NCBI GenBank assembly: GCA_964057225.1
Contig: OZ059898.1
Span: 9,858,001-9,922,000 of the forward strand
DNA length: 64,000 nt
Direction of reading: 5' to 3'
DNA from: Auanema rhodensis
Lineage: Eukaryota > Animalia > Nematoda
The position numbers were made by a program, and so were the translations under genes. Of this stretch, positions 1 to 64,000 are shown piece after piece; positions within the stretch are counted from its first letter, which is position 1, and each line of letters begins with the position of its first letter. The notes beneath the pieces were generated by a model. It did no database searches. It was given only the letters and a program-made list of their open reading frames with translations, and was not told the DNA's origin.

Positions 1-3000
1 CAGTTTTGTACACATTTCTTCAAACTTTTGAGATACAAAATTAGATCCTCTATCGGTGATCAGTCGATGAGGCGGTCCGTATATGTATACAAAGTTGCGT
101 AGAAATCTGTCAATTGTTATTTCTGTCGTAATTTGCGGTACTGCTATCGTTGTTGACCATTTAGTAAAAGCATCCTGGATGGTAATAACGTAAGTACAAT
201 TCCTTTTTGACGGGGGAAAAGGTCCCATTACATCCATATGAACTCGTTCAAAAGGCTTGGTCGGTATTTCAAATTGACCTATTGGCTGTACTGTCATAGA
301 ATGTGGGTCCTTCTTCCTTTGTGCGCATTTAATGCAGTTTTTGATATATATCATGATATCATTTTGCATGTTGGTCCAATAAAATCTCCGTAGGATAGCT
401 TCTTTAGTTTTATTAATTCCTTGATGCGCTGCGATTGTAGGATCTTCGTGAAATAATTCTATTATCTCGTCCTTGATTGGATGATCTTGTGGCACAACGA
501 TTGCAGGATGTGGTTTCTTGTCTGTTGGTTTTGTGTAGAGTAATCCATTTATAACGCAATATCTATCGTTAGAGACCATTTTCTTTTGCGTTCTATATTC
601 GATGTCCGCGATTGTTTTCTTTATCCATAGAGTATTTTGTTGAATTTCTTTTATAGCAGGTGTATCAATAGTATTTATTCTGATCGATTCTGCGTTTTTC
701 TTTTTCTTCTTTTCCGGCTTTGCATCATTTGCTTCATCGCCTATATAACGTGACAATGCATCACATACTTTATTGAGCTGGCCCTCTCTGTACCTTATCT
801 CAATGTCGTATTCTTGTATTACTAACTGAAATTTAGCAAGACGACCAAATAGGTCTCTGCGAGTTAGTAAACTTGTGAGAGGGCGATGGTCAGTGATACA
901 TATAGTATGCGTTCCCAGTATGTATGTGCGAAATTGATTCAGTGCGTATACTAACCCTAAGGCTTCAATTTCGATTGGTGCGTAATTGCGTTCCGCTTTT
1001 ACCAGTTTTCTGCTGGCAAATGCGATAGGATGAAGATGCTTCAATGGTTGCGTGGGATCTTCTGGTTGCAATAATACTGCGCCCACTGCTATGTTGCTGC
1101 CGTCACTCTCGATAATGAATAATCGATCAGATTTTGGTGGACTTAATACAGGCGCTTGGGTGAGACTTCTTTTTAATCGATCTACAGCTTCCTGATGTTG
1201 CTTTTCCCAAGCGAATTCGGTATCCGTCTTTGTCAAATCGTACAATGGGCTTGCGATACTTGCAAAATCTTTAATGAATTTGCGAAAAAATCCAACCATT
1301 CCTAAGAATGCGCGAACGCCTGTTGCGTTCTTTGGTGCCGGATATTCTTGTATCGCAGCCACTTTTTGAGGGTCCGGTTTTATTCCTTCTCTTCCAATTA
1401 TTAATCCGAGAAATTTTACTTCTGGTTGAGCAAAGGCGCATTTCTTTAACTTAATTTTCATTCCCAAACTTTCGACCGCATGTAATAATTCGTCGATATC
1501 TTCAAGGTGTTGCTTTCTTGTATCAGAGATTATCAGCAGATCGTCCAAGTATACAAATAATTTGCAAGAGCATTTACTTTGCAAATATCTTACTGCTGTT
1601 TGAAAAGTATGAGGGGCTCCGCAGAGACCCATAGGCATTTTTTTATATTGATACGTGCCTGATGTTGTTGTAAATGCTGTTAAATGACGATCAGATTTAC
1701 GTAGTGATATTTGAAAAAATCCTGATACTAAATCGAAGTTTGAGAAGAATTGAGCTCCAGCTGCCATGTCAACTATATCCGATATACTTGGTATAACGTA
1801 TGTTTGTTTACGCGTGACACTATTGAGGGCTCGAAAATCTGTCACGAACCTATATGTCTCATCCTTCTTCTTCACTAGCACAGCAGGGCTATTGAAGAGG
1901 GATGTAGAGGGTTCGATTATGCCTTGCTCTAGCATTTCTTTTACTTGCTTTTCCACTTCTTCCTGTTTACCAAGTGGAATCCTCGTTATTCTTGACCTTG
2001 GCATGTCCATATCCGATCTTAGTGGAATTGTATGCTCAATGGGTCCTTTAAATAGACCTATCTTCCTATCTTCATTAAGAAAGGCCTCACGATGGTTCTT
2101 AACTATGTTTGTGAGCTCGTGCTTGTCTTCATTATTCAAATCTGCTTTATCCAGATTAAGGTCATTCATAAAATTTCTTGGAAAGTGGGGTAATTTATTC
2201 TCCCAATCTGCTTCTGGTGGAATATATGGTTGCATAGGGTCTTCTTGTATTGTTTGCCAGCTTGGTACTTCTCCTATTGTTGCCTGCCCTATGACTGAAT
2301 TAGCTTCCATAGCTAATGTTTTGTCCGTATTGTTACGGAAAACTACATATACTCCACTTGTCTCACGGAAAGCTGTTGGATAACTTGAAGCTAATGCATT
2401 TCCGTTGTCCCCTAAGATTACCACTTCGTTTGATTTGAGTGGTCTATCAGCTTTGATTGGAATAGTGGACTCTTCATCGGGTTGTATGATTCTTTTCTTC
2501 AAATTGATGATATTTACTGTTATTGCCGTTTGTTTAATGGCGTCCTGTTCAATTAAAGGGAGTGCGTAATTTCCGATCTCTAGCATCTTTTTCGATGGTT
2601 TTAAACTGACATCAATGTTTTCACTGTCGAGCGTGCTCATAAAGTCCATCCCAATAAGAGCAGGGGCTGGGCAATCACAGTCATTTGAGACCAAAAAGGT
2701 ATGTTCTATCTCATAGCCAGCAATTTCGATGTTTAAATTTATTTTTCCGTATAATGTAAACGTTGTTTTGTTTGCTGCCATTGCCACTAATCGTCGCTTT
2801 TTGACGTGTTGGGCCATGTTCAGGTATTTTAATGTCGATAGCCTGACATATGAGACTGACGAGCCTGGTGGAATGAATGTTACGAGCGCCGGGTAATACT
2901 GCTTCATTATATTTTCTGGCATTGGTTGGTCTGGGCGGCTAACGAGTTCTAATGTTTCCTCGTAGCCTGGGGGCTCGTTGTCTGCTCTTTGAATATGCAT

Positions 3001-6000
3001 GACTGGTAGTGGCATTGCTTTGAAAAAGTAAAATTTTCCGGCAAAGATGGTAATTATGATTGCTGCAATGATTAGAACAGTAGATCCTATTAATATTAAG
3101 GTTCTTTCAATTGTCCCCATTAAGAATTGTTTTATGCTATTCCAGGCTGTAGTTGTGAACTCAGTTGCTTTCGAAATATAATCGCTGCCCTTTTTCAAAA
3201 GAATAAAGGCTGACGTTATCTTTGGGTCGTTGTGAATCGTATTTAGTACGTGATTTTGTCGTATTGAAGCTAAACTAGCTCCATACGCTATTGCGGTAGT
3301 CATTGAATAGACTCTTGATGAAAGATTAGTATAAAGATGAGCACCTGTAAATTTTAAAGGCGTAACTTTATGTTGGTGAGCTCCATCAAAAAGTGTGATG
3401 GGATTGACTTCCGCAGACCCATTAATGTTCATCCATTCCCCGTTTTTCTCATAAATATCAGTTGGTACGTGTTCGCAGTCGATTTCTTTCCCGTACGAGA
3501 GTAAATCTCTTGATCCCGGTGCTGCGAAATATAATTTGTTGTCTTCGGTTGTTACTGGTGTCTCTAAGTAACATGTTTCATTGATTTTATGAGAGTGGTG
3601 AACGGTTTTAGGCTCTATTGGTAGGCATATATGAACATGAACTATTTCGCTGCCCACGAAACGCGCTGCTATGTCTTCTCTGCCAAGGATTGTTCTCATT
3701 GCTATGGTTGGCTCTATTTGGAGAATTGAACGCCACAATTCGAGATATCTATTTTGTATCTCGCATATGGATTCGTAAGATTCCATAAAATGCTTTTGCA
3801 ATTCTTCCTGTATAAGAGTGGTTGCATATTGTAGATGATCTTGCGCTATTCTCTGAGATATATTCTCTTTATATTGTATCTCGTTGTTTACTTTGGAGCC
3901 TATATAATGTGCTTGCGCTTGTACTGCTTTCGTTTCAATCTCCAAAGGTGGTGATGACGTTCTCTGCTTTCTTTGCGATCTTAAAGACATATCTGTGACC
4001 GTTGCAAACGTAGTAATAGGCTGTTCTTTGTGAACACCATATATTAATGTAACCGTTGTTGGCGCGCGCGTGGATGTTATGGTTTGAGTTGTATCGATTT
4101 CTGGCGTTGTTTGAGGGTCCTGGATTAGCTTTGTTACTTCCGTTGTTGTCGTTATATATTCCGTTTTGTCTGTCAGGCGTCTGGTTGAGTAGGGAGGTGT
4201 TCTTTTATCCTCTAGTAGCGGTAGAAAGGTTTGAATGAGAAGATTTCGTGTATATTTGTTAGGACTTTTTGTTTGTTGATGGGGCCCAACAGGTATACCA
4301 AAATTATTCTCCATATCTCGATATAATTTCTCTATATCTGGCAGGATAATAGTTGGTACAGGCAGATGTCGAAATCTTTCATCGTCTGCTCTGGCCGCTG
4401 TTTGATTGGGTTTTATCGTACGTAGTTTGAGGACTTGGTGATATAGGTCAATTGTTTCTTTAATAATCAGTTGTTCCTCTTCGTTATTAGTTGATAATAC
4501 GGGCCTGATTGGCGGCATGTTTACAAATGCTTTCAAAACTTCTTGTTTTGATGGCACCGACATGTTATTTTGAGCGAAAATGGTCGGTGTAAATGCCAAC
4601 TCGAGCGCTATACTTTCGGTTCGCTCTCGATAACTTCCTTCTTTTGTGAGTATTTTTTCGTCAAATTCTTCTGCTGTTAATCTGTCGCCTATCTGCTCTA
4701 AAAGTTGCAGGGAGGTGAGGTATTTAACGGCTCCTCTTGTGGTAGCTGCCAGTTCTTTTTGGGCGAAGAATTGAAGCATTGCTTCTTCCGGGTCGTAGAA
4801 TTCATATATTTTTAAGAATCTTTCTATTGATCTATCCGAAGTAGTGCTTCGTAGGAAGAATTTGAACTGCTCGGGATGTGCTGAGATCCACTTAACGATA
4901 GAATATGTTGGATCTATTGTCCGTCTGGCTCGAATTATAGGAATTATTTGTGATATCCCAGGGTTACTCATTACTGGACGTAAAAATGGGTATGGGCATA
5001 TGTTCAATGTTAAAGTTTCGTAGTCTTCTTGTTCTTTTATCCAGCTTTCGTCCAATTGCAGTGCGCATTGCGCTATAGCCCTTTTTTGACGCTTAGCTGG
5101 CAACTTTTTATATTCTCTTTCAATTAAGTTGTGTATATTACTGTCATTTGGATATTTGGGAAAGAGTATATAATTGCCCGTGGTTGATTGAAATATAGGT
5201 TGCGAAAAACATGATGTAATCTGTTTTGGAATTTGTTTATTGTCGATAACAAGGGCTGACTGCGTATTGGGAATTAGTATTATGCTGTCTCCAATGATGG
5301 CATCGTATTCACTCATGTCTATGTAGTTGCATCTCTGTTCGTATGATTGGATTTCCCAGATGATCATTGAAGTATTGGATGCGCATTGGCCATGATGTGC
5401 AAGACAGCCTTCCGTATTGAGTAATAGATTTGTCAATATGGTGTCGTCTGGCATCCTGGTCATAACGCCTCTTTCCAAAACCAGTCGTTCTTTTTCTTCG
5501 CATTGTTCGTAATTGAATGAGCGCGCTGGAGAGAATGTAGGTTCGGTTGTCGCGTATGTCAAGCTATCCAATTTAATCAGGTCTTCTGATTTCCATTTAC
5601 GGTCGCGGACAGCCAGTCTACATTCGTTTTCTGTTGTTGGCTCAATTCGAACAATGGAGGAGTTATGATCTCTTAAAAATAGCAAATCCCTGATGCATAT
5701 TTTATGTATTTCTTTTGAACATCTCCATGAATCCCATTCGTGAGCCGTCTGGTTTCTTGTATACAGATGTATGTTTGTGCGGAGGACATGTTTGGTAGGT
5801 GGTATTGTGCATTTCCTCAGGGGTGGGGGTATAAGGAGGGCTCCACCTGTAGCTTTAGTGCACATCTGATAAGCATCAGTTATAGTGATTAGTGATAAGA
5901 TCACTGATAAAGCTACTGCTAGTGTTAAGGGGGATATCAAGGTCAAATTATTGACTCTTGAGCCTCTTCCTCTACCTCTATTATTGTTGTTTCCCCTGAA

Positions 6001-7920
6001 GGGATTATTACCGCGTTGACGGTTATCACTCTCCTGATTACGTGATAAGTTGTTATTTCTTTGATACCAATTTGGATTTGAGAAATTTCTACCGCGATTA
6101 CCAAGATTGCGGTTTCTTGCGAAAGAATTTTGCAGATTTTGTGGTTTCTGATTATTTGATGAATTTTGATAACTTTGATAATTTTGATAATTTTGGTAGT
6201 TTCTATTGTTAAATGATTGATAGCCTCTGCCGATTCCTCGCCTTCCGGTGTCGCGCCTGGGAGGGAATGTTCTATCGATTGCGTTAACCAGTAGCGCCTG
6301 AGGGTCGGCTACTTGGTTAGCAATTGATTCCTCCCATCTGGCATTATCAATTGCCTCGGCAAACGTTTTTGGTTTAGCTCTGATTACCCCCGGGCGTATT
6401 GTGTTTTTGAGACCGCGTAGAAAGGTGGATCTAAGGATATGGTCTTTGTGTGGGTCTGTATGTGAGAAAGCGTTTAAGCTTAGGCTTCGTAAAGTTTGTG
6501 CAAATCCATCTACTGATAGCTCGCCTTGGGTGGAATTCTGTAGCGTTATCAGCGCCGGATCTTGATTATACTCTGGGCATAGCCTAGAGGTAAGTTCTTC
6601 GATGAGAGTATTCCACGAGCCAGATGTCTTGATAGTATCGCTAAGCTGTGTATAAGCTTCTTCAGCTCGTTCGTTTTTGAGAAGTAATGGTAAGATTGTT
6701 AATCTTTCGGGCATAACTAAGCCTAAGGCGTTTGCAAAGGTGTTAAACTTGGCCACGAAGTCTCTAAAGTTGCGACTTCCGTCGTATATAGGGCAATATG
6801 GGGAGCTTAATGCCTGAGCAATGGTAGATTTACCCGCTCCTGGAAGCCGTGATGTTTCAGTCATTTCGGATGAGATGCCCTCAGGGTATGTGATAGGTGA
6901 TATTATCACTTCGCTCCCTGTTGGATCTTGATGAGTGTTTTCTATTGCCTTAGGGTTTCTGCTAGAGGAGCCTATTATAGGTGTAGTTGTTGCGAAACGG
7001 GCTCTTGGAACCTGGATGACTTTACCAGATGCCTGAGGCGATGTTCTATCAGTTGATCGTGAGCTAGGGATCGCACTATCTGATCTGTTAAGATTAGGAT
7101 TATGTGAAGAAAACCGGGGTTTTGCTGTTCCGCCGGGTGTTGTTTTATCGCCTGGGGATAAGTTTAAAATCTTTATCAGTCGATTTGTTAAAGATCTTTT
7201 GTTTTTAAACTTATCAGTTGTTAATGATAAGGGTGAAGCTTCTTGTATGCCTTCGAGGCTGGCTTCTGCTGACGAAGTTTCTGTTGCGCGCTTACTGGGT
7301 GTTTTTGTCTTCCGCTTATTAGGGATATTCTTTTTGATCTTATCAGTGATTTTTGATAAGGTTGAAGGGTTGTCACTAAGTTGGGTGGGTTCTAAAGTTA
7401 GCGAATGTGGTTGATTAATAGGCGTGGAAGGCGCTTGCGGGCTTTGTGTTAACCCGAGGGATGGGGAAGGTGCGTTATCAGTGATAACTGATAAGTTCGA
7501 CGCGTTTGGGCCTGGGGTTACCGGTGAGGCAGATGCGGTTGTCGGCTTTTTCTTTTGAATTTTTCGCAAATTTTTATTAGTATCAACTGAGCGTACCTTG
7601 GGATTTGTAGTTGGAGTTTGAGTGCTGTCGTCGGCTATGATGAAGTCCGGGTCTTCGTCGGTGTCGTCAGAAGGTGAATATGTACCTTCTCGGGGAGTAT
7701 AGAACTTGTCGACTTGCGGCTTCGGCTTCTCGTCTGGTTGGTGCGGTTCTTCTATTTGAACACTGAGAAGTCGGGTGCGGCTTCGGGTACGACTTGCGAC
7801 AGTAGCGTCACTGTTGATATCGGACGGGTAAAGGGCTGGGAAAGCCGATGAGAATCTTTTGGCCACCTTTGTAGGACTTTTGGTTTGGAAAAACCGAGAA
7901 TGGTGAGCTACGTGTGGGAT
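1..7920 (-). CDS. Gag-Env-Pol polyprotein of element A (partial, runs off the window in integrase; protease catalytic DSG deleted)
   Basis: Manual translation; all segments checked share one frame: IPHVAHHSRFFQTKS (7920), METSRLPGAGKST region (ATG 6864), signal peptide ...ITDA|YQMC (5871), RQKR (5080-5091), CEIQNRYLELW, TM ~3031-3105, RT YLDD (~1540-1551), RNase H, IN HHCC and ITDRGSNF at the edge. Its absence from the ORF track is consistent with there being no stop before the window edge. Confidence 0.9.
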   Translation of the reverse strand, partial: MPHVAHHSRFFQTKSPTKVAKRFSSAFPALYPSDINSDATVASRTRSRTRLLSVQIEEPHQPDEKPKPQVDKFYTPREGTYSPSDDTDEDPDFIIADDSTQTPTTNPKVRSVDTNKNLRKIQKKKPTTASASPVTPGPNASNLSVITDNAPSPSLGLTQSPQAPSTPINQPHSLTLEPTQLSDNPSTLSKITDKIKKNIPNKRKTKTPSKRATETSSAEASLEGIQEASPLSLTTDKFKNKRSLTNRLIKILNLSPGDKTTPGGTAKPRFSSHNPNLNRSDSAIPSSRSTDRTSPQASGKVIQVPRARFATTTPIIGSSSRNPKAIENTHQDPTGSEVIISPITYPEGISSEMTETSRLPGAGKSTIAQALSSPYCPIYDGSRNFRDFVAKFNTFANALGLVMPERLTILPLLLKNERAEEAYTQLSDTIKTSGSWNTLIEELTSRLCPEYNQDPALITLQNSTQGELSVDGFAQTLRSLSLNAFSHTDPHKDHILRSTFLRGLKNTIRPGVIRAKPKTFAEAIDNARWEESIANQVADPQALLVNAIDRTFPPRRDTGRRGIGRGYQSFNNRNYQNYQNYQSYQNSSNNQKPQNLQNSFARNRNLGNRGRNFSNPNWYQRNNNLSRNQESDNRQRGNNPFRGNNNNRGRGRGSRVNNLTLISPLTLAVALSVILSLITITDAYQMCTKATGGALLIPPPLRKCTIPPTKHVLRTNIHLYTRNQTAHEWDSWRCSKEIHKICIRDLLFLRDHNSSIVRIEPTTENECRLAVRDRKWKSEDLIKLDSLTYATTEPTFSPARSFNYEQCEEKERLVLERGVMTRMPDDTILTNLLLNTEGCLAHHGQCASNTSMIIWEIQSYEQRCNYIDMSEYDAIIGDSIILIPNTQSALVIDNKQIPKQITSCFSQPIFQSTTGNYILFPKYPNDSNIHNLIEREYKKLPAKRQKRAIAQCALQLDESWIKEQEDYETLTLNICPYPFLRPVMSNPGISQIIPIIRARRTIDPTYSIVKWISAHPEQFKFFLRSTTSDRSIERFLKIYEFYDPEEAMLQFFAQKELAATTRGAVKYLTSLQLLEQIGDRLTAEEFDEKILTKEGSYRERTESIALELAFTPTIFAQNNMSVPSKQEVLKAFVNMPPIRPVLSTNNEEEQLIIKETIDLYHQVLKLRTIKPNQTAARADDERFRHLPVPTIILPDIEKLYRDMENNFGIPVGPHQQTKSPNKYTRNLLIQTFLPLLEDKRTPPYSTRRLTDKTEYITTTTEVTKLIQDPQTTPEIDTTQTITSTRAPTTVTLIYGVHKEQPITTFATVTDMSLRSQRKQRTSSPPLEIETKAVQAQAHYIGSKVNNEIQYKENISQRIAQDHLQYATTLIQEELQKHFMESYESICEIQNRYLELWRSILQIEPTIAMRTILGREDIAARFVGSEIVHVHICLPIEPKTVHHSHKINETCYLETPVTTEDNKLYFAAPGSRDLLSYGKEIDCEHVPTDIYEKNGEWMNINGSAEVNPITLFDGAHQHKVTPLKFTGAHLYTNLSSRVYSMTTAIAYGASLASIRQNHVLNTIHNDPKITSAFILLKKGSDYISKATEFTTTAWNSIKQFLMGTIERTLILIGSTVLIIAAIIITIFAGKFYFFKAMPLPVMHIQRADNEPPGYEETLELVSRPDQPMPENIMKQYYPALVTFIPPGSSVSYVRLSTLKYLNMAQHVKKRRLVAMAANKTTFTLYGKINLNIEIAGYEIEHTFLVSNDCDCPAPALIGMDFMSTLDSENIDVSLKPSKKMLEIGNYALPLIEQDAIKQTAITVNIINLKKRIIQPDEESTIPIKADRPLKSNEVVILGDNGNALASSYPTAFRETSGVYVVFRNNTDKTLAMEANSVIGQATIGEVPSWQTIQEDPMQPYIPPEADWENKLPHFPRNFMNDLNLDKADLNNEDKHELTNIVKNHREAFLNEDRKIGLFKGPIEHTIPLRSDMDMPRSRITRIPLGKQEEVEKQVKEMLEQGIIEPSTSLFNSPAVLVKKKDETYRFVTDFRALNSVTRKQTYVIPSISDIVDMAAGAQFFSNFDLVSGFFQISLRKSDRHLTAFTTTSGTYQYKKMPMGLCGAPHTFQTAVRYLQSKCSCKLFVYLDDLLIISDTRKQHLEDIDELLHAVESLGMKIKLKKCAFAQPEVKFLGLIIGREGIKPDPQKVAAIQEYPAPKNATGVRAFLGMVGFFRKFIKDFASIASPLYDLTKTDTEFAWEKQHQEAVDRLKRSLTQAPVLSPPKSDRLFIIESDGSNIAVGAVLLQPEDPTQPLKHLHPIAFASRKLVKAERNYAPIEIEALGLVYALNQFRTYILGTHTICITDHRPLTSLLTRRDLFGRLAKFQLVIQEYDIEIRYREGQLNKVCDALSRYIGDEANDAKPEKKKKKNAESIRINTIDTPAIKEIQQNTLWIKKTIADIEYRTQKKMVSNDRYCVINGLLYTKPTDKKPHPAIVVPQDHPIKDEIIELFHEDPTIAAHQGINKTKEAILRRFYWTNMQNDIMIYIKNCIKCAQRKKDPHSMTVQPIGQFEIPTKPFERVHMDVMGPFPPSKRNCTYVITIQDAFTKWSTTIAVPQITTEITIDRFLRNFVYIYGPPHRLITDRGSNFVSQKFEEMCTKL

Positions 7921-8261
7921 GTTGATGTAAGGTGCGTAAGATTCTTTTAGATGTGTGTTGGGAGAGAGAGATTCGGGAGCAATAGGATAGTCGTGCTTCG
8001 CTGGGCGATGCGGAGGGTAAATGAGAGGGAGTTTTCCAAATCGTGGCCACCAATCTGACTCCGCCTATCTACCGTAAGCTTATTATAGTTAATGATGTTT
8101 ATCTCTTCTCAAAAACTATTTTTATCCGCTCTTGCACTTTCCGCTTGTACTTGCTTTAATCTCTCTCTTTACGAGTAGCTTTCAATCATGTTTTTATCCC
8201 TCTTTTCTCTCTTGTTTACCAAGCTATATTTTATTATTTTGAGAGCTAAGAATTTTTGAAA

Positions 8262-8797
8262 ATGAGCGTCCAGCCTACTGGAATGACCTTCGTCATGCAA
8301 AAGCTGTATGACGTTATTGTCTTTTATGATGCTGAAGAGAGATTGGCTTATAGGCCCCATCCTGATATAGTATTAATGGTTGGTGCATTAGTCAATTTCA
8401 GTATTTTCTTTTGCTATTTTAGTTTATTGAGGATCTGCAAATGTTCTATTTGGGCAGGGGCCTCGTTAATTTTTCCGCTATGGCGGAAATTGCGCCCGAG
8501 ATTGAGCTCGTAGGGCGTCTCTGCCTCCGTGACCTCTGCGCGCATTCTTATGCCGCTCTCCCGTGTGGACTTGTAGGAAGTCCCTGGAGATGGTATACCG
8601 AGAGGCAGCCTTTATTCTATGAATTATTATGTAAAATTTTGTTTAAAATTTATGTATGTTATGATAGCTCTTCGCTTGGATTGCAGCTGAGGGCCTCACT
8701 GGGGAGAGAGTATCCCGAATACCTCACCCCCAGTTACGAGCCTATCTCTCCTGTTGCAGAGTTTGAGAGACAGCTAGCTTTCAAGTGGGGATTTTGA
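8262..8797 (+). CDS. Putative spliced antisense gene in the leader of element A (exons 8262-8378 and 8423-8797, 163 aa, unknown function)
   Basis: AAAATG start; a 44-nt GT..TTTTAG intron joins two ORF-track ORFs in frame; AATAAA at 8801-8806, 3 nt after the stop. Confidence 0.45.
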
Positions 8798-9109
8798 CTG
8801 AATAAAGCTTGTACTCTGTGTTTTTATTTTTATGCGCTTTGCTCTGTTTTCGTCAAGAAAATGGACTTATGTTTTCAATCTTTTCCTCATTCTTTTTCCC
8901 TTAAATAGCATGTTTTGCTCAAAATGTTTTCGACATTGTGCATGCTAATGAGGTTTGAGGAGAGTTATTGAAAAGGCTGTCCTTTTTCTTGATCAAAATA
9001 AGCAAAAGTGCGTTTTCCTAAGCGAATTTCTTTTTGAAACTGAGAAAAATACGTCTATTTTTAAACATTTCCCATTTACTTAGGATTACTGTAGGAGATA
9101 AGGGGTATC

Positions 9110-9390
9110 TTATGAGTTGAAACAACGAAATGATTTGAGGAAGGTGACATAATCTACGGGGATAAAATCCGTAGCAGTTATGCTTCCGCCAACTTGACCT
9201 GACTGTCAAATAAGAGCTGAGAAGTCTTATTGCAGATTTACCAGGCTTTTTCGGACTAGTGTGGTCTGTTTTTATATTCAATTTATGTAACCGTTTTTGG
9301 TTTCCCGCAAAATAATATGTAAGATGATCTTTTACGTCTGAATATAATAATTTTTCAAAATTCTAGTCCTGACCACAAATATACAAACTA
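9110..9390 (-). promoter_or_regulatory. Conserved structured RNA element in the 5' leader of element A
   Basis: Blocks of identity with 43381-43690 of element B, a 1-nt indel between blocks (non-coding) and compensatory base-pair changes. Confidence 0.65.
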
Positions 9391-9768
9391 TAAACAATTG
9401 CGCGCGTCTTATAAAATTTTTTTGTTCCAATTATCAAACTTCTCTATGCCCAAAAAAAAATGTGAACAATTATAATTTCTCGTTTGGCGAAATTGTCCTC
9501 TATTTCAATCCAAACGTCCTCAAAATGGCATGAGAAGCGGTACAAGATACGATAAAGAAAAGGGTGGACATTCAGACGGTTTTTAAATTGAGGACGGCGG
9601 GCAAAAATTTTATTGGTCCTATCTCGCATTTAAGCGAGATCCCTTGTATCTGTACCTTAAAACAAATTGGCGCCTTCATTTTGTTGTTTCAAGTGGAGGA
9701 ATTTATAATTTAGAATGCAAAAATTGACTTTTACAATAAAAAAAATTTTTTTTTTTTTTTCAAAAGAT

Positions 9769-9789
9769 GAGTTCGAGGTGGAACCTCCA
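9769..9789 (-). promoter_or_regulatory. Primer-binding site (tRNA-Gln), element A
   Basis: TGGAGGTTCCACC-TCGAACTC directly after the LTR; complementary to the metazoan tRNA-Gln 3' end GGTGGAACCT-CCA. Confidence 0.85.
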
Positions 9790-10134
9790 CGTTCCGTTAC
9801 GCTCCTGCGTCGATAATATAAACCATTGTAGTTTATACTATGACGCGCATAGTATTCCTTGGTGTAGCGGTAAGGAATAAAGAGCATAAGGTCAACCATA
9901 AGATAAAAGAGAGAAAGATTTATTGGCATGAAACTACAACAATAATATACAAAGATAAAGATACAATACAATAAGATAAATATAAGTATAAAGACTAAAC
10001 TACAAGCCGTCCATGAGCTTGCTAAGAGGCGAACTCCCGACCAAGGGAACGAGGGAAGGCGGAGCCATTCCTCGGTCCTCTGGTCGTCTGGCTCTAACCC
10101 TTCAGCTACATATATGGGGAGTCCGAATGGAACG
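9790..10134 (-). repeat. 5' LTR of element A (345 bp, CGTTCC...GGAACG)
   Basis: Starts CGTTCCATTCGG and ends TAACGGAACG, as in the element B LTR; U5 is homologous to B. Confidence 0.9.
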
Positions 10135-11760
10135 GCTATCTCTACTATTAACTGATTATCGGCTAAAATAAGGTAACAGTTTTTATTGAAAGTTTCCATG
10201 ATTAAGATTAAACAAAGAAAAAAAATCAAAGAGAAACACTTCTTGTTTACTTATTTGATTATAATACTTGAAATTCCAAAAACAGTAGAATAAAATAGAG
10301 AAAGCGACGAAAAAAGTTGAACGATTTGAAGAGAACTGTAAGTTTTAGAAAAGAATTAAAGTTCAGCTATCTCTACTATTAACTGATTATCGGCTAAAAT
10401 AAGGTAACAGTTTTTATTGAAAGTTTCCATGATTAAGATTAAACAAAAAAAAAAATCAAAGAGAAACACTTCTTGTTTACTTACTTGATTATAATACTTG
10501 AAATTCCAAAAACAGTAAAATAAAATTGAAAAAGCGACAAAAACAGTTGAACGATTTGAAGACAATTGTAAGTTGAAGAATAAAATTAAAGTTTAGCTCT
10601 CTCTACTATTAACTGAAAGTCGGCTAAAATATGGTAACAGTTTTTATTAAAAGTTTCCATGATTAAGATTAAACAAAGAAAAAAAAATCAAAGAGAAACA
10701 CTTCTTGTTTACTAATTTGATTATAACACTTGAAATTCCAACAAAAGTAAAGTAAAACTGTTAAAGCGAGTAAAACTGTTGAACAATTTGAAGACAATTG
10801 TAAGTTTAAGAAAAGAATTAAAGTTTAGCTTTGTCTACTATTAACTGATTATCGGCTGAAATATGGTGACAGTTTTTTTTTAAAAGTTTCCATGATTAAG
10901 ATTAAACAAAGAAAAAAAATCAAAGAGAAACACTTCTTGTTTACTTATTTGATTATAATACTTGAAATTCCAAAAACAGTAGAATAAAATTGAGAAATCG
11001 ACAAAAACAGTTGAACGATTTGAAGAGTATTGTAAGTTTTAGAAAAGAATTAAAGTTCAGCTATCTCTACTATTAACTGACTATCGGCTAGAATAAGGTA
11101 ACAGTTTTTATTAAAAGTTTCCATGATTAAGATTAAACAAAGAAAAAAAATCAAAGAGAAACACTTCTTGTTTACTTATTTGATTAGAATACTTGAAATT
11201 CCAAAAACAGTAGAATAAAATAGAGAAAGAGACGAAAAAAGTTGAACGATTTGAAGAGAATTGTGAGTTTTAGAAAAGAATTAAAGTTTAGCTTTGTCTA
11301 CTATTAACTGATTATCAGCTGAAATATGGTGACAGTTTTTTTTAAAAGTTTCCATGATTAAGATTAATCAAAGAAAAAAAAATTAGAGAGAAACACTTCT
11401 TGTTTACTTACTTGATTATAATACTTGAAATTCCAAAAACAGTAACATAAAATTGAGAAAGCGACAAAAACAGTTGAACGATTTGAAGACAATTGTAAGT
11501 TTAAGAAAAGAATTAAAGTTTAGCTCTCTCTACTATTAACTGAATGTCGGCTAAAATATGATAACAGTTTTTATTAGAAGTTTCCATGATTAAGATTAAA
11601 CAAAGAAAAAAAATCAAAGAGAAACACTTCTTGTTTACTAATTTGATTATAACACTTGAAATTCCAACAAAAGTAAAAAAAAACTGTGAAAGCGGGTAAA
11701 ACTGTTGAACTAAAACAGTCTTTATAAAATATAAATGATATTTTTTTATAAAAGTGAAGT

Positions 11761-11831
11761 TGCATCGGCCGGGAATCGAACCCGGGTCGCCCGCGTGGCA
11801 GGCGAGCATTCTACCACTGAACCACCGATGC
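11761..11831 (-). tRNA. tRNA-Gly(GCC)
   Basis: GCATCGGTGGTTCAGTGGTAGAATGCTCGCCTGCCACGCGGGCGACCCGGGTTCGATTCCCGGCCGATGCA; cloverleaf, A and B boxes, TTTT a few nt downstream. Confidence 0.95.
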
Positions 11832-12624
11832 TTCGAAAATGTTAGATTGTTTCCGAAAAATTATGAAAAGTCAAGTTCTACTGATTTGAAGAGAATTGTT
11901 AGTTTTAGAAAATAATTAAAAATAAGTTCTCTCTACTATTAACTGATTGTCGGCTAAAATATGGTAACAGTTTTTATAAAAAGTTTCCATGATTAGGATT
12001 AAACAAAAAAAAGAATTAAAAAGAAACACTTCTTGTTTACTTACTTGATTATACTACTTGAAATTCGAAAAAAAGTAAAAAACAATTGAGAAAGCAACAT
12101 AAACAGTTGAACGATTTGAAGAGAATTGTAAGTTTAAGAAAAGATTTAAAGTTTAGCTTTGTCTACTATTAACTGATTATCGGCTGAAATATGGTGACAG
12201 TTTTTTATTAAAAGTTTCCATGATTAAGATTAAACAAAGAAAAAAAAATCAAAGAGAAACACTTCTTGTTTACTTATTTGATTATAACACTTGAAATTCC
12301 AACAAAAGTAAAGTAAAACTGTTAAAGCGAGTAAAACTGTTGAACGATTTGAAGACAATTGTAAGTTGAAGAAAAAAATTAAAGTTTAGCTCTCTCTACT
12401 ATTAACTGAATGTCGGCTGAAATAAGGTAACAGTTTTTATTAAAAGTTTCCATGATTTAGATTAAACAAAAAAAAAATCAAAGAGAAACACTTCTTGTTT
12501 ACTAAATTGATTATAACACTTGAAAATCCAACAAAAGTAAAATAAAACTGTGAAAGCGGGTAAAACTGTTGAACTAAAACAGTCTTTATAAAATATAAAT
12601 GATATATTTTTATAAAAGTGAAGT

Positions 12625-12695
12625 TGCATCGGCCGGGAATCGAACCCGGGTCGCCCGCGTGGCAGGCGAGCACTCTACCACTGAACCACCGATGC
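12625..12695 (-). tRNA. tRNA-Gly(GCC), D-stem variant
   Basis: Consensus except GAGTGC. Confidence 0.88.
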
Positions 12696-13488
12696 TTCGA
12701 AAATGTTAGATTGTTTCCGAAAAATTATGAAAAGTCAAGTTCTACTGATTTGAAGAGAATTGTAAGTTTTAGAAAAGAATTAAAGTTCAGCTATCTCTAC
12801 TATTAACTGATTATCGGCTAAAATAAGGTAACAGTTTTTATTGAAAGTTTCCATGATTAAGATTAAACAAAGAAAAAAAATCAAAGAGAAACACTTCTTG
12901 TTTACTTATTTGATTATAATACTTGAAATTCCAAAAACAGTAGAATAAAATAGAGAAAGCGACGAAAAAAGTTGAACGATTTGAAGAGAACTGTAAGTTT
13001 TAGAAAAGAATTAAAGTTCAGCTATCTCTACTATTAACTGATTATCGGCTAAAATAAGGTAACAGTTTTTATTGAAAGTTTCCATGATTAAGATTAAACA
13101 AAGAAAAAAATCAAAGAGAAACACTTCTTGTTTACTTACTTGATTATAATACTTGAAATTCCAAAAACAGTAAAATAAAATTGAAAAAGCGACAAAAACA
13201 GTTGAACGATTTGAAGAGAATTGTATGTTGAAGAATAAAATTAAAGTTTAGCTCTCTCTACTATTAACTGAAAGTCGGCTAAAATATGGTAACAGTTTTT
13301 ATTAAAAGTTTCCATGATTAAGATTAAACAAAGAAAAAAAATCAAAGAGAAACACTTCTTGTTTACTAATTTGATTATAACACTTGAAATTCCAACAAAA
13401 GTAAAATAAAACTGTGAAAGCGGGTAAAACTGTTGAACTAAAACAGTCTTTATAAAATATAAATGATATATTTTTATAAAAGTGAAGT

Positions 13489-13559
13489 TGCATCGGCCGG
13501 GAATCGAACCCGGGTCGCCCGCGTGGCAGGCGAGCATTCTACCACTGAACCACCGATGC
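13489..13559 (-). tRNA. tRNA-Gly(GCC)
   Basis: Consensus copy. Confidence 0.95.
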
Positions 13560-14583
13560 TTCGAAAATGTTAGATTGTTTCCGAAAAATTATGAAAAGTC
13601 AAGTTCTACTGATTTGAAGAGAATTGTAAGTTTTAGAAAATAATTAAAAATTAGTTCTCCCTACTATTAACTGATTGTCGGCTAAAATATGGTAACAGTT
13701 TTTATAAAAAGTTTCCATGATTAGGATTAAACAAAAAAAAGAATTAAAGAGAAACACTTTTTGTTTACTTATTTGATTATAATACTTGAAATTCCAAAAA
13801 CAGTAGAATAAAATTGAGAAATCGACAAAAACAGTTGAACGATTTGAAGAGAATTGTAAGTTTTAGAAAAGAATTAAAGTTCAGCTATCTCTACTATTAA
13901 CTGACTATCGGCTAGAATAAGGTAACAGTTTTTATTGAAAGTTTCCATGATTAAGATTGAACAAAAAAAAAATTAGAGAGAAACACTTCTTGTTTACTTA
14001 CTTGATTATAATACTTGAAATTCCAAAAACAGTAAAATAAAATTGAGAAAGCGACAAAAACAGTTGAACGATTTGAAGACAATTGTAAGTTTAAGAAAAG
14101 AATTAAAGTTTAGCTTTGTCTACTATTAACTGATTATCGGCTGAAATATGGTGACAGTTTTTTTTTAAAAGTTTCCATGATTAAGATTAAACGAAGAAAA
14201 AAAAATCAAAGAGAAACACTTCTTGTTTACTAATTTGATTATAACACTTGAAATTCCAACAAAAGTAAAGTAAAACTGTTGAAGCGAGTAAAACTGTTGA
14301 ACAATTTGAAGACAATTGTAAGTTGAAAAAAAAAATTAAAGTTTAGCTCTCTCTACTATTAACTGAATGTCGGCTAAAATATGATAACAGTTTTTATTAA
14401 AAGTTTCCATGATTAAGATTAAACAAAGAAAAAAAATCAAAGAGAAACACTTCTTGTTTACTAATTTGATTATAACACTTGAAATTCCAACAAAAGTAAA
14501 ATAAAATTGTGAAAGCGGGTAAAACTGTTGAACTAAAACAGTCTTTATAAAATATAAACGATATATTTTTATAAAAGTGAAGT

Positions 14584-14654
14584 TGCATCGGCCGGGAATC
14601 GAACCCGGGTCGCCCGCGTGGCAGGCGAGCATTCTACCACTGAACCACCGATGC
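14584..14654 (-). tRNA. tRNA-Gly(GCC)
   Basis: Consensus copy. Confidence 0.95.
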
Positions 14655-15446
14655 TTCGAAAATGTTAGATTGTTTCCGAAAAATTATGAAAAGTCAAGTT
14701 CTACTGATTTGAAGAGAATTGTAAGTTTTAGAAAAGAATTAAAGTTCAGATTTCTCTACTATTAACTGATTATCGGCTAAAATAAGGTAACAGTTTTTAT
14801 TGAAAGTTTCCATGATTAAGATTAAACAAAGAAAAAAAATCAAAGAGAAACACTTCTTGTTTACTTATTTGATTATAATACTTGAAATTCCAAAAACAGT
14901 AGAATAAAATAGAGAAAGCGACGAAAAAAGTTGAACGATTTGAAGAGAACTGTAAGTTTTAGAAAAGAATTAAAGTTCAGCTATCTCTACTATTAACTGA
15001 TTATCGGCTAAAATAAGGTAACAGTTTTTATTGAAAGTTTCCATGATTAAGATTGAACAAAAAAAAAATTAGAGAAAAACACTTCTTGTTTACTTACTTG
15101 ATTATAATACTTGAAATTCTAAAAACAGTAAAATAAAATTGAGAAAGCGACAAAAACAGTTGAACGATTTGAAGACAATTGTAAGTTGAAGAATAAAATC
15201 AAAGTTTAGCTCTCTCTACTATTAACTGAATGTCGGCTAAAATATGGTAACAGTTTTTATTAAAAGTTTCCATGATTAAGATTAAACAAAGAAAAAAAAT
15301 CAAAGAGAAACACTTCTTGTTTACTAATTTGACTATAACACTTGAAATTCCAACAAAAGTAAAATAAAACTGTGAAAGCGGGTAAAACTGTTGAACTAAA
15401 ACAGTCTTTATAAAATATAAATGATATATTTTTATAAAAGTGAAGT

Positions 15447-15517
15447 TGCATCGGCCGGGAATCGAACCCGGGTCGCCCGCGTGGCAGGCGAGCATTCTAC
15501 CACTGAACCACCGATGC
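15447..15517 (-). tRNA. tRNA-Gly(GCC)
   Basis: Consensus copy. Confidence 0.95.
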
Positions 15518-16542
15518 TTCGAAAATGTTAGATTGTTTCCGAAAAATTATGAAAAGTCAAGTTCTACTGATTTGAAGAGAATTGTAAGTTTTAGAAAATA
15601 ATTAAAAATTAGTTCTCTCTACTATTAACTGATTGTCGGCTAAAATATGGTAACAATTTTTTTTAAAAAGTTTCCATGATTAGGAACAAACAAAAAAAAG
15701 AATTAAAGAGAAACACTTTTTGTTTACTTATTTGATTATAATACTTGAAATTCCAAAAACAGTAGAATAAAATTGAGAAATCGACAAAAACAGTTGAACG
15801 ATTTGAAGAGAATTGTAAGTTTTAGAAAAGAATTAAAGTTCAGCTATCTCTACTATTAACTGACTATCGGCTAGAATAAGGTAACAGTTTTTATTGAAAG
15901 TTTCCATGATTAAGATTGAACAAAAAAAAAATTAGAGAGAAACACTTCTTGTTTACTTACTTGATTATAATACTTGAAATTCCAAAAACAGTAAAATAAA
16001 ATTGAGAAAGCGACAAAAACAGTTGAACGATTTGAAGACAATTGTAAGTTCAAGAAAAGAATTAAAGTTTAGCTTTGTCTACTATTAACTGATTATCGGC
16101 TGAAATATGGTGACAGTTTTTTTTTAAAAGTTTCCATGATTAAGATTAAACAAAGAAAAAAAAATCAAAGAGAAACACTTCTTGTTTACTAATTTGATTA
16201 TAACACTTGAAATTCCAACAAAAGTAAAGTAAAACTGTTAAAGCGAGTAAAACTGTTGAACAATTTGAAGACAATTGTAAGTTGAAAAAAAAAATTAAAG
16301 TTTAGCTCTCTCTACTATTAACTGAATGTCGGCTAAAATATGATAACAGTTTTTATTAAAAGTTTCCATGATTAAGATTAAACAAAGAAAAAAAATCAAA
16401 GAGAAACACTTCTTGTTTACTAATTTGATTATAACACTTGAAATTCCAACAAAAGTAAAATAAAACTGTGAAAGCGGGTAAAACTGTTGAACTAAAACAG
16501 TCTTTATAAAATATAAACGATATATTTTTATAAAAGTGAAGT

Positions 16543-16613
16543 TGCATCGGCCGGGAATCGAACCCGTGTCGCCCGCGTGGCAGGCGAGCATTCTACCACT
16601 GAACCACCGATGC
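16543..16613 (-). tRNA. tRNA-Gly(GCC), point variant
   Basis: GACACGGGTT instead of GACCCGGGTT. Confidence 0.85.
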
Positions 16614-17405
16614 TTCGAAAATGTTAGATTGTTTCCGAAAAATTATGAAAAGTCAAGTTCTACTGATTTGAAGAGAATTGTAAGTTTTAGAAAAGAATTA
16701 AAGTTCAGCTATCTCTACTATTAACTGATTATCGGCTAAAATAAGGTAACAGTTTTTATTGAAAGTTTCCATGATTAAGATTAAACAAAGAAAAAAAATC
16801 AAAGAGAAACACTTCTTGTTTACTTATTTGATTATAATACTTGAAATTCCAAAAACAGTAGAATAAAATAGAGAAAGCGACGAAAAAAGTTGAACAATTT
16901 GAAGAGAATTGTAAGTTTTAGAAAAGAATTAAAGTTCAGCTATCTCTACTATTAACTGATTATCGGCTAAAATAAGGTAACAGTTTTTATTGAAAGTTTC
17001 CATGATTAATATTAAACAAAGAAAAAAATCAAAGAGAAACACTTCTTGTTTACTTACTTGATTATAATACTTGAAATTCCAAAAACAGTAAAATAAAATT
17101 GAAAAAGCGACAAAAACAGTTGAACGATTTGAAGACAATTGTAAGTTGAAGAATAAAATTAAAGTTTAGCTCTCTCTACTATTAACTGAATGTCGGCTAA
17201 AATATGGTAACAGTTTTTATTAAAAGTTTCCATGATTAAGATTAAACAAAGGAAAAAATCAAAGAGAAACACTTCTTGTTTACTAATTTGATTATAACAC
17301 TTGAAATTTCAACAAAAGTAAAATAAAACTGTGAAAGCGGGTAAAACTGTTGAACTAAAACAGTCTTTATAAAATATAAATGATATATTTTTATAAAAGT
17401 GAAGT

Positions 17406-17476
17406 TGCATCGGCCGGGAATCGAACCCGGGTCGCCCGCGTGGCAGGCGAGCATTCCACCACTGAACCACCGATGC
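17406..17476 (-). tRNA. tRNA-Gly(GCC), D-loop variant
   Basis: GGTGGAATG instead of GGTAGAATG. Confidence 0.85.
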
Positions 17477-18110
17477 TTCGAAAATGTTAGATTGTTTCCG
17501 AAAAATTATGAAAAGTCAAGTTCTACTGATTTGAAGAGAATTGTAAGTTTTAGAAAATAATTAAAAATTAGTTCTCTCTACTATTAACTGATTGTCGGCT
17601 AAAATATGGTAACAGTTTTTATAAAAAGTTTCCATGATTAGGATTAAACAAAAAAAAGAATTAAAGAGAAACAATTTTTGTTTACTTATTTGATTATAAT
17701 ACTTGAAATTCCAAAAACAGTAGAATAAAATTGAGAAATCGACAAAAACAGTTGAACGATTTGAAGAGAATTGTAAGTTTTAGAAAAGAATTAAAGTTCA
17801 GCTATCTCTACTATTAACTGACTATCGGCTAGAATAAGGTAACAGTTTTTATTGAAAGAATTAAAGTTTAGCTTTGTCTACTATTAACTGATTATCGGCT
17901 GAAATATGGTGACAGTTTTTTTTTAAAAGTTTCAATGATTAAGATTAAACAAAGAAAGAAAAATCAAAGAGAAACACTTCTTGTTTACTAATTTGATTAT
18001 AACACTTGAAATTCCAACAAAAGTAAAGTAAAACTGTTAAAGCGAGTAAAACTGTTGAACTAAAACAGTCTTTATAAAATATAAATGATATATTTTTATA
18101 AAAGTGAAGT

Positions 18111-18181
18111 TGCATCGGCCTGGAATCGAACCCGGGTCGCCCGCGTGGCAGGCGAGCATTCTACCACTGAACCACCGATGC
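18111..18181 (-). tRNA. tRNA-Gly(GCC), T-stem variant
   Basis: GATTCCAGGCC instead of GATTCCCGGCC. Confidence 0.85.
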
Positions 18182-19205
18182 TTCGAAAATGTTAGATTGT
18201 TTCCGAAAAATTATGAAAAGTCAAGTTCTACTGATTTGAAGAGAATTGTTAGTTTTAGAAAATAATTAAAAATAAGTTCTCTCTACTATTAACTGATTGT
18301 CGGCTAAAATATGGTAACAGTTTTTATAAAAAGTTTCCATGATTAGGATTAAACAAAAAAAAGAATTAAAAAGAAACACTTCTTGTTTACTTACTTGATT
18401 ATACTACTTGAAATTCGAAAAAAAGTAAAAAACAATTGAGAAAGCGACATAAACAGTTGAACGATTTGAAGAGAATTGTAAGTTTTAGAAAAGAATTAAA
18501 GTTCAGCTATCTCTACTATTAACTGACTATCGGCTAGAATAAGGTAACAGTTTTTATTGAAAGTTTCCATGATTAAGATTGAACAAAAAAAAAATTAGAG
18601 AGAAACACTTCTTGTTTACTTACTTGATTATAATACTTGAAATTCCAAAAACAGTAAAATAAAATTGAGAAAGCGACAAAAACAGTTGAACGATTTGAAG
18701 ACAATTGTAAGTTTAAGAAAAGAATTAAAGTTTAGCTTTGTCTACTATTAACTGATTATCGGCTGAAATATGGTGACAGTTTTTTTTTAAAAGTTTCCAT
18801 GATTAAGATTAAACAAAGAAAAAAAAAATCAAAGAGAAACACTTCTTGTTTACTAATTTGATTATAACACTTGAAATTCCAACAAAAGTAAAGTAAAACT
18901 GTTAAAGCGAGTAAAACTGTTGAACAATTTGAAGACAATTGTAAGTTGAAAAAAAAATTAAAGTTTAGCTCTCTCTACTATTAACTGAATGTCGGCTAAA
19001 ATATGATAACAGTTTTTATTAAAAGTTTCCATGATTAAGATTAAACAAAGAAAAAAAATCAAAGAGAAACACTTCTTGTTTACTAATTTGATTATAACAC
19101 TTGAAATTCCAACAAAAGTAAAATAAAACTGTGAAAGCGGGTAAAACTGTTGAACTAAAACAGTCTTTATAAAATATAAATGATATTTTTTTATAAAAGT
19201 GAAGT

Positions 19206-19276
19206 TGCATCGGCCGGGAATCGAACCCGGGTCGCCCGCGTGGCAGGCGAGCATTCTACCACTGAACCACCGATGC
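19206..19276 (-). tRNA. tRNA-Gly(GCC)
   Basis: Consensus copy. Confidence 0.95.
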
Positions 19277-20071
19277 TTCGAAAATGTTAGATTGTTTCCG
19301 AAAAATTATGAAAAGTCAAGTTCTACTGATTTGAAGAGAATTGTTAGTTTTAGAAAATAATTAAAAATAAGTTCTCTCTACTATTAACTGATTGTCGGCT
19401 AAAATATGGTAACAGTTTTTATAAAAAGTTTCCATGATTAGGATTAAACAAAAAAAAGAATTAAAAAGAAACACTTCTTGTTTACTTACTTGATTATACT
19501 ACTTGAAATTCCAAAAACAGTAGAATAAAATTGAGAAAGCAACATAAACAGTTGAACGATTTGAAGAGAATTGTAAGTTTAAGAAAAGAATTAAAGTTTA
19601 GCTTTGTCTACTATTAACTGATTATCGGCTGAAATATGGTGACAGTTTTTTATTAAAAGTTTCCATGATTAAGATTAAACAAAGAAAAAAAAATCAAAGA
19701 GAAACACTTCTTGTTTACTTATTTGATTATAACACTTGAAATTCCAACAAAAGTAAAGTAAAACTGTTAAAGCGAGTAAAACTGTTGAACGATTTGAAGA
19801 CAATTGTAAGTTGAAGAAAAAAATTAAAGTTTAGCTCTCTCTACTATTAACTGAATGTCGGCTGAAATAAGGTAACAGTTTTTATTAAAAGTTTCCATGA
19901 TTTAGATTAAACAAAGAAAAAAAATCAAAGAGAAACACTTCTTGTTTACTAATTTGATTATAACACTTGAAAATCCAACAAAAGTAAAATAAAACTGTGA
20001 AAGCGGGTAAAACTGTTGAACTAAAACAGTCTTTATAAAATATAAATGATATATTTTTATAAAAGTGAAGT

Positions 20072-20142
20072 TGCATCGGCCGGGAATCGAACCCGGGTCG
20101 CCCGCGTGGCAGGCGAGCATTCTACCACTGAACCACCGATGC
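20072..20142 (-). tRNA. tRNA-Gly(GCC)
   Basis: Consensus copy. Confidence 0.95.
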
Positions 20143-20937
20143 TTCGAAAATGTTAGATTGTTTCCGAAAAATTATGAAAAGTCAAGTTCTACTGATTTGA
20201 AGAGAATTGTTAGTTTTAGAAAATAATTAAAAATAAGTTCTCTCTACTATTAACTGATTGTCGGCTAAAATATGGTAACAGTTTTTATAAAAAGTTTCCA
20301 TCATTAGGATTAAACAAAAAAAAGAATTAAAAAGAAACACTTCTTGTTTACTTACTTGATTATACTACTTGAAATTCCAAAAACAGTAGAATAAAATTGA
20401 GAAAGCAACATAAACAGTTGAACGATTTGAAGAGAATTGTAAGTTTAAGAAAAGAATTAAAGTTTAGCTTTGTCTACTATTAACTGATTATCGGCTGAAA
20501 TATGGTGACAGTTTTTTATTAAAAGTTTCCATGATTAAGATTAAACAAAGAAAAAAAAATCAAAGAGAAACACTTCTTGTTTACTTATTTGATTATAACA
20601 CTTGAAATTCCAACAAAAGTAAAGTAAAACTGTTAAAGCGAGTAAAACTGTTGAACGATTTGAAGACAATTGTAAGTTGAAGAAAAAAATTAAAGTTTAG
20701 CTCTCTCTACTATTAACTGAATGTCGGCTGAAATAAGGTAACAGTTTTTATTAAAAGTTTCCATGATTAAGATTAAACAAAGAAAAAAAATCAAAGAGAA
20801 ACACTTCTTGTTTACTAATTTGATTATAACACTTGAAATTCCAACAAAAGTAAAATAAAACTGTGAAAGCGGGTAAAACTGTTGAACTAAAACAGTCTTT
20901 ATAAAATATAAATGATATATTTTTATAAAAGTGAAGT

Positions 20938-21008
20938 TGCATCGGCCGGGAATCGAACCCGGGTCGCCCGCGTGGCAGGCGAGCATTCTACCACTGAACC
21001 ACCGATGC
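20938..21008 (-). tRNA. tRNA-Gly(GCC)
   Basis: Consensus copy. Confidence 0.95.
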
Positions 21009-21803
21009 TTCGAAAATGTTAGATTGTTTCCGAAAAATTATGAAAAGTCAAGTTCTACTGATTTGAAGAAAATTGTAAGTTTTAGAAAATAATAAAAAAT
21101 AAGTTCTCTCTACTATTAACTGATTATCGGCTAAAATATGGTAACAGTTTTTATGAAAAGTTTCCATGATTAGGATTAAACAAAAAAAAGAATTAAAAAG
21201 AAACACTTCTTGTTTACTTACTTGATTATACTACTTGAAATTCGAAAAAAAGTAAAAAACAATTGAGAAAGCGACATAAACAGTTGAACGATTTGAAGAG
21301 AATTGTAAGTTTAAGAAAAGATTTAAAGTTTAGCTTTGTCTACTATTAACTGATTATCGGCTGAAATATGGTGACAGTTTTTTATTAAAAGTTTCCATGA
21401 TTGAGATTAAACAAAGAAAAAAAAATCAAAGAGAAACACTTCTTGTTTACTTATTTGATTATAACACTTGAAATTCCAACAAAAGTAAAGTAAAACTGTT
21501 AAAGCGAGTAAAACTGTTGAACGATTTGAGGACAATTGTAAGTTGAAGAAAAAAATTAAAGTTTAGCTCTCTCTACTATTAACTGAATGTCGGCTAAAAT
21601 ATGATAACAGTTTTTATTAAAAGTTTCCATGATTAGGATTAAACAAAAAAAAAGAATCAAAAAGAAACACTTCTTGTTTTCTAATTTGATTATAACACTT
21701 GAAAATCCAACAAAAGTAAAATAAAACTGTGAAAGCGGGTAAAACTGTTGAACTAAAACAGTCTTTATAAAATATAAATGATATATTTTTATAAAAGTGA
21801 AGT

Positions 21804-21862
21804 TGCATCGGCCGGGAATCGAACCAAGGCAGGCGAGCATTCTACCACTGAACCACCGATGC
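21804..21862 (-). pseudogene. tRNA-Gly pseudogene (net 12-nt deletion of the 3' anticodon stem and variable loop)
   Basis: Plus strand reads GAACCAAGGCAGG instead of GAACCCGGGTCGCCCGCGTGGCAGG. Confidence 0.9.
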
Positions 21863-22656
21863 TTCGAAAATGTTAGATTGTTTCCGAAAAATTATGAAAA
21901 GTCAAGTTCTACTGATTTGAAGAGAATTGTAAGTTTTAGAAAATAATTAAAAATTAGTTCTCTCTACTATTAACTGATTGTCGGCTAAAATAAGGTAACA
22001 GTTTTTATTAAAAGTTTTCATGATTAGGATTAAAAAAAAAAGAATCAAAAAGAAACACTTCTTGTTTACTTATTTGATTATAATACTTGAAATTCCAAAA
22101 ACAGTAGAATAAAATTGAGAAATCGACAAAAAATGATCAGTTGAACGATTTGAAGAGAATTGTAAGTTTTAGAAAAGAATTAAAGTTCAGCTATCTCTAC
22201 TATTAACTGACTATCGGCTAGAATAAGGTAACAGTTTTTATTGAAAGTTTCCATGATTAAGATTGAACAAAAAAAAAATTAGAGAGAAACACTTCTTGTT
22301 TACTTACTTGATTATAATACTTGAAATTCCAAAAACAGTAAAATAAAATTGAGAAAGCGACAAAAACAGTTGAACGATTTGAAGACAATTGTAAGTTTAA
22401 GAAAAGAATTAAAGTTTAGCTTTGTCTACTATTAACTGATTATCGGCTAAAATATGATAACAGTTTTTATTAAAAGTTTCCATGATTAAGATTAAACAAA
22501 GAAAAAAAATCAAAGAGAAACACTTCTTGTTTACTAATTTGATTATAACACTTGAAATTCCAACAAAAGTAAAAAAAAACTGTGAAAGCGGGTAAAACTG
22601 TTGAACTAAAACAGTCTTTATAAAATATAAATGATATTTTTTTATAAAAGTGAAGT

Positions 22657-22727
22657 TGCATCGGCCGGGAATCGAACCCGGGTCGCCCGCGTGGCAGGCG
22701 AACATTCTACCACTGAACCACCGATGC
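22657..22727 (-). tRNA. tRNA-Gly(GCC), point variant
   Basis: AATGTTCGCC instead of AATGCTCGCC. Confidence 0.87.
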
Positions 22728-23519
22728 TTCGAAAATGTTAGATTGTTTCCGAAAAATTATGAAAAGTCAAGTTCTACTGATTTGAAGAGAATTGTTAGTT
22801 TTAGAAAATAATTAAAAATAAGTTCTCTCTACTATTAACTGATTGTCGGCTAAAATATGGTAACAGTTTTTATAAAAAGTTTCCATGATTAGGATTAAAC
22901 AAAAAAAAGAATTAAAAAGAAACACTTCTTGTTTACTTATTTGATTATAATACTTGAAATTCCAAAAACAGTAGAATAAAATAGAGAAAACGACGAAAAA
23001 AGTTGAACGATTTGAAGAGAATTGTAAGTTTTAGAAAAGAATTAAAGTTCAGCTATCTCTACTATTAACTGATTATCGGCTAAAATAAGGTAACAGTTTT
23101 TATTGAAAGTTTCCATGATTAAGATTAAACAAAGAAAAAAATCAAAGAGAAACACTTCTTGTTTACTTACTTGATTATAATACTTGAAATTCCAAAAACA
23201 GTAAAATAAAATTGAAAAAGCGACAAAAACAGTTGAACGATTTGAAGACAATTGTAAGTTTAAGAAAAGAATTAAAGTTTAGCTTTGTCTACTATTAACT
23301 GATTATCGGCTAAAATATGATAACAGTTTTTATTAAAAGTTTCCATGATTAAGATTAAACAAAGAAAAAAAATCAAAGAGAAACACTTCTTGTTTACTAA
23401 TTTGATTATAACACTTGAAATTCCAACAAAAGTAAAAAAAAACTGTGAAAGCGGGTAAAACTGTTGAACTAAAACAGTCTTTATAAAATATAAATGATAT
23501 TTTTTTATAAAAGTGAAGT

Positions 23520-23590
23520 TGCATCGGCCGGGAATCGAACCCGGGTCGCCCGCGTGGCAGGCGAACATTCTACCACTGAACCACCGATGC
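23520..23590 (-). tRNA. tRNA-Gly(GCC), point variant
   Basis: AATGTTCGCC variant. Confidence 0.87.
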
Positions 23591-24382
23591 TTCGAAAATG
23601 TTAGATTGTTTCCGAAAAATTATGAAAAGTCAAGTTCTACTGATTTGAAGAGAATTGTTAGTTTTAGAAAATAATTAAAAATAAGTTCTCTCTACTATTA
23701 ACTGATTGTCGGCTAAAATATGGTAACAGTTTTTATAAAAAGTTTCCATGATTAGGATTAAACAAAAAAAAGAATTAAAAAGAAACACTTCTTGTTTACT
23801 TATTTGATTATAATACTTGAAATTCCAAAAACAGTAGAATAAAATAGAGAAAACGACGAAAAAAGTTGAACGATTTGAAGAGAATTGTAAGTTTTAGAAA
23901 AGAATTAAAGTTCAGCTATCTCTACTATTAACTGATTATCGGCTAAAATAAGGTAACAGTTTTTATTGAAAGTTTCCATGATTAAGATTAAACAAAGAAA
24001 AAAATCAAAGAGAAACACTTCTTGTTTACTTACTTGATTATAATACTTGAAATTCCAAAAACAGTAAAATAAAATTGAGAAAGCGACAAAAACAGTTGAA
24101 CGATTTGAAGACAATTGTAAGTTTAAGAAAAGAATTAAAGTTTAGCTTTGTCTACTATTAACTGATTATCGGCTAAAATATGATAACAGTTTTTATTAAA
24201 AGTTTCCATGATTAAGATTAAACAAAGAAAAAAAATCAAAGAGAAACACTTCTTGTTTACTAATTTGATTATAACACTTGAAATTCCAACAAAAGTAAAA
24301 AAAAACTGTGAAAGCGGGTAAAACTGTTGAACTAAAACAGTCTTTATAAAATATAAATGATATTTTTTTATAAAAGTGAAGT

Positions 24383-24453
24383 TGCATCGGCCGGGAATCG
24401 AACCCGGGTCGCCCGCGTGGCAGGCGAACATTCTACCACTGAACCACCGATGA
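24383..24453 (-). tRNA. tRNA-Gly(GCC), two variants including G1>T
   Basis: AATGTTCGCC variant and changed first base. Confidence 0.75.
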
Positions 24454-25245
24454 TTCGAAAATGTTAGATTGTTTCCGAAAAATTATGAAAAGTCAAGTTC
24501 TACTGATTTGAAGAGAATTGTTAGTTTTAGAAAATAATTAAAAATAAGTTCTCTCTACTATTAACTGATTGTCGGCTAAAATATGGTAACAGTTTTTATA
24601 AAAAGTTTCCATGATTAGGATTAAACAAAAAAAAGAATTAAAAAGAAACACTTCTTGTTTACTTATTTGATTATAATACTTGAAATTCTAAAAACAGTAG
24701 AATAAAATAGAGAAAACGACGAAAAAAGTTGAACGATTTGAAGAGAATTGTAAGTTTTAGAAAAGAATTAAAGTTCAGCTATCTCTACTATTAACTGATT
24801 ATCGGCTAAAATAAGGTAACAGTTTTTATTGAAAGTTTCCATGATTAAGATTAAACAAAGAAAAAAATCAAAGAGAAACACTTCTTGTTTACTTACTTGA
24901 TTATAATACTTGAAATTCCAAAAACAGTAAAATAAAATTGAAAAAGCGACAAAAACAGTTGAACGATTTGAAGACAATTGTAAGTTGAAGAATAAAATTA
25001 AAGTTTAGCTCTCTCTACTATTAACTGAATGTCGGCTAAAATATGGTAACAGTTTTTATTAAAAGTTTCCATGATTAAGATTAAACAAAGAAAAAAAATC
25101 AAAGAGAAACACTTCTTGTTTACTAATTTGATTATAACACTTGAAATTCCAACAAAAGTAAAATAAAACTGTGAAAGCGGGTAAAACTGTTGAACTAAAA
25201 CAGTCTTTATAAAATATAAATGATATATTTTTATAAAAGTGAAGT

Positions 25246-25316
25246 TGCATCGGCCGGGAATCGAACCCGGGTCGCCCGCGTGGCAGGCGAGCATTCTACC
25301 ACTGAACCACCGATGC
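25246..25316 (-). tRNA. tRNA-Gly(GCC)
   Basis: Consensus copy. Confidence 0.95.
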
Positions 25317-26222
25317 TTCGAAAATGTTAGATTGTTTCCGAAAAATTATGAAAAGTCAAGTTCTACTGATTTGAAGAGAATTGTAAGTTTTAGAAAATAA
25401 TTAAACTTATTTGATTATAATACTTGAAATTCCAAAAACAGTAGAATAAAATTGAGAAATCGACAAAAACAGTTGAACGATTTGAAGAGAATTGTAAGTT
25501 TTAGAAAAGAATTAAAGTTCAGCTATCTCTACTATTAACTGACTATCGGCTAGAATAAGGTAACAGTTTTTATTGAAAGTTTCCATGATTAAGATTGAAC
25601 AAAAAAAAAAATTAGAGAGAAACACTTCTTGTTTACTTACTTGATTATAATACTTGAAATTCCAAAAACAGTAAAATAAAATTGAGAAAGCGACAAAAAC
25701 AGTTGAACGATTTGAAGACAATTGTAAGTTTAAGAAAAGAATTAAAGTTTAGCTTTGTCTACTATTAACTGATTATCGGCTGAAATATGGTGACAGTTTT
25801 TTTTTAAAAGTTTCCATGATTAAGATTAAACAAAGAAAAAAAAATCAAAGAGAAACACTTCTTGTTTATTAATTTGATTATAACACTTGAAATTCCAACA
25901 AAAGTAAAGTAAAACTGTTAAAGCGAGTAAAACTGTTGAACAATTTGAAGACAATTGTAAGTTGAAAAAAAAAATTAAAGTTTAGCTCTCTCTACTATTA
26001 ACTGAATGTCGGCTAAAATATGATAACAGTTTTTATTAAAAGTTTCCATGATTAAGATTAAACAAAGAAAAAAAATCAAAGAGAAACACTTCTTGTTTAC
26101 TAATTTGATTATAACACTTGAAATTCCAACAAAAGTAAAATAAAACTGTGAAAGCGGGTAAAACTGTTGAACTAAAACAGTCTTTATAAAATATAAACGA
26201 TAAATTTTTATAAAAGTGAAGT

Positions 26223-26293
26223 TGCATCGGCCGGGAATCAAACCCGGGTCGCCCGCGTGGCAGGCGAGCATTCTACCACTGAACCACCGATGC
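26223..26293 (-). tRNA. tRNA-Gly(GCC), B-box mutant (possibly silent)
   Basis: GGTTTGATT instead of GGTTCGATT. Confidence 0.7.
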
Positions 26294-27085
26294 TTCGAAA
26301 ATGTTAGATTGTTTCCGAAAAATTATGAAAAGTCAAGTTCTACTGATTTGAAGAGAATTGTAAGTTTTAGAAAAGAATTAAAGTTCAGCTATCTCTACTA
26401 TTAACTGATTATCGGCTAAAATAAGGTAACAGTTTTTATTGAAAGTTTCCATGATTAAGATTAAACAAAGAAAAAAAATCAAAGAGAAACACTTCTTGTT
26501 TACTTATTTGATTATAATACTTGAAATTCCAAAAACAGTAGAATAAAATAGAGAAAGCGACAAAAAAAGTTGAACGATTTGAAGAGAATTGTAAGTTTTA
26601 GAAAAGAATTAAAGTTCAGCTATCTCTACTATTAACTGATTATCGGCTAAAATAAGGTAACAGTTTTTATTGAAAGTTTCCATGATTAAGATTAAACAAA
26701 GAAAAAAATCAAAGAGAAACACTTCTTGTTTACTTACTTGATTATAATACTTGAAATTCCAAAAACAGTAAAATAAAATTGAAAAAGCGACAAAAACAGT
26801 TGAACGATTTGAAGACAATTGTAAGTTGAAGAATAAAATTAAAGTTTAGCTCTCTCTACTATTAACTGAATGTCGGCTAAAATATGGTAACAGTTTTTAT
26901 TAAAAGTTTCCATGATTAAGATTAAACAAAGAAAAAAATCAAAGAGAAACACTTCTTGTTTACTAATTTGATTATAACACTTGAAATTCCAACAAAAGTA
27001 AAATAAAACTGTGAAAGCGGGTAAAACTGTTGAACTAAAACAGTCTTTATAAAATATAAATGATATATTTTTATAAAAGTGAAGT

Positions 27086-27156
27086 TGCATCGGCCGGGAA
27101 TCGAACCCGGGTCGCCCGCGTGGCAGGCGAGCATTCTACCACTGAACCACCGATGC
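27086..27156 (-). tRNA. tRNA-Gly(GCC)
   Basis: Consensus copy. Confidence 0.95.
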
Positions 27157-28179
27157 TTCGAAAATGTTAGATTGTTTCCGAAAAATTATGAAAAGTCAAG
27201 TTCTACTGATTTGAAGAGAATTGTAAGTTTTAGAAAATAATTAAAAATTAGTTCTCTCTACTATTAACTGATTGTCGGCTAAAATATGGTAACAGTTTTT
27301 ATAAAAAGTTTCCATGATTAGGATTAAACAAAAAAAAGAATTAAAGAGAAACAATTTTTGTTTACTTATTTGATTATAATACTTGAAATTCCAAAAACAG
27401 TAGAATAAAATTGAGAAATCGACAAAAACAGTTGAACGATTTGAAGAGAATTGTAAGTTTTAGAAAAGAATTAAAGTTCAGCTATCTCTACTATTAACTG
27501 ACTATCGGCTAGAATAAGGTAACAGTTTTTATTGAAAGTTTCCATGATTAAGATTGAACAAAAAAAAAATTAGAGAGAAACACTTCTTGTTTACTTACTT
27601 GATTATAATACTTGAAATTCCAAAAACAGTAAAATAAAATTGAGAAAGCGACAAAAACAGTTGAACGATTTGAAGACAATTGTAAGTTTAAGAAAAGAAT
27701 TAAAGTTTAGCTTTGTCTACTATTAACTGATTATCGGCTGAAATATGGTGACAGTTTTTTTTTAAAAGCTTCCATGATTAAGATTAAACAAAGAAAAAAA
27801 ATCAAAGAGAAACACTTCTTGTTTACTAATTTGATTATAACACTTGAAATTCCAACAAAAGTAAAGTAAAACTGTTAAAGCGAGTAAAACTGTTGAACAA
27901 TTTGAAGACAATTGTAAGTTGAAAAAAAAAATTAAAGTTTAGCTCTCTCTACTATTAACTGAATGTCGGCTAAAATATGATAACAGTTTTTATTAAAAGT
28001 TTCCATGATTAAGATTAAACAAAGAAAAAAAATCAAAGAGAAACACTTCTTGTTTACTAATTTCATTATAACACTTGAAATTCCAACAAAAGTAAAATAA
28101 AACTGTGAAAGCGGGTAAAACTGTTGAACTAAAACAGTCTTTATAAAATATAAATGATATTTTTTTATAAAAGTGAAGT

Positions 28180-28250
28180 TGCATCGGCCGGGAATCGAAC
28201 CCGGGTCGCCCGCGTGGCAGGCGAGCATTCTACCACTGAACCACCGATGC
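28180..28250 (-). tRNA. tRNA-Gly(GCC)
   Basis: Consensus copy. Confidence 0.95.
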
Positions 28251-29274
28251 TTCGAAAATGTTAGATTGTTTCCGAAAAATTATGAAAAGTCAAGTTCTAC
28301 TGATTTGAAGAGAATTGTTAGTTTTAGAAAATAATTAAAAATAAGTTCTCTCTACTATTAACTGATTGTCGGCTAAAATATGGTAACAGTTTTTATAAAA
28401 AGTTTCCATGATTAGGATTAAACAAAAAAAAGAATTAAAAAGAAACACTTCTTGTTTACTTACTTGATTATACTACTTGAAATTCGAAAAAAAGTAAAAA
28501 ACAATTGAGAAAGCGACATAAACAGTTGAACGATTTGAAGAGAATTGTAAGTTTTAGAAAAGAATTAAAGTTCAGCTATCTCTACTATTAACTGACTATC
28601 GGCTAGAATAAGGTAACAGTTTTTATTGAAAGTTTCCATGATTAAGATTGAACAAAAAAAAAATTAGAGAGAAACACTTCTTGTTTACTTACTTGATTAT
28701 AATACTTGAAATTCCAAAAACAGTAAAATAAAATTGAGAAAGCGACAAAAACAGTTGAACGATTTGAAGACAATTGTAAGTTTAAGAAAAGAATTAAAGT
28801 TTAGCTTTGTCTACTATTAACTGATTATCGGCTGAAATATGGTGACAGTTTTTTTTTAAAAGTTTCCATGATTAAGATTAAACAAAGAAAAAAAAATCAA
28901 AGAGAAACACTTCTTGTTTACTAATTTGATTATAACACTTGAAATTCCAACAAAAGTAAAGTAAAACTGTTAAAGCGAGTAAAACTGTTGAACAATTTGA
29001 AGACAATTGTAAGTTGAAAAAAAAAATTAAAGTTTAGCTCTCTCTACTATTAACTGAATGTCGGCTAAAATATGATAACAGTTTTTATTAAAAGTTTCCA
29101 TGATTAAGATTAAACAAAGAAAAAAAATCAAAGAGAAACACTTCTTGTTTACTAATTTGATTATAACACTTGAAAATCCAACAAAAGTAAAATAAAACTG
29201 TGAAAGCGGGTAAAACTGTTGAACTAAAACAGTCTTTATAAAATATAAATGATATATTTTTATAAAAGTGAAGT

Positions 29275-29333
29275 TGCATCGGCCGGGAATCGAACCAAGG
29301 CAGGCGAGCATTCTACCACTGAACCACCGATGC
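29275..29333 (-). pseudogene. tRNA-Gly pseudogene (12-nt deletion)
   Basis: Same lesion as the copy at 21804. Confidence 0.9.
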
Positions 29334-30128
29334 TTCGAAAATGTTAGATTGTTTCCGAAAAATTATGAAAAGTCAAGTTCTACTGATTTGAAGAGAATTG
29401 TAAGTTTTAGAAAATAATTAAAAATTAGTTCTCTCTACTATTAACTGATTGTCGGCTAAAATAAGGTAACAGTTTTTATTTAAAGTTTTCATGATTAGGA
29501 TTAAAAAAAAAAGAATCAAAAAGAAACACTTCTTGTTTACTTATTTGATTATAATACTTGAAATTCCAAAAACAGTAGAATAAAATTGAGAAATCGACAA
29601 AAAATGATCAGTTGAACGATTTGAAGAGAATTGTAAGTTTTAGAAAAGAATTAAAGTTCAGCTATCTCTACTATTAACTGACTATCGGCTAGAATAAGGT
29701 AACAGTTTTTATTGAAAGTTTCCATGATTAAGATTGAACAAAAAAAAAAATTAGAGAGAAACACTTCTTGTTTACTTACTTGATTATAATACTTGAAATT
29801 CCAAAAACAGTAAAATAAAATTGAGAAAGCGACAAAAACAGTTGAACGATTTGAAGACAATTGTAAGTTTAAGAAAAGAATTAAAGTTTAGCTTTGTCTA
29901 CTATTAACTGATTATCGGCTAAAATATGATAACAGTTTTTATTAAAAGTTTCCATGATTAAGATTAAACAAAGAAAAAAAATCAAAGAGAAACACTTCTT
30001 GTTTACTAATTTGATTATAACACTTGAAATTCCAACAAAAGTAAAAAAAAACTGTGAAAGCGGGTAAAACTGTTGAACTAAAACAGTCTTTATAAAATAT
30101 AAATGATATTTTTTTATAAAAGTGAAGT

Positions 30129-30199
30129 TGCATCGGCGGGGAATCGAACCCGGGTCGCCCGCGTGGCAGGCGAACATTCTACCACTGAACCACCGATGC
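30129..30199 (-). tRNA. tRNA-Gly(GCC), two point variants
   Basis: AATGTTCG and TTCCCCGCCG. Confidence 0.78.
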
Positions 30200-30993
30200 T
30201 TCGAAAATGTTAGATTGTTTCCGAAAAATTATGAAAAGTCAAGTTCTACTGATTTGAAGAGAATTGTTAGTTTTAGAAAATAATTAAAAATAAGTTCTCT
30301 CTACTATTAACTGATTGTCGGCTAAAATATGGTAACAGTTTTTATAAAAAGTTTCCATGATTAGGATTAAACAAAAAAAAGAATTAAAAAGAAACACTTC
30401 TTGTTTACTTACTTGATTATACTACTTGAAATTCGAAAAAAGTAAAAAACAATTGAGAAAGCAACATAAACAGTTGAACGATTTGAAGAGAATTGTAAGT
30501 TTAAGAAAAGAATTAAAGTTTAGCTTTGTCTACTATTAACTGATTATCGGCTGAAATATGGTGACAGTTTTTTATTAAAAGTTTCCATGATTAAGATTAA
30601 ACAAAGAAAAAAAAATCAAAGAGAAACACTTCTTGTTTACTTATTTGATTATAACACTTGAAATTCCAACAAAAGTAAAGTAAAACTGTTAAAGCGAGTA
30701 AAACTGTTGAACGATTTGAAGACAATTGTAAGTTGAAGAAAAAAATTAAAGTTTAGCTCTCTCTACTATTAACTGAATGTCGGCTGAAATAAGGTAACAG
30801 TTTTTATTAAAAGTTTCCATGATTTAGATTAAACAAAGAAAAAAAATCAAAGAGAAACACTTCTTGTTTACTAATTTGATTATAACACTTGAAAATCCAA
30901 CAAAAGTAAAATAAAACTGTGAAAGCGGGTAAAACTGTTGAACTAAAACAGTCTTTATAAAATATAAATGATATATTTTTATAAAAGTGAAGT

Positions 30994-31064
30994 TGCATCG
31001 GCCGGGAATCGAAACCGGGTCGCCCGCGTGGCAGGCGAGCATTCTACCACTGAACCACCGATGC
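30994..31064 (-). tRNA. tRNA-Gly(GCC), T-stem/B-box variant
   Basis: CCGGTTTCGA instead of CCGGGTTCGA. Confidence 0.72.
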
Positions 31065-31626
31065 TTCGAAAATGTTAGATTGTTTCCGAAAAATTATGAA
31101 AAGTCAAGTTCTACTGATTTGAAGAGAATTGTAAGTTTTAGAAAAGAATTAAAGTTCAGCTATCTCTACTATTAACTGATTATCGGCTAAAATAAGGTAA
31201 CAGTTTTTATTGAAAGTTTCCATGATTAAGATTAAACAAAGAAAAAAATCAAAGAGAAACACTTCTTGTTTACTTACTTGATTATAATACTTGAAATTCC
31301 AAAAACAGTAAAATAAAATTGAAAAAGCGACAAAAACAGTTGAACGATTTGAAGACAATTGTAAGTTGAAGAATAAAATTAAAGTTTAGCTCTCTCTACT
31401 ATTAACTGAATGTCGGCTAAAATATGGTAACAGTTTTTATTAAAAGTTTCCATGATTAAGATTAAACAAAGAAAAAAAATCAAAGAGAAACACTTCTTGT
31501 TTACTAATTTGATTATAACACTTGAAATTCCAACAAAAGTAAAATAAAACTGTGAAAGCGGGTAAAACTGTTGAACTAAAACAGTCTTTATAAAATATAA
31601 ATGATATATTTTTATAAAAGTGAAGT

Positions 31627-31697
31627 TGCATCGGCCGGGAATCGAACCCGGGTCGCCCGCGTGGCAGGCGAGCATTCTACCACTGAACCACCGATGC
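31627..31697 (-). tRNA. tRNA-Gly(GCC)
   Basis: Consensus copy. Confidence 0.95.
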
Positions 31698-32602
31698 TTC
31701 GAAAATGTTAGATTGTTTCCGAAAAATTATGAAAAGTCAAGTTCTACTGATTTGAAGAGAATTGTAAGTTTTAGAAAATAATTAAACTTATTTGATTATA
31801 ATACTTGAAATTCCAAAAACAGTAGAATAAAATTGAGAAATCGACAAAAACAGTTGAACGATTTGAAGAGAATTGTAAGCTTTAGAAAAGAATTAAAGTT
31901 CAGCTATCTCTACTATTAACTGACTATCGGCTAGAATAAGGTAACAGTTTTTATTGAAAGTTTCCATGATTAAGATTGAACAAAAAAAAAATTAGAGAGA
32001 AACACTTCTTGTTTACTTACTTGATTATAATACTTGAAATTCCAAAAACAGTAAAATAAAATTGAGAAAGCGACAAAAACAGTTGAACGATTTGAAGACA
32101 ATTGTAAGTTTAAGAAAAGAATTAAAGTTTAGCTTTGTCTACTATTAACTGATTATCGGCTGAAATATGGTGACAGTTTTTTTTTAAAAGTTTCCATGAT
32201 TAAGATTAAACAAAGAAAAAAAAATCAAAGAGAAACACTTCTTGTTTACTAATTTGATTATAACACTTGAAATTCCAACAAAAGTAAAGTAAAACTGTTA
32301 AAGCGAGTAAAACTGTTGAACAATTTGAAGACAATTGTAAGTTGAAAAAAAAAATTAAAGTTTAGCTCTCTCTACTATTAACTGAATGTCGGCTAAAATA
32401 TGATAACAGTTTTTATTAAAAGTTTCCATGATTAAGATTAAACAAAGAAAAAAAATCAAAGAGAAACACTTCTTGTTTACTAATTTGATTATAACACTTG
32501 AAATTCCAACAAAAGTAAAATAAAACTGTGAAAGCGGGTAAAACTGTTGAACTAAAACAGTCTTTATAAAATATAAACGATAAATTTTTATAAAAGTGAA
32601 GT

Positions 32603-32673
32603 TGCATCGGCCGGGAATCAAACCCGGGTCGCCCGCGTGGCAGGCAAGCATTCTACCACTGAACCACCGATGC
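32603..32673 (-). tRNA. tRNA-Gly(GCC), B-box mutant plus anticodon-stem variant
   Basis: GGTTTGATT and GCTTGCC. Confidence 0.65.
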
Positions 32674-33465
32674 TTCGAAAATGTTAGATTGTTTCCGAAA
32701 AATTATGAAAAGTCAAGTTCTACTGATTTGAAGAGAATTGTAAGTTTTAGAAAAGAATTAAAGTTCAGCTATCTCTACTATTAACTGATTATCGGCTAAA
32801 ATAAGGTAACAGTTTTTATTGAAAGTTTCCATGATTAAGATTAAACAAAGAAAAAAAATCAAAGAGAAACACTTCTTGTTTACTTATTTGATTATAATAC
32901 TTGAAATTCCAAAAACAGTAGAATAAAATAGAGAAAGCGACAAAAAAAGTTGAACGATTTGAAGAGAATTGTAAGTTTTAGAAAAGAATTAAAGTTCAGC
33001 TATCTCTACTATTAACTGATTATCGGCTAAAATAAGGTAACAGTTTTTATTGAAAGTTTCCATGATTAAGATTAAACAAAGAAAAAAATCAAAGAGAAAC
33101 ACTTCTTGTTTACTTACTTGATTATAATACTTGAAATTCCAAAAACAGTAAAATAAAATTGAAAAAGCGACAAAAACAGTTGAACGATTTGAAGACAATT
33201 GTAAGTTGAAGAATAAAATTAAAGTTTAGCTCTCTCTACTATTAACTGAATGTCGGCTAAAATATGGTAACAGTTTTTATTAAAAGTTTCCATGATTAAG
33301 ATTAAACAAAGAAAAAAATCAAAGAGAAACACTTCTTGTTTACTAATTTGATTATAACACTTGAAATTCCAACAAAAGTAAAATAAAACTGTGAAAGCGG
33401 GTAAAACTGTTGAACTAAAACAGTCTTTATAAAATATAAATGATATATTTTTATAAAAGTGAAGT

Positions 33466-33536
33466 TGCATCGGCCGGGAATCGAACCCGGGTCGCCCGCG
33501 TGGCAGGCGAGCATTCTACCACTGAACCACCGATGC
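33466..33536 (-). tRNA. tRNA-Gly(GCC)
   Basis: Consensus copy. Confidence 0.95.
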
Positions 33537-34559
33537 TTCGAAAATGTTAGATTGTTTCCGAAAAATTATGAAAAGTCAAGTTCTACTGATTTGAAGAGAA
33601 TTGTAAGTTTTAGAAAATAATTAAAAATTAGTTCTCTCTACTATTAACTGATTGTCGGCTAAAATATGGTAACAGTTTTTATAAAAAGTTTCCATGATTA
33701 GGATTAAACAAAAAAAAGAATTAAAGAGAAACAATTTTTGTTTACTTATTTGATTATAATACTTGAAATTCCAAAAACAGTAGAATAAAATTGAGAAATC
33801 GACAAAAACAGTTGAACGATTTGAAGAGAATTGTAAGTTTTAGAAAAGAATTAAAGTTCAGCTATCTCTACTATTAACTGACTATCGGCTAGAATAAGGT
33901 AACAGTTTTTATTGAAAGTTTCCATGATTAAGATTGAACAAAAAAAAAATTAGAGAGAAACACTTCTTGTTTACTTACTTGATTATAATACTTGAAATTC
34001 CAAAAACAGTAAAATAAAATTGAGAAAGCGACAAAAACAGTTGAACGATTTGAAGACAATTGTAAGTTTAAGAAAAGAATTAAAGTTTAGCTTTGTCTAC
34101 TATTAACTGATTATCGGCTGAAATATGGTGACAGTTTTTTTTTAAAAGCTTCCATGATTAAGATTAAACAAAGAAAAAAAATCAAAGAGAAACACTTCTT
34201 GTTTACTAATTTGATTATAACACTTGAAATTCCAACAAAAGTAAAGTAAAACTGTTAAAGCGAGTAAAACTGTTGAACAATTTGAAGACAATTGTAAGTT
34301 GAAAAAAAAAATTAAAGTTTAGCTCTCTCTACTATTAACTGAATGTCGGCTAAAATATGATAACAGTTTTTATTAAAAGTTTCCATGATTAAGATTAAAC
34401 AAAGAAAAAAAATCAAAGAGAAACACTTCTTGTTTACTAATTTCATTATAACACTTGAAATTCCAACAAAAGTAAAATAAAACTGTGAAAGCGGGTAAAA
34501 CTGTTGAACTAAAACAGTCTTTATAAAATATAAATGATATTTTTTTATAAAAGTGAAGT

Positions 34560-34630
34560 TGCATCGGCCGGGAATCGAACCCGGGTCGCCCGCGTGGCAG
34601 GCGAGCATTCTACCACTGAACCACCGATGC
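34560..34630 (-). tRNA. tRNA-Gly(GCC)
   Basis: Consensus copy. Confidence 0.95.
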
Positions 34631-35654
34631 TTCGAAAATGTTAGATTGTTTCCGAAAAATTATGAAAAGTCAAGTTCTACTGATTTGAAGAGAATTGTTA
34701 GTTTTAGAAAATAATTAAAAATAAGTTCTCTCTACTATTAACTGATTGTCGGCTAAAATATGGTAACAGTTTTTATAAAAAGTTTCCATGATTAGGATTA
34801 AACAAAAAAAAGAATTAAAAAGAAACACTTCTTGTTTACTTACTTGATTATACTACTTGAAATTCGAAAAAAAGTAAAAAACAATTGAGAAAGCGACATA
34901 AACAGTTGAACGATTTGAAGAGAATTGTAAGTTTTAGAAAAGAATTAAAGTTCAGCTATCTCTACTATTAACTGACTATCGGCTAGAATAAGGTAACAGT
35001 TTTTATTGAAAGTTTCCATGATTAAGATTGAACAAAAAAAAAATTAGAGAGAAACACTTCTTGTTTACTTACTTGATTATAATACTTGAAATTCCAAAAA
35101 CAGTAAAATAAAATTGAGAAAGCGACAAAAACAGTTGAACGATTTGAAGACAATTGTAAGTTTAAGAAAAGAATTAAAGTTTAGCTTTGTCTACTATTAA
35201 CTGATTATCGGCTGAAATATGGTGACAGTTTTTTTTTAAAAGTTTCCATGATTAAGATTAAACAAAGAAAAAAAAATCAAAGAGAAACACTTCTTGTTTA
35301 CTAATTTGATTATAACACTTGAAATTCCAACAAAAGTAAAGTAAAACTGTTAAAGCGAGTAAAACTGTTGAACAATTTGAAGACAATTGTAAGTTGAAAA
35401 AAAAAATTAAAGTTTAGCTCTCTCTACTATTAACTGAATGTCGGCTAAAATATGATAACAGTTTTTATTAAAAGTTTCCATGATTAAGATTAAACAAAGA
35501 AAAAAAATCAAAGAGAAACACTTCTTGTTTACTAATTTGATTATAACACTTGAAAATCCAACAAAAGTAAAATAAAACTGTGAAAGCGGGTAAAACTGTT
35601 GAACTAAAACAGTCTTTATAAAATATAAATGATATATTTTTATAAAAGTGAAGT

Positions 35655-35713
35655 TGCATCGGCCGGGAATCGAACCAAGGCAGGCGAGCATTCTACCACT
35701 GAACCACCGATGC
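35655..35713 (-). pseudogene. tRNA-Gly pseudogene (12-nt deletion)
   Basis: Same lesion as the copies at 21804 and 29275. Confidence 0.9.
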
Positions 35714-36508
35714 TTCGAAAATGTTAGATTGTTTCCGAAAAATTATGAAAAGTCAAGTTCTACTGATTTGAAGAGAATTGTAAGTTTTAGAAAATAATTA
35801 AAAATTAGTTCTCTCTACTATTAACTGATTGTCGGCTAAAATAAGGTAACAGTTTTTATTTAAAGTTTTCATGATTAGGATTAAAAAAAAAAGAATCAAA
35901 AAGAAACACTTCTTGTTTACTTATTTGATTATAATACTTGAAATTCCAAAAACAGTAGAATAAAATTGAGAAATCGACAAAAAATGATCAGTTGAACGAT
36001 TTGAAGAGAATTGTAAGTTTTAGAAAAGAATTAAAGTTCAGCTATCTCTACTATTAACTGACTATCGGCTAGAATAAGGTAACAGTTTTTATTGAAAGTT
36101 TCCATGATTAAGATTGAACAAAAAAAAAAATTAGAGAGAAACACTTCTTGTTTACTTACTTGATTATAATACTTGAAATTCCAAAAACAGTAAAATAAAA
36201 TTGAGAAAGCGACAAAAACAGTTGAACGATTTGAAGACAATTGTAAGTTTAAGAAAAGAATTAAAGTTTAGCTTTGTCTACTATTAACTGATTATCGGCT
36301 AAAATATGATAACAGTTTTTATTAAAAGTTTCCATGATTAAGATTAAACAAAGAAAAAAAATCAAAGAGAAACACTTCTTGTTTACTAATTTGATTATAA
36401 CACTTGAAATTCCAACAAAAGTAAAAAAAAACTGTGAAAGCGGGTAAAACTGTTGAACTAAAACAGTCTTTATAAAATATAAATGATATTTTTTTATAAA
36501 AGTGAAGT

Positions 36509-36579
36509 TGCATCGGCGGGGAATCGAACCCGGGTCGCCCGCGTGGCAGGCGAACATTCTACCACTGAACCACCGATGC
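36509..36579 (-). tRNA. tRNA-Gly(GCC), two point variants
   Basis: Same variants as the copy at 30129. Confidence 0.78.
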
Positions 36580-37373
36580 TTCGAAAATGTTAGATTGTTT
36601 CCGAAAAATTATGAAAAGTCAAGTTCTACTGATTTGAAGAGAATTGTTAGTTTTAGAAAATAATTAAAAATAAGTTCTCTCTACTATTAACTGATTGTCG
36701 GCTAAAATATGGTAACAGTTTTTATAAAAAGTTTCCATGATTAGGATTAAACAAAAAAAAGAATTAAAAAGAAACACTTCTTGTTTACTTACTTGATTAT
36801 ACTACTTGAAATTCGAAAAAAGTAAAAAACAATTGAGAAAGCAACATAAACAGTTGAACGATTTGAAGAGAATTGTAAGTTTAAGAAAAGAATTAAAGTT
36901 TAGCTTTGTCTACTATTAACTGATTATCGGCTGAAATATGGTGACAGTTTTTTATTAAAAGTTTCCATGATTAAGATTAAACAAAGAAAAAAAAATCAAA
37001 GAGAAACACTTCTTGTTTACTTATTTGATTATAACACTTGAAATTCCAACAAAAGTAAAGTAAAACTGTTAAAGCGAGTAAAACTGTTGAACGATTTGAA
37101 GACAATTGTAAGTTGAAGAAAAAAATTAAAGTTTAGCTCTCTCTACTATTAACTGAATGTCGGCTGAAATAAGGTAACAGTTTTTATTAAAAGTTTCCAT
37201 GATTTAGATTAAACAAAGAAAAAAAATCAAAGAGAAACACTTCTTGTTTACTAATTTGATTATAACACTTGAAAATCCAACAAAAGTAAAATAAAACTGT
37301 GAAAGCGGGTAAAACTGTTGAACTAAAACAGTCTTTATAAAATATAAATGATATATTTTTATAAAAGTGAAGT

Positions 37374-37444
37374 TGCATCGGCCGGGAATCGAAACCGGGT
37401 CGCCCGCGTGGCAGGCGAGCATTCTACCACTGAACCACCGATGC
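37374..37444 (-). tRNA. tRNA-Gly(GCC), T-stem/B-box variant
   Basis: Same variant as the copy at 30994. Confidence 0.72.
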
Positions 37445-38006
37445 TTCGAAAATGTTAGATTGTTTCCGAAAAATTATGAAAAGTCAAGTTCTACTGATTT
37501 GAAGAGAATTGTAAGTTTTAGAAAAGAATTAAAGTTTAGCTATCTCTACTATTAACTGATTATCGGCTAAAATAAGGTAACAGTTTTTATTGAAAGTTTC
37601 CATGATTAAGATTAAACAAAGAAAAAAATCAAAGAGAAACACTTCTTGTTTACTTACTTGATTATAATACTTGAAATTCCAAAAACAGTAAAATAAAATT
37701 GAAAAAGCGACAAAAACAGTTGAACGATTTGAAGACAATTGTAAGTTGAAGAATAAAATTAAAGTTTAGCTCTCTCTACTATTAACTGAATGTCGGCTAA
37801 AATATGGTAACAGTTTTTATTAAAAGTTTCCATGATTAAGATTAAACAAAGAAAAAAAATCAAAGAGAAACACTTCTTGTTTACTAATTTGATTATAACA
37901 CTTGAAATTCCAACAAAAGTAAAATAAAACTGTGAAAGCGGGTAAAACTGTTGAACTAAAACAGTCTTTATAAAATATAAATGATATATTTTTATAAAAG
38001 TGAAGT

Positions 38007-38077
38007 TGCATCGGCCGGGAATCGAACCCGGGTCGCCCGCGTGGCAGGCGAGCATTCTACCACTGAACCACCGATGC
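38007..38077 (-). tRNA. tRNA-Gly(GCC)
   Basis: Consensus copy. Confidence 0.95.
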
Positions 38078-38982
38078 TTCGAAAATGTTAGATTGTTTCC
38101 GAAAAATTATGAAAAGTCAAGTTCTACTGATTTGAAGAGAATTGTAAGTTTTAGAAAATAATTAAACTTATTTGATTATAATACTTGAAATTCCAAAAAC
38201 AGTAGAATAAAATTGAGAAATCGACAAAAACAGTTGAACGATTTGAAGAGAATTGTAAGCTTTAGAAAAGAATTAAAGTTCAGCTATCTCTACTATTAAC
38301 TGACTATCGGCTAGAATAAGGTAACAGTTTTTATTGAAAGTTTCCATGATTAAGATTGAACAAAAAAAAAATTAGAGAGAAACACTTCTTGTTTACTTAC
38401 TTGATTATAATACTTGAAATTCCAAAAACAGTAAAATAAAATTGAGAAAGCGACAAAAACAGTTGAACGATTTGAAGACAATTGTAAGTTTAAGAAAAGA
38501 ATTAAAGTTTAGCTTTGTCTACTATTAACTGATTATCGGCTGAAATATGGTGACAGTTTTTTTTTAAAAGTTTCCATGATTAAGATTAAACAAAGAAAAA
38601 AAAATCAAAGAGAAACACTTCTTGTTTACTAATTTGATTATAACACTTGAAATTCCAACAAAAGTAAAGTAAAACTGTTAAAGCGAGTAAAACTGTTGAA
38701 CAATTTGAAGACAATTGTAAGTTGAAAAAAAAAATTAAAGTTTAGCTCTCTCTACTATTAACTGAATGTCGGCTAAAATATGATAACAGTTTTTATTAAA
38801 AGTTTCCATGATTAAGATTAAACAAAGAAAAAAAATCAAAGAGAAACACTTCTTGTTTACTAATTTGATTATAACACTTGAAATTCCAACAAAAGTAAAA
38901 TAAAACTGTGAAAGCGGGTAAAACTGTTGAACTAAAACAGTCTTTATAAAATATAAACGATTTATTTTTATAAAAGTGAAGT

Positions 38983-39053
38983 TGCATCGGCCGGGAATCA
39001 AACCCGGGTCGCCCGCGTGGCAGGCGAGCATTCTACCACTGAACCACCGATGC
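38983..39053 (-). tRNA. tRNA-Gly(GCC), B-box mutant
   Basis: GGTTTGATT. Confidence 0.7.
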
Positions 39054-40768
39054 TTCGAAAATGTTAGATTGTTTCCGAAAAATTATGAAAGGTCAAGTTC
39101 TACTGATTTGAAGAGAATTGTAAGTTTTAGAAAAGAATTAAAGTTCAGCTATCTCTACTATTAACTGATTATCGGCTAAAATAAGGTAACAGTTTTTATT
39201 GAAAGTTTCCATGATTAAGATTAAACAAAGAAAAAAAATCAAAGAGAAACACTTCTTGTTTACTTATTTGATTATAATACTTGAAATTCCAAAAACAGTA
39301 GAATAAAATAGAGAAAGCGACAAAAAAAGTTGAACGATTTGAAGAGAATTGTAAGTTTTAGAAAAGAATTAAAGTTCAGCTATCTCTACTATTAACTGAT
39401 TATCGGCTAAAATAAGGTAACAGTTTTTATTGAAAGTTTCCATGATCAAGATTAAACAAAATAAAAAATCAAAGAGAAACACTTCTTGTTTACTTACTTG
39501 ATTATAATACTTGAAATTCCAAAAACAGTAAAATAAAATTGAAAAAGCGACAAAAACAGTTGAACGATTTGAAGACAATTGTAAGTTGAAGAATAAAATT
39601 AAGGTTTAGCTCTCTCTACTATTAACTGAATGTCGGCTAAAATATGGTAACAGTTTTTATTAAAAGTTTCCATGATTAAGATTAAACAAAGAAAAAAATC
39701 AAAGAGAAACACTTCTTGTTTACTAATTTGATTATAACACTTGAAATTCCAACAAAAGTAAAGTAAAACTGTTAAAGCGAGTAAAACTGTTGAACAATTT
39801 GAAGACAATTGTAAGTTGAAAAAAAAAATTAAAGTTTAGCTCTCTCTACTATTAACTGAATGTCGGCTAAAATATGATAACAGTTTTCATTAAAAGTTTC
39901 CATGATTAGGATTGAACAAAAAAAAGAATTAAAAAGAAACACTTCTTGTTTACTTACTTGATTATACTACTTGAAATTCGAAAAAAAGTAAAAAACAATT
40001 GAGAAAGCGACATAAACAGTTGAACGATTTGAAGAGAATTGTAAGTTTTAGAAAAGAATTAAAGTTCAGCTATCTCTACTATTAACTGACTATCGGCTAG
40101 AATAAGGTAACAGTTTTTATTGAAAGTTTCCATGATTAAGATTGAACAAAAAAAAAATTAGAGAGAAACACTTCTTGTTTACTTACTTGATTATAATACT
40201 TGAAATTCCAAAAACAGTAAAATAAAATTGAGAAAGCGACAAAAACAGTTGAACGATTTGAAGACAATTGTAAGTTTAAGAAAAGAATTAAAGTTTAGCT
40301 TTGTCTACTATTAACTGATTATCGGCTGAAATATGGTGACAGTTTTTTTTTAAAAGTTTCCATGATTAAGATTAAACAAAGAAAAAAAAATCAAAGAGAA
40401 ACACTTCTTGTTTACTAATTTGATTATAACACTTGAAATTCCAACAAAAGTAAAGTAAAACTGTTAAAGCGAGTAAAACTGTTGAACAATTTGAAGACAA
40501 TTGTAAGTTGAAAAAAAAAATTAAAGTTTAGCTCTCTCTACTATTAACTGAATGTCGGCTAAAATATGATAACAGTTTTTATTAAAAGTTTCCATGATTA
40601 AGATTAAACAAAGAAAAAAAATCAAAGAGAAACACTTCTTGTTTACTAATTTGATTATAACACTTGAAATTCCAACAAAAGTAAAATAAAACTGTGAAAG
40701 CGGGTAAAACTGTTGAACTAAAACAGTCTTTATAAAATATAAATGATATTTTTTTATAAAAGTGAAGT

Positions 40769-40839
40769 TGCATCGGCCGGGAATCGAACCCGGGTCGCCC
40801 GCGTGGCAGGCGAGCATTCTACCACTGAACCACCGATGC
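40769..40839 (-). tRNA. tRNA-Gly(GCC)
   Basis: Consensus copy. Confidence 0.95.
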
Positions 40840-41632
40840 TTCGAAAATGTTAGATTGTTTCCGAAAAATTATGAAAAGTCAAGTTCTACTGATTTGAAGA
40901 GAATTGTTAGTTTTAGAAAATAATTAAAAATAAGTTCTCTCTACTATTAACTGACTATCGGCTAGAATAAGGTAACAGTTTTTATTGAAAGTTTCCATGA
41001 TTAAGATTGAACAAAAAAAAATTAGAGAGAAACACTTCTTGTTTACTTACTTGATTATACTACTTGAAATTCGAAAAAAAGTAAAATAAAATTGAGAAAG
41101 CGACAAAAACAGTTGAACGATTTGAAGACAATTGTAAGTTTAAGAAAAGAATTAAAGTTTAGCTTTGTCTACTATTAACTGATTATCGGCTGAAATATGG
41201 TGACAGTTTTTTTTTAAAAGTTTCCATGATTAAGATTAAACAAAGAAAAAAAAATCAAAGAGAAACACTTCTTGTTTACTAATTTGATTATAACACTTGA
41301 AATTCCAACAAAAGTAAAGTAAAACTGTTAAAGCGAGTAAAACTGTTGAACAATTTGAAGACAATTGTAAGTTGAAAAAAAAAATTAAAGTTTAGCTCTC
41401 TCTACTATTAACTGAATGTCGGCTAAAATATGATAACAGTTTTTAGTAAAAGTTTCCATGATTAAGATTAAACAAAGAAAAAAAATCAAAGAGAAACACT
41501 TCTTGTTTACTAATTTGATTATAACACTTGAAATTCCAACAAAAGTAAAATAAAACTGTGAAAGCGGGTAAAACTGTTGAACTAAAACAGTCTTTATAAA
41601 ATATAAATGATATTTTTTTATAAAAGTGAAGT

Positions 41633-41703
41633 TGCATCGGCCGGGAATCGAACCCGGGTCGCCCGCGTGGCAGGCGAGCATTCTACCACTGAACCACCGA
41701 TGC
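41633..41703 (-). tRNA. tRNA-Gly(GCC)
   Basis: Consensus copy. Confidence 0.95.
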
Positions 41704-42262
41704 TTCGAAAATGTTAGATTGTTTCCGAAAAATTATGAAAAGTCAAGTTCTACTGATTTGAAGAGAATTGTTAGTTTTAGAAAATAATTAAAAATAAGTT
41801 CTCTCTACTATTAACTGATTGTCGGCTAAAATATGGTAACAGTTTTTATAAAAAGTTTCCATGATTAGGATTAAACAAAAAAAAGAATTAAAAAGAAACA
41901 CTTCTTGTTTACTTACTTGATTATACTACTTGAAATTCGAAAAAAAGTAAAAAACAATTGAGAAAGCGACATAAACAGTTGAACGATTTGAAGAGAATTG
42001 TAAGTTTTAGAAAAGAATTAAAGTTCAGCTATCTCTACTATTAACTGACTATCGGCTAGAATAAGGTAACAGTTTTTATTGAAAGTTTCCATGATTAAGA
42101 TTGAACGAAAAAAAATTAGAGAGAAACACTTCTTGTTTACTTACTTGATTATAATACTTGAAATTCCAAAAACAGTAAAATAAAACTGTGAAAGCGGGTA
42201 AAACTGTTGAACTAAAACAGTCTTTATAAAATATAAATGATATTTTTTTATAAAAGTGAAGT

Positions 42263-42333
42263 TGCATCGGCCGGGAATCGAACCCGGGTCGCCCGCGTGG
42301 CAGGCGAGCATTCTACCACTGAACCACCGATGC
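42263..42333 (-). tRNA. tRNA-Gly(GCC)
   Basis: Consensus copy. Confidence 0.95.
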
Positions 42334-42566
42334 TTCGAAAATGTTAGATTGTTTCCGAAAAATTATGAAAAGTCAAGTTCTACTGATTTGAAGAGAATTG
42401 TTAGTTTTAGAAAATAATTAAAAATAAGTTCTCTCTACTATTAACTGATTGTCGGCTAAAATATGGTAACAGTTTTTATAAAAAGTTTCCATGATTAGGA
42501 TTAAACAAAAAAAAGAATTAAAAAGAAACACTTCTTGTTTACTTACTTGATTATACTACTTGAAAT

Positions 42567-42924
42567 CGTTCCATTCGGATGATCAATGCATTACATTCAT
42601 ATGACGAAGCTGTAGCAGGCGGGTTAGAGTCAGAGAATGCGAGACTGAGAGAAGACGACCCGCCCTTTTCCATATTACAACACTTCAGCTTTGCCTCAGG
42701 GACGATCATGGATGGTTGGTCGTTCTCTCTCTGTTCTCTATTAGTTTAACCTTTACTTAGTTATATGTATCTTATTGTAATCACGTAGATATAATAAACC
42801 AATCTTTCTCGAGTCTTATGTTTATCCTTATGCTCCATGTTTAACCGCTACATCTGGAATACTACCACGCTCATCTTGTAGACTCCATTGGTCTGTAAGA
42901 TCGACGCGGGAGCATAACGGAACG
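42567..42924 (+). repeat. 5' LTR of element B
   Basis: Direct repeat of 53871-54228; termini CGTTCC...GGAACG; AATAAA near 42793. Confidence 0.97.
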
Positions 42925-42944
42925 TGGAGGTTCCACCTCGAACT
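42925..42944 (+). promoter_or_regulatory. Primer-binding site (tRNA-Gln), element B
   Basis: TGGAGGTTCCACC-TCGAACT abutting the LTR. Confidence 0.87.
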
Positions 42945-43380
42945 TATCACAATTTTTTTTTCCTTCTCTTTAATGTTTGTGTTGTTAATTCATTTTCAAA
43001 TTTCTTTCATCTCTCTTTTTCTCATACCATCTACCCTATGTCTTAACACAATACGGAGGGGCCAACAACGTTAAATGGGAACAGAGGCAAGGAATCCTTT
43101 TTTTTTTAAAGAAGGATTATACGTTTCGAGATTATTATTTTCCCGTTTGTTCACAAAAATTCTTTCGTCTGAACCTTTAAATTTCGTATCCTTGCTTATA
43201 ACATCTGAAATGCTCTGTTACCCAACCTTGAAGCTTGATGAGGGCTTTAGGCTGAATTAGTGAACAAATTCACCTAAAGTAATTGTTATTTCGTATTTCC
43301 CACGCTTTCTCCTTTTTAAGGATTAATTTTGGCTTCAAGGAAAGAATAACTTCGGTTATATCTTTATATTTCGTGGATGA

Positions 43381-43690
43381 AGTTTGTTTTGCGATCAGGA
43401 CTATTTTATTTTGCGTTACGATTTCGTTCAGACAAATTTTGCTTCTAACATCCTAAATTTATAATCAGTACGCATGAAAAAAAATTACACGGGAAACCTC
43501 ACCAAAAAGGGAGGATTGTTAATTTATAGATCGCTATAGTCCGAAAAATCCTGTTGAAAAATGTTATCTCGAATTTGAATCATGATTAACACAGGTCGTG
43601 TTGGCTAAAGCATATCGGTTTGGATTTTCTCCCCTTACTGAATGTCACCTTCCTCATACCGTTATTGTTGTTCAGAAGCATAAGACTCAC
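43381..43690 (+). promoter_or_regulatory. Conserved structured RNA element in the 5' leader of element B
   Basis: Homologous to 9110-9390 (minus) with covarying stems. Confidence 0.65.
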
Positions 43691-44378
43691 GCATTGAACC
43701 TTATTCCAACTTTAATACTAGTTCTTGTAATATTTAGCCATTTAACTCTGCTTTTATTTCAAAATTCGATTTCTGATCACGAAATACCTACATTCATCAT
43801 TGCGAAACGCTCTTTTGTAAAACTAATATTACGAATCCCATGACTTTTGTTACAACGAAACATGCGAGCTACACCAAATGTATTTGAAAACCAGATTGTA
43901 AAGAAACAAAAATTATTTTTGGTGACAAAAGAGAAATTGGTGCACATTTATTGTTAAACTGCTCTTTTATCAAAAGCATGTTACGAATTACACCATAAGT
44001 TTTGTTGCAAGATGACACACCACATGGCCGAGAAACTAGTGTAACAAAACATAAGTTTAGTCAGCATGAGGAAAATGGTTGCATACAAATCAGTAAAATG
44101 TGCTGTAATTGAACGAATATTACGAATTACACTAAACGTTTTGTAAAATAACAGCTTGGTCACCCCAGATGTTTTGTGAATCAGATTTTCAACTACAGAG
44201 AAAATACGGAGAGCACCAGAGTCCCGATATCACACAGTAGAAGGCGGATCCATCGCCATTGGCCAAGGCATCGACCTCATTCTCACAAGTTGTCGATACG
44301 ACACCGGTCGCTCTCCAAAGCCTTTCTCATTTTGCCTACATCCTCATCCTTATTCACCGCATTCTTTAACGTCTCAAC

Positions 44379-47300
44379 ATCCCACACGTTACCAAGCACT
44401 CAAGGTTTTTTCAAACCAAGAGTTCTAGCAAGGTGGCTAAGAGATTCCATTCAGCCGTACCTATAAGTACGCATTTCGATTCCCAAGACTCAGCTCCCTT
44501 TACCAGAAGTCGAGCTCGAGCTCAAGACGTCGCTATATTAGAAGAGGAGCAGAAAGTCGACAAGAAGCCGGATAATTTCCTTATTCCTACTACTGATTCT
44601 GTCTCACCTACTGAACAACTAGGCGACCCGGACTACGTACCTACTATAGAAGAAGAACTATCAATCATTGTGGAGGAACAAACACCGATCACTCCTAAAA
44701 AGGTACGCTCCTCTAATTCTAATAAAAATAAGAAAAATCAAAACATCAGCGACGCTTCTCTCTCTCTCTCACTAACCGAACCAACCGATTCCCCTTTACT
44801 TTCAAAAACTTCTAGCGCGGGTGGGCTTAGTTCTCTTAGAAACATTGTTACTGATCTTTTTAACCTTTCGCCTAAAGATAAAACTTTCAACACCAAGCGC
44901 AAAAGCAGATATTCATCAGTCCCTAACATTAATATCTCACCAATTCAACCACCTGCACCAAATACCAGTATTCATCAAACTTCTACTCCCATCTTAACAA
45001 CAACAGACTCACTTCCTAAGGCACCCAATAGACCTATTCCATCCACGCAAACAACCCCTATTTTGGAGACCCCACCAATAACAGGTAGAACGATCAAAAT
45101 ACCATCTACCCGTACGAATAACATCATGACGGAAGCTGTTTCCTCACTACCTGGGGCAGGGAAAACAACAATCGCGCAAGCCTTACTTTCGCCTTACTGT
45201 CCAACTTACGACGGCAGTCGTAACTTCCGTGATTTTACGGGTAAATTCAACTTGTTTGCTAATGCCATTGGCCTTGTTATCCCTGAAAGGTTAGCACTTC
45301 TTCCTTTGCTTCTCAAAAATGAAGCAGCAGAAGAAGCTTACAGACAAGTTCCTGAACAACTTAAAACAACTGGTTCGTGGAATGATCTGATTAGAGCACT
45401 AACATCGAAGCTCTGCCCTGAATATAACCAAGACCCTGCACTTATTAACCTTCAAAACACCACGCAAGGGGAATTGACAATTGATGCATACGCCCAAGCA
45501 TTAAGAACAATGGCATTGAGTGCATTTGCATCTGATGACCCACATAAAGATCAAATACTGAGATCAACATTCCTCAGAGGACTTAAAAATTCTCTAAAAC
45601 CAGCTGTGATCCGAGCAAAGCCAAAATCCTTCACAGAAGCGATTGAAGCAGCTCGCTGGGAGGAATCGATAGTGAACCAAACAACAGACACGCAATCGAT
45701 GTTGGTCAACGCTGTGAACAAAGCACTAGCACCCTTTGCGCGTAATGATGAGAGACGAGATAGCCAAACATTTAATCGCAATTATCAACGCGATAACCAA
45801 ATGATAAGAAATAATCAAAATTATCAAAATAATCAAAATTATCAAAATTATCAAAAAAATAAAAACTTTTCTAATTTCAATAATAATCGAAACCGTTACG
45901 GTTCTTTCGCTAATAATAATCGCCGTACAAATTATAACGAACAAGATAATAGGCAATCGAGTTCTGATTGGCATCAAAGAAATTATAATTTTCGTCATAA
46001 CAACCAACGAGGTAGATTCAATAACAACAACGGACAAAGAAGAGTTCAATTCAAAAATCCAAGAGACAACTCAAGAGGAAGAGATAGAAGCTCAACAAGA
46101 ATAAACTCTGTCACCCTTTCGCCTTTGACGCTCACAGTTATCATGGCAATAACAACAGCAATATTCTTGCCCTGTGCATCTACATATCAAATCTGTACAA
46201 GAGCAACAGGAGGCGCATTACTTATGCCACCAACAATCAGAAAATGCAGATTAACAGAGAAAAACCATGTGCTACGTACAGAAGTTCATCTGTACACAAG
46301 AAATCACACAGCACACGAATGGGATGCGTGGCGTTGTTCAGAGGAAGTACACAAGTTATGCGTACGAGACCTGCTATTCCTCCGCGATACGAACAGAACA
46401 ATAAATAGAATACAGCCTATAGGAGAGCGCGAATGCAGACAGGCGATCCGCGATCGCAAGTGGAATAACATAGAACTGCAACGCATTGATAGTATCACCC
46501 AAGCAACTCCGGAGCCCTCCTATGACCCAGCGCGCGCGTTCAACCGCGACGCGTGCGAGGAGCGGTCACGTCTAATATTAGAGCGCGGAGTCATGACCCG
46601 TATGCCTGACGATACAATATTGTCAAACTTAATATTAAACACGGAAGGATGCAATGCACATCATGGTAATTGTGAATCAAGTACATCAATAATAATATGG
46701 GACCCACAAACCACTGCTTCACGTTGTAATTACATCGATATGCATACATATGACGCTATCATTAGTCAAGATACTATTTTAATCCCTAGTACACAATCGG
46801 CACTTATTCTTTCAAGCAAACCAACTCCGAAACCTATTTCTTCTTGCTTCAGGCAGCCAGCGTTCCATACGACATCAGGAAATTATATCATTCTTCCTAA
46901 ATTTCCAAACGACAACAATATAACCACCCTTATTGAAAGAGAGTTCAAAAAGCTGCCGTTTAAAAGACCAAAACGTGCAGTCACCGAAGGATGTTCTTTC
47001 CCACTGGATCAAGATCGGATCAACGAAGTTGAAGATTATGAAACAGTATTGCTTCACGTCTGTCCATATACTTTCCTAAGACCATTAATGAGTAATCCCG
47101 GTATTACTTCAATTATTCCTATAATCAAAGGAAGACGTTTAGTAGATCCAACATACTCTCTAAAGGCATGGATAACATCACATAAAAAAAAATTCGAATT
47201 TTTCTTCAGAATTCAAATAAATGAACATTCTGTTCGACATTTTCTCAAGCAATACGATTTCAGTGATAAAAAAGAAGCTCTGCTATATTATATAGCACAA

Positions 47301-50300
47301 AGAGAATTAGCCATTACTACAAAGGCAGCAATATCATACTTAACATCTGAACAGCTTCTCGAACAAATATCAGATCGTTTGACAGTAATCGAATTCGATG
47401 AAATCATAAGGAAGAAAGAAGGTTCATATCGCGAACGAATTGAAAGCATAGCTCTCAATTTAACCAATACACCAGTTATAATTGAAGAAGGACTGACAGT
47501 TCCATCACGACAAGAAGTCCTACAAACGTTCATACAAATGCCACCAATAAGGAAACGTATACTAACTGACGAGGAAGAGAAGAAAAGCGAATTCATTAAG
47601 GCAACGATCAATTTACTAAGAGAACTAAAAACCCTCACAACAGTACGATGGAATAAAACTGCAGCATTTATTGATGACAGAAAATTTATAAAATTGCCAG
47701 CATCACGACAATTCATGCCAAATACAGATAAACTATTTTATGACAGGAAGAATAATTATGGAATACCGATCGGTCCACACCCTAAGCTGATCAAGCCCAG
47801 CAATCTTTCAAAGAAATTATTATTGGAAATATTTTTACCCCTGCTCAATAATGTAAAAACACCTTATACATCGAGTAGGATAACACAAGAACAACTTCAA
47901 ATCTTAATGGCAGAGAAAAATGAAACAAATTTTCGGCAAATCGCAACGCGGACATCCAGCGTCGCGGCAGGCGGCGCGGCTAGCGGCGCGGTTGTGACAC
48001 CAGTCCAACCTTTGATCGAACAGAAGGGAACAATCCAATCAGTTACCACAATACAGCCGCATATAACGAACAATCCTCACACAAATGCAACAACCACCAC
48101 AAGAGCACCATCATGGAGGCAACAGCCATCAACAACGGCGCCTCACACGACCGCTGCGACAACAGCACGCACAACAACATCAACCGCTCGTTCGCCAACA
48201 ACAACAAGAAGCTATGCCATATACAAAGACGCACAGATTCCAAAAATACAAGAGACAACCGAAGCCTCTCCAACATTGATTCGAAAAAACCGAGCTTCCT
48301 CAACACCATCAGTAGAAACCTCAAATTTAGTGGAAGCAAATGCGAGATACATAGCAACGAAAATTGACTCGGTACAAGAGTTTCGTCAAAATATATCGAA
48401 CAAAATAGCCCAAGATCATTTACAGTATGCTACTACAATGATCCAAGAGGAATTGCAGAAACATTTTGAAGAATCATACGAATCGATTTGCGAGATACAA
48501 AATCGGTATCTGGAATTATGGAAATCAATTCTACAAATTGAACCAACAATCGCAATGCGAACAATACTGGGAAGAGAAGATATAGCCGCACGGTTTGTAG
48601 GCAATGAAATTTTGCATATACATGTATGCCCTACAGTGCTAGAGAAAACCATTTATCACAATCACACCGTAAATGGCACATGCTATCTCGAAACCCCAGT
48701 CTGGACACAAGACGGACAGTTACTGTTTGCAGCACCCGGATCCAAGGATCTTTTACCTCATGGTAAAGAAATAAGCTGTGATCACGTACCAAGAGATATC
48801 TGGTCTAGCGAAGGTGAATGGAAAGGAATTAATGGGACTGCAGACGTCAATCTTGTATCAATGTGGGACGGACTTCATCACGAAAAAATAACACCATTAA
48901 AATTCACCGGAGCTCACTTATACACTAATTTATCGTCTCGTGTATACTCAATGACCACAGCCATAGCTTACGGTGCGAGTTTAGCATCGATTCGTCAGAA
49001 TCACGTTCTTCACACAATTCACAATGATCCAAAGATATCAGCTACATTCAGTGTACTAAAGAAAAGTAGCGACTACATATCGAAAGCTCAAGAATTCACC
49101 AAGAGCACATGGAAGTCATTCATCGATACAATTGCAGGAACGATTGAGCGAACACTAATAACGATCGGTGCAATTACATTATTTACCATCATACTCTTTG
49201 TGATAGGTTTCATTGTAAAGATCTATTTCTTCAAACCAGTAGGCATACCAGTTATGCATATTGCACTCAAAGATCACGACAGTGATCTACCAACATACGA
49301 AGAAACTTTGGAATTAGTTAGTCATCCGGATCAACCGATTCCAAGACACATAATGAAACAATACTATCCATCAATGCTCACATTCATACCAATCGCACTA
49401 CCATTAGTTTGCACGATTTCCAAAAAGAAAGATCAAGCACTACCACTTCTATGGATGACTGTTAATGATAGACTGATCCTAACTTTATGGGACTCAGGTT
49501 CGTCCGTCAGTTACATAAGAATATCGACACTACACTACTTAGCTTTGAATGACTTTGTTAAGAAGAATACATTAAGAGCAACAACAGCGAACGGATCAGA
49601 ATTTGTATTCATTGGTACTATCGACTTAACCGTCGAAATAGCCGGTTACGAAATCGACCATACATTCTTCATATCAGACGACAAAGACTGTCCATCGCCA
49701 GCGTTGATTGGATTAGATTTCATGAAAACACTTGACTGTCAAAACATTGGCATGAAACTAAGACCATACAAAAGAACACTGGAAATTGGAAATCATGTAG
49801 TACCTTTGGCTAGCGGAATTAACGGGGATATTAACAGGATATCAAAAACTGTTAATTTGATAACCTTGGAGCCGCGGAGTCTACTTCCTCGACAAGTTTT
49901 TAATTTCCAAGTCCAATTAGAGAACCCAATCGGAGAAGACTTAATCGCTATGATTAAACCAAACGACAGTACTCCTCTCTCACCTCGATACGACACAGCA
50001 TTTCGCGATGTTAACTCCATCAATATCCAATTCCGGAACAATTCTAAAGAATTCATAGAAATACCGGCCGGCACTGTGATTGCAGAAGCCGAAATAGGAT
50101 CTATACCGGACTATGAAATCTTCTCAACAGAACAACAGTACGACTATATTCCACCAGAAGCAGACTGGGAAGGCAAATTACCTCACTTCCCTGGTGATTT
50201 CATGAAAGAACTTGACCTAAAAGAGGCTGATCTTACGCAACGACAAAAAGACGAACTACGAAACATCATTCGTCAACGTAAGAAGGCATTCCTCAATGAA

Positions 50301-53138
50301 GATAAAAAGATAGGATTGTTCAAAGGACCAGTAGAACACAAGATACCACTACGAACGGATATGGATATGCCAAAGCCACGAATTTCACGTATACCTCTCG
50401 GGAGACAAGAAGAGGTAGAAAGACAAGTCCAAGAAATGCTCGAGCAAGGGATAATAGAACGATCGACATCTTTGTTCAACAGCCCTGTCGTTCTCGTTAA
50501 GAAAAAAGACGAAACATTCCGTTTCGTTACGGATTTCCGAGCCTTAAATAACGTTACAAGAAAACAAACATATGTGATTCCTAACATCTCTGATATCATT
50601 GACTTAGCGGCTGGATCACAATACTTTTCTAATTTTGATCTTGTTTCTGGCTTTTTCCAAATACCATTATTGAAGAAGGATAGACCACTCACATCCTTTA
50701 CCACCAATAGTGGGACTTATCAATACAGGAGAATGCCTATGGGATTATGTGGTGCGCCACATACCTTTCAAACAGCCGTGAGATATCTCCAAAGTAAATG
50801 TAAATGCCGACTATTTGTCTATTTGGACGATTTACTAGTCATATCAGACAGCGCAGAACAACACCTCGAAGACATCAAAGAAGTATTACTCGCTGTAGAA
50901 AGACTAGGATTTAAGATTAAACTCAAGAAATGTTCATTTGCAAGACCAGAAGTGAAATTTCTCGGACTCATTGTCGGAAGAGACGGAGTTAAGCCCGATC
51001 AACAGAAAGTTTCCGCCATCCGCGATTACCCTGCTCCTCAAACACCCACAGGAGTAAGAGCATTCTTAGGAATGGTCGGATTCTTTAGAAAATTTATTAA
51101 AGATTTTGCACATATAGCAAGTCCGCTGTATGACCTTACTAAGCTAGACGCAGACTTCAATTGGACTAGCGAATGTCAACGTTCACTAGATAAGCTAAAG
51201 GAACGACTAATCGAAGCACCGGTACTGAAACCACCACGATCAGACCGAACTTTCATCATTGAAAGTGATGGCAGCAACATCGCCATAGGCGCAGTATTAC
51301 TGCAGCCCGAAGATCCAAACGAACCATTCAAGAACTTACATCCAATTGCTTTCGCAAGTAGGAAATTAGTAAAAGCAGAACGTAACTATGCTCCCATAGA
51401 GATAGAAGCCTTAGGCTTAGTTTACGCTCTAGCACAGTTTCGAACATACATACTTGGATCACATTCAATTTGCATCACCGATCATCGCCCATTGACAAGC
51501 TTACTAACTAGAAGAGACCTATTTGGAAGACTAGCAAAGTTCCAATTGGTCATACAGGAATACGATATTGAGATCAAATATCGAGAAGGCAGATTAAACA
51601 AAGTCTGTGACGCACTCTCTAGATACATTGGAGATAAAGCTAACGATCCAAAGACGTCGAACAAGAAACAAAAGACGAATTCGAAAGAGAAAATTGAGAC
51701 ACAACAAGTAAATGTTGTGAAGTTACCAGAATTCAGCTCAATCCAACAAAATACTCCTTGGATCAAGAGAACAATAGCTGAGATTGAATACAGAACGAAG
51801 AAAAATATGATTCAAAATGATCGTTATTGTGTTATAAACAACTTACTCTACACAAAACCAAGCGTCAAAAGACCTCATCCAGCGTTAATATTGCCATCGG
51901 ATAGTGATATAATTAACAAAATCATTGAAGAATTTCATGAAGACCCAACAATCGGGGCGCATCAAGGAATCAACAAAACAAAAGAAGCCATAGTACGAAG
52001 ATTTTCCTGGACTAACATGCAGAACGACATAGCAAAATACGTAAAACAGTGCATCAAATGTGCACAACGAAAGAAAGATCCTCATGCTATGACCGTACAA
52101 CCGATGGGTCAATTTAACATACCATCAAAACCATTTGAGAGAATACATATGGATATCATGGGACCATTCCCAACATCAAAAAGGAACAACAGCTATGTCC
52201 TCACAATACAAGACTCTTTCTCCAAATGGGCTACAACTATCGCCATACCAACAATTGTTAGTGAAGTTGTCATTGATAGATTCCTCAGAAACTTTGTATA
52301 TGTCTATGGACCACCGAATCGCTTAATAACAGACCGCGGTTCCAACTTCCTATCAAGGAAATTTGAAGACATGTGCGAAAAACTCGGTATCAAACATGAA
52401 TCAACACTCCCACATCAGAAGAATTCCAATGGACAAGTAGAAAGACTTCATAGAACGTTAGAAGAAGGACTCACACATTATCTCAACGAAGATGTCACTG
52501 ATTGGGACATGTTTTTGCCAAAAATTACCTTTGCATTGAACACCACAACGCATGCAACCACAGGAATATCACCATACGTTGTACTATTCGGGAAAGAAAG
52601 CCGTTTGAGATTGGATAAAGATTTATACCCCGAAACAACTGAACCAAAGGAAATTTCAAAGGAGATTGAAAATATTGAGAAAATCCGAAGCAAACAGAAA
52701 ACAATCATTCAAGAAAATTTGGAAAAGCATCAAGAATTAGCAAAAAAGAAACATGATGCTCGATTACGCACTCACGAAAGAGATATACAAGAAGGAGACT
52801 GCGTTATGTTAGCTGTGAAAATGCACAAGCCAGGACAAAAGCTTCGGAAAGCTTATGATGGACCATTTGAAGTTATAAATGTGAAGGGAAACATGGTTCA
52901 AATCAAAAACCTTTTCGGAAAGATTCAAGACGTTCACAAGGACAATCTCAAATTATTTAATCGAGAAACAGATGACGGAATCGCACATAAGCCCAGTACA
53001 CGTACAGACAGCTCAGACGATGACAGCGATATCGAAATCATAGAGGTTATCAACGGAAACAACAACGAGGAAGACTCTTATGACGAACCAGAAGACCTTT
53101 CGGATACAAATTGGCTACCATCAAGAAAAAACCATTAA
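44379..53138 (+). CDS. Gag-Env-Pol polyprotein of element B (~2900 aa): Gag, gB-like fusion glycoprotein, aspartic protease, RT, RNase H, integrase
   Basis: ORF-track ORF 44433-53138; the frame is open from 44370 and conserved with A from 44376; first ATG at 45126. Motifs: LWDSGS (49491), YLDD (50820), RNase H ESDGS/TDH/DALSR, IN H-H-C-C (~51936), HMD/TDRG/ER, GPF. Confidence 0.95.
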   Translation: MPHVTKHSRFFQTKSSSKVAKRFHSAVPISTHFDSQDSAPFTRSRARAQDVAILEEEQKVDKKPDNFLIPTTDSVSPTEQLGDPDYVPTIEEELSIIVEEQTPITPKKVRSSNSNKNKKNQNISDASLSLSLTEPTDSPLLSKTSSAGGLSSLRNIVTDLFNLSPKDKTFNTKRKSRYSSVPNINISPIQPPAPNTSIHQTSTPILTTTDSLPKAPNRPIPSTQTTPILETPPITGRTIKIPSTRTNNIMTEAVSSLPGAGKTTIAQALLSPYCPTYDGSRNFRDFTGKFNLFANAIGLVIPERLALLPLLLKNEAAEEAYRQVPEQLKTTGSWNDLIRALTSKLCPEYNQDPALINLQNTTQGELTIDAYAQALRTMALSAFASDDPHKDQILRSTFLRGLKNSLKPAVIRAKPKSFTEAIEAARWEESIVNQTTDTQSMLVNAVNKALAPFARNDERRDSQTFNRNYQRDNQMIRNNQNYQNNQNYQNYQKNKNFSNFNNNRNRYGSFANNNRRTNYNEQDNRQSSSDWHQRNYNFRHNNQRGRFNNNNGQRRVQFKNPRDNSRGRDRSSTRINSVTLSPLTLTVIMAITTAIFLPCASTYQICTRATGGALLMPPTIRKCRLTEKNHVLRTEVHLYTRNHTAHEWDAWRCSEEVHKLCVRDLLFLRDTNRTINRIQPIGERECRQAIRDRKWNNIELQRIDSITQATPEPSYDPARAFNRDACEERSRLILERGVMTRMPDDTILSNLILNTEGCNAHHGNCESSTSIIIWDPQTTASRCNYIDMHTYDAIISQDTILIPSTQSALILSSKPTPKPISSCFRQPAFHTTSGNYIILPKFPNDNNITTLIEREFKKLPFKRPKRAVTEGCSFPLDQDRINEVEDYETVLLHVCPYTFLRPLMSNPGITSIIPIIKGRRLVDPTYSLKAWITSHKKKFEFFFRIQINEHSVRHFLKQYDFSDKKEALLYYIAQRELAITTKAAISYLTSEQLLEQISDRLTVIEFDEIIRKKEGSYRERIESIALNLTNTPVIIEEGLTVPSRQEVLQTFIQMPPIRKRILTDEEEKKSEFIKATINLLRELKTLTTVRWNKTAAFIDDRKFIKLPASRQFMPNTDKLFYDRKNNYGIPIGPHPKLIKPSNLSKKLLLEIFLPLLNNVKTPYTSSRITQEQLQILMAEKNETNFRQIATRTSSVAAGGAASGAVVTPVQPLIEQKGTIQSVTTIQPHITNNPHTNATTTTRAPSWRQQPSTTAPHTTAATTARTTTSTARSPTTTRSYAIYKDAQIPKIQETTEASPTLIRKNRASSTPSVETSNLVEANARYIATKIDSVQEFRQNISNKIAQDHLQYATTMIQEELQKHFEESYESICEIQNRYLELWKSILQIEPTIAMRTILGREDIAARFVGNEILHIHVCPTVLEKTIYHNHTVNGTCYLETPVWTQDGQLLFAAPGSKDLLPHGKEISCDHVPRDIWSSEGEWKGINGTADVNLVSMWDGLHHEKITPLKFTGAHLYTNLSSRVYSMTTAIAYGASLASIRQNHVLHTIHNDPKISATFSVLKKSSDYISKAQEFTKSTWKSFIDTIAGTIERTLITIGAITLFTIILFVIGFIVKIYFFKPVGIPVMHIALKDHDSDLPTYEETLELVSHPDQPIPRHIMKQYYPSMLTFIPIALPLVCTISKKKDQALPLLWMTVNDRLILTLWDSGSSVSYIRISTLHYLALNDFVKKNTLRATTANGSEFVFIGTIDLTVEIAGYEIDHTFFISDDKDCPSPALIGLDFMKTLDCQNIGMKLRPYKRTLEIGNHVVPLASGINGDINRISKTVNLITLEPRSLLPRQVFNFQVQLENPIGEDLIAMIKPNDSTPLSPRYDTAFRDVNSINIQFRNNSKEFIEIPAGTVIAEAEIGSIPDYEIFSTEQQYDYIPPEADWEGKLPHFPGDFMKELDLKEADLTQRQKDELRNIIRQRKKAFLNEDKKIGLFKGPVEHKIPLRTDMDMPKPRISRIPLGRQEEVERQVQEMLEQGIIERSTSLFNSPVVLVKKKDETFRFVTDFRALNNVTRKQTYVIPNISDIIDLAAGSQYFSNFDLVSGFFQIPLLKKDRPLTSFTTNSGTYQYRRMPMGLCGAPHTFQTAVRYLQSKCKCRLFVYLDDLLVISDSAEQHLEDIKEVLLAVERLGFKIKLKKCSFARPEVKFLGLIVGRDGVKPDQQKVSAIRDYPAPQTPTGVRAFLGMVGFFRKFIKDFAHIASPLYDLTKLDADFNWTSECQRSLDKLKERLIEAPVLKPPRSDRTFIIESDGSNIAIGAVLLQPEDPNEPFKNLHPIAFASRKLVKAERNYAPIEIEALGLVYALAQFRTYILGSHSICITDHRPLTSLLTRRDLFGRLAKFQLVIQEYDIEIKYREGRLNKVCDALSRYIGDKANDPKTSNKKQKTNSKEKIETQQVNVVKLPEFSSIQQNTPWIKRTIAEIEYRTKKNMIQNDRYCVINNLLYTKPSVKRPHPALILPSDSDIINKIIEEFHEDPTIGAHQGINKTKEAIVRRFSWTNMQNDIAKYVKQCIKCAQRKKDPHAMTVQPMGQFNIPSKPFERIHMDIMGPFPTSKRNNSYVLTIQDSFSKWATTIAIPTIVSEVVIDRFLRNFVYVYGPPNRLITDRGSNFLSRKFEDMCEKLGIKHESTLPHQKNSNGQVERLHRTLEEGLTHYLNEDVTDWDMFLPKITFALNTTTHATTGISPYVVLFGKESRLRLDKDLYPETTEPKEISKEIENIEKIRSKQKTIIQENLEKHQELAKKKHDARLRTHERDIQEGDCVMLAVKMHKPGQKLRKAYDGPFEVINVKGNMVQIKNLFGKIQDVHKDNLKLFNRETDDGIAHKPSTRTDSSDDDSDIEIIEVINGNNNEEDSYDEPEDLSDTNWLPSRKNH
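46110..49232 (+). other. env: Env region within the polyprotein: signal peptide, Cys-rich class III (herpes gB-like) ectodomain, TM anchor
   Basis: Hydrophobic LTLTVIMAITTAIFLPCAST|YQIC; RPKR at 46965; CEIQNRYLELWKSILQIEPTIAMRTILGREDIAARFVGNEILHIHVC at 48489; many N-x-S/T sequons; TM 49152-49232. Confidence 0.85.
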
Positions 53139-53513
53139 CTCATGAGATTTTATTGTAAATTGTTTTGTAATAACTTTCTTTAAAGTAATACTAGAACACA
53201 AATTTTGTAACGACTCCTCTAAAACAAGTCACTCTTAAGTCAAAAAGTAAACTAGAGCATAATGAACACGGGAAATGTGAGAAAATAATTCTTTTATCAT
53301 ATAGTTCGAACCTTCCTAATTTCAACTAACTTCCCCATACTAGATGAGATGAAAAATGAAAGACATAGTTTGCAACAATATCTGAGCAACAGTCTTCACT
53401 TGAGTAATCAATGACTCAATTTGGAAGTTATTTGGTATTACGCAAAACTTTTCTTTTTTTTCTAAACTCACACAAATTGAAACAAACAACCGAGCTCTAG
53501 CAAAAAAATAGTT

Positions 53514-53589
53514 AACTTTTTATCTACACTTGTTGGAGCGTTATGCTTAAAAACTTTTTATCTACACTTGTTGGAGCGTTATGCTTAAA
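53514..53589 (+). repeat. 38-bp tandem duplication in the 3' UTR of element B
   Basis: AACTTTTTATCTACACTTGTTGGAGCGTTATGCTTAAA occurs twice. Confidence 0.9.
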
Positions 53590-53859
53590 AACCTTTTTTT
53601 TTATTATTTTATAAGCACGTTCGCCAATAAAACATAGTCTAGTATTCGTTAAAGAGGGTTAAAACTTTCATAATTTGGTTAAAAAAATTTTTTTAAATTC
53701 TTTTCAGATACTGATGTTTTATATTGTATTATGTTCATATTATAAGAATTTTACGTAAAATATTGTATTGTAACATGTACTTTAATACACACATTAACCC
53801 TTCTGCTACAGTTAATCAAGTCAAAACTTTTGATTGTCGCGAGGCCGCGACATAAACTC

Positions 53860-53870
53860 GAAAAAGGGCA
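53860..53870 (+). promoter_or_regulatory. Polypurine tract of element B
   Basis: GAAAAAGGGCA immediately before the 3' LTR. Confidence 0.8.
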
Positions 53871-54228
53871 CGTTCCATTCGGATGATCAATGCATTACAT
53901 TCATATGACGAAGCTGTAGCAGGCGGGTTAGAGTCAGAGAATGCGAGACTGAGAGAAGACGACCCGCCCTTTTCCATATTACAACACTTCAGCTTTGCCT
54001 CAGGGACGATCATGGATGGTTGGTCGTTCTCTCTCTGTTCTCTATTAGTTTAACCTTTACTTAGTTATATGTATCTTATTGTAATCACGTAGATATAATA
54101 AACCAATCTTTCTCGAGTCTTATGTTTATCCTTATGCTCCATGTTTAACCGCTACATCTGGAATACTACCACGCTCATCTTGTAGACTCCATTGGTCTGT
54201 AAGATCGACGCGGGAGCATAACGGAACG
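53871..54228 (+). repeat. 3' LTR of element B
   Basis: Direct repeat of 42567-42924. Confidence 0.97.
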
Positions 54229-55025
54229 AAATTCCAAAAACAGTAGAATAAAATTGAGAAAGCAACATAAACAGTTGAACGATTTGAAGAGAATTGTAAG
54301 TTTAAGAAAAGAATTAAAGTTTAGCTTTGTCTACTATTAACTGATTATCGGCTGAAATATGGTGACAGTTTTTTATTAAAAGTTTCCATGATTAAGATTA
54401 AACAAAGAAAAAAAAATCAAAGAGAAACACTTCTTGTTTACTTATTTGATTATAACACTTGAAATTCCAACAAAAGTAAAGTAAAACTGTTAAAGCGAGT
54501 AAAACTGTTGAACGATTTGAAGACAATTGTAAGTTGAAGAAAAAAATTAAAGTTTAGCTCTCTCTACTATTAACTGAATGTCGGCTGAAATAAGGTAACA
54601 GTTTTTATTAAAAGTTTCCATGATTTAGATTAAACAAAGAAAAAAAATCAAAGAGAAACACTTCTTGTTTACTAATTTGATTATAACACTTGAAATTCCA
54701 ACAAAAGTAAAGTAAAACTGTTAAAGCGAGTAAAACTGTTGAACAATTTGAAGACAATTGTAAGTTGAAAAAAAAAATTAAAGTTTAGCTCTCTCTACTA
54801 TTAACTGAATGTCGGCTAAAATATGATAACAGTTTTTATTAAAAGTTTCCATGATTAAGATTAAACAAAGAAAAAAAATCAAAGAGAAACACTTCTTGTT
54901 TACTAATTTGATTATAACACTTGAAAATCCAACAAAAGTAAAATAAAACTGTGAAAGCGGGTAAAACTGTTGAACTAAAACAGTCTTTATAAAATATAAA
55001 TGATATATTTTTATAAAAGTGAAGT

Positions 55026-55096
55026 TGCATCGGCCGGCAATCGAACCCGGGTCGCCCGCGTGGCAGGCGAGCATTCTACCACTGAACCACCGATGC
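55026..55096 (-). tRNA. tRNA-Gly(GCC), T-stem variant
   Basis: GATTGCCGG instead of GATTCCCGG. Confidence 0.75.
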
Positions 55097-55889
55097 TTCC
55101 AAAATGTTAGATTGTTTCCGAAAAATTATGAAAAGTCAAGTTCTACTGATTTGAAGAGAATTGTAAGTTTTAGAAAAGAATTGAAGTTCAGCTATCTCTA
55201 CTATTAACTGATTATCGGCTAAAATAAGGTAACAGTTTTTATTGAAAGTTTCCATGATTAAGATTAAACAAAGAAAAAAAATCAAAGAGAAACACTTCTT
55301 GTTTACTTATTTAATTATAATACTTGAAATTCCAAAAACAGTAGAATAAAATAGAGAAAGCGACGAAAAAAGTTGAACGATTTGAAGAGAATTGTAAGTT
55401 TTAGAAAAGAATTAAAGTTCAGCTATCTCTACTATTAACTGATTATCGGCTAAAATAAGGTAACAGTTTTTATTGAAAGTTTCCATGATTAAGATTAAAC
55501 AAAGAAAAAAATCAAAGAGAAACACTTCTTGTTTACTTACTTGATTATAATACTTGAAATTCCAAAAACAGTAAAATAAAATTGAAAAAGCGACAAAAAC
55601 AGTTGAACGATTTGAAGACAATTGTAAGTTGAAGAATAAAATTAAAGTTTAGCTCTCTCTACTATTAACTGAATGTCGGCTAAAATATGGTAACAGTTTT
55701 TATTAAAAGTTTCCATGATTAAGATTAAACAAAGAAAAAAAATCAAAGAGAAACACTTCTTGTTTACTAATTTGATTATAACACTTGAAATTCCAAAAAA
55801 AGTAAAATAAAACTGTGAAAGCGGGTAAAACTGTTGAACTAAAACAGTCTTTATAAAATATAAATGATATATTTTTATAAAAGTGAAGT

Positions 55890-55960
55890 TGCATCGGCCG
55901 GGAATCGAACCCGGGTCGCCCGCGTGGCAGGCGAGCATTCTACCACTGAACCACCGATGC
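55890..55960 (-). tRNA. tRNA-Gly(GCC)
   Basis: Consensus copy. Confidence 0.95.
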
Positions 55961-56982
55961 TTCGAAAATGTTAGATTGTTTCCGAAAAATTATGAAAAGT
56001 CAAGTTCTACTGATTTGAAGAGAATTGTAAGTTTTAGAAAATAATTAAAAATTAGTTCTCTCTACTATTAACTGATTGTCGGCTAAAATATGGTAACAGT
56101 TTTTATAAAAAGTTTCCATGATTAGGATTAAACAAAAAAAAGAATTAAAGAGAAACACTTTTTGTTTACTTATTTGATTATAATACTTGAAATTCCAAAA
56201 ACAGTAGAATAAAATTGAGAAATCGACAAAAACAGTTGAACGATTTGAAGAGAATTGTAAGTTTTAGAAAAGAATTAAAGTTCAGCTATCTCTACTATTA
56301 ACTGACTATCGGCTAGAATAAGGTAACAGTTTTTATTGAAAGTTTCCATGATTAAGATTGAACAAAAAAAAATTAGAGAGAAACACTTCTTGTTTACTTA
56401 CTTGATTATAATACTTGAAATTCCAAAAACAGTAAAATAAAATTGAGAAAGCGACAAAAACAGTTGAACGATTTGAAGACAATTGTAAGTTTAAGAAAAG
56501 AATTAAAGTTTAGCTTTGTCTACTATTAACTGATTATCGGCTGAAATATGGTGACAGTTTTTTTTTAAAAGTTTCCATGATTAAGATTAAACAAAGAAAA
56601 AAAATCAAAGAGAAACACTTCTTGTTTACTAATTTGATTATAACACTTGAAATTCCAACAAAAGTAAAGTAAAACTGTTAAAGCGAGTAAAACTGTTGAA
56701 CAATTTGAAGACAATTGTAAGTTGAAAAAAAAAATTAAAGTTTAGCTCTCTCTACTATTAACTGAATGTCGGCTAAAATATGGTAACAGTTTTTATTAAA
56801 AGTTTCCATGATTAAGATTAAACAAAGAAAAAAAATCAAAGAGAAACACTTCTTGTTTACTAATTTGATTATAACACTTGAAATTCCAAAAAAAGTAAAA
56901 TAAAACTGTGAAAGCGGGTAAAACTGTTGAACTAAAACAGTCTTTATAAAATATAAATGATATATTTTTATAAAAGTGAAGT

Positions 56983-57053
56983 TGCATCGGCCGGGAATCG
57001 AACCCGGGTCGCCCGCGTGGCAGGCGAGCATTCTACCACTGAACCACCGATGC
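56983..57053 (-). tRNA. tRNA-Gly(GCC)
   Basis: Consensus copy. Confidence 0.95.
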
Positions 57054-57848
57054 TTCGAAAATGTTAGATTGTTTCCGAAAAATTATGAAAAGTCAAGTTC
57101 TACTGATTTGAAGAGAATTGTAAGTTTTAGAAAATAATTAAAAATTAGTTCTCTCTACTATTAACTGATTGTCGGCTAAAATATGGTAACAGTTTTTATA
57201 AAAAGTTTCCATGATTAGGATTAAACAAAAAAAAGAATTAAAGAGAAACACTTTTTGTTTACTTATTTGATTATAATACTTGAAATTCCAAAAACAGTAG
57301 AATAAAATTGAGAAATCGACAAAAACAGTTGAACGATTTGAAGAGAATTGTAAGTTCAAGAAAAGAATTAAAGTTTAGCTTTGTCTACTATTAACTGATT
57401 ATCGGCTGAAATATGGTGACAGTTTTTTATTAAAAGTTTCCATGATTAAGATTAAACAAAGAAAAAAAAATCAAAGAGAAACACTTCTTGTTTACTTATT
57501 TGATTATAACACTTGAAATTCCAACAAAAGTAAAGTAAAACTGTTAAAGCGAGTAAAACTGTTGAACGATTTGAAGACAATTGTAAGTTGAAGAAAAAAA
57601 TTAAAGTTTAGCTCTCTCTACTATTAACTGAATGTCGGCTGAAATAAGGTAACAGTTTTTTTTAAAAGTTTCCATGATTTAGATTAAACAAAGAAAAAAA
57701 ATCAAAGAGAAATACTTCTTGTTTACTTATTTGATTATAACACTTGAAAATCCAACAAAAGTAAAATAAAACTGTGAAAGCGGGTAAAACTGTTGAACTA
57801 AAACAGTCTTTATAAAATATAAATGATATATTTTTATAAAAGTGAAGT

Positions 57849-57919
57849 TGCATCGGCCGGGAATCGAACCCGGGTCGCCCGCGTGGCAGGCGAGCATTCT
57901 ACCACTGAACCACCGATGC
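57849..57919 (-). tRNA. tRNA-Gly(GCC)
   Basis: Consensus copy. Confidence 0.95.
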
Positions 57920-58712
57920 TTCGAAAATGTTAGATTGTTTCCGAAAAATTATGAAAAGTCAAGTTCTACTGATTTGAAGAGAATTGTAAGTTTTAGAAAA
58001 GAATTGAAGTTCAGCTATCTCTACTATTAACTGATTATCGGCTAAAATAAGGTAACAGTTTTTATTGAAAGTTTCCATGATTAAGATTAAACAAAGAAAA
58101 AAAATCAAAGAGAAACACTTCTTGTTTACTTATTTAATTATAATACTTGAAATTCCAAAAACAGTAGAATAAAATAGAGAAAGCGACGAAAAAAGTTGAA
58201 CGATTTGAAGAGAATTGTAAGTTTTAGAAAAGAATTAAAGTTCAGCTATCTCTACTATTAACTGATTATCGGCTAAAATAAGGTAACAGTTTTTATTGAA
58301 AGTTTCCATGATTAAGATTAAACAAAGAAAAAAATCAAAGAGAAACACTTCTTGTTTACTTACTTGATTATAATACTTAAAATTCCAAAAACAGTAAAAT
58401 AAAATTGAAAAAGCGACAAAAACAGTTGAACGATTTGAAGACAATTGTAAGTTGAAGAATAAAATTAAAGTTTAGCTCTCTCTACTATTAACTGAATGTC
58501 GGCTAAAATATGGTAACAGTTTTTATTAAAAGTTTCCATGATTAAGATTAAACAAAGAAAAAAAATCAAAGAGAAACACTTCTTGTTTACTAATTTGATT
58601 ATAACACTTGAAATTCCAAAAAAAGTAAAATAAAACTGTGAAAGCGGGTAAAACTGTTGAACTAAAACAGTCTTTATAAAATATAAATGATATATTTTTA
58701 TAAAAGTGAAGT

Positions 58713-58783
58713 TGCATCGGCCGGGAATCGAACCCGGGTCGCCCGCGTGGCAGGCGAGCATTCTACCACTGAACCACCGATGC
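58713..58783 (-). tRNA. tRNA-Gly(GCC)
   Basis: Consensus copy. Confidence 0.95.
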
Positions 58784-58888
58784 TTCGAAAATGTTAGATT
58801 GTTTCCGAAAAATTATGAAAAGTCAAGTTCTACTGATTTGAAGAAAATTGTAAGTTTTAGAAAATAATTAAAAATTAGTTCTCTCTAC

Positions 58889-59227
58889 CGTTCCATATTG
58901 GTTCCTAGGGTTCCGGCTAGGTAACCATATGGACTTTAATAGTGTGAATGCCATTGTAAAAGTAACAGAGAGTAGAGAAAAAGAAGTTTATTCAGAATAT
59001 GGAAATACAATTATAAAAGCAAAATACAATAATCAAATAAATGAAACTACATGTTATGAGAAAGCCAACCTAGTTGCTTTCTCAGGGGTTTATATAGCAA
59101 AATATTAATTACAAATATAATTGAATTTATACAAAAAGTAGTTCAGGTCTAGTTTCTTATTGAATTCTATTAACCAAAAGTCGGTTGACGTTGTCAACCG
59201 CCTTCTTTATAAGACACGTATGGAACA
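58889..59227 (-). repeat. Probable 3' LTR of element C (339 bp, TGTTCCATA...TATGGAACG)
   Basis: 8-bp terminal inverted repeat GTTCCATA; preceded by GGCA as in element B. The partner LTR is not in the window. Confidence 0.75.
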
Positions 59228-59456
59228 TGCCTTATATTGAAAAAGTAGCTGACCTCAGCTATAAGAAATTAGACCTTTTAAGGAAAAGAAACAAAAGAGA
59301 AAAATATATATATAAATGAATTAGAATTAGAATACTAGAATAGGAATAATAGTGTAATAGGAATAATATTAAAAAAAATGAAAACAATATAAAAAGAAAA
59401 AGAAAAGAAAAGAAAAGAAAAGAGAAGAAAAACTATGAATTCACCTCGTGCAGCTG

Positions 59457-60092
59457 TTATCCTTCTTCCTCCTCGATTTGTCCCAGCTGGAAGTCGGTCG
59501 CGGGTTGCCGGTCGGCGACCGTCCATATGTGGAACAGGCTGACGTCTGTCAGCAGTTCCGTCGCCTGGCCTGCTATCATCATTTTTTTTCTTTTCTGGTC
59601 CGGAGTGGTGGCGCGCGTCGCCATTAGTATCCTTAAGGCCTGGCTGATCAGGTCTCCCGCCTTCCTAATCGACTGGTTAGTCGATTCCATCATACTTTCT
59701 TCTGTCCAGCTCTTGTGGATCTCTTCCGCGGCCCATCTTGGGATGAGATCCGCGCTAGCTACATTTTCGGAGGCTGGATAGCCTAGATCTTCGCGTAGTT
59801 TGTTGATGGTGGCCTTGGTGCGGGCAGTGGCCTCGGACCAGTTTTGCGCCATTTTGGCCATCTCTTCTTCATCATTGTTACATGAACATTGTAACCTTTC
59901 CAGAGTCTCTATTAATAGAGTAACTCTGGCTAAATTCTCCGAAAATGATTGGAGGATTCTTATCTTTTTAGTCCTGTTGTTTGTTGTCTCCAGTTGTTGT
60001 AGTTCTATCTGGAGCGAATGTATCTTGATCCACTTTTCCTTGATCATCGCGATAGGTGTCTCGCAGGCTGGTGGAGGGAAGACGAGTGCCAT
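59457..60092 (-). CDS. Accessory ORF downstream of pol in element C (211 aa from the ATG; predicted helical/coiled-coil; unknown function)
   Basis: MALVFPPPACETPIAMIKEKW...; a GC-richer open frame flanked by AT-rich spacers, with heptad-like amphipathic helices. Confidence 0.65.
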   Translation of the reverse strand: MALVFPPPACETPIAMIKEKWIKIHSLQIELQQLETTNNRTKKIRILQSFSENLARVTLLIETLERLQCSCNNDEEEMAKMAQNWSEATARTKATINKLREDLGYPASENVASADLIPRWAAEEIHKSWTEESMMESTNQSIRKAGDLISQALRILMATRATTPDQKRKKMMIAGQATELLTDVSLFHIWTVADRQPATDFQLGQIEEEEG

Positions 60093-60312
60093 TCTTGTGG
60101 TGCTGGGAGTTTTTCTGCTTGAGGTGAATTTTGAGCTTATATAGGGTGAAAAAAATAGGTAAGTATATATTTTGTGATACATAGATATTAAGATTGATGA
60201 TTGGGGAAAACATTGTTTTTGTTGTTTGGGTAGCAGATAGAATGAATTATTGTAAATTAATAAAAAAAAATTAATGAATAAAGTTATTTTCCCAAAAAGT
60301 TTCTATTTTTGA

Positions 60313-63300
60313 TTAAATGGTTGTTGTTGCTCCAATCACTGTCGAAGGTCGTTTCTTTCGTACGACCGGTGTTTTTGGTGAGTTGAAATGAGCATCAGGT
60401 ATCTGAGAGCGTGTGAGCCTATTTTTAGACTCTAAGGTGGGTATCACGCTGTTGTACCTTATTGGTACGTGGAATGGTTTTGGAGCGGTTATAGGATTTT
60501 TGTCTTCTATTCCAAGTGCCAACTTGAGGGCTGAGCTCCATCTTTTGGTTGTGGGTATCTCTTTACGTCTTTCTTCATAGAGCTCTTGCCTTGTTTCTTC
60601 TCCAATTTTATCGACAAGTTGTTGAAATAAGTTGTTTTCGTCCTTGTCCGTAGCTAACTTGTCTGCCGTATTCGGTCCGGTTTCTGGTTGATAATTGTCC
60701 TGTTGTGTTTCCCGCGTAATTTCCTGTGGTGCTATTGTTTCTTGTGGTGTTATTGAAGGTCGGCTTTGTTCGTAGAATTCGTCCTCGTTGTCGCTTTCTG
60801 AATCAGAGATTGATGTTGCGGTGGGCGTGCTATTTTTAGCGCGCGTATTTTCCGTATCCTGCTGTGAGCCGTCGCTATAAATGGCAGGTGCGGAGTCGTT
60901 TCTGTTGTGCTCGCTTTCTTCGACGTTGTTATCGTCGGGTGGAAAGTATCTTATATTATTCTTGTGAGCTATAATCGTATTCCCTTCGCTATCTGCTAAT
61001 ATTACGTTATTTCCTTTTATTTCCTTGATTATATATGGTCCATCGCTTGTTGTTTGTAATTTATTTGCTGGCTTTGCTCGCTTGACGAGTGCTCTATTTT
61101 CCACGAAGATCTCTCTTTCCTGCGTCCTGTGATTTTCGTCGTATTTCTTCTTCATTCTTTCATTATTCAACTCTATCCTTTCATGAATCTTCTCGTGTAA
61201 GTCCGGGGCGTTCTTGATTGTGGCTCCTGGAGTTTCTAAGTCCTTATCTATTGGTAACCGAGCTGTTTGTCCAAACAGACAGTCGTAGGGTGGTGTGCGA
61301 GTAGTAGCGTTTGGTAGTCGATTCATCGTAAAAACAATTTTTGGTAGAATAATATCCCAATTGTCTTGGTCGTCATTAACGTAGGAAGTTAATGCTTCTT
61401 CCAGTGTTCTGTGTAGCCGTTCCACTTGACCATTTGCGTTTTTGTAGTATGGCATAGTTGTGTGATGTTCCGATCCAAGATTATCGCACATGCTTTTGAA
61501 TTCGTGTGAGACAAAGTTTGATCCATTGTCTGTGATGATTTTCTTTGGGGGTCCGAAGACATAGAATAAGTGTGTCATAATAGCTGATACTATTTCTTCT
61601 GATGTCTGACGAATTAATGGTATCGCTATAATCCATTTGGAAAATGCGTCCTGTATAGATAAAATGTATCTATTATCCTTTGCAGTTCTAGGTAATGGTC
61701 CTAGTATGTCCATGTGAACTCGTTCCCATGGATGTGTCACTGTTGGGAAGTTTCTCATTGGTTCAACTGTGGCTTCATGTGGGTTATTTTTCCTCTTTGC
61801 ACAGTCGAGACATCTGTTCACATATCTTGTGATATCATCCTGTATTCCTGTCCAAGTGTACCGTCGCAAAATGGAGTCTTGAGTCTTATTGATTCCAAGA
61901 TGTGCTCCGAGAATTGGGTCTTTATGAAATTTTTCTATAATTGGTATTGTGATTGCTGGATCGTTTGGTAGAATGGCTCGCGGAGTTTGTAAAGCTGTTT
62001 TGGGTTTTGCATACAGAGCGTCGTTCACAACGATATATCGATCCATTAGTTGCCTTCCTGCTGTTTTGTTCCGAATCTTTTCTTTTGTTTCCATGATCCA
62101 TTCTGTATTGCCTTGAATGGTCCGAAGGTCCGTAATAGTTGAAATAGTCGAGATTTTGTGTGTAGGAGTTTCTTTTGGTTTCTTCTTTCTTTCCTTGGCT
62201 TCGTTGACTTCGTCTTCAAAATATCGTGAAAGTGCATCACATACGCTGTTAAGACGTCCTGGGCGATACACTATCTCGATGTCGTATTCTTGTAATACGA
62301 TTTGAAATTTTGCTAGCCTGCCAATGAGATCTTTTCTTGTCATGAGGCTAGTAAGAGGCCTGTGATCGGTAATGATTCTTATTGGTGTGCCTAGTATGTA
62401 AGTCCGAAATTGATGTACTGCGAAAGTGAGTGCTAAGGCTTCGATTTCAATTGGCGGGTAATTTCGTTCGGCTTTGTTCAGTTTTCGGCTGGCAAATGCA
62501 ATTGGGTGAAGTGGTTCCTTGTCGTCTTTAGCCTGTAATAGTACTGCGCCAACTGCAATTATACTTCCATCGCTTTCAATGACGTAAGGTCGTTTTGCTA
62601 TAGGTGCTTGTAGTACAGGAGCTTGACAGAGTATCTGTTTAAGTTGTTGAAATGCTTGTTCTTCTGCATCTCCCCATTTGAAAGCTGTATCCTTTTTCGT
62701 GAGCTCATAAAGTGGTGACGCAATGCCTGCGGCATTTCTAATAAATCTGCGAAAGTAGTTCACAACTCCCATAAATGCTCGAACTCCTGTTATTGATTTC
62801 GGTCTTGGATAATCTCGGATTGCTTTTACTTTCTGAGGGTCTGGTTTTATTCCTTCGTGTCCAACAATGAATCCTAGGAATTTGACTTCTTGTTGTCCAA
62901 AGGTACATTTCTTAAGCTTGATTTTTAATCCTAGCTCTGCTGATGCGTTCAGTACTTCGTCGATATCTTGTAAATGTTTCGTCGTTGATTCCGATATGAG
63001 AAGTAGATCGTCGAGATAGACGAAGAGCTTGCATCGTACGTGTTGTTGTAAATATCGTACAGCATTTTGGAATGTGTGTGGAGCTCCGCAGAGTCCCATC
63101 GGCATTCTGCAGTATTGATAAGTTCCGCTCGTAGTAGTGAATGCGGTGAGGTGTCTATCTTCTGATCTAAGAGGGATTTGAAAGAATCCAGATACTAGAT
63201 CAAAGTTACTGAAGATACGCGCTCCGGCTGCTAGGTCCAAGATGTCTTGAATGTTAGATATAACGTAGATTTGTTTTTGCGTTATTGCGTTGAGTGCTCG

Positions 63301-63999
63301 AAAATCAGTCACAAATCTGTACGTTTTATCCTTTTTCTTGACCAATATTACGGGACTGGTAGTCATAGAAAAAGATGGCTCAATTATTCCTTGTTCTAAC
63401 ATTTCCTCCACTTGTTTTTCTACTTCTTCTTGTTGTGATAGAGGTATTCTGTACGTGATCTTGAAAGATGGAACTTTTCCTTCGATGATCGGGATGCTAT
63501 GTTCCACTGGTCCTTTGAAAAGTCCAATATTGCGATCCTCGTTTAAGAAAGCTTCCTTGTTTCTGAGCACTATTTTCTTTAACTGTTGTCTCTCTAGCTG
63601 AGTAAAGATGGTGTTTGTTACATCGAGGTCTTTTATAAAGTCCTCTGGGAAGTATGGTAGTTGATCTTCCCATCTTGCTTCTGGTGGCACATATTGTCCT
63701 TTTTGCTCCTCCGTGTTTTTCGGGATAGCGTAAGCTGTTCCAATGCCTTGATTTGTCTGTACTACAATTGTGTCTGGAGAGATATTTGTAGCAAATATCT
63801 GAACTCCATATCCCGTTGGGGTGAAAGTAGTAGGGGCGAAACTCATTTTTCCTGTCCGCTGTGAGCTTCTAATGAAAGCTTGTTCGTAAGAGGCGGGATC
63901 GTCTACTTCCAATGTAAGCGATCTGGTTTCTCCTGGGTAGAACTGTTTGGTTTCCAGGCTTACGACGTGTGCTATCGTGTGGTTCTCAGTCCATGGCGC
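60313..63999 (-). CDS. pol: Pol of element C (partial): RT, RNase H and integrase with a long C-terminal tail
   Basis: ORF track 1199 aa; the frame stays open to the window edge. Motifs YLDD, ESDGS, HHCC, HMD/TDNG/ER, GPY. Confidence 0.95.
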   Translation of the reverse strand, partial: APWTENHTIAHVVSLETKQFYPGETRSLTLEVDDPASYEQAFIRSSQRTGKMSFAPTTFTPTGYGVQIFATNISPDTIVVQTNQGIGTAYAIPKNTEEQKGQYVPPEARWEDQLPYFPEDFIKDLDVTNTIFTQLERQQLKKIVLRNKEAFLNEDRNIGLFKGPVEHSIPIIEGKVPSFKITYRIPLSQQEEVEKQVEEMLEQGIIEPSFSMTTSPVILVKKKDKTYRFVTDFRALNAITQKQIYVISNIQDILDLAAGARIFSNFDLVSGFFQIPLRSEDRHLTAFTTTSGTYQYCRMPMGLCGAPHTFQNAVRYLQQHVRCKLFVYLDDLLLISESTTKHLQDIDEVLNASAELGLKIKLKKCTFGQQEVKFLGFIVGHEGIKPDPQKVKAIRDYPRPKSITGVRAFMGVVNYFRRFIRNAAGIASPLYELTKKDTAFKWGDAEEQAFQQLKQILCQAPVLQAPIAKRPYVIESDGSIIAVGAVLLQAKDDKEPLHPIAFASRKLNKAERNYPPIEIEALALTFAVHQFRTYILGTPIRIITDHRPLTSLMTRKDLIGRLAKFQIVLQEYDIEIVYRPGRLNSVCDALSRYFEDEVNEAKERKKKPKETPTHKISTISTITDLRTIQGNTEWIMETKEKIRNKTAGRQLMDRYIVVNDALYAKPKTALQTPRAILPNDPAITIPIIEKFHKDPILGAHLGINKTQDSILRRYTWTGIQDDITRYVNRCLDCAKRKNNPHEATVEPMRNFPTVTHPWERVHMDILGPLPRTAKDNRYILSIQDAFSKWIIAIPLIRQTSEEIVSAIMTHLFYVFGPPKKIITDNGSNFVSHEFKSMCDNLGSEHHTTMPYYKNANGQVERLHRTLEEALTSYVNDDQDNWDIILPKIVFTMNRLPNATTRTPPYDCLFGQTARLPIDKDLETPGATIKNAPDLHEKIHERIELNNERMKKKYDENHRTQEREIFVENRALVKRAKPANKLQTTSDGPYIIKEIKGNNVILADSEGNTIIAHKNNIRYFPPDDNNVEESEHNRNDSAPAIYSDGSQQDTENTRAKNSTPTATSISDSESDNEDEFYEQSRPSITPQETIAPQEITRETQQDNYQPETGPNTADKLATDKDENNLFQQLVDKIGEETRQELYEERRKEIPTTKRWSSALKLALGIEDKNPITAPKPFHVPIRYNSVIPTLESKNRLTRSQIPDAHFNSPKTPVVRKKRPSTVIGATTTI

Positions 64000-64000
64000 G

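Follow-up and report, generated by a model that had tools for sequence, protein, structure and literature searches.

Two diverged copies of a retroelement leader share a closed, folded RNA domain of ~600 nt, located at 43055-43653 on the plus strand in the element that we call B and at 9677-9140 on the minus strand in element A, both within one 64-kb window (the whole stretch of DNA analysed). In B the domain is closed by two long-range helices, N and M, in the minimum-energy as well as in the centroid fold. In both copies it forms a conserved, structured, sense-strand RNA between the primer binding site (PBS) and gag, as is found in leaders of the retroviral type. Our leading interpretation, held tentatively and at somewhat less than an even chance, is that by analogy with such leaders the domain would be a cis-acting scaffold through which the full-length genomic RNA is recognised, in dimerisation and in packaging by Gag.

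Structured leaders that select genomic RNA are well studied in a few retroviruses and in the yeast Ty elements, and in a limited literature search we found no prior description of the leaders of envelope-carrying Ty3/gypsy elements. The candidate domain would be the first of its sort for the invertebrate elements of this group, with defined helices and clear boundaries.

Carrier elements

Element B is bounded by two long terminal repeats (LTRs) on the plus strand, at 42567-42924 and 53871-54228, which form a direct repeat 100% identical over 358 nt; the two ends of each LTR read CGTTCC...GGAACG. The LTR pair is flanked by AAAT on both sides, and a purine run precedes the 3' LTR. Because its LTRs are identical, the insertion of element B looks recent.

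Directly 3' of the LTR, both copies carry the primer binding site TGGAGGTTCCACC (B 42925-42937, plus strand; A 9789-9777, minus strand), whose complement is the last 12 nt given for tRNA-Gln(UUG/CUG) in supplement 1 of PMC13524379. Two of the four element rows given there with this 3' end have an exact match, and both belong to gB-type elements of Caenorhabditis species. The host is therefore probably a nematode or similar, and an insect host, our initial guess, was abandoned.

A single unbroken frame of 2922 codons (44370-53138, plus strand) encodes gag, env and pol in element B, with matches to Retrotrans_gag, a class III viral fusion glycoprotein (PF24664, PF00606), aspartyl protease, RVT_1, RNase H and integrase. 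The fusion glycoprotein is of the gB or rhabdovirus-G-like kind and lies in frame with gag and pol. The frame of element A, a diverged relative of B, extends on the minus strand from 8064 to 1, where it runs off the window. Protein identity between the two ranges from 21 to 81% in bins of 150 alignment columns, and reaches 74% in the gag core.

The carrier combines LTRs and a PBS with gag, PR-RT-RH-IN and, placed between gag and pol, a fusion glycoprotein of class III, and so is an errantivirus-like Ty3/gypsy element of the GAG-ENV-POL, gB-type group. The same gene order with a gB-type ENV is reported for Nematoda, Bryozoa and Platyhelminthes in the available part of PMC13524379. The present elements resemble those described there in gene order, in the class III fusion protein and in a tRNA-Gln site identical to that of two Caenorhabditis elements, but differ in that gag, env and pol are read without a break in the 2922-codon frame. 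Neither 'UTR' nor 'splic' occurs in the main text of PMC13524379, which therefore does not treat the leader.

Helices of the leader domain

A covarying, pseudoknot-like RNA structure had originally been predicted in the interval 43381-43690. Searching for the partners of the conserved blocks and folding A and B separately gave a domain larger than this; the predicted stems are present, but the interval covers just the 3' half of the closed domain. The domain begins 130 nt 3' of the tRNA-Gln primer binding site, and the separate minimum-energy folds of A and B have helices N, M, K and J, the hairpins H0 and H1, the CCTG hairpin and stem-loop P at homologous places.

Helix N pairs GGAGG (43055-59) with CCTTC (43648-52) in B, and 9677-73 with 9144-40 in the fold of A. 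Each copy forms 5 bp, one of which differs on a single side (G.U to A-U), and the register of N is shifted by one in the fold of B; its CCUUC strand sits within the block ATGTCACCTTCCTCA. Helix M joins GGCCAACA (43060-67) to TGTTGGCT (43599-606; UGUUGGCU as RNA) in B, and 9672-63 to 9196-87 in the fold of A. Two of its eight column pairs are changed on both sides and one on one side only. CAGGTC and GTTGGC are separated by a dinucleotide that varies (GU in B, AA in A), and its partner ~540 nt upstream varies with it. The conserved blocks GTTGGC and CACCTTCC are thus accounted for by the long-range helices N and M.

Every other block that had been listed as shared by the two leaders was found in both copies in the alignment, and the blocks can be assigned to helices: the 3' strands of M, N and L are GTTGGC, CCTTC and TTCAGAC, respectively, and AAGCATA and ATGT make up P. 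In helix L, GTCTGAAC (43167-74) pairs with GTTCAGAC (43426-33) over 8 bp in B, so that TTCAGAC meets GUCUGAA ~260 nt upstream; the A counterpart (9578-68/9345-35) has 11 bp, and one pair shows a compensatory change from C-G to U-A.

Among the local elements, helix K (9656-46/9550-39 in A) is common to both minimum-energy folds. Stem-loop H1 (43244-51/43273-80) and its extension (43253-58/43267-72) appear in both folds with a probability of 0.93-0.99, and the A fold has H1 at 9516-02/9493-81; H1 contains one compensatory change and the extension, by reading of the folds, two more. The hairpin closed by CCTG/CAGG (B 43550-43595; A 9246-9197) is also present in both folds, its closing 4 bp being invariant. 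Hairpin H0 has a 7-bp stem in A against 11 bp in B, with largely different letters.

Stem-loop P is located between the 3' strands of M and N. In B, GCATAT (43610-15) faces GAATGT (43640-45) and five of the six column pairs form, and in A, 9183-78 faces 9152-47 with 6 bp. The GCAUA of the block AAGCATA pairs with UAUGU, and the conserved ATG at 43642, the only conserved one in the leader, is thereby buried. The upper part of the stem holds GGATTTTCTCCCC and GGATTTTnTCCCC. The latter and CGGGAAACC, two invariant blocks to which no partner was assigned, could pair with each other (B 43490-43498/43622-43634; A 9307-9299/9170-9158) as GGGA/UCCC plus AA/UU, the single variable base n forming a bulge; there is no covariation at this place.

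Helices N, M, L, H1 and P contain G.U pairs, which read from the opposite strand would become A.C mismatches; this points to an RNA on the sense strand.

Three crossing helices

The two stems on which the prediction was based, X and Y, are present in both leaders, with the strand sequences exact in all cases. Helix X pairs GCGATC (43391-96) with GATCGC (43529-34) in B and GTGGTC (9376-71) with GACCAC (9266-61) in A, over 6 bp, two of which are changed on both sides (C-G to U-A and A-U to G-C). Helix Y pairs GGACTAT (43398-404) with ATAGTCC (43536-42) in B and GGACTAG (9369-63) with CTAGTCC (9259-53) in A, over 7 bp with one compensatory change (U-A to G-C). The claim of compensatory changes in both stems is borne out by these three double changes, with no broken pair in either helix. 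The duplex energies of X and Y lie between -9.7 and -11.8 kcal/mol.

The order is non-nested, X and Y being separated by 1 nt on the 5' strand and X' and Y' by 1 nt on the 3' strand, where the one-base linker varies (T in B, A in A); the description as a pseudoknot or a mutually exclusive switch remains apt. Helix L crosses both stems. L, X and Y all lie inside M, cross one another, and each carries compensatory changes. The adjacent crossing stems X and Y are unusual and open to direct probing.

In a pseudoknot, one base cannot span 6 bp of the shallow groove. Both X/Y linkers being of 1 nt, the coaxial stack of a classical H-type pseudoknot is excluded by this groove-crossing rule. On these geometric grounds the arrangements that remain would be a side-by-side one with crossovers half a turn apart, alternation of the two stems, or intermolecular pairing.

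In nested folds X and L have a low probability (≤0.05), and L is absent from the nested minimum-energy folds. In the context from the PBS to the open reading frame, the probability of helix Y is 0.91 in A and 0.02 in B, and that of helix M 0.89 in A versus 0.001 in B; in the context of the domain, M reaches 0.92 in B and 0.95 in A. When the states were forced, M with Y gave -137.1 and M with X -135.3 kcal/mol in B (a gap of 1.8), and -129.7 and -128.6 kcal/mol in A (a gap of 1.1). This near-equal cost of X and Y, 1.1-1.8 kcal/mol in the energy model, fits a switch, of which it would be no proof.

A bolder reading, to which we give a small chance, is that L, X and Y within the closed 600-nt leader form an X/Y half-turn, double-crossover-like pseudoknot or a multi-state switch that would gate packaging versus translation, alongside an AUG-less gag frame that needs non-canonical initiation; with the same small chance, such an X/Y arrangement would be of a kind not catalogued for any retroelement.

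The sequence ATTTTG, which follows Y in both copies and resembles an Sm site, is likely a chance occurrence in AT-rich sequence, and no Rfam snRNA matched there.

Covariation and fold stability

The comparative evidence comes from two full sequences, copies A and B. In a MAFFT alignment, eight helices with 50 pairs have 98 of 99 cells paired, and in seven pairs both sides have changed. Pair 7 of Y, which is also compensated, falls in a gap of that alignment and is omitted from the count. When the 3' partners were slid by 1-3 columns, pairing fell to 30-40% and the double changes to 0-1, and shuffles equalled the observed eight-helix values in 8 of 500 cases. The structure predicted by RNAalifold has 71 pairs, includes N, M, H1, X and the CCTG hairpin, and shows changes on both sides in 18 of its pairs.

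Real A shares with the fold of B 23 pairs in exact columns and 47 within one column. In 120 versions with random bases placed at the changed sites the mean was 3.6 shared pairs (9.4 within one column), with maxima of 18 (36), and none of the 120 retained the shared fold of real A.

Column-based tests gave p values from 0.003 to 0.19, depending on the filter. With 13 random substitutions in 116 reliably aligned columns, 697 of 200000 runs produced at least three compensated pairs within intact helices, and 540 of 200000 produced a helix with at least two. Over the whole alignment of 623 columns, with the changed positions fixed and the new base random, the counts were 529 of 5000 for helices of at least 6 bp and 250 of 5000 for at least 7 bp. 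When helices were required to have 60% or more of their columns conserved, the count was 59 of 20000; a threshold of 70%, which excludes X and M, gave 3831 of 20000.

Fold energies differ between copies and lengths. The predicted interval 43381-43690 folds no better than shuffled sequence in B (z +0.94), and its A counterpart modestly better (z -1.96). For the whole domain z is -1.29 in B, with 2 of 20 shuffles equally good, and -2.68 in A, where none of 100 shuffles folds as well.

These figures bear on the explanation that the blocks have no RNA function, being DNA-level regulatory sequences (an enhancer or insulator, as in other gypsy-type leaders) in which compensation arose by chance. There are only two sequences to compare, the unfiltered column tests give p values of 0.05-0.11 and one filtered test 0.19, and the fold energy of B is ordinary, all of which leaves room for it. 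We nevertheless consider it very unlikely, given that no random-substitution version keeps an equal shared fold, that the seven both-side changes all but vanish in the slid controls, that G.U pairs specific to one strand are present, and that the dinucleotide next to GTTGGC covaries with so distant a partner. In our judgement the covariation signal is real, but it is based on two sequences.

Related sequences

The structure had not been recognised as a known Rfam family, and no family matches it. Against Rfam 15, the whole window yielded tRNAs only at gathering scores, and the leaders of B and A gave only weak, chance-level matches at E values up to 10, of which the best scored 21.1 bits where the gathering score is 30. 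Viral, metagenome and genome contig collections held no match to the leader motif GGATTTTNTCCCC(5-9)ATGTCACCTTCC. The gag alignment found no relative among 132 pattern matches in viral contigs, and 57 pattern matches in metagenome contigs came down to two loci, one of which is bacterial DNA by its open reading frames; the other, 24% identical and on a 1-kb contig, was left unused. A protein search with the gag end of the frame gave no match among proteins of 1607-5114 or of 240-765 residues.

In addition, contigs at least 80% alike from four public runs, with three coded organism labels, were compared with the leaders. Their summed depth over the four runs, which is not a measure of copy number, peaks on the conserved blocks (43242-83, 43389-430, 43515-56 and 43599-682), which suggests that related copies share those blocks. 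The contig comparison points to many copies of the leader, belonging to three or more sequence types. All strands of X and Y are without listed variants in these contigs except in one rare type, where position 2 of Y (9368) changes from G to A; its partner at 9254 has no listed change, and the second pair of Y is therefore broken. A third sequence type that covers 9123-9267 retains the X'-Y' strand of A; in its upper stem P, the pair 9171/9157 is compensated and the pair at 9172 is broken. Most B-like contigs have AT at 43640-41, with which P would be a perfect 6-bp stem if their 5' strand is as in B.

ATG-free zone and translation

The leader is rich in ATGs upstream of an ATG-free zone, as had been noted: 20 ATGs in B and 16 in A are followed by gaps of 957 and 1325 nt, respectively. 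In both copies the zone (B 44172-45125, plus strand; A 8186-6865, minus strand) lacks ATG in all three frames as far as the conserved Met of gag (45126 in B), and none of 2000 shuffles was free of ATGs. The gag frame is open without an ATG for 252 (B) and 400 (A) codons before the first conserved Met. An ATG-free kilobase with a long open gag frame ahead of the Met in both copies poses a sharp question of translation. The zone argues that ribosomes would reach gag by scanning an RNA that lacks the ATG-rich leader, or by bypassing that leader. The N-terminal extension of gag may begin by a non-AUG start, by splicing or by trans-splicing; by eye, no good splice donor common to A and B was found after the conserved ATG, nor a common acceptor ahead of the point where the gag frame becomes conserved.

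Conservation in the gag frame starts abruptly, with the 16 identical bases TCAACATCCCACACGT, two codons past the in-frame stop of B. In this conserved start region (B 44374-44450; A 7925-7848), TCAACATCCCACACGT is followed by the hairpin-like GGTTTTTTCAAACC, and in both copies AAGGTGGC, farther downstream, is able to base-pair with GTCACCTT from the ATG block of the leader.

In the original prediction an IRES or a shunt was seen as fitting. The domain, as an internal entry site or as a take-off structure, would then bring ribosomes to the ATG-free zone and the gag frame without their having to scan the ATG-rich leader. Besides the distribution of ATGs and the long open stretch of the gag frame, the conserved ATG at the end of the domain, which opens a short frame (13 and 24 codons), speaks for this. 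The positions do not fit: the domain ends at 43653 (B) and 9140 (A) and the zones start at 44172 and 8186, and the intervening stretch of 510 nt in B and about 950 nt in A is unconserved and holds 10 and 11 ATGs. In addition, the conserved ATG is buried in stem P, no Rfam IRES family matched at E values up to 10, and a helix that would close a shunt was not found, the best end-to-end duplex being matched by 90 of 300 shuffles in B and 53 of 300 in A. Because the domain is far from the zone, with ATGs in between and no bridging helix, an IRES or shunt is not supported, and we regard translation control by the domain as unlikely.

The shunt leaders of caulimoviruses are long and AUG-rich, with short upstream frames and a structured region before the main frame. 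The present leaders resemble them in length, in the abundance of AUGs and short upstream frames, and in having structure ahead of the main frame, but have no take-off/landing hairpin, and their domain does not adjoin the ATG-free zone.

In the unconserved part of the B leader, about three loose repeats of a motif TTACGAAT...TTTTGT can be seen by eye at 43780-44150; the counterpart in A (about 8800-8420) is different and has a higher G+C content.

Possible role in packaging

Retroviral packaging signals lie between the primer binding site and gag. The reading of the domain as a packaging and dimerisation scaffold is suggested by its position between PBS and gag, its long-range closure, the buried AUG and the alternative pairings, a combination that most resembles the leaders of retroviruses and Ty1. 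A packaging element had been named as a candidate in the original prediction too, and is plausible. If the retroviral analogy holds, the fold would mark the unprocessed genomic RNA for Gag, and X and Y might alternate as a switch with two registers or form a compact side-by-side pseudoknot.

The HIV-1 5' leader has a long-range U5:AUG pairing and a conformational switch between monomer and dimer. The domain is like it in being a structured region between PBS and gag, in having a long-range helix that pairs an upstream segment with an AUG region, and in containing internal alternative pairings of near-equal stability. In contrast, there is no relation in sequence or in Rfam, the AUG buried here is not the start of gag, and the domain, ~600 nt long, lies 700-1300 nt before the gag frame and has no conserved palindrome for dimer initiation. 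A conserved loop palindrome of this kind was not found in the comparison of A and B. The CCTG hairpin of B holds the 10-nt palindrome AATCATGATT at 43578-87, which has no counterpart there in A, and the X'-Y' strand holds palindromes of 6 nt in both copies, CTATAG (43534-39) in B and ACTAGT (9260-55) in A, shifted by one base and mostly paired.

A second comparison is with the long-range pseudoknot (TIPIRT domain) near the 5' end of the RNA of Ty1, also an LTR retrotransposon, which the available parts of PMC3592414, PMC5454406 and PMC6844567 tie to packaging, dimerisation and reverse transcription. The Ty1 domain differs in that it extends over part of the coding region of gag and comes from a yeast element of the copia type; in the present leaders three helices cross, two of them with adjacent strands joined by one-base linkers, and function would be assigned by analogy.

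The Ty1 pseudoknot, with its link to reverse transcription as well as packaging, also gives a precedent for a scaffold of reverse transcription, in which the fold would position the tRNA-Gln primer and the PBS for initiation or strand transfer. The distance of 130 nt from PBS to domain would suit this, as would the fact that GGAGG of the PBS and GGAGG/GAAGG of the N 5' strand are both able to pair with CCTTC in the ATG block. The likeness of the N/M 5' strands to the PBS amounts, by hand count, to 9 of 13 positions in B and 8 of 13 in A, and we estimate that about three such matches are expected by chance in a leader of this size, so that the likeness is within chance. We take a reverse-transcription scaffold to be quite unlikely.

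We consider it decidedly unlikely that the domain serves nuclear export or evasion of splicing, as a fold bound by a viral or host factor in the manner of Rev with the RRE or of CERV with Cer1 RNA. A nematode precedent exists in the LTR element Cer1, whose genomic RNA requires the element-encoded CERV for export, according to the available part of PMC10309623, and the PBS of the present leaders matches gB-type elements of nematodes; Cer1, however, is of a different family and has no env.

Genomic setting

Between 11.7 and 58.8 kb the minus strand of the window has 39 Rfam matches to tRNA-Gly(GCC), which make up a tandem gene array that the retroelements interrupt and flank. The array occupies 11761-42333 and 55026-58783 (minus strand) in units of roughly 0.6-1.9 kb, and three of the 39 matches are short, low-scoring copies (33.9 bits). 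Element A is found at the edge of the array; element B occupies one of its spacers, at a distance of 233 bp upstream of a tRNA gene. From these positions, the elements may integrate near Pol III genes.

Just 5' of the 3' LTR of element B there are two exact tandem repeats of 38 nt (53514-53589), each containing a TATGCTT that is complementary to AAGCATA in the leader; for A, the 3' end is outside the window. The 3' part of a third related element is found at 59457-63999 on the minus strand; its PR-RT-RH-IN frame, of 1228 codons within the window, continues past the edge, and its leader lies outside.

Follow-up and report, generated by a model that had tools for sequence, protein, structure and literature searches.

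Two endogenous retroviruses in a 64,000-nucleotide stretch of Auanema rhodensis DNA (the window) carry a long tract without an AUG upstream of the first AUG of their Gag-Env-Pol polyprotein, and the polyprotein frame runs open and conserved through much of it. Judged from the sequence, translation of this methionine-free Gag extension probably starts at a near-cognate codon, with leaky scanning carrying other ribosomes to the first AUG.

Two GAG-ENV-POL elements in the window

The elements, A on the minus strand and B on the plus strand, are about 66 to 70% identical in DNA sequence. Their features are as follows.

42567..42924, plus strand: element B 5' LTR, 100% identical to the 3' LTR at 53871-54228
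42925..42942, plus strand: element B primer-binding site (PBS), TGGAGGTTCCAC, complementary to GTGGAACCTCCA
42925..44171, plus strand: element B leader, 20 ATGs in 1247 nt, its upstream open reading frames (uORFs) all short
44172..45125, plus strand: element B ATG-free zone, 954 nt, C-rich and G-poor
44367..44369, plus strand: element B in-frame TAA, closing the polyprotein frame three codons 5' of the conserved peptide
44374..44447, plus strand: element B conserved N-block, 80% nucleotide identity to 7925-7852 of element A
44379..45125, plus strand: element B Gag extension, 249 codons, no Met, 37% S+T+P
45126..53138, plus strand: element B first AUG (context aacatcATGa) and polyprotein, in one frame
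53871..54228, plus strand: element B 3' LTR
9790..10134, minus strand: element A 5' LTR, by similarity to the LTR/PBS of element B and the satellite end; boundaries approximate
8187..9789, minus strand: element A leader, 16 ATGs in 1603 nt
6865..8186, minus strand: element A ATG-free zone, 1322 nt
6865..7920, minus strand: element A Gag extension, 352 codons with the conserved ATC (7920-7918) as the first, no Met, 37% S+T+P
1..6864, minus strand: element A from the first AUG (6864-6862, context tccgaaATGa) through Gag-Env-Pol, which extends beyond the window edge

Element B has LTRs of 358 bp each and a GAAAT target-site duplication on both sides, inside a 230-bp satellite. Since its two LTRs are identical and its polyprotein frame is intact over 2922 codons, the element looks recently active. 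That single frame encodes, in order, Gag, a gB-like Env, PR, RT, RNase H, and IN, and the Pfam matches follow the same order: Retrotrans_gag (residues 315-406), gag-asp_proteas (1697-1786), RVT_1 (2043-2201), RT_RNaseH (2292-2398), Integrase_H2C2 (2512-2569), and rve (2586-2681). Residues 1348-1622 matched PF24664 (E = 1.4e-12, 46.8 bits, cut-off 27) and, under its cut-off of 43, PF00606 (34.9 bits), and hydropathy analysis placed a signal-like segment at 586-604 and an anchor segment at 1597-1615. A class III (herpesvirus gB-like) fusion glycoprotein is encoded between gag and pol, and the features of Ty3/gypsy elements (Metaviridae) were all found, namely, direct LTRs, a target-site duplication, a PBS, the PR-RT-RNase H-IN order, and a Retrotrans_gag/Ty3 capsid. 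For Caenorhabditis elements of the GAG-ENV-POL group, GTGGAACCTCCA is listed as the 3' end of tRNA-Gln, and the closest Gag relatives of the two elements are Auanema and Caenorhabditis proteins. Elements A and B belong to the known nematode GAG-ENV(gB)-POL Ty3/gypsy group.

AUG-free zones upstream of the polyproteins

On the plus strand, the ATG at 44169 is followed by none until 45126; on the minus strand, there are ATGs at 8189-8187 and at 6864-6862 and none in between. A preliminary description of this DNA had delimited both tracts by eye, and its coordinates proved exact. The resulting gaps of 957 nt (B) and 1325 nt (A) are the longest on their own strands, the runners-up measuring 371 and 480 nt. 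Base composition alone predicts 11.0 ATGs for the zone of B and 15.4 for that of A, and dinucleotide-preserving shuffles lower these figures to 4.3 and 7.9. Zero ATGs occurred in 25 of 5000 shuffles for B and in 0 of 5000 for A, which confirms computationally the depletion seen by eye, and ATG was the only one of the 64 trinucleotides flagged as depleted in the zones. The antisense strand of the same stretches holds 21 (B) and 25 (A) ATGs. Across the remainder of both polyproteins the ATG density is 15.7 per kb, and in the upstream leaders it is 16.0 (B) and 10.0 (A) per kb.

Under a codon-aware null, the absence of in-frame Met from the extension has a P value of 0.018 (B) and 8.8e-4 (A), and synonymous resamples were free of out-of-frame ATGs in 169 of 5000 cases for B and 1 of 5000 for A. 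Also ATG-free are the 207 nt (B) and 266 nt (A) 5' of the coding start, where 2.5 and 3.9 ATGs are expected. The zone is G-poor and folds less stably per nucleotide than the downstream gag, though its G+C content is higher. Taken alone, the absence of ATG from B is moderately significant; that from A, and from A and B jointly, is far beyond chance. Because elongating ribosomes ignore internal AUGs, avoidance of AUG in the two non-coding frames would be needed only if 40S subunits scan the zone.

The extension as a conserved coding frame

Frame 0 of the zones contains no stop in 252 codons (B) and 400 codons (A), where a hand estimate from base composition gives about 12 and 19, and the other two frames contain 7 and 24 (B) and 20 and 33 (A). 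In element A, the frame is open further upstream of the conserved ATC, to 8064. Comparison of the two extensions by BLASTP gave 42% identity over 128 residues (E = 7e-20). By the Nei-Gojobori method, pN was 0.396 versus a pS of 0.63 over 233 aligned extension codons and 0.151 versus 0.665 over the first 29, values that are semi-quantitative because synonymous changes between the two elements have reached saturation (pS 0.6-0.86), and in which pN is biased downward by the amino-acid-guided alignment. These results identify the extension as genuine coding sequence that is subject to purifying selection. The preliminary description had claimed a polyprotein frame conserved across the zone and had named dN/dS as a check on it, and the similarity search and, within the limits of saturation, the substitution counts agree with that claim. 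The peptides it quoted, the shared TCAACATCCCACACGT block, the TAA at 44367, the GTG at 44433/7866, and an S/T/P-rich extension of 250 to 350 residues are likewise all present.

The N-block encodes the peptide NIPHV..HSRFFQTKS..KVAKRF, which gives the extension a short conserved basic head (HSRFFQTK..KVAKRF). Related proteins carry the same layout. In the partial Auanema protein P0106, a Met-free stretch of 292 residues (43% S+T+P) precedes M-T-x4-LPGAGK, whose Met aligns with the first Met of both elements, so the position of the first AUG is conserved across three relatives. P0014, a Gag from the distant Caenorhabditis japonica, has the head motif I...T.H..FFQTK at its very N terminus (8 of 14 residues identical); therefore, the head is protein, and the N terminus is located there. 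The gene models of the closest relatives (P0003, P0004, and P0010) begin at the position of the conserved AUG.

An exhaustive protein search with the element B sequence returned 103 proteins at an E value of 0.001, and all 14 matches with E ≤1e-10 start at query residue 254 at least, that is, in Gag only. The extension found no match among proteins of 1607-5114 residues, nor did that of element A among proteins of 194-620 residues; a search of the ESM Atlas with the extension gave no usable match, and Pfam recognized no family in residues 1-252 of element B. The sole addition from a search with P0014 was a C. brenneri model starting downstream of the head motif. Metagenome and viral contigs scanned with the Gag alignment for DNA of relatives yielded no confirmed locus, and the supplements of PMC13524379 contain coordinates and no sequences with the FFQTK motif.

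Contigs from three runs labeled as the same species (their label as RNA is a guess) matched element B only in pieces of related LTR and leader; against element A, they gave short fragments from related copies, among them 189 nt of extension sequence that is 91% identical. In this last relative, 8 of 13 listed extension differences are non-synonymous (4 more, near the contig ends, lie outside the 13), versus 2 of 16 in gag; most of the extension is therefore weakly constrained. No hydrophobic segment was found in it, the maximal Kyte-Doolittle value over a 19-residue window being 0.46 (B) and 0.45 (A). A single-sequence AlphaFold model had a mean pLDDT of 38.4, too poor to call disorder, and showed one short helix (154-160) as the sole secondary structure of the extension and helices all through Gag. 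The Met-free, putatively disordered head, which carries the conserved basic motif, is a candidate module of Gag for regulation or targeting.

Candidate start codons and proposed leaky scanning

Among near-cognate codons, just two are conserved in frame between A and B, an ATC and a GTG, and these are the ones that the preliminary description had named. In element B, the ATC lies at 44379-44381, with A at −3 and C at +4, and the GTG at 44433-44435, with A at −3 and G at +4; the GTG of element A is at 7866-7864. According to the accessible part of PMC5778536, GUG reached up to 20 and AUC 5 to 10 in a mouse-cell reporter library in which AUG in consensus context was set to 100, and G at +4 lifted GUG initiation about five-fold. 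Translation of the extension would probably begin at the AUC (44379/7920), at the GUG (44433/7866), whose context is optimal, or at both. Most scanning 40S subunits would bypass such weak starts and move a further 0.75 to 1.05 kb to the AUG at 45126/6864, a passage that would be possible solely since the whole stretch is AUG-free in all three frames. One RNA would then give rise to long and short Gag-Env-Pol forms that differ by an S/T/P-rich tail of 249 (B) or 352 (A) residues. From these sequence features we infer which codon serves as the start, that two isoforms are made and in what ratio, and where the scanned RNA begins.

The two codons have liabilities of their own. AUC is among the weakest near-cognate codons and is followed here by C at +4, which counts against it as a start. 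Initiation at GUG only would leave the 18 conserved codons before it untranslated and conflicts with the head motif at the N terminus of P0014. Downstream of the AUC there is also a small hairpin (GGUUU..AAACC), but with z values of only −2.4 and −1.5 and a sequence that simply spells the R-F-F-Q-T codons, it was not counted as evidence.

AUG-rich leaders

Both zones are preceded by leaders crowded with AUGs. The last uORF of element B runs for 23 codons from the ATG at 44169 to a TAG at 44238, and the last ATG of the element A leader (8189-8187) opens a 6-codon frame that ends at 8169. Since these leaders span 1.2 to 1.6 kb and contain 16 to 20 AUGs, plain cap-dependent scanning of a full-length LTR transcript is not the whole story; therefore, either the scanned RNA starts near the zone or ribosomes bypass the leader. 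Here the preliminary description was incomplete: every sequence-level prediction of its near-cognate start with leaky scanning holds, but the leader AUGs (20 in B and 16 in A) had been overlooked. The scanned part of the mRNA would begin about 200 to 260 nt 5' of the coding start, where the AUG-free zone starts. The leader could be avoided if the 5' end of the mRNA lay near the zone, by spliced-leader trans-splicing or an internal transcription start, or else through reinitiation after the last short uORF or through shunting or internal entry. A repeat search of the leaders gave nothing of note, and TRF reported nothing relevant.

Alternative explanations

It is unlikely, in our estimate, that the long form is the only product. 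On such a model, an IRES or a shunt delivers ribosomes to the head of the extension, where translation starts at a non-AUG codon, the conserved Met is an ordinary residue, and the AUG desert is a by-product of a G-poor, S/T/P-rich composition. IRES activity has been reported for the leaders of gypsy and Idefix, the leader AUGs do argue for some bypass, and composition, as counted by the dinucleotide shuffles above, goes part of the way by cutting the expected ATGs. The element A leader is predicted to fold far more stably than its shuffles (z = −9), with a large hairpin whose base abuts the start of the zone. However, the element B leader has no excess structure (z = −0.3), and the sequences of A and B 5' of the conserved block do not align. 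No known RNA element emerged at the zone start, Rfam giving only sub-threshold chance matches (mir-14, 25.5 bits with a gathering threshold of 53; SorX, 17.4 with 46.6), and no clear shunt configuration, which calls for a short uORF ending just before a stem, was found, the uORF nearest to the hairpin of A ending about 57 nt before the stem. Composition also fails to explain the zero in element A (0 of 5000 shuffles and 1 of 5000 synonymous resamples), and the avoidance extends to the non-coding frames and to the 207 to 266 nt before the coding start.

Conventional initiation on a spliced mRNA, in which splicing fuses the extension in frame to a spliced leader or to an AUG exon of leader origin, is quite improbable. 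Retroviruses splice their leaders, and an AG/CTTGGT motif lies 14 nt (B) or 35 nt (A) 5' of the last leader ATG; moreover, the accessible part of PMC3315495 describes for Cer1 of C. elegans a spliced mRNA of 2.4 kb that can carry SL1. In element B, however, the acceptor would need to be located 3' of the TAA at 44367 and ahead of the conserved peptide; there is no AG in 44321-44395, so an upstream AUG cannot be spliced in frame before that peptide. The first AG after this stop has no counterpart in A, and the nearest AG of A leads into frame 1, which closes after 51 codons. We found no conserved splice acceptor or donor/acceptor architecture at the zone start and no U-rich CAG acceptor at either one, and the nematode SL1 primer sequence contains no AUG. 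An intron need not be ATG-free, yet the zone reaches 207 to 266 nt 5' of the coding start. One contig from the three runs joins a conserved leader patch to the N-block (element A). No 5' end, spliced leader, or splice joint at the zone appeared in the contigs of these runs, which are partial related copies with next to none of the window's own sequence words.

We consider it very improbable that the AUG at 45126/6864 is the sole start and the zone a long AUG-free 5' untranslated region, in which the open frame is a relic or an accident. The conserved position of this AUG, the gene models that begin there, and the fast evolution of most of the extension would all fit. Against it stand the stop-free frame 0 beside 7 to 33 stops in the other frames, the protein-level similarity of A and B with pN below pS, a third relative with a Met-free and stop-free extension, and the FFQTK head motif held in common with a distant Caenorhabditis Gag. 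Finally, stop-codon readthrough or frameshifting from the last leader uORF is contradicted by the sequence: although the ATG at 44169 in B is in the polyprotein frame, two stops (44238 and 44367) intervene, the last ATG of A is out of frame with seven frame-0 stops in between, and no further frame opened by an AUG reaches across the beginning of the extension.

Implications and comparison with known systems

If near-cognate initiation with leaky scanning is correct, automated annotation loses 250 to 350 Gag residues in this group of retroviruses, because gene models start at the first AUG. At 1 to 1.3 kb, the AUG desert would rank with the longest tracts described for leaky scanning, and among animal Ty3/gypsy elements we know of no earlier one. 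Non-AUG isoforms in other mobile elements could be searched for by a simple signature, in which the sense strand has a run without AUG and the frame through it is open and conserved.

The glyco-Gag of murine leukaemia virus (MLV) and related gammaretroviruses offers a precedent in which an in-frame N-terminal extension of Gag is initiated at an upstream near-cognate codon and leaky scanning to the Gag AUG yields two Gag forms from one RNA. Elements A and B resemble it in having an in-frame open extension conserved as protein and no AUG in any frame from the putative upstream start to the main AUG. The MLV extension, however, comprises about 88 residues, starts at CUG, and provides the signal-anchor of a glycosylated membrane protein, whereas those of A and B span 249 to 352 residues, have AUC or GUG as candidate starts within an AUG-free tract of 1 to 1.3 kb, and contain no membrane segment or signal-anchor (best 19-residue hydropathy window, 0.46).

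The nematode endogenous retroviruses of the GAG-ENV-POL Ty3/gypsy type, whose envelope resembles herpesvirus gB, were reportedly described by Sacco et al. in 2022 (J Gen Virol). Nematode elements of this type have the LTRs, the tRNA-Gln PBS GTGGAACCTCCA, the Retrotrans_gag capsid, and the PR-RT-RNase H-IN order found in A and B, and the "errantiviruses" of PMC13524379 likewise place a class III gB-like fusion protein between gag and pol, as far as the accessible part of that article goes. That part mentions neither a non-AUG Gag extension nor an AUG-free tract, and supplementary file 1 includes no Auanema element. Cer1, a Ty3/gypsy element of the nematode C. elegans, likewise has gag-pol in a single frame. 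According to the accessible part of PMC3315495, SL1 is trans-spliced onto some Cer1 transcripts, through an acceptor in their 5' region, but not onto the 8-kb gag-pol mRNA; unlike A and B, Cer1 is described there with neither env nor an AUG-free extension.

A strategy parallel to the one proposed here is that of rice tungro bacilliform virus (RTBV). As presented in the accessible part of PMC5902531, the leader of RTBV and badnaviruses, with its many short ORFs, is bypassed by shunting, ORF I starts at AUU, and 90% of ribosomes scan through 900 nt of AUG-free ORFs. Its host is a plant rather than an animal, its AUG-free stretch consists of the separate ORFs I and II rather than an in-frame polyprotein extension, and no clear shunt configuration was found in A and B. 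What is shared is a reverse-transcribing genome, a long AUG-full leader, a weak non-AUG start (a candidate one in A and B), and about 1 kb without AUG before the AUG of the polyprotein; if the reading is true, animal retroelements and plant pararetroviruses have converged on the same solution. More tentatively, we propose that this nematode lineage may have no AUG for the true N terminus of Gag-Env-Pol: more than 1 kb of coding sequence would be kept AUG-free, AUC or GUG with leaky scanning would yield two forms, and the leader would be removed or bypassed by spliced-leader trans-splicing, an internal start, or a shunt, separating translated from packaged RNA and making these elements an animal counterpart of the badnavirus/RTBV system.

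Two LTR retroelements in an array of satellite DNA

The window is an array of ~230-bp satellite units in which two LTR retroelements, designated A and B, sit in opposite orientations. Outside both elements (10135-42566 and 54229-64000), nearly all of the sequence is the ~230-bp satellite with higher-order periods, and the positions of ATG gaps in the satellite repeat at a spacing of 6380 bp (26048, 32428, and 38808). A 2026 preprint reportedly describes programmed DNA elimination in Auanema. The following features were assigned.

42567-54228, + strand: element B (LTRs, target-site duplication, primer-binding site, Pfam domains)
44370-53138, + strand: open frame of element B, 2922 codons in a single uninterrupted frame
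B polyprotein residues 315-406, + strand: Retrotrans_gag (Pfam)
B polyprotein residues 1348-1622, + strand: viral class III fusion glycoprotein PF24664 (Pfam, E 1.4e-12)
8064 to base 1, continuing past the window edge, - strand: open frame of element A (frame scan)

Element B appears very young and intact, judged from its 358-bp LTRs, which are 100% identical to each other, the GAAAT duplication of satellite sequence on both sides, and an unbroken frame in which Gag, a gB-like Env, PR, RT, RNase H, and IN are fused with no frameshift. In Pfam searches, the glycoprotein is followed by aspartic protease, RT, RNase H, and integrase, and herpesvirus gB (PF00606) scores under its cut-off on the polyprotein. 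The C-terminal part of Gag (45780-46130, residues ~470-590) is N/Q/Y/R-rich low-complexity sequence with NYQN repeats and RGR runs; no CCHC zinc knuckle was seen by eye in the Gag translation of B, nor was there a Pfam zinc-knuckle match. Following the polyprotein stop of B, the 730 nt up to the 3' LTR include a ~35-nt tandem duplication, TTATCTACACTTGTTGGAGCGTTATGCTTAAAAAC, at 53516-53590.

A and B share only ~66-70% DNA identity over their coding parts, and they are therefore separate lineages of one clade. Their closest Gag relatives in protein libraries come from Auanema sp., Caenorhabditis remanei, C. japonica, and C. brenneri, which makes a rhabditid nematode the most likely host. Both belong to an already known element group: PMC13524379, which cites Sacco et al. 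2022, describes a GAG-ENV-POL order with a gB-like envelope for nematode Ty3/gypsy endogenous retroviruses. The primer-binding site of B, TGGAGGTTCCAC, is the complement of GTGGAACCTCCA, listed in supplementary file 1 of that paper as the tRNA-Gln 3' end for Caenorhabditis elements.

ATG is depleted ahead of gag in both elements

The preliminary description had placed ATG-free runs on the sense strand at 44172-45125 (B) and 8186-6865 (A), and the ATG positions on both strands confirmed these coordinates exactly. ATGs at 44169 and 45126 bound a 957-nt gap on the + strand, and ATGs at 8189-8187 and 6864-6862 bound a 1325-nt gap on the - strand, the runner-up gaps on the same strands being 371 and 480 nt. 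The computational check that it had proposed for AUG depletion gave a positive answer against composition, shuffle, and codon nulls. Against none observed, the ATG count expected from base composition is 11.0 for B and 15.4 for A, and that from dinucleotide-preserving shuffles is 4.3 and 7.9; ATG was absent from 25 of 5000 such shuffles for B and from 0 of 5000 for A. When codons were resampled with the amino acids fixed, out-of-frame ATGs were missing in 169 of 5000 cases (B) and 1 of 5000 (A), and the P value for having no in-frame Met was 0.018 and 8.8e-4, respectively. The ATG-free stretch also covers 207 nt (B) and 266 nt (A) ahead of the coding start, where 2.5 and 3.9 ATGs are expected. 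ATG is the sole trinucleotide flagged as depleted in these zones, and their antisense strands carry 21 (B) and 25 (A) ATGs. The zone borders are sharp on both sides, since ATG density is high in the flanking sequence (16.0 per kb in B and 10.0 per kb in A for the leaders directly upstream; 15.7 per kb elsewhere in both polyproteins). The absence of ATG in B by itself is moderately unusual, and that in A alone, or in A and B jointly, is far beyond chance.

The Met-free extension has the features of coding sequence

Comparison of the two elements indicates that the extension, i.e., the Met-free stretch of the polyprotein frame ahead of the first Gag AUG (45126 in B, 6864 in A), is coding. As the preliminary description had noted, the polyprotein frame is conserved through the zone: frame 0 is stop-free over 44370-45125 (B) and 8064-6865 (A), the other two frames contain 7 and 24 stops in B and 20 and 33 in A, and the proteins align over 128 residues at 42% identity (E 7e-20), with further alignment in the part ahead of the AUG. 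The dN/dS-type check suggested there yielded pN below pS (Nei-Gojobori), 0.396 versus 0.63 across 233 aligned codons and 0.151 versus 0.665 in the first 29, with synonymous sites saturated between A and B and the alignment guided by amino acids. P0106, a partial Auanema relative on a 1654-nt contig, has 292 residues without Met (43% S+T+P), followed by M-T-x4-LPGAGK, whose Met shares an alignment column with the first Met of both A and B. Between the conserved N-terminal peptide, or head (IPHVTKHSRFFQTK), and the N terminus of a Gag model from C. japonica (ICYSTNHFVFFQTK), 8 of 14 positions match (residues 4-17 versus 5-18); the model has its Met start four residues earlier.

The extension is S/T/P-rich as had been claimed (S+T+P 37%, versus 20% in the remaining polyprotein). 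It contains no hydrophobic segment in a hydropathy scan and no Pfam family, and protein-library searches detected no relatives besides P0106 and the C. japonica model. Its body is weakly constrained, since 8 of the 13 listed differences from a 91%-identical copy on another contig are nonsynonymous, compared with 2 of 16 in gag; none of the 13 creates an ATG. What is kept is the head, the open frame, and the absence of ATG.

Candidate starts and a proposed dual-initiation model

A 16-nt block, TCAACATCCCACACGT, marks an abrupt onset of similarity between A and B, with nothing alignable upstream of it, and in B a TAA at 44367 precedes the frame opening, the conserved peptide starting three codons further on; both observations agree with the preliminary description. 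Since this stop is combined with a lack of any AG dinucleotide within 44321-44395, no 3' splice site could join an upstream AUG in frame before the head of B. A lacks a counterpart of the first AG downstream in B. Of the final leader ATGs, the one in B (44169) shares the polyprotein frame, with two stops before the extension, and the one in A does not share it. Only two in-frame near-cognate codons are common to both elements.

44379 (B, +) / 7920 (A, -): candidate start ATC, with A at -3 and C at +4
44433 (B, +) / 7866 (A, -): candidate start GTG, with A at -3 and G at +4

In a mouse-cell reporter library, as reported in PMC5778536, AUC scores 5-10 and GUG up to 20 relative to 100 for AUG in the consensus context, and +4 G raises the GUG start ~five-fold.

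On these sequence features, we somewhat favor a dual-initiation model. Ribosomes would initiate weakly at an upstream near-cognate codon, yielding extended Gag, and other 40S subunits would scan on to the conserved AUG (aacatcATGa in B, tccgaaATGa in A). The reasoning is that the extension needs a start and that AUG avoidance in all three frames is useful only under scanning. The zone is also G-poor, and its predicted folding per nucleotide is less stable than that of the following gag sequence, so it is suited to scanning.

Leaders and ribosome entry

The dual-initiation model leaves the leader AUGs unaccounted for: 20 lie in the 1247 nt that separate the 5' LTR from the zone in B, and 16 in the corresponding 1603 nt of A, where all ORFs are short in both elements. 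In both elements, the AUG-free stretch starts ~200-260 nt ahead of the coding start, which suggests that scanning begins there. One possible entry route is SL trans-splicing or transcription from an internal start; no conserved U-rich CAG acceptor was found at the zone border in A and B. Reinitiation past the last short uORF (23 codons in B, 6 in A) is another possible route, and so is shunting or internal entry; no shunt configuration was found in the leaders, and the searched A and B sequence had no Rfam match. The A leader (8187-9789, -) is predicted to form long-range helices and to fold much more stably than shuffled controls (z -9.0); the B leader is no stabler than shuffled (z -0.3).

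Two further similarities were observed in the leaders. A patch at 43592-43685 (B) and 9201-9108 (A) is 74% conserved, the rest being unalignable; its core (9136-9170) recurs in additional related copies on contigs under the same species label, and it lies upstream of the conserved block that opens the extension (N-block), at 598 nt in one related contig versus 1240 nt in A. A packaging or dimerization signal would be a guess. An 8-mer, AGCTTGGT, preceded by AAAATA in both elements, is located at 44155-44162 (B) and ~8224-8217 (A), 14 and 35 nt upstream of the last leader ATG. Its sharing could be a coincidence, with a probability estimated at roughly 1 in 10; alternatively, the 8-mer could flag a processing or start site.

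Comparison with known systems

Gammaretroviral glyco-Gag arises from an upstream CUG start that adds an in-frame extension to Gag. The strategy proposed here is alike in its upstream start and in-frame extension, but the extension of A and B has no signal-anchor by hydropathy. Among the papers listed in literature searches, none describes a non-AUG Gag extension or an AUG desert for an animal Ty3/gypsy element; Sacco et al. 2022 may bear on this point. In C. elegans, the 5' region of Cer1 contains an SL1 acceptor, and the 8-kb gag-pol mRNA of this element is described as not trans-spliced (PMC3315495). The strategy proposed for A and B also resembles that of RTBV and badnaviruses, for which PMC5902531 describes initiation at AUU, AUG-free ORFs spanning 900 nt, and shunting past an AUG-rich leader.

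Follow-up and report, generated by a model that had tools for sequence, protein, structure and literature searches.

The locus described here raises the question of how a retroelement could make, sort and package its proteins when the envelope is encoded between Gag and the protease in one uninterrupted reading frame. The window, a 64,000-nucleotide stretch of Auanema rhodensis DNA, contains an intact Ty3/gypsy LTR retroelement of 11.7 kb at 42567-54228, hereafter element B, and two related elements, A and C, at its edges (Table 1). B is a young, recently inserted and complete element whose insertion splits a satellite unit at TTGAAATTCC. With identical LTRs, an intact frame and the diverged sister A in the same window, it is a clean specimen in which selection can be read along the polyprotein, and it yields checkable predictions of a start codon, a signal cut, protease sites and furin sites.

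An intact frame in Gag-Env-Pol order

In B the frame stays open between 44370 and the stop codon at 53136-53138, a length of 2922 codons from stop to stop, and the window has no N. Numbering residues from 44379, Pfam searches placed Retrotrans_gag at 312-403, Monjiviricetes_fusion at 1348-1619 (E 1.4e-12, above cut-off), an aspartyl protease at 1694-1783, reverse transcriptase (RT) at 2040-2198, RNase H at 2262-2395 and integrase at 2509-2678. The order within this one frame is Gag, a signal-like segment, a gB-type ectodomain, a transmembrane (TM) helix and PR-RT-RH-IN. A hydrophobicity scan of B returned only two segments over threshold, one on either side of the glycoprotein: the signal-like segment before CAST/YQIC and the TM helix at ~49152-49232. 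The capsid match to Retrotrans_gag (PF03732) scored 26.6 bits against a cut-off of 24.1, Ty3_capsid stayed under its cut-off, and no CCHC finger was found in B Gag. For the RT the best solved relative is Ty3 (E 3.4e-74, 254 bits; the next entries scored 158 and 123 bits).

Table 1. Coordinates of element B and of the neighbouring elements within the window
Feature	Position	Strand	Remark
Target-site duplication AAAT	42563..42566 and 54229-54232	+	flanks both LTRs
5' LTR	42567..42924	+	358 bp, ends CGTTCC...GGAACG
Primer-binding site TGGAGGTTCCAC	42925..42936	+	tRNA-Gln type, directly after 5' LTR
Non-coding leader block	43592..43685	+	74% over 95 nt vs element A
AUG-free stretch	44172..45125	+	954 nt, all three frames, up to first in-frame AUG
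N-terminal Gag extension	44376..45125	+	open, without Met
First AUG and Gag capsid domain	45126..45713	+	Pfam Retrotrans_gag
Nucleocapsid-like region	45714..46100	+	Asn/Gln/Arg-rich, 55%
IN/SV motif	46101..46112	+	putative site for the element's own protease
Internal signal-peptide-like segment	46107..46184	+	ends A-S-T ahead of YQIC
gB-type fusogen, N-terminal half	46185..46976	+	beta-rich, 10 Cys, ends in furin-like RPKR
Alpha-helical insert, ~320 aa	46977..47930	+	pLDDT 81, pTM 0.80 folded alone
Ser/Thr-rich (32%) stalk	47949..48293	+	low confidence, ends RKNR (minimal furin-like)
gB-type fusogen, C-terminal half	48294..49151	+	Pfam PF24664 and PF00606
TM helix, predicted stop-transfer	49152..49232	+	hydrophobicity peak 2.7
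Cytosolic tail/linker (predicted)	49233..49455	+	LPTY (PPGY in A, PPSY in P0002)
Aspartic protease	49458..49727	+	Pfam gag-asp_proteas; D-S-G at 49491
Reverse transcriptase and RNase H	50496..51563	+	YLDD 50820-50831
Integrase	51903..52892	+	HHCC finger, rve core, GPF motif at 52860
Polypurine tract GAAAAAGGGCA	53860..53870	+	precedes 3' LTR
3' LTR	53871..54228	+	358 bp, 100% identical to 5' LTR
Element A	1..10134	-	sister family; 5' LTR 9790-10134; 3' end beyond window
Element C	58889-64000	-	gag and any env beyond window

The layout is not a one-off, as the preliminary description had already argued from A, whose frame at 1-8064 on the minus strand has both hydrophobic segments and the same domain order. 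A itself is not intact: near 2870 it has lost 34 codons in frame, among them those of the catalytic motif of the protease, and the rest of its frame within the window stays open. Comparison of A with B reveals purifying selection in every domain, Env included (pN 0.23 and pS 0.77 in the N-terminal Env half; pN 0.21 and pS 0.79 in the C-terminal half). The Env halves are 66-69% identical between the two elements and the capsid 71%, with synonymous sites saturated.

The assembly was checked with contigs from three DNA runs belonging to three studies, one of which may be the window's source. The coding frame of B carries zero indels in the contigs of all three runs, and gap-free contigs (X1 record 4, covering 45456-49371, and X3 record 24, covering 47585-50142) bridge both junctions of Env with its neighbours. 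None of 18 substitutions in the frame, each judged singly across the three runs, creates a stop; a nineteenth, seen in a single contig at depth 2.4, was left out. The indel-free contigs from three DNA studies exclude an assembly artefact as the source of the frame. One further run, X13, guessed to be RNA, covered 3 of 30 bins. Separately, DNA-contig joints at 45481-52499 (in all three DNA runs) and 47499-53444, with sides of 20-26 bases, skip most of B and are a weak hint of internally deleted copies.

Given the open frame, the domain order, the two segments and the three DNA studies, the preliminary description was right in its account of a single Gag-Env-Pol frame without stop or frameshift and of a hydrophobic signal and a TM helix around Env, except for the length and the term 'sequon-rich'. 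The frame is indeed open over the 2901 residues it gave, but that figure was counted from a GTG at 44433, and the first AUG, at 45126, would give 2670 residues. Its anatomy stands; what it left out are the class III identity of the fusogen, the probable non-AUG start and the large insert in Env.

The envelope and its predicted membrane junctions

We modelled the ectodomain with AlphaFold2 from a 74-row alignment (mean pLDDT 74.8, pTM 0.52). Searched with Foldseek, the model matched herpesvirus gB in the PDB (best E 1.4e-10; all rows listed are gB) and nyami-, chu- and rhabdo-like glycoproteins in BFVD (nyamivirus/rhabdo-like G, E 1.5e-12). The TM-scores to gB are low (0.15-0.26), as expected from the large insert and the uncertain packing of domains. 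By its predicted fold, then, B Env is a class III (gB-type) fusogen. The N-terminal half is modelled mostly at pLDDT 83-98, has gB matches in Foldseek and keeps 10 of 10 Cys in A, and the C-terminal half has a long central helix (model residues 709-785), crown strands and membrane-proximal helices.

The ectodomain had been called Cys-rich and sequon-rich. All 16 of its Cys are kept in A, but 14 of them lie in the gB halves and the ~440-residue insert between these has only 2. As for sequons, there are 13 over the ~990 residues and 7 over the first 605, which makes 'rich' an overstatement; A retains 7 of the 8 in the gB halves, 4 of the 7 in Gag and 4 of the 8 in the tail and Pol.

The helical insert is 51% identical to its counterpart in A at saturated synonymous sites, and hence under constraint. 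It is present in 8 of 151 relatives. The gap between the gB halves measures 768 residues in B against a median of ~323 among 88 proteins with both halves; the range in these is ~280 to 780, and long spacers are common. For the insert we found no Pfam family above cut-off, no Atlas match and no Foldseek match at E<=0.001, an absence that does not make the fold new; the best VIA score was Z 3.7 over 65 residues (rmsd 4.3). The insert may illustrate a way for a single gB-like protein to acquire a targeting part in the absence of herpesvirus-style partners. The stalk's terminal RKNR corresponds to RKQR in A and RTLR in P0002, the nearest relative.

Several features mark the border between Gag and Env. 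The signal-like segment is moderately hydrophobic (peak 1.9) with a short core, carries a net charge of +3 on its Gag side versus +1 on the other, and in most relatives shown ends in small neutral residues at -1/-3 before an aromatic-x-x-Cys start. Among 52 usable relatives, taken from 102 with an N-terminal Env match, 44 have a hydrophobic segment just before Env and 8 fall under threshold, compared with 22 hits in 2600 control windows. These observations support the idea that the segment acts as an internal signal, a call that rests on hydrophobicity and conservation. An IN/SV-like motif was found in 13 of 26 Gag-bearing relatives versus 129 of 1300 control windows, the pattern having been picked after the alignment was seen. 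It repeats at other domain borders and resembles Ty3 protease sites.

On the far side of Env, the tail motif (LPTY, PPGY or PPSY) resembles a budding late domain. Between Env tail and protease, at 49362-49409, lies a second, weaker hydrophobic stretch, of which P0002, P0013 and P0024 have comparable versions; it is possibly membrane-associated or a protease site.

The start of translation

The AUG-free stretch that precedes the first in-frame AUG is 954 nt long in B and 1322 nt in A, while the longest ATG gaps downstream are 342 and 461 nt. On the opposite strand the same stretches contain 13 and 23 ATGs, respectively. None of 5000 base shuffles of either element was free of ATG, and codon shuffles lacked out-of-frame ATGs in 70 of 5000 cases for B and 2 of 5000 for A. 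Ahead of the first AUG the frame is open for 252 codons in B and 400 in A, and the extension is opened by a 16-base exact match between A and B around ATC 44379. Its first 30 codons specify 77% identical protein (pN 0.16, pS 0.73). Translation likely starts at a non-AUG codon near ATC 44379, and a non-AUG start combined with leaky scanning to AUG 45126 would be the simplest reading of these patterns, which come from two elements, A and B.

Other routes into the extension fare less well. The GTG at 44433 is unlikely to be the sole start, six synonymous changes with kept residues lying upstream of it. Entry by splicing is contradicted by the lack of any AG between the in-frame stop at 44367-44369 and the conserved start and by first AGs that are out of phase between A and B, and entry by frameshifting by overlapping frames that lack both an AUG and conservation. 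Because 30 AUGs precede the AUG-free stretch in the genomic leader, plain cap scanning cannot explain initiation unless splicing, shunting or internal entry intervenes.

Apart from A, the extension had zero matches among the best 150 of 269 relatives, and a literature search on gypsy elements returned, among the matches listed, none on non-AUG starts in these nematode elements. Within the extension, in a part that is otherwise poorly conserved, a donor-like AAG/GTACGC (AAG/GTACGCTC) matches base for base and in register between B 44701 (44698-44710) and A 7598 (7590-7600). The non-coding leader block shared with A is possibly a packaging or RNA signal.

Relatives, predicted topology and its alternatives

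A word-based search for homologs picked out 1 of 7985 candidate proteins, and scans with single proteins for relatives' DNA in metagenome and viral contigs gave none. The nearest protein, P0002, is named Auanema sp. and is 44% identical over Env. A HMMER search with Env gave 269 clusters; the best 150 of these, together with the Auanema protein (151 in all), were classed by B's domains. B aside, 16 of these 151 have Gag>Env>Pol in one chain. The other layouts are Env>Pol (17), Env>protease with or without Gag (14), Gag>Env (12) and Pol>Env (3); the remaining 89 show Env only, and include fragments as well as Bel/Pao-type proteins whose RT escaped the queries. Some relatives are gene models that could conceal introns; three of the Gag>Env>Pol proteins span 87-91% of contigs of ~8 kb, which fits unspliced frames. 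Named Gag>Env>Pol relatives come from Caenorhabditis and Acrobeloides.

In a 26-row RT-RNase H tree, from which the RTs of published GAG-ENV-POL elements were left out, A and B are sisters (100/99), joined next by C, and all three fall in a group (96/89) with proteins named C. brenneri, C. nigoni and A. nanus. Six relatives with a C-terminal env form a separate clade (100/100) far outside. B has the traits of Ty3/gypsy elements (Metaviridae), namely PR-RT-RH-IN, an RT nearer to Ty3 than to retroviruses, a capsid domain, and LTRs with primer site, purine tract and target duplication. It also has those of the nematode GAG-ENV-POL errantiviruses: env between gag and pol, a gB-type env between a signal-like segment and a TM helix, and a tRNA-Gln primer like that of the Caenorhabditis members. 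B probably belongs to this published nematode group, and the layout itself is not new. Membership of Bel/Pao (Belpaoviridae) was rejected, as env precedes pol, CCHC fingers are missing and the clade with C-terminal env is separate.

The preliminary description had assumed that an env between gag and pol is rare, a premise contradicted by a published rule (PMC13524379) and by the 2019 report of Burro (PMC6431247). In nematodes, bryozoans and flatworms, Ty3/gypsy elements that bear env have only the gB type, in GAG-ENV-POL order, and gB-type ectodomains have on their two sides either a signal peptide plus a TM or a pair of TMs (PMC13524379). Chary and Hayashi tabulate 36 nematode elements with gB-type env, all GAG-ENV-POL, citing Sacco et al. 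2022 for a flipped env-pol order and an RNA-virus glycoprotein in nematode metavirus-like elements (PMC13524379). B shares with their elements the order, a gB env with signal and TM, and a Ty3/gypsy pol; its N-terminal Env half has, judged by eye, the Cys spacing of Clat_errantivirus_4 (PMC13524379). A tRNA-Gln primer site occurs in 8 of the 36 nematode rows and the exact 12-mer of B in 2, Clat_errantivirus_4 and Ctro_errantivirus_1 (supplement 1, PMC13524379). Element A has the same 12-mer at 9789.

Sacco et al. 2022 (J Gen Virol 103:1739) reportedly describe a continuous gag-env-pro-pol ORF with a nyamivirus-like env, which agrees with the BFVD match of B Env to a nyamivirus G. Chary and Hayashi speak of three ORFs, and 'polyprotein' and 'frameshift' occur zero times in their main text, whereas B has one frame (PMC13524379). 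Neither a single polyprotein and its topology nor a non-AUG start nor an insert in Env is discussed in the available text of that paper, and its figures or bioRxiv supplements may note a single ORF or the insert; its master table holds no Auanema element. The AUG-free N-terminal coding extension and the helical insert with its Thr-rich stalk, set between furin-like sites, are extras beyond what the available text of PMC13524379 and PMC6431247 describes, and Sacco et al. 2022 may cover start codons and topology. With the layout already known, B leaves the classification unchanged.

Other systems resemble B in part. The planarian element Burro/GYPSM1 likewise encodes one giant polyprotein in which env lies in frame, with gag before it and pol after it, and its env matches mononegavirus fusion proteins; it differs in its 30 kb and its CCHC fingers and BIR, BCL2, ubiquitin-like, ankyrin and dUTPase modules (PMC6431247). 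Pfam found no Burro-type modules in the 11.7 kb of B. Atlas virus and the env-bearing Bel/Pao elements are, like B, nematode elements with a single polyprotein that includes the envelope and with identical LTRs, but they have Gag-Pol-Env order, a class II phlebovirus-like Env, CCHC fingers and another RT lineage (bioRxiv 10.64898/2026.03.22.711591). Yeast Ty3, a member of the Metaviridae, offers the nearest solved RT-RNase H and the same PR-RT-RH-IN order. It has no env and makes Gag-Pol by frameshifting.

How, then, might B deploy its proteins? We think it probable that this nematode GAG-ENV-POL element makes from its one frame one polyprotein, predicted to cross the ER membrane twice, first into the lumen and then back out. 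The flavivirus-like topology proposed in the preliminary description is supported at the sequence level by the conserved signal-like segment, the gB fold and the one TM before the protease; the single TM after Env would leave Gag and Pol cytosolic and Env luminal. Some ribosomes would begin at a non-AUG codon near 44379 and others, after leaky scanning past it, at AUG 45126. The internal signal would direct Env to the ER lumen, signal peptidase cutting at AST/YQ, and the cleaved Gag would stay on the cytosolic face through its signal segment, much as hepatitis C core is held by its own. The TM helix would bring the chain back to the cytosol, so that PR-RT-RH-IN would hang on the Env tail and no Gag-Pol fusion would survive. 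Capsids would assemble on that membrane and bud with Env outside, whereupon the element's protease would release Gag (at IN/SV) and the enzymes. Furin-like cuts on either side of the insert would release or loosen it.

As for the proposed 1:1:1 stoichiometry, it would apply just to synthesis, and then on condition that no splicing occurs; because Gag and Env-Pol would separate during synthesis, particle ratios need not be 1:1:1. We infer that Pol may be packaged through the Env tail. More tentatively, and with the balance of our judgement against the full combination, B may follow a complete flavivirus-style strategy in which a non-AUG start gives two Gag forms, Gag is signal-anchored, Pol is borne on the tail, and the insert, either displayed or shed, serves as a subunit that binds a receptor or modulates the host. 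How the Gag:Pol ratio is set and how Pol is packaged without a Gag-Pol fusion are matters not addressed in the available text of PMC13524379 and PMC6431247.

The strongest competitor to a single two-crossing polyprotein, itself unlikely, accepts the frame as real and has splicing set the ratios through subgenomic Gag, leader-Env or Env-less Gag-Pol messages, the full polyprotein being minor. Ty3-like capsids probably carry less than equimolar Pol, which counts for this alternative, as does the donor-like site that occurs in register at 7598 in A and 44701 in B amid poorly conserved sequence. Cer1, a nematode Ty3/gypsy element without a gag-pol stop, does use splicing (PMC10309623). However, a consensus scan found no acceptor-like site in register common to A and B, and both junctions are open in many divergent relatives, which splicing alone would not need. 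A signal after Gag, with a protease-like site before that signal, would moreover make sense only with co-translation of Gag and Env.

We regard it as far less probable that the internal hydrophobic segment remains uncleaved as a permanent anchor, giving a two-pass Gag-Env-Pol protein with Gag and Pol joined until the element's protease acts. Internal signals can be slow to cleave, and some gB-type ectodomains are flanked by two TMs (as cited above), but the small neutral -1/-3 residues before aromatic-x-x-Cys in most relatives shown and the short hydrophobic core argue for cleavage. That Env is a mere passenger, with no enveloped particles now and a frame kept open just for ribosomes to reach pol, we find scarcely credible, since for all the variation in spacing between the gB halves (~280-780 residues in 88 relatives) the Env halves are constrained like the capsid (66-69% vs 71% between A and B), 16 of 16 Cys are kept and the fold is predicted with high confidence.

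The surroundings of B are themselves repetitive. Between 10135 and 58783 the window holds a 230-bp satellite array with 36 tRNA-Gly(GCC) genes, all on the minus strand and mostly spaced one per 3-4 satellite units. Ty3-like targeting at tRNA starts was rejected, given that the insertions lie ~105, 233 and >1600 bp from the nearest tRNA gene and at differing satellite positions. All three related LTR elements lie in or at the edges of the array, a placement suggestive of a zone where insertion is preferred or tolerated. Their LTRs depart from the usual TG...CA: those of A and B have the ends CGTTCC...GGAACG (in B at 42567-42572 and 54223-54228), and those of C have TGTTCC...GGAACG.

Follow-up and report, generated by a model that had tools for sequence, protein, structure and literature searches.

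A large insert beside a conserved basic site in the gB-like envelope protein of gag-env-pol endogenous retroviruses from Auanema rhodensis

Two gag-env-pol elements with a gB-like envelope protein

The window (the whole stretch of DNA analysed here, 64,000 nucleotides of Auanema rhodensis contig OZ059898.1) contains two diverged nematode-type gag-env-pol endogenous retroviruses with a herpes-gB-like fusion protein, copies A and B, which are 57% identical overall (Table 1). Copy B has the gene order, LTRs and tRNA primer site of nematode-type GAG-ENV-POL elements, and its single reading frame includes the Pfam families Retrotrans_gag, Monjiviricetes_fusion, gag-asp_proteas, RVT_1, RT_RNaseH and rve. 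Supplement file 2 of Chary and Hayashi (eLife 2026, PMC13524379) gives a tRNA-Gln 3' end for Caenorhabditis elements, of which the 12-mer next to the 5' LTR of copy B is the reverse complement. The Env ectodomains are flanked by just two hydrophobic segments according to hydropathy (membrane-anchor peak of copy A: aa 1590-1608); the upstream one in copy B would be a signal or first membrane span before the ectodomain, and the N-terminal half that follows is where the class III fusogen's fusion and PH-like domains presumably lie. The stretch was found in 11 sequencing runs from 3 studies, with no RNA run among those listed, and contigs of four sequencing runs contain a near-identical copy of B.

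Table 1 Features of copies A and B, in positions of the window.
Feature	Position	Strand	Residues	Remarks
Copy B, 5' LTR	42567..42924	+		358 bp; 100% identical to 53871-54228
Copy B, primer-binding-site-like 12-mer	42925-42936			TGGAGGTTCCAC; directly 3' of the 5' LTR
Copy B, gag-env-protease-RT-RNaseH-integrase, one unbroken ORF	44433..53138	+	2901 aa	ORF list
Copy B, internal hydrophobic segment	46110..46181	+	aa 560-583	Hydropathy peak 1.9
Copy B, Env N-terminal half	46182..46964	+	aa 584-844	Cys-rich; 63% A/B identity, 10 common Cys
Copy B, site 1	46965..46976	+	aa 845-848	RPKR, context KRPKR↓AV
Copy B, insert, helical domain	46977..47927	+	aa 849-1165 (317 aa)	AlphaFold model; 49% identity to A
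Copy B, insert, Thr/Pro-rich mucin-like linker	47928..48281	+	aa 1166-1283	S+T+P 41%, 0 Cys
Copy B, site 2	48282..48293	+	aa 1284-1287	RKNR, context LIRKNR↓ASS; minimal R-x-x-R
Copy B, Env C-terminal ectodomain	48294..49157	+	aa 1288-1575	gB-type central helix and crown; PF24664 and PDB gB matches
Copy B, Env membrane anchor	49158..49214	+	aa 1576-1594	Hydropathy peak 2.66
Copy B, 3' LTR	53871..54228	+		100% identical to the 5' LTR
Copy A, ORF	1..7866	-	2622 aa	ORF list
Copy A, site 1	5080..5091	-	aa 926-929	RQKR, context KRQKR↓AI
Copy A, insert, helical domain	4159..5079	-	aa 930-1236	
Copy A, insert, Thr/Pro-rich linker	3973..4158	-	aa 1237-1298 (62 aa)	S+T+P 42%
Copy A, site 2	3961..3972	-	aa 1299-1302	RKQR; overlapping RSQR at aa 1296
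Copy A, Env C-terminal ectodomain	3100..3960	-		PF24664 E 3.4e-17 at aa 1278-1485

Conservation, position and fold of the insert

The initial annotation described a large cargo domain inside Env, bracketed by two furin-type sites. The four basic motifs (RPKR and RKNR in copy B, RQKR and RKQR in copy A) lie at the coordinates and in the frames given there; the frame between them is free of stops, and the lengths of 439 (B) and 373 (A) residues proved to include site 1, so that the insert proper is 435 and 369 residues long. Both of its described parts were recovered: the conserved part, with CPY.FLRP.MSNPGI, EGSYRER and N.GIP.GPH in both copies, and the variable Thr/Pro-rich stretch (S+T+P 41–42%, compared with 20–23% in the adjoining parts). 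This stretch, the linker, has a mucin-like composition and no Cys (118 aa in B, 62 aa in A; comparable stretches are present in the relatives P0006 and P0007), and conservation is lowest here (17% A/B identity, 58 gap columns).

Between copies A and B, pN was 0.325 in the insert (pS 0.79, saturated) and 0.324 in the protease region. A search of 1.84 billion representative proteins retrieved as relatives only seven Env fragments, all from Auanema sp. JU1783 (E 6e-17 to 3e-5). The open frame in two 57%-identical copies, the pN similar to that of the protease and the seven Auanema fragments together indicate that the insert is a real, constrained domain, within a small family sample (four lineages per site, from two host sources). 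Word-indexed protein searches with the insert, with polyprotein region 849-1165 and with the family alignment gave no further relatives; metagenome and viral contigs scanned with the family alignment gave pattern matches, none of them a relative; and blastp of the insert against the rest of its own polyprotein detected no internal duplicate (best E 0.58). The insert has two Cys in A and in B and none in P0004 and P0007, and thus has no obligatory disulfide to the core.

The insert lies directly upstream of the Monjiviricetes_fusion and herpesvirus gB central-helix match, that is, adjoining the gB core helix as initially annotated. In copy B, PF24664 matched aa 1330-1601 (E 1.4e-12, 46.9 bits, cut-off 27), and copy A (62.1 bits) and the relative P0007 (36.4 bits) also exceeded the cut-off; all three matches begin at approximately profile position 253-315 of 653, right after the insert, no part of which matched this profile. 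The Glycoprotein_B family PF00606 scored 34.9 bits in B (E 1.4e-8) and 36.7 bits in A, below its curated cut-off of 43, and consequently the Env was classed as gB-like rather than as herpesvirus gB. In the PDB sequence search with the Env of copy B, gB chains occupied 43 of 48 rows (best E 0.0024) with alignments over aa 1315-1420, corresponding to the gB central helix, and the Cys of ESIC and VCP in copy B fell opposite those of SWC and NCP in gB. The family profile matched HCMV gB with E 4.9e-4; against the PDB, gB filled 38 of its 39 rows, each time matching past the insert (profile positions 413-509). The remaining row, Mediator subunit 9, fell in the insert part of the profile (positions 128-221, E 0.16) and was rejected as noise. 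The model of the whole ectodomain was poor (mean pLDDT 46.4) and, compared with known structures, again retrieved gB (Z 3.8-5.6 at model residues ~742-882; Foldseek E from 0.029). Its N-terminal half (pLDDT 22-45) was too poor to place the insert on the core and gave no usable fold, and the class III assignment therefore rests on the C-terminal half.

The AlphaFold model of the copy B insert, built on a 9-row alignment, consists of 17 helices (pLDDT 73.7, pTM 0.71; moderate confidence). No Pfam family reached its cut-off with the insert and no relative was detected in the PDB by sequence; structural comparison of the model gave a best Foldseek E of 0.23 and a best VIA Z of 3.7 (48,161 chains) against the PDB, and a best E of 0.26 against BFVD. 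Bacterial hypothetical clusters of the ESM Atlas reached a best score of 0.81 and provided no lead. Neither Foldseek nor the profile searches matched gB within the insert range, so the separation of the insert from ordinary gB domains proposed at the outset was upheld. Provisionally, the model describes an all-helical domain of ~310 residues without known fold or family.

The two basic sites and the fate of the insert

Site 1 reads K/Q-R-x-K-R↓[AS]-[VIM] (arrow, predicted cut) in all four lineages with sequence across it (B, A, P0004 and P0007; variants RPKR, RQKR, RIKR and RKKR, with A or S next), and this motif was kept among lineages only 22–39% identical in the insert. It is on this stricter, fully conserved sequence motif that site 1 stands, and cleavage by a furin-like convertase is predicted there. 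Site 2 is R-x-x-R in two of the four lineages that span it (RKNR in B, RKQR in A): P0006 has ..LVERR↓SV.. at the aligned position, with no Arg at P4 and the P1 Arg kept as a dibasic RR, and P0007 has no basic site, the segment being missing. In the ectodomains, R-x-x-R occurred four times in B (4.17 expected from shuffled sequences) and four times in A (2.94 expected), and the uncommon R-x-[KR]-R once in B (0.5 expected) and twice in A (0.32 expected). As R-x-x-R is found at chance frequency, what singles out site 2 is solely its aligned position in two related copies. More diverged related copies in four sequencing runs match only 46803-46979, 47112-47176, 47720-47839 and 48347-48496; they do not cover site 2 and are consequently uninformative about it.

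These results support only in part the initial proposal that cleavage at both sites releases the insert as a secreted protein or receptor-binding subunit. The first site was conserved throughout (4/4), whereas the second R-x-x-R was missing in both of the other spanning relatives, an outcome that the initial annotation had named as refuting, and release by double cleavage therefore cannot be family-wide; release as a free protein is possible, going by the motifs, at most as a trait of copies A and B. The arrangement of RSV F p27, with two conserved flanking convertase sites, was not found, the second site being unconserved outside these two copies. At site 2, R-K-x-R-x-S-S-x-P was kept between A and B inside the region of 17% identity; this survival argues for a functional site 2 in these copies, where release may be real.

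On balance, we lean towards the insert being a lineage-specific accessory module accommodated in a class III Env loop, probably an outward head that remains part of the spike instead of being set free as cargo. By its position, and by analogy, a head role in receptor binding or shielding is likely. The insertion point is the loop that joins the N-terminal half of a gB/Monjiviricetes-G-like Env to its central helix. The polyprotein would thread the membrane with everything between the two hydrophobic segments facing the lumen; a convertase of the furin type would cleave just behind the conserved K-R-x-K-R; the fusogen halves would stay joined by two disulfides, as gB uses between these halves; and the linker, probably O-glycosylated, would then tether the helical domain to the N-terminal end of the central-helix fragment. 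In copies A and B, the second, weaker R-K-x-R at the linker end could additionally free the module, which would then be held only non-covalently, its two Cys being internal to it.

The next best explanation, which we regard as possible on a tentative basis, is that both sites are cut in the A/B clade, making the helical domain with its mucin-like tail a secreted glycoprotein or a detachable, non-covalent receptor-binding cap. Both motifs are present and aligned in these copies, with the R-K-x-R-x-S-S-x-P signature kept amid the divergence; the two Cys of the insert occur together (A, B) or are missing together (P0004, P0007), as expected of an internal pair; the fusogen halves retain the Cys linking them in gB, which would leave the middle piece alone unlinked; and P0006 retains the aligned P1 Arg within its dibasic RR. 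Against it, site 2 is a minimal R-x-x-R without a basic P2, a motif at chance frequency in these ectodomains; R-x-x-R is missing at this position in two of the four lineages, with the whole segment gone in one; and site 2 lies amid Ser/Thr that are possibly O-glycosylated. O-glycans can block convertases. A piece excised in this way would resemble an SU-like subunit or a greatly enlarged counterpart of RSV F p27. The full form of this idea, a three-piece spike in the A/B clade in which cuts on both sides free a nested, fold-orphan helical glycoprotein as a secreted factor or detachable receptor-binding cap, is rather doubtful; if true, an SU-like subunit would have evolved inside a gB-like protein, as a protein encoded within a protein.

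Improbable in our judgement is a role of the insert as an intramolecular chaperone or pre-fusion clamp, removed or loosened by the site 1 cut as priming and with no part in binding or secretion. The insert does sit right at the N-terminal end of the helix undergoing rearrangement in class III fusion, adjoining the conserved site 1; however, the linker, long and variable, points to a module on a loose tether, nothing in the data separates a clamp from a head domain and, to our knowledge, class III fusogens do not require proteolytic priming. We hold it to be a little less probable again that neither site is used, in which case the stretch would be a tolerated enlargement of the loop found disordered in other gBs, with basic motifs that are incidental. 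The chance frequency of R-x-x-R is consistent with this, as is the statement in PMC13524379 that the furin site is not always conserved in the gB-type ENV of such elements, but neither the persistence of K/Q-R-x-K-R↓[AS]-[VIM] in all four lineages despite their 22–39% identity in the insert, nor a helical part constrained as much as the protease region, fits this reading. That an ordinary gB domain (II or III) has here diverged beyond recognition is hardly credible: nothing speaks for it beyond a whole-ectodomain model too poor to place every domain, while the insert model is all-helical, unlike the predominantly beta gB domains I, II and IV, no gB chain matched in the insert range by sequence profile or structure, and the Pfam profile is already covered by the N-terminal (261-274 aa) and C-terminal halves.

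Comparison with known systems

Herpesviruses leave receptor binding and the triggering of their gB-type fusogens to separate proteins. Retroelements with a gB-type Env encode no such partners, and the accessory module that we favour is an obvious candidate to supply the binding or regulatory function otherwise lacking: it is folded, conserved and fold-orphan, and it is located in the fusogen's one cleavage-tolerant loop, beside a conserved convertase site. It also offers a definite target for expression, mapping and structure determination.

The kind of Env carrying the accessory domain is known; the accessory domain is new. On the gB-type ENV of GAG-ENV-POL elements, Chary and Hayashi cite Sacco et al. 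(J Gen Virol, 2022). Copies A and B resemble the nematode GAG-ENV-POL Ty3/gypsy elements with gB-type ENV described by Chary and Hayashi (eLife 2026, PMC13524379) in gag-env-pol order, a class III Env between Gag and Pol, Ty3/gypsy-type RT, RNase H, integrase and LTRs, and copy B shares its 12-nt tRNA-Gln primer-binding sequence with two Caenorhabditis elements reported there. That paper places the ectodomain between two membrane spans and in its main text divides ENV into five domains (I-V); the main text does not describe a ~310-aa helical module with linker in the domain II-III loop, and the words mucin, additional or extra domain, disordered and unstructured do not appear in it. Short peptide motifs of the Auanema Env were absent from its domain I-II alignment table, a weak comparison, as the sequences there are gapped. 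A literature search covering class III/gB insertions, mucin-like domains, furin and cleavage of nematode ERVs returned nothing on this insert.

By family, the C-terminal half of the Env is best matched by the Monjiviricetes (chu-/nyami-like) fusion glycoprotein (PF24664). In arrangement, the insert resembles the furin loop of herpesvirus gB (for example HCMV, VZV, EBV), which is found at the same place directly upstream of the central helix, with a basic convertase motif and aligned half-linking Cys. Herpesvirus gB has one site, in a short disordered loop, whereas in the Auanema Env the loop comprises 369-435 residues with a folded domain, and two sites in copies A and B; the class III 'furin loop' can thus host a whole domain. 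The parallel with RSV F p27 lies in the notion that convertase cuts at two sites remove a glycosylated internal piece of a fusion protein. RSV F is, however, a class I protein with a piece of 27 aa and with both furin sites conserved and needed for activation; here the fusogen is class III, the piece measures 370-440 aa and the second site is unconserved. If the double cut in the A/B clade were true, the excised piece would be unusually large for any viral fusion protein. The order of parts recalls filovirus GP, in which a folded head is followed by a Ser/Thr/Pro-rich mucin-like stretch, a basic site and a helical fusion core. Filovirus GP is a class I fusogen whose head precedes the whole fusion subunit, its mucin-like domain immediately preceding the furin site and the fusion subunit; in the Auanema Env, in contrast, the module is nested in a class III fusogen, with the fusion domain upstream of the module.

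Copies of the retroelement and their setting

One kind of gag-env-pol retroelement is present in the window three times (copies A, B and C), inserted in or adjoining a ~230-bp satellite array that makes up most of the sequence. Copy B looks complete and young: its 358-bp LTRs on both flanks are mutually 100% identical, the 12-mer right after the 5' LTR, the primer-binding sequence, is complementary to the tRNA-Gln 3' end listed for two Caenorhabditis elements (PMC13524379, supplement file 2), and its 2901-aa ORF is unbroken. The Pfam order in B is Retrotrans_gag, Monjiviricetes_fusion, Glycoprotein_B (sub-cut-off), aspartyl protease, RVT_1, RNase H and integrase. The identity to B was 57% over 2606 aligned residues for copy A and 51.5% over 1060 aa for copy C. 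Nematode gag-env-pro-pol was reportedly described by Sacco et al. in 2022 as one continuous ORF. The element is a member of the known nematode-type GAG-ENV-POL group with gB-type ENV. According to the text of Chary and Hayashi (eLife 2026, PMC13524379), which attributes this arrangement to Sacco et al. 2022, the group is known from Nematoda, Bryozoa and Platyhelminthes; its supplement file 2 lists 36 ENV_HSV elements from Nematoda.

Other features of the copies were as follows. The ORFs of both A and B start with a conserved GTG (MAKRF...), with no ATG; the reading frame is open further upstream in both, and the preceding bases resemble a splice acceptor (ttctag in B). Translation may in reality begin at a non-AUG codon or within a spliced upstream exon. 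The C-terminal part of Gag in B is an Asn/Gln/Arg-rich low complexity region without a Cys-His zinc knuckle. Copy A lacks ~35 residues near aa 1665, whose counterpart in B holds the protease DSG motif; the Pfam aspartyl protease is present in B and absent from A, the frame of A being still open.

Positions of the retroelement copies and of the features of their Env
Feature	Position	Strand	Remarks
Satellite array	10135-42566, 54228-58662		~230-bp repeat
Copy A, ORF	1-7866	-	single ORF, 2622 aa, runs off the window
Copy A, site 2 (RKQR)	3961-3972	-	aa 1299-1302
Copy A, site 1 (RQKR)	5080-5091	-	aa 926-929
Copy B	42567-54228		
Copy B, ORF	44433-53138	+	single ORF
Copy B, Gag C-terminal part	about 45780-46100	+	aa 450-555
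Copy B, first hydrophobic segment	46110-46181	+	
Copy B, site 1 (RPKR)	46965-46976	+	aa 845-848
Copy B, site 2 (RKNR)	48282-48293	+	aa 1284-1287
Copy B, second hydrophobic segment	49158-49214	+	
Copy C	60889-63972	-	pol alone within the window; env beyond its end

Class of the Env protein and place of the insert

Env is of class III, an assignment made through its C-terminal half. PF24664 (Monjiviricetes_fusion) matched B with an E of 1.4e-12 (aa 1330-1601, profile positions 315-578 of 653) and was also above its cut-off in P0007, a partial Env protein of Auanema sp. JU1783; PF00606 (Glycoprotein_B) reached 34.9 bits in B, below the cut-off of 43. These Pfam scores place Env nearer to PF24664 than to herpesvirus gB. 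In a phmmer comparison of the B ectodomain with PDB sequences, 43 of the 48 rows were herpesvirus gB chains (best E 0.0024), and all aligned at ectodomain residues ~746-851 (polyprotein aa 1315-1420), which correspond in gB to the central helix plus the first part of the crown (e.g. 499-586, full-length HSV-1 numbering); the Cys of ESIC and VCP in B were aligned with those of SWC and NCP in gB. When the family profile was used, gB accounted for 38 of 39 PDB rows, every gB row lying at profile positions 413-509, downstream of the insert. The whole-ectodomain model was poor (mean pLDDT 46.4; 22-45 in the N-terminal half); within it, weak, coherent matches to gB were obtained by Foldseek for the helix and crown part (E from 0.029) and by VIA for model residues ~742-882 (Z 3.8-5.6 over 73-130 residues), and a long helix begins ~7 residues past the downstream basic motif.

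Because the gB matches sit downstream of the insert, at the central helix and crown, the insert occupies the loop between the Env N-terminal half and the central helix, where herpesvirus gB has its furin loop; the initial annotation had rightly placed it just ahead of the gB core helix. Two hydrophobic segments bracket the Env ectodomain inside one polyprotein, a layout mentioned for some gB-type ENV in the text of PMC13524379.

Composition, fold and relatives of the insert

The insert consists of a helical domain and a Thr/Pro-rich linker between an upstream (site 1) and a downstream (site 2) basic motif. All four motifs of A and B were found where the initial annotation had located them; its lengths of 439 (B) and 373 (A) aa hold for the span counted with site 1, and strictly between the sites there are 435 and 369 residues, without a stop. 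The motifs that it quoted (CPYxFLRPxMSNPGI, EGSYRER, NxGIPxGPH) are found in A as well as B, and its mucin-like stretch is borne out by an S+T+P content of 41-42% in the linker versus 20-23% elsewhere. The linker, free of Cys in A and B, is the least conserved part: the identity between A and B was 63% in the Env N-terminal half, 49% in the helical part, 17% (58 gap columns) in the Thr/Pro-rich part and 66% in the C-terminal ectodomain. The pS between the two copies was saturated (0.79-0.87); pN was 0.325 in the helical part and practically equal in the protease region (0.324), with a lower value for the Env core (0.21-0.24) and a higher one for the linker (0.47). The helical part is a real domain under constraint. 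The inserts of A and B each carry two Cys close to the start, and those of P0004 and P0007 (both partial Env proteins of Auanema sp. JU1783) have none; this joint presence and absence fits an internal pair, a disulfide to the core not being required.

The AlphaFold model of the 317-aa conserved part, built on a shallow alignment of 9 rows, was all-helical (17 helices, mean pLDDT 73.7, pTM 0.71). There were no matches to this model in the PDB by Foldseek (best E 0.23, TM about 0.1) or in the viral BFVD library (best E 0.26), and VIA-align against 48,161 PDB representatives gave a best Z of 3.7, none reaching 5. Likewise, Pfam gave no family at cut-off for the A and B inserts or for any of the 9 family rows, PDB sequences did not match the insert part of the family profile, the ESM Atlas gave no lead, and no internal duplicate was found elsewhere in the polyprotein.

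HMMER, run in full against 1.84 billion representative proteins, retrieved 7 insert relatives (E 6.2e-17 to 3.0e-5, 22-39% identity), all of them partial proteins of Auanema sp. JU1783; word-indexed protein searches and contig scans added none. Two of them, P0006 and P0007, continue into the gB-type helix, and the order helical domain, Ser/Thr/Pro-rich linker, central helix is shared. The module is therefore common to the family, and this Env lineage carries it in two or more host sources. What is new is the accessory domain; the kind of Env that holds it is known. The main text of PMC13524379, figure supplements aside, makes no mention of a mucin, an additional or extra domain, or a disordered or unstructured stretch, and a full-text literature search, with Sacco et al. 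2022 outside its scope, found no description of such an insert.

The two basic sites and the possible working of the insert

Residues at the two basic sites (slash, predicted cleavage position)
Lineage	Site 1	Site 2
B	KRPKR/AV	IRKNR/AS
A	KRQKR/AI	QRKQR/TS
P0004	KRIKR/SM	fragment stops before
P0007	QRKKR/SI	no basic motif, ~34-column segment absent
P0006	fragment begins after	LVERR/SV at the aligned place (P1 Arg, no P4 Arg)

The strict extended convertase motif was present at site 1 in all four spanning lineages, and R-x-x-R at site 2 in two of four (A and B). The initial annotation had considered both sites conserved and had named loss of the second in other copies as one of the observations that would refute its reading; family-wide this is what was found, since site 2 is not R-x-x-R in P0006 and P0007. 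The furin site of gB-type ENV is not always conserved, according to the text of PMC13524379. Diverged related copies in the sequencing runs do not cover site 2, and the runs listed for the stretch include no RNA runs.

We lean, from position and by analogy, slightly towards the insert being an accessory head tethered to the spike. As two hydrophobic segments flank the ectodomain in one polyprotein, Gag and Pol would remain cytosolic and the Env stretch between the segments would be luminal. A furin-like convertase is predicted to cut at site 1; the fusogen halves would stay joined by two disulfides, as gB uses between its halves (the C-terminal partner Cys are aligned), and the helical module, as an exposed head, would be suspended by a probably O-glycosylated linker from the central-helix fragment, at the N-terminus of the latter. 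Its role could be receptor binding, shielding or helix control, the least supported step.

For A and B, a further cut, weaker than that at site 1, might release the module; non-covalent contacts alone would then hold it. True double cleavage in this clade is doubtful: R-K-x-R-x-S-S-x-P stands out as a conserved block where the two copies are otherwise 17% identical, but R-x-x-R is restricted to half of the lineages and is not unusual in the ectodomains compared with shuffles (4 observed and 4.17 expected in B; 4 and 2.94 in A), R-x-[KR]-R being the rarer motif (1 and 0.5 in B; 2 and 0.32 in A). The release of a cargo by double cleavage, as originally proposed, is supported in part: the motif at site 1 is solid, and that at site 2 is weak and specific to the clade. 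That the insert serves as an internal clamp or chaperone is improbable, and the absence of cleavage at either site is quite improbable in view of the extended motif kept throughout at site 1. That the insert is a gB domain in disguise is hardly credible, its model being all-helical and its range giving no gB match by profile, Foldseek or VIA.

The insert can be compared with known systems. It occupies the same place as the furin loop of herpesvirus gB. The notion of a site on each flank is common to the insert and p27 of RSV F; the p27 kind is defined by two conserved flanking sites, a feature that the insert lacks. In filovirus GP the order is head, mucin-like stretch, basic site and fusion core, and the same order is found here.
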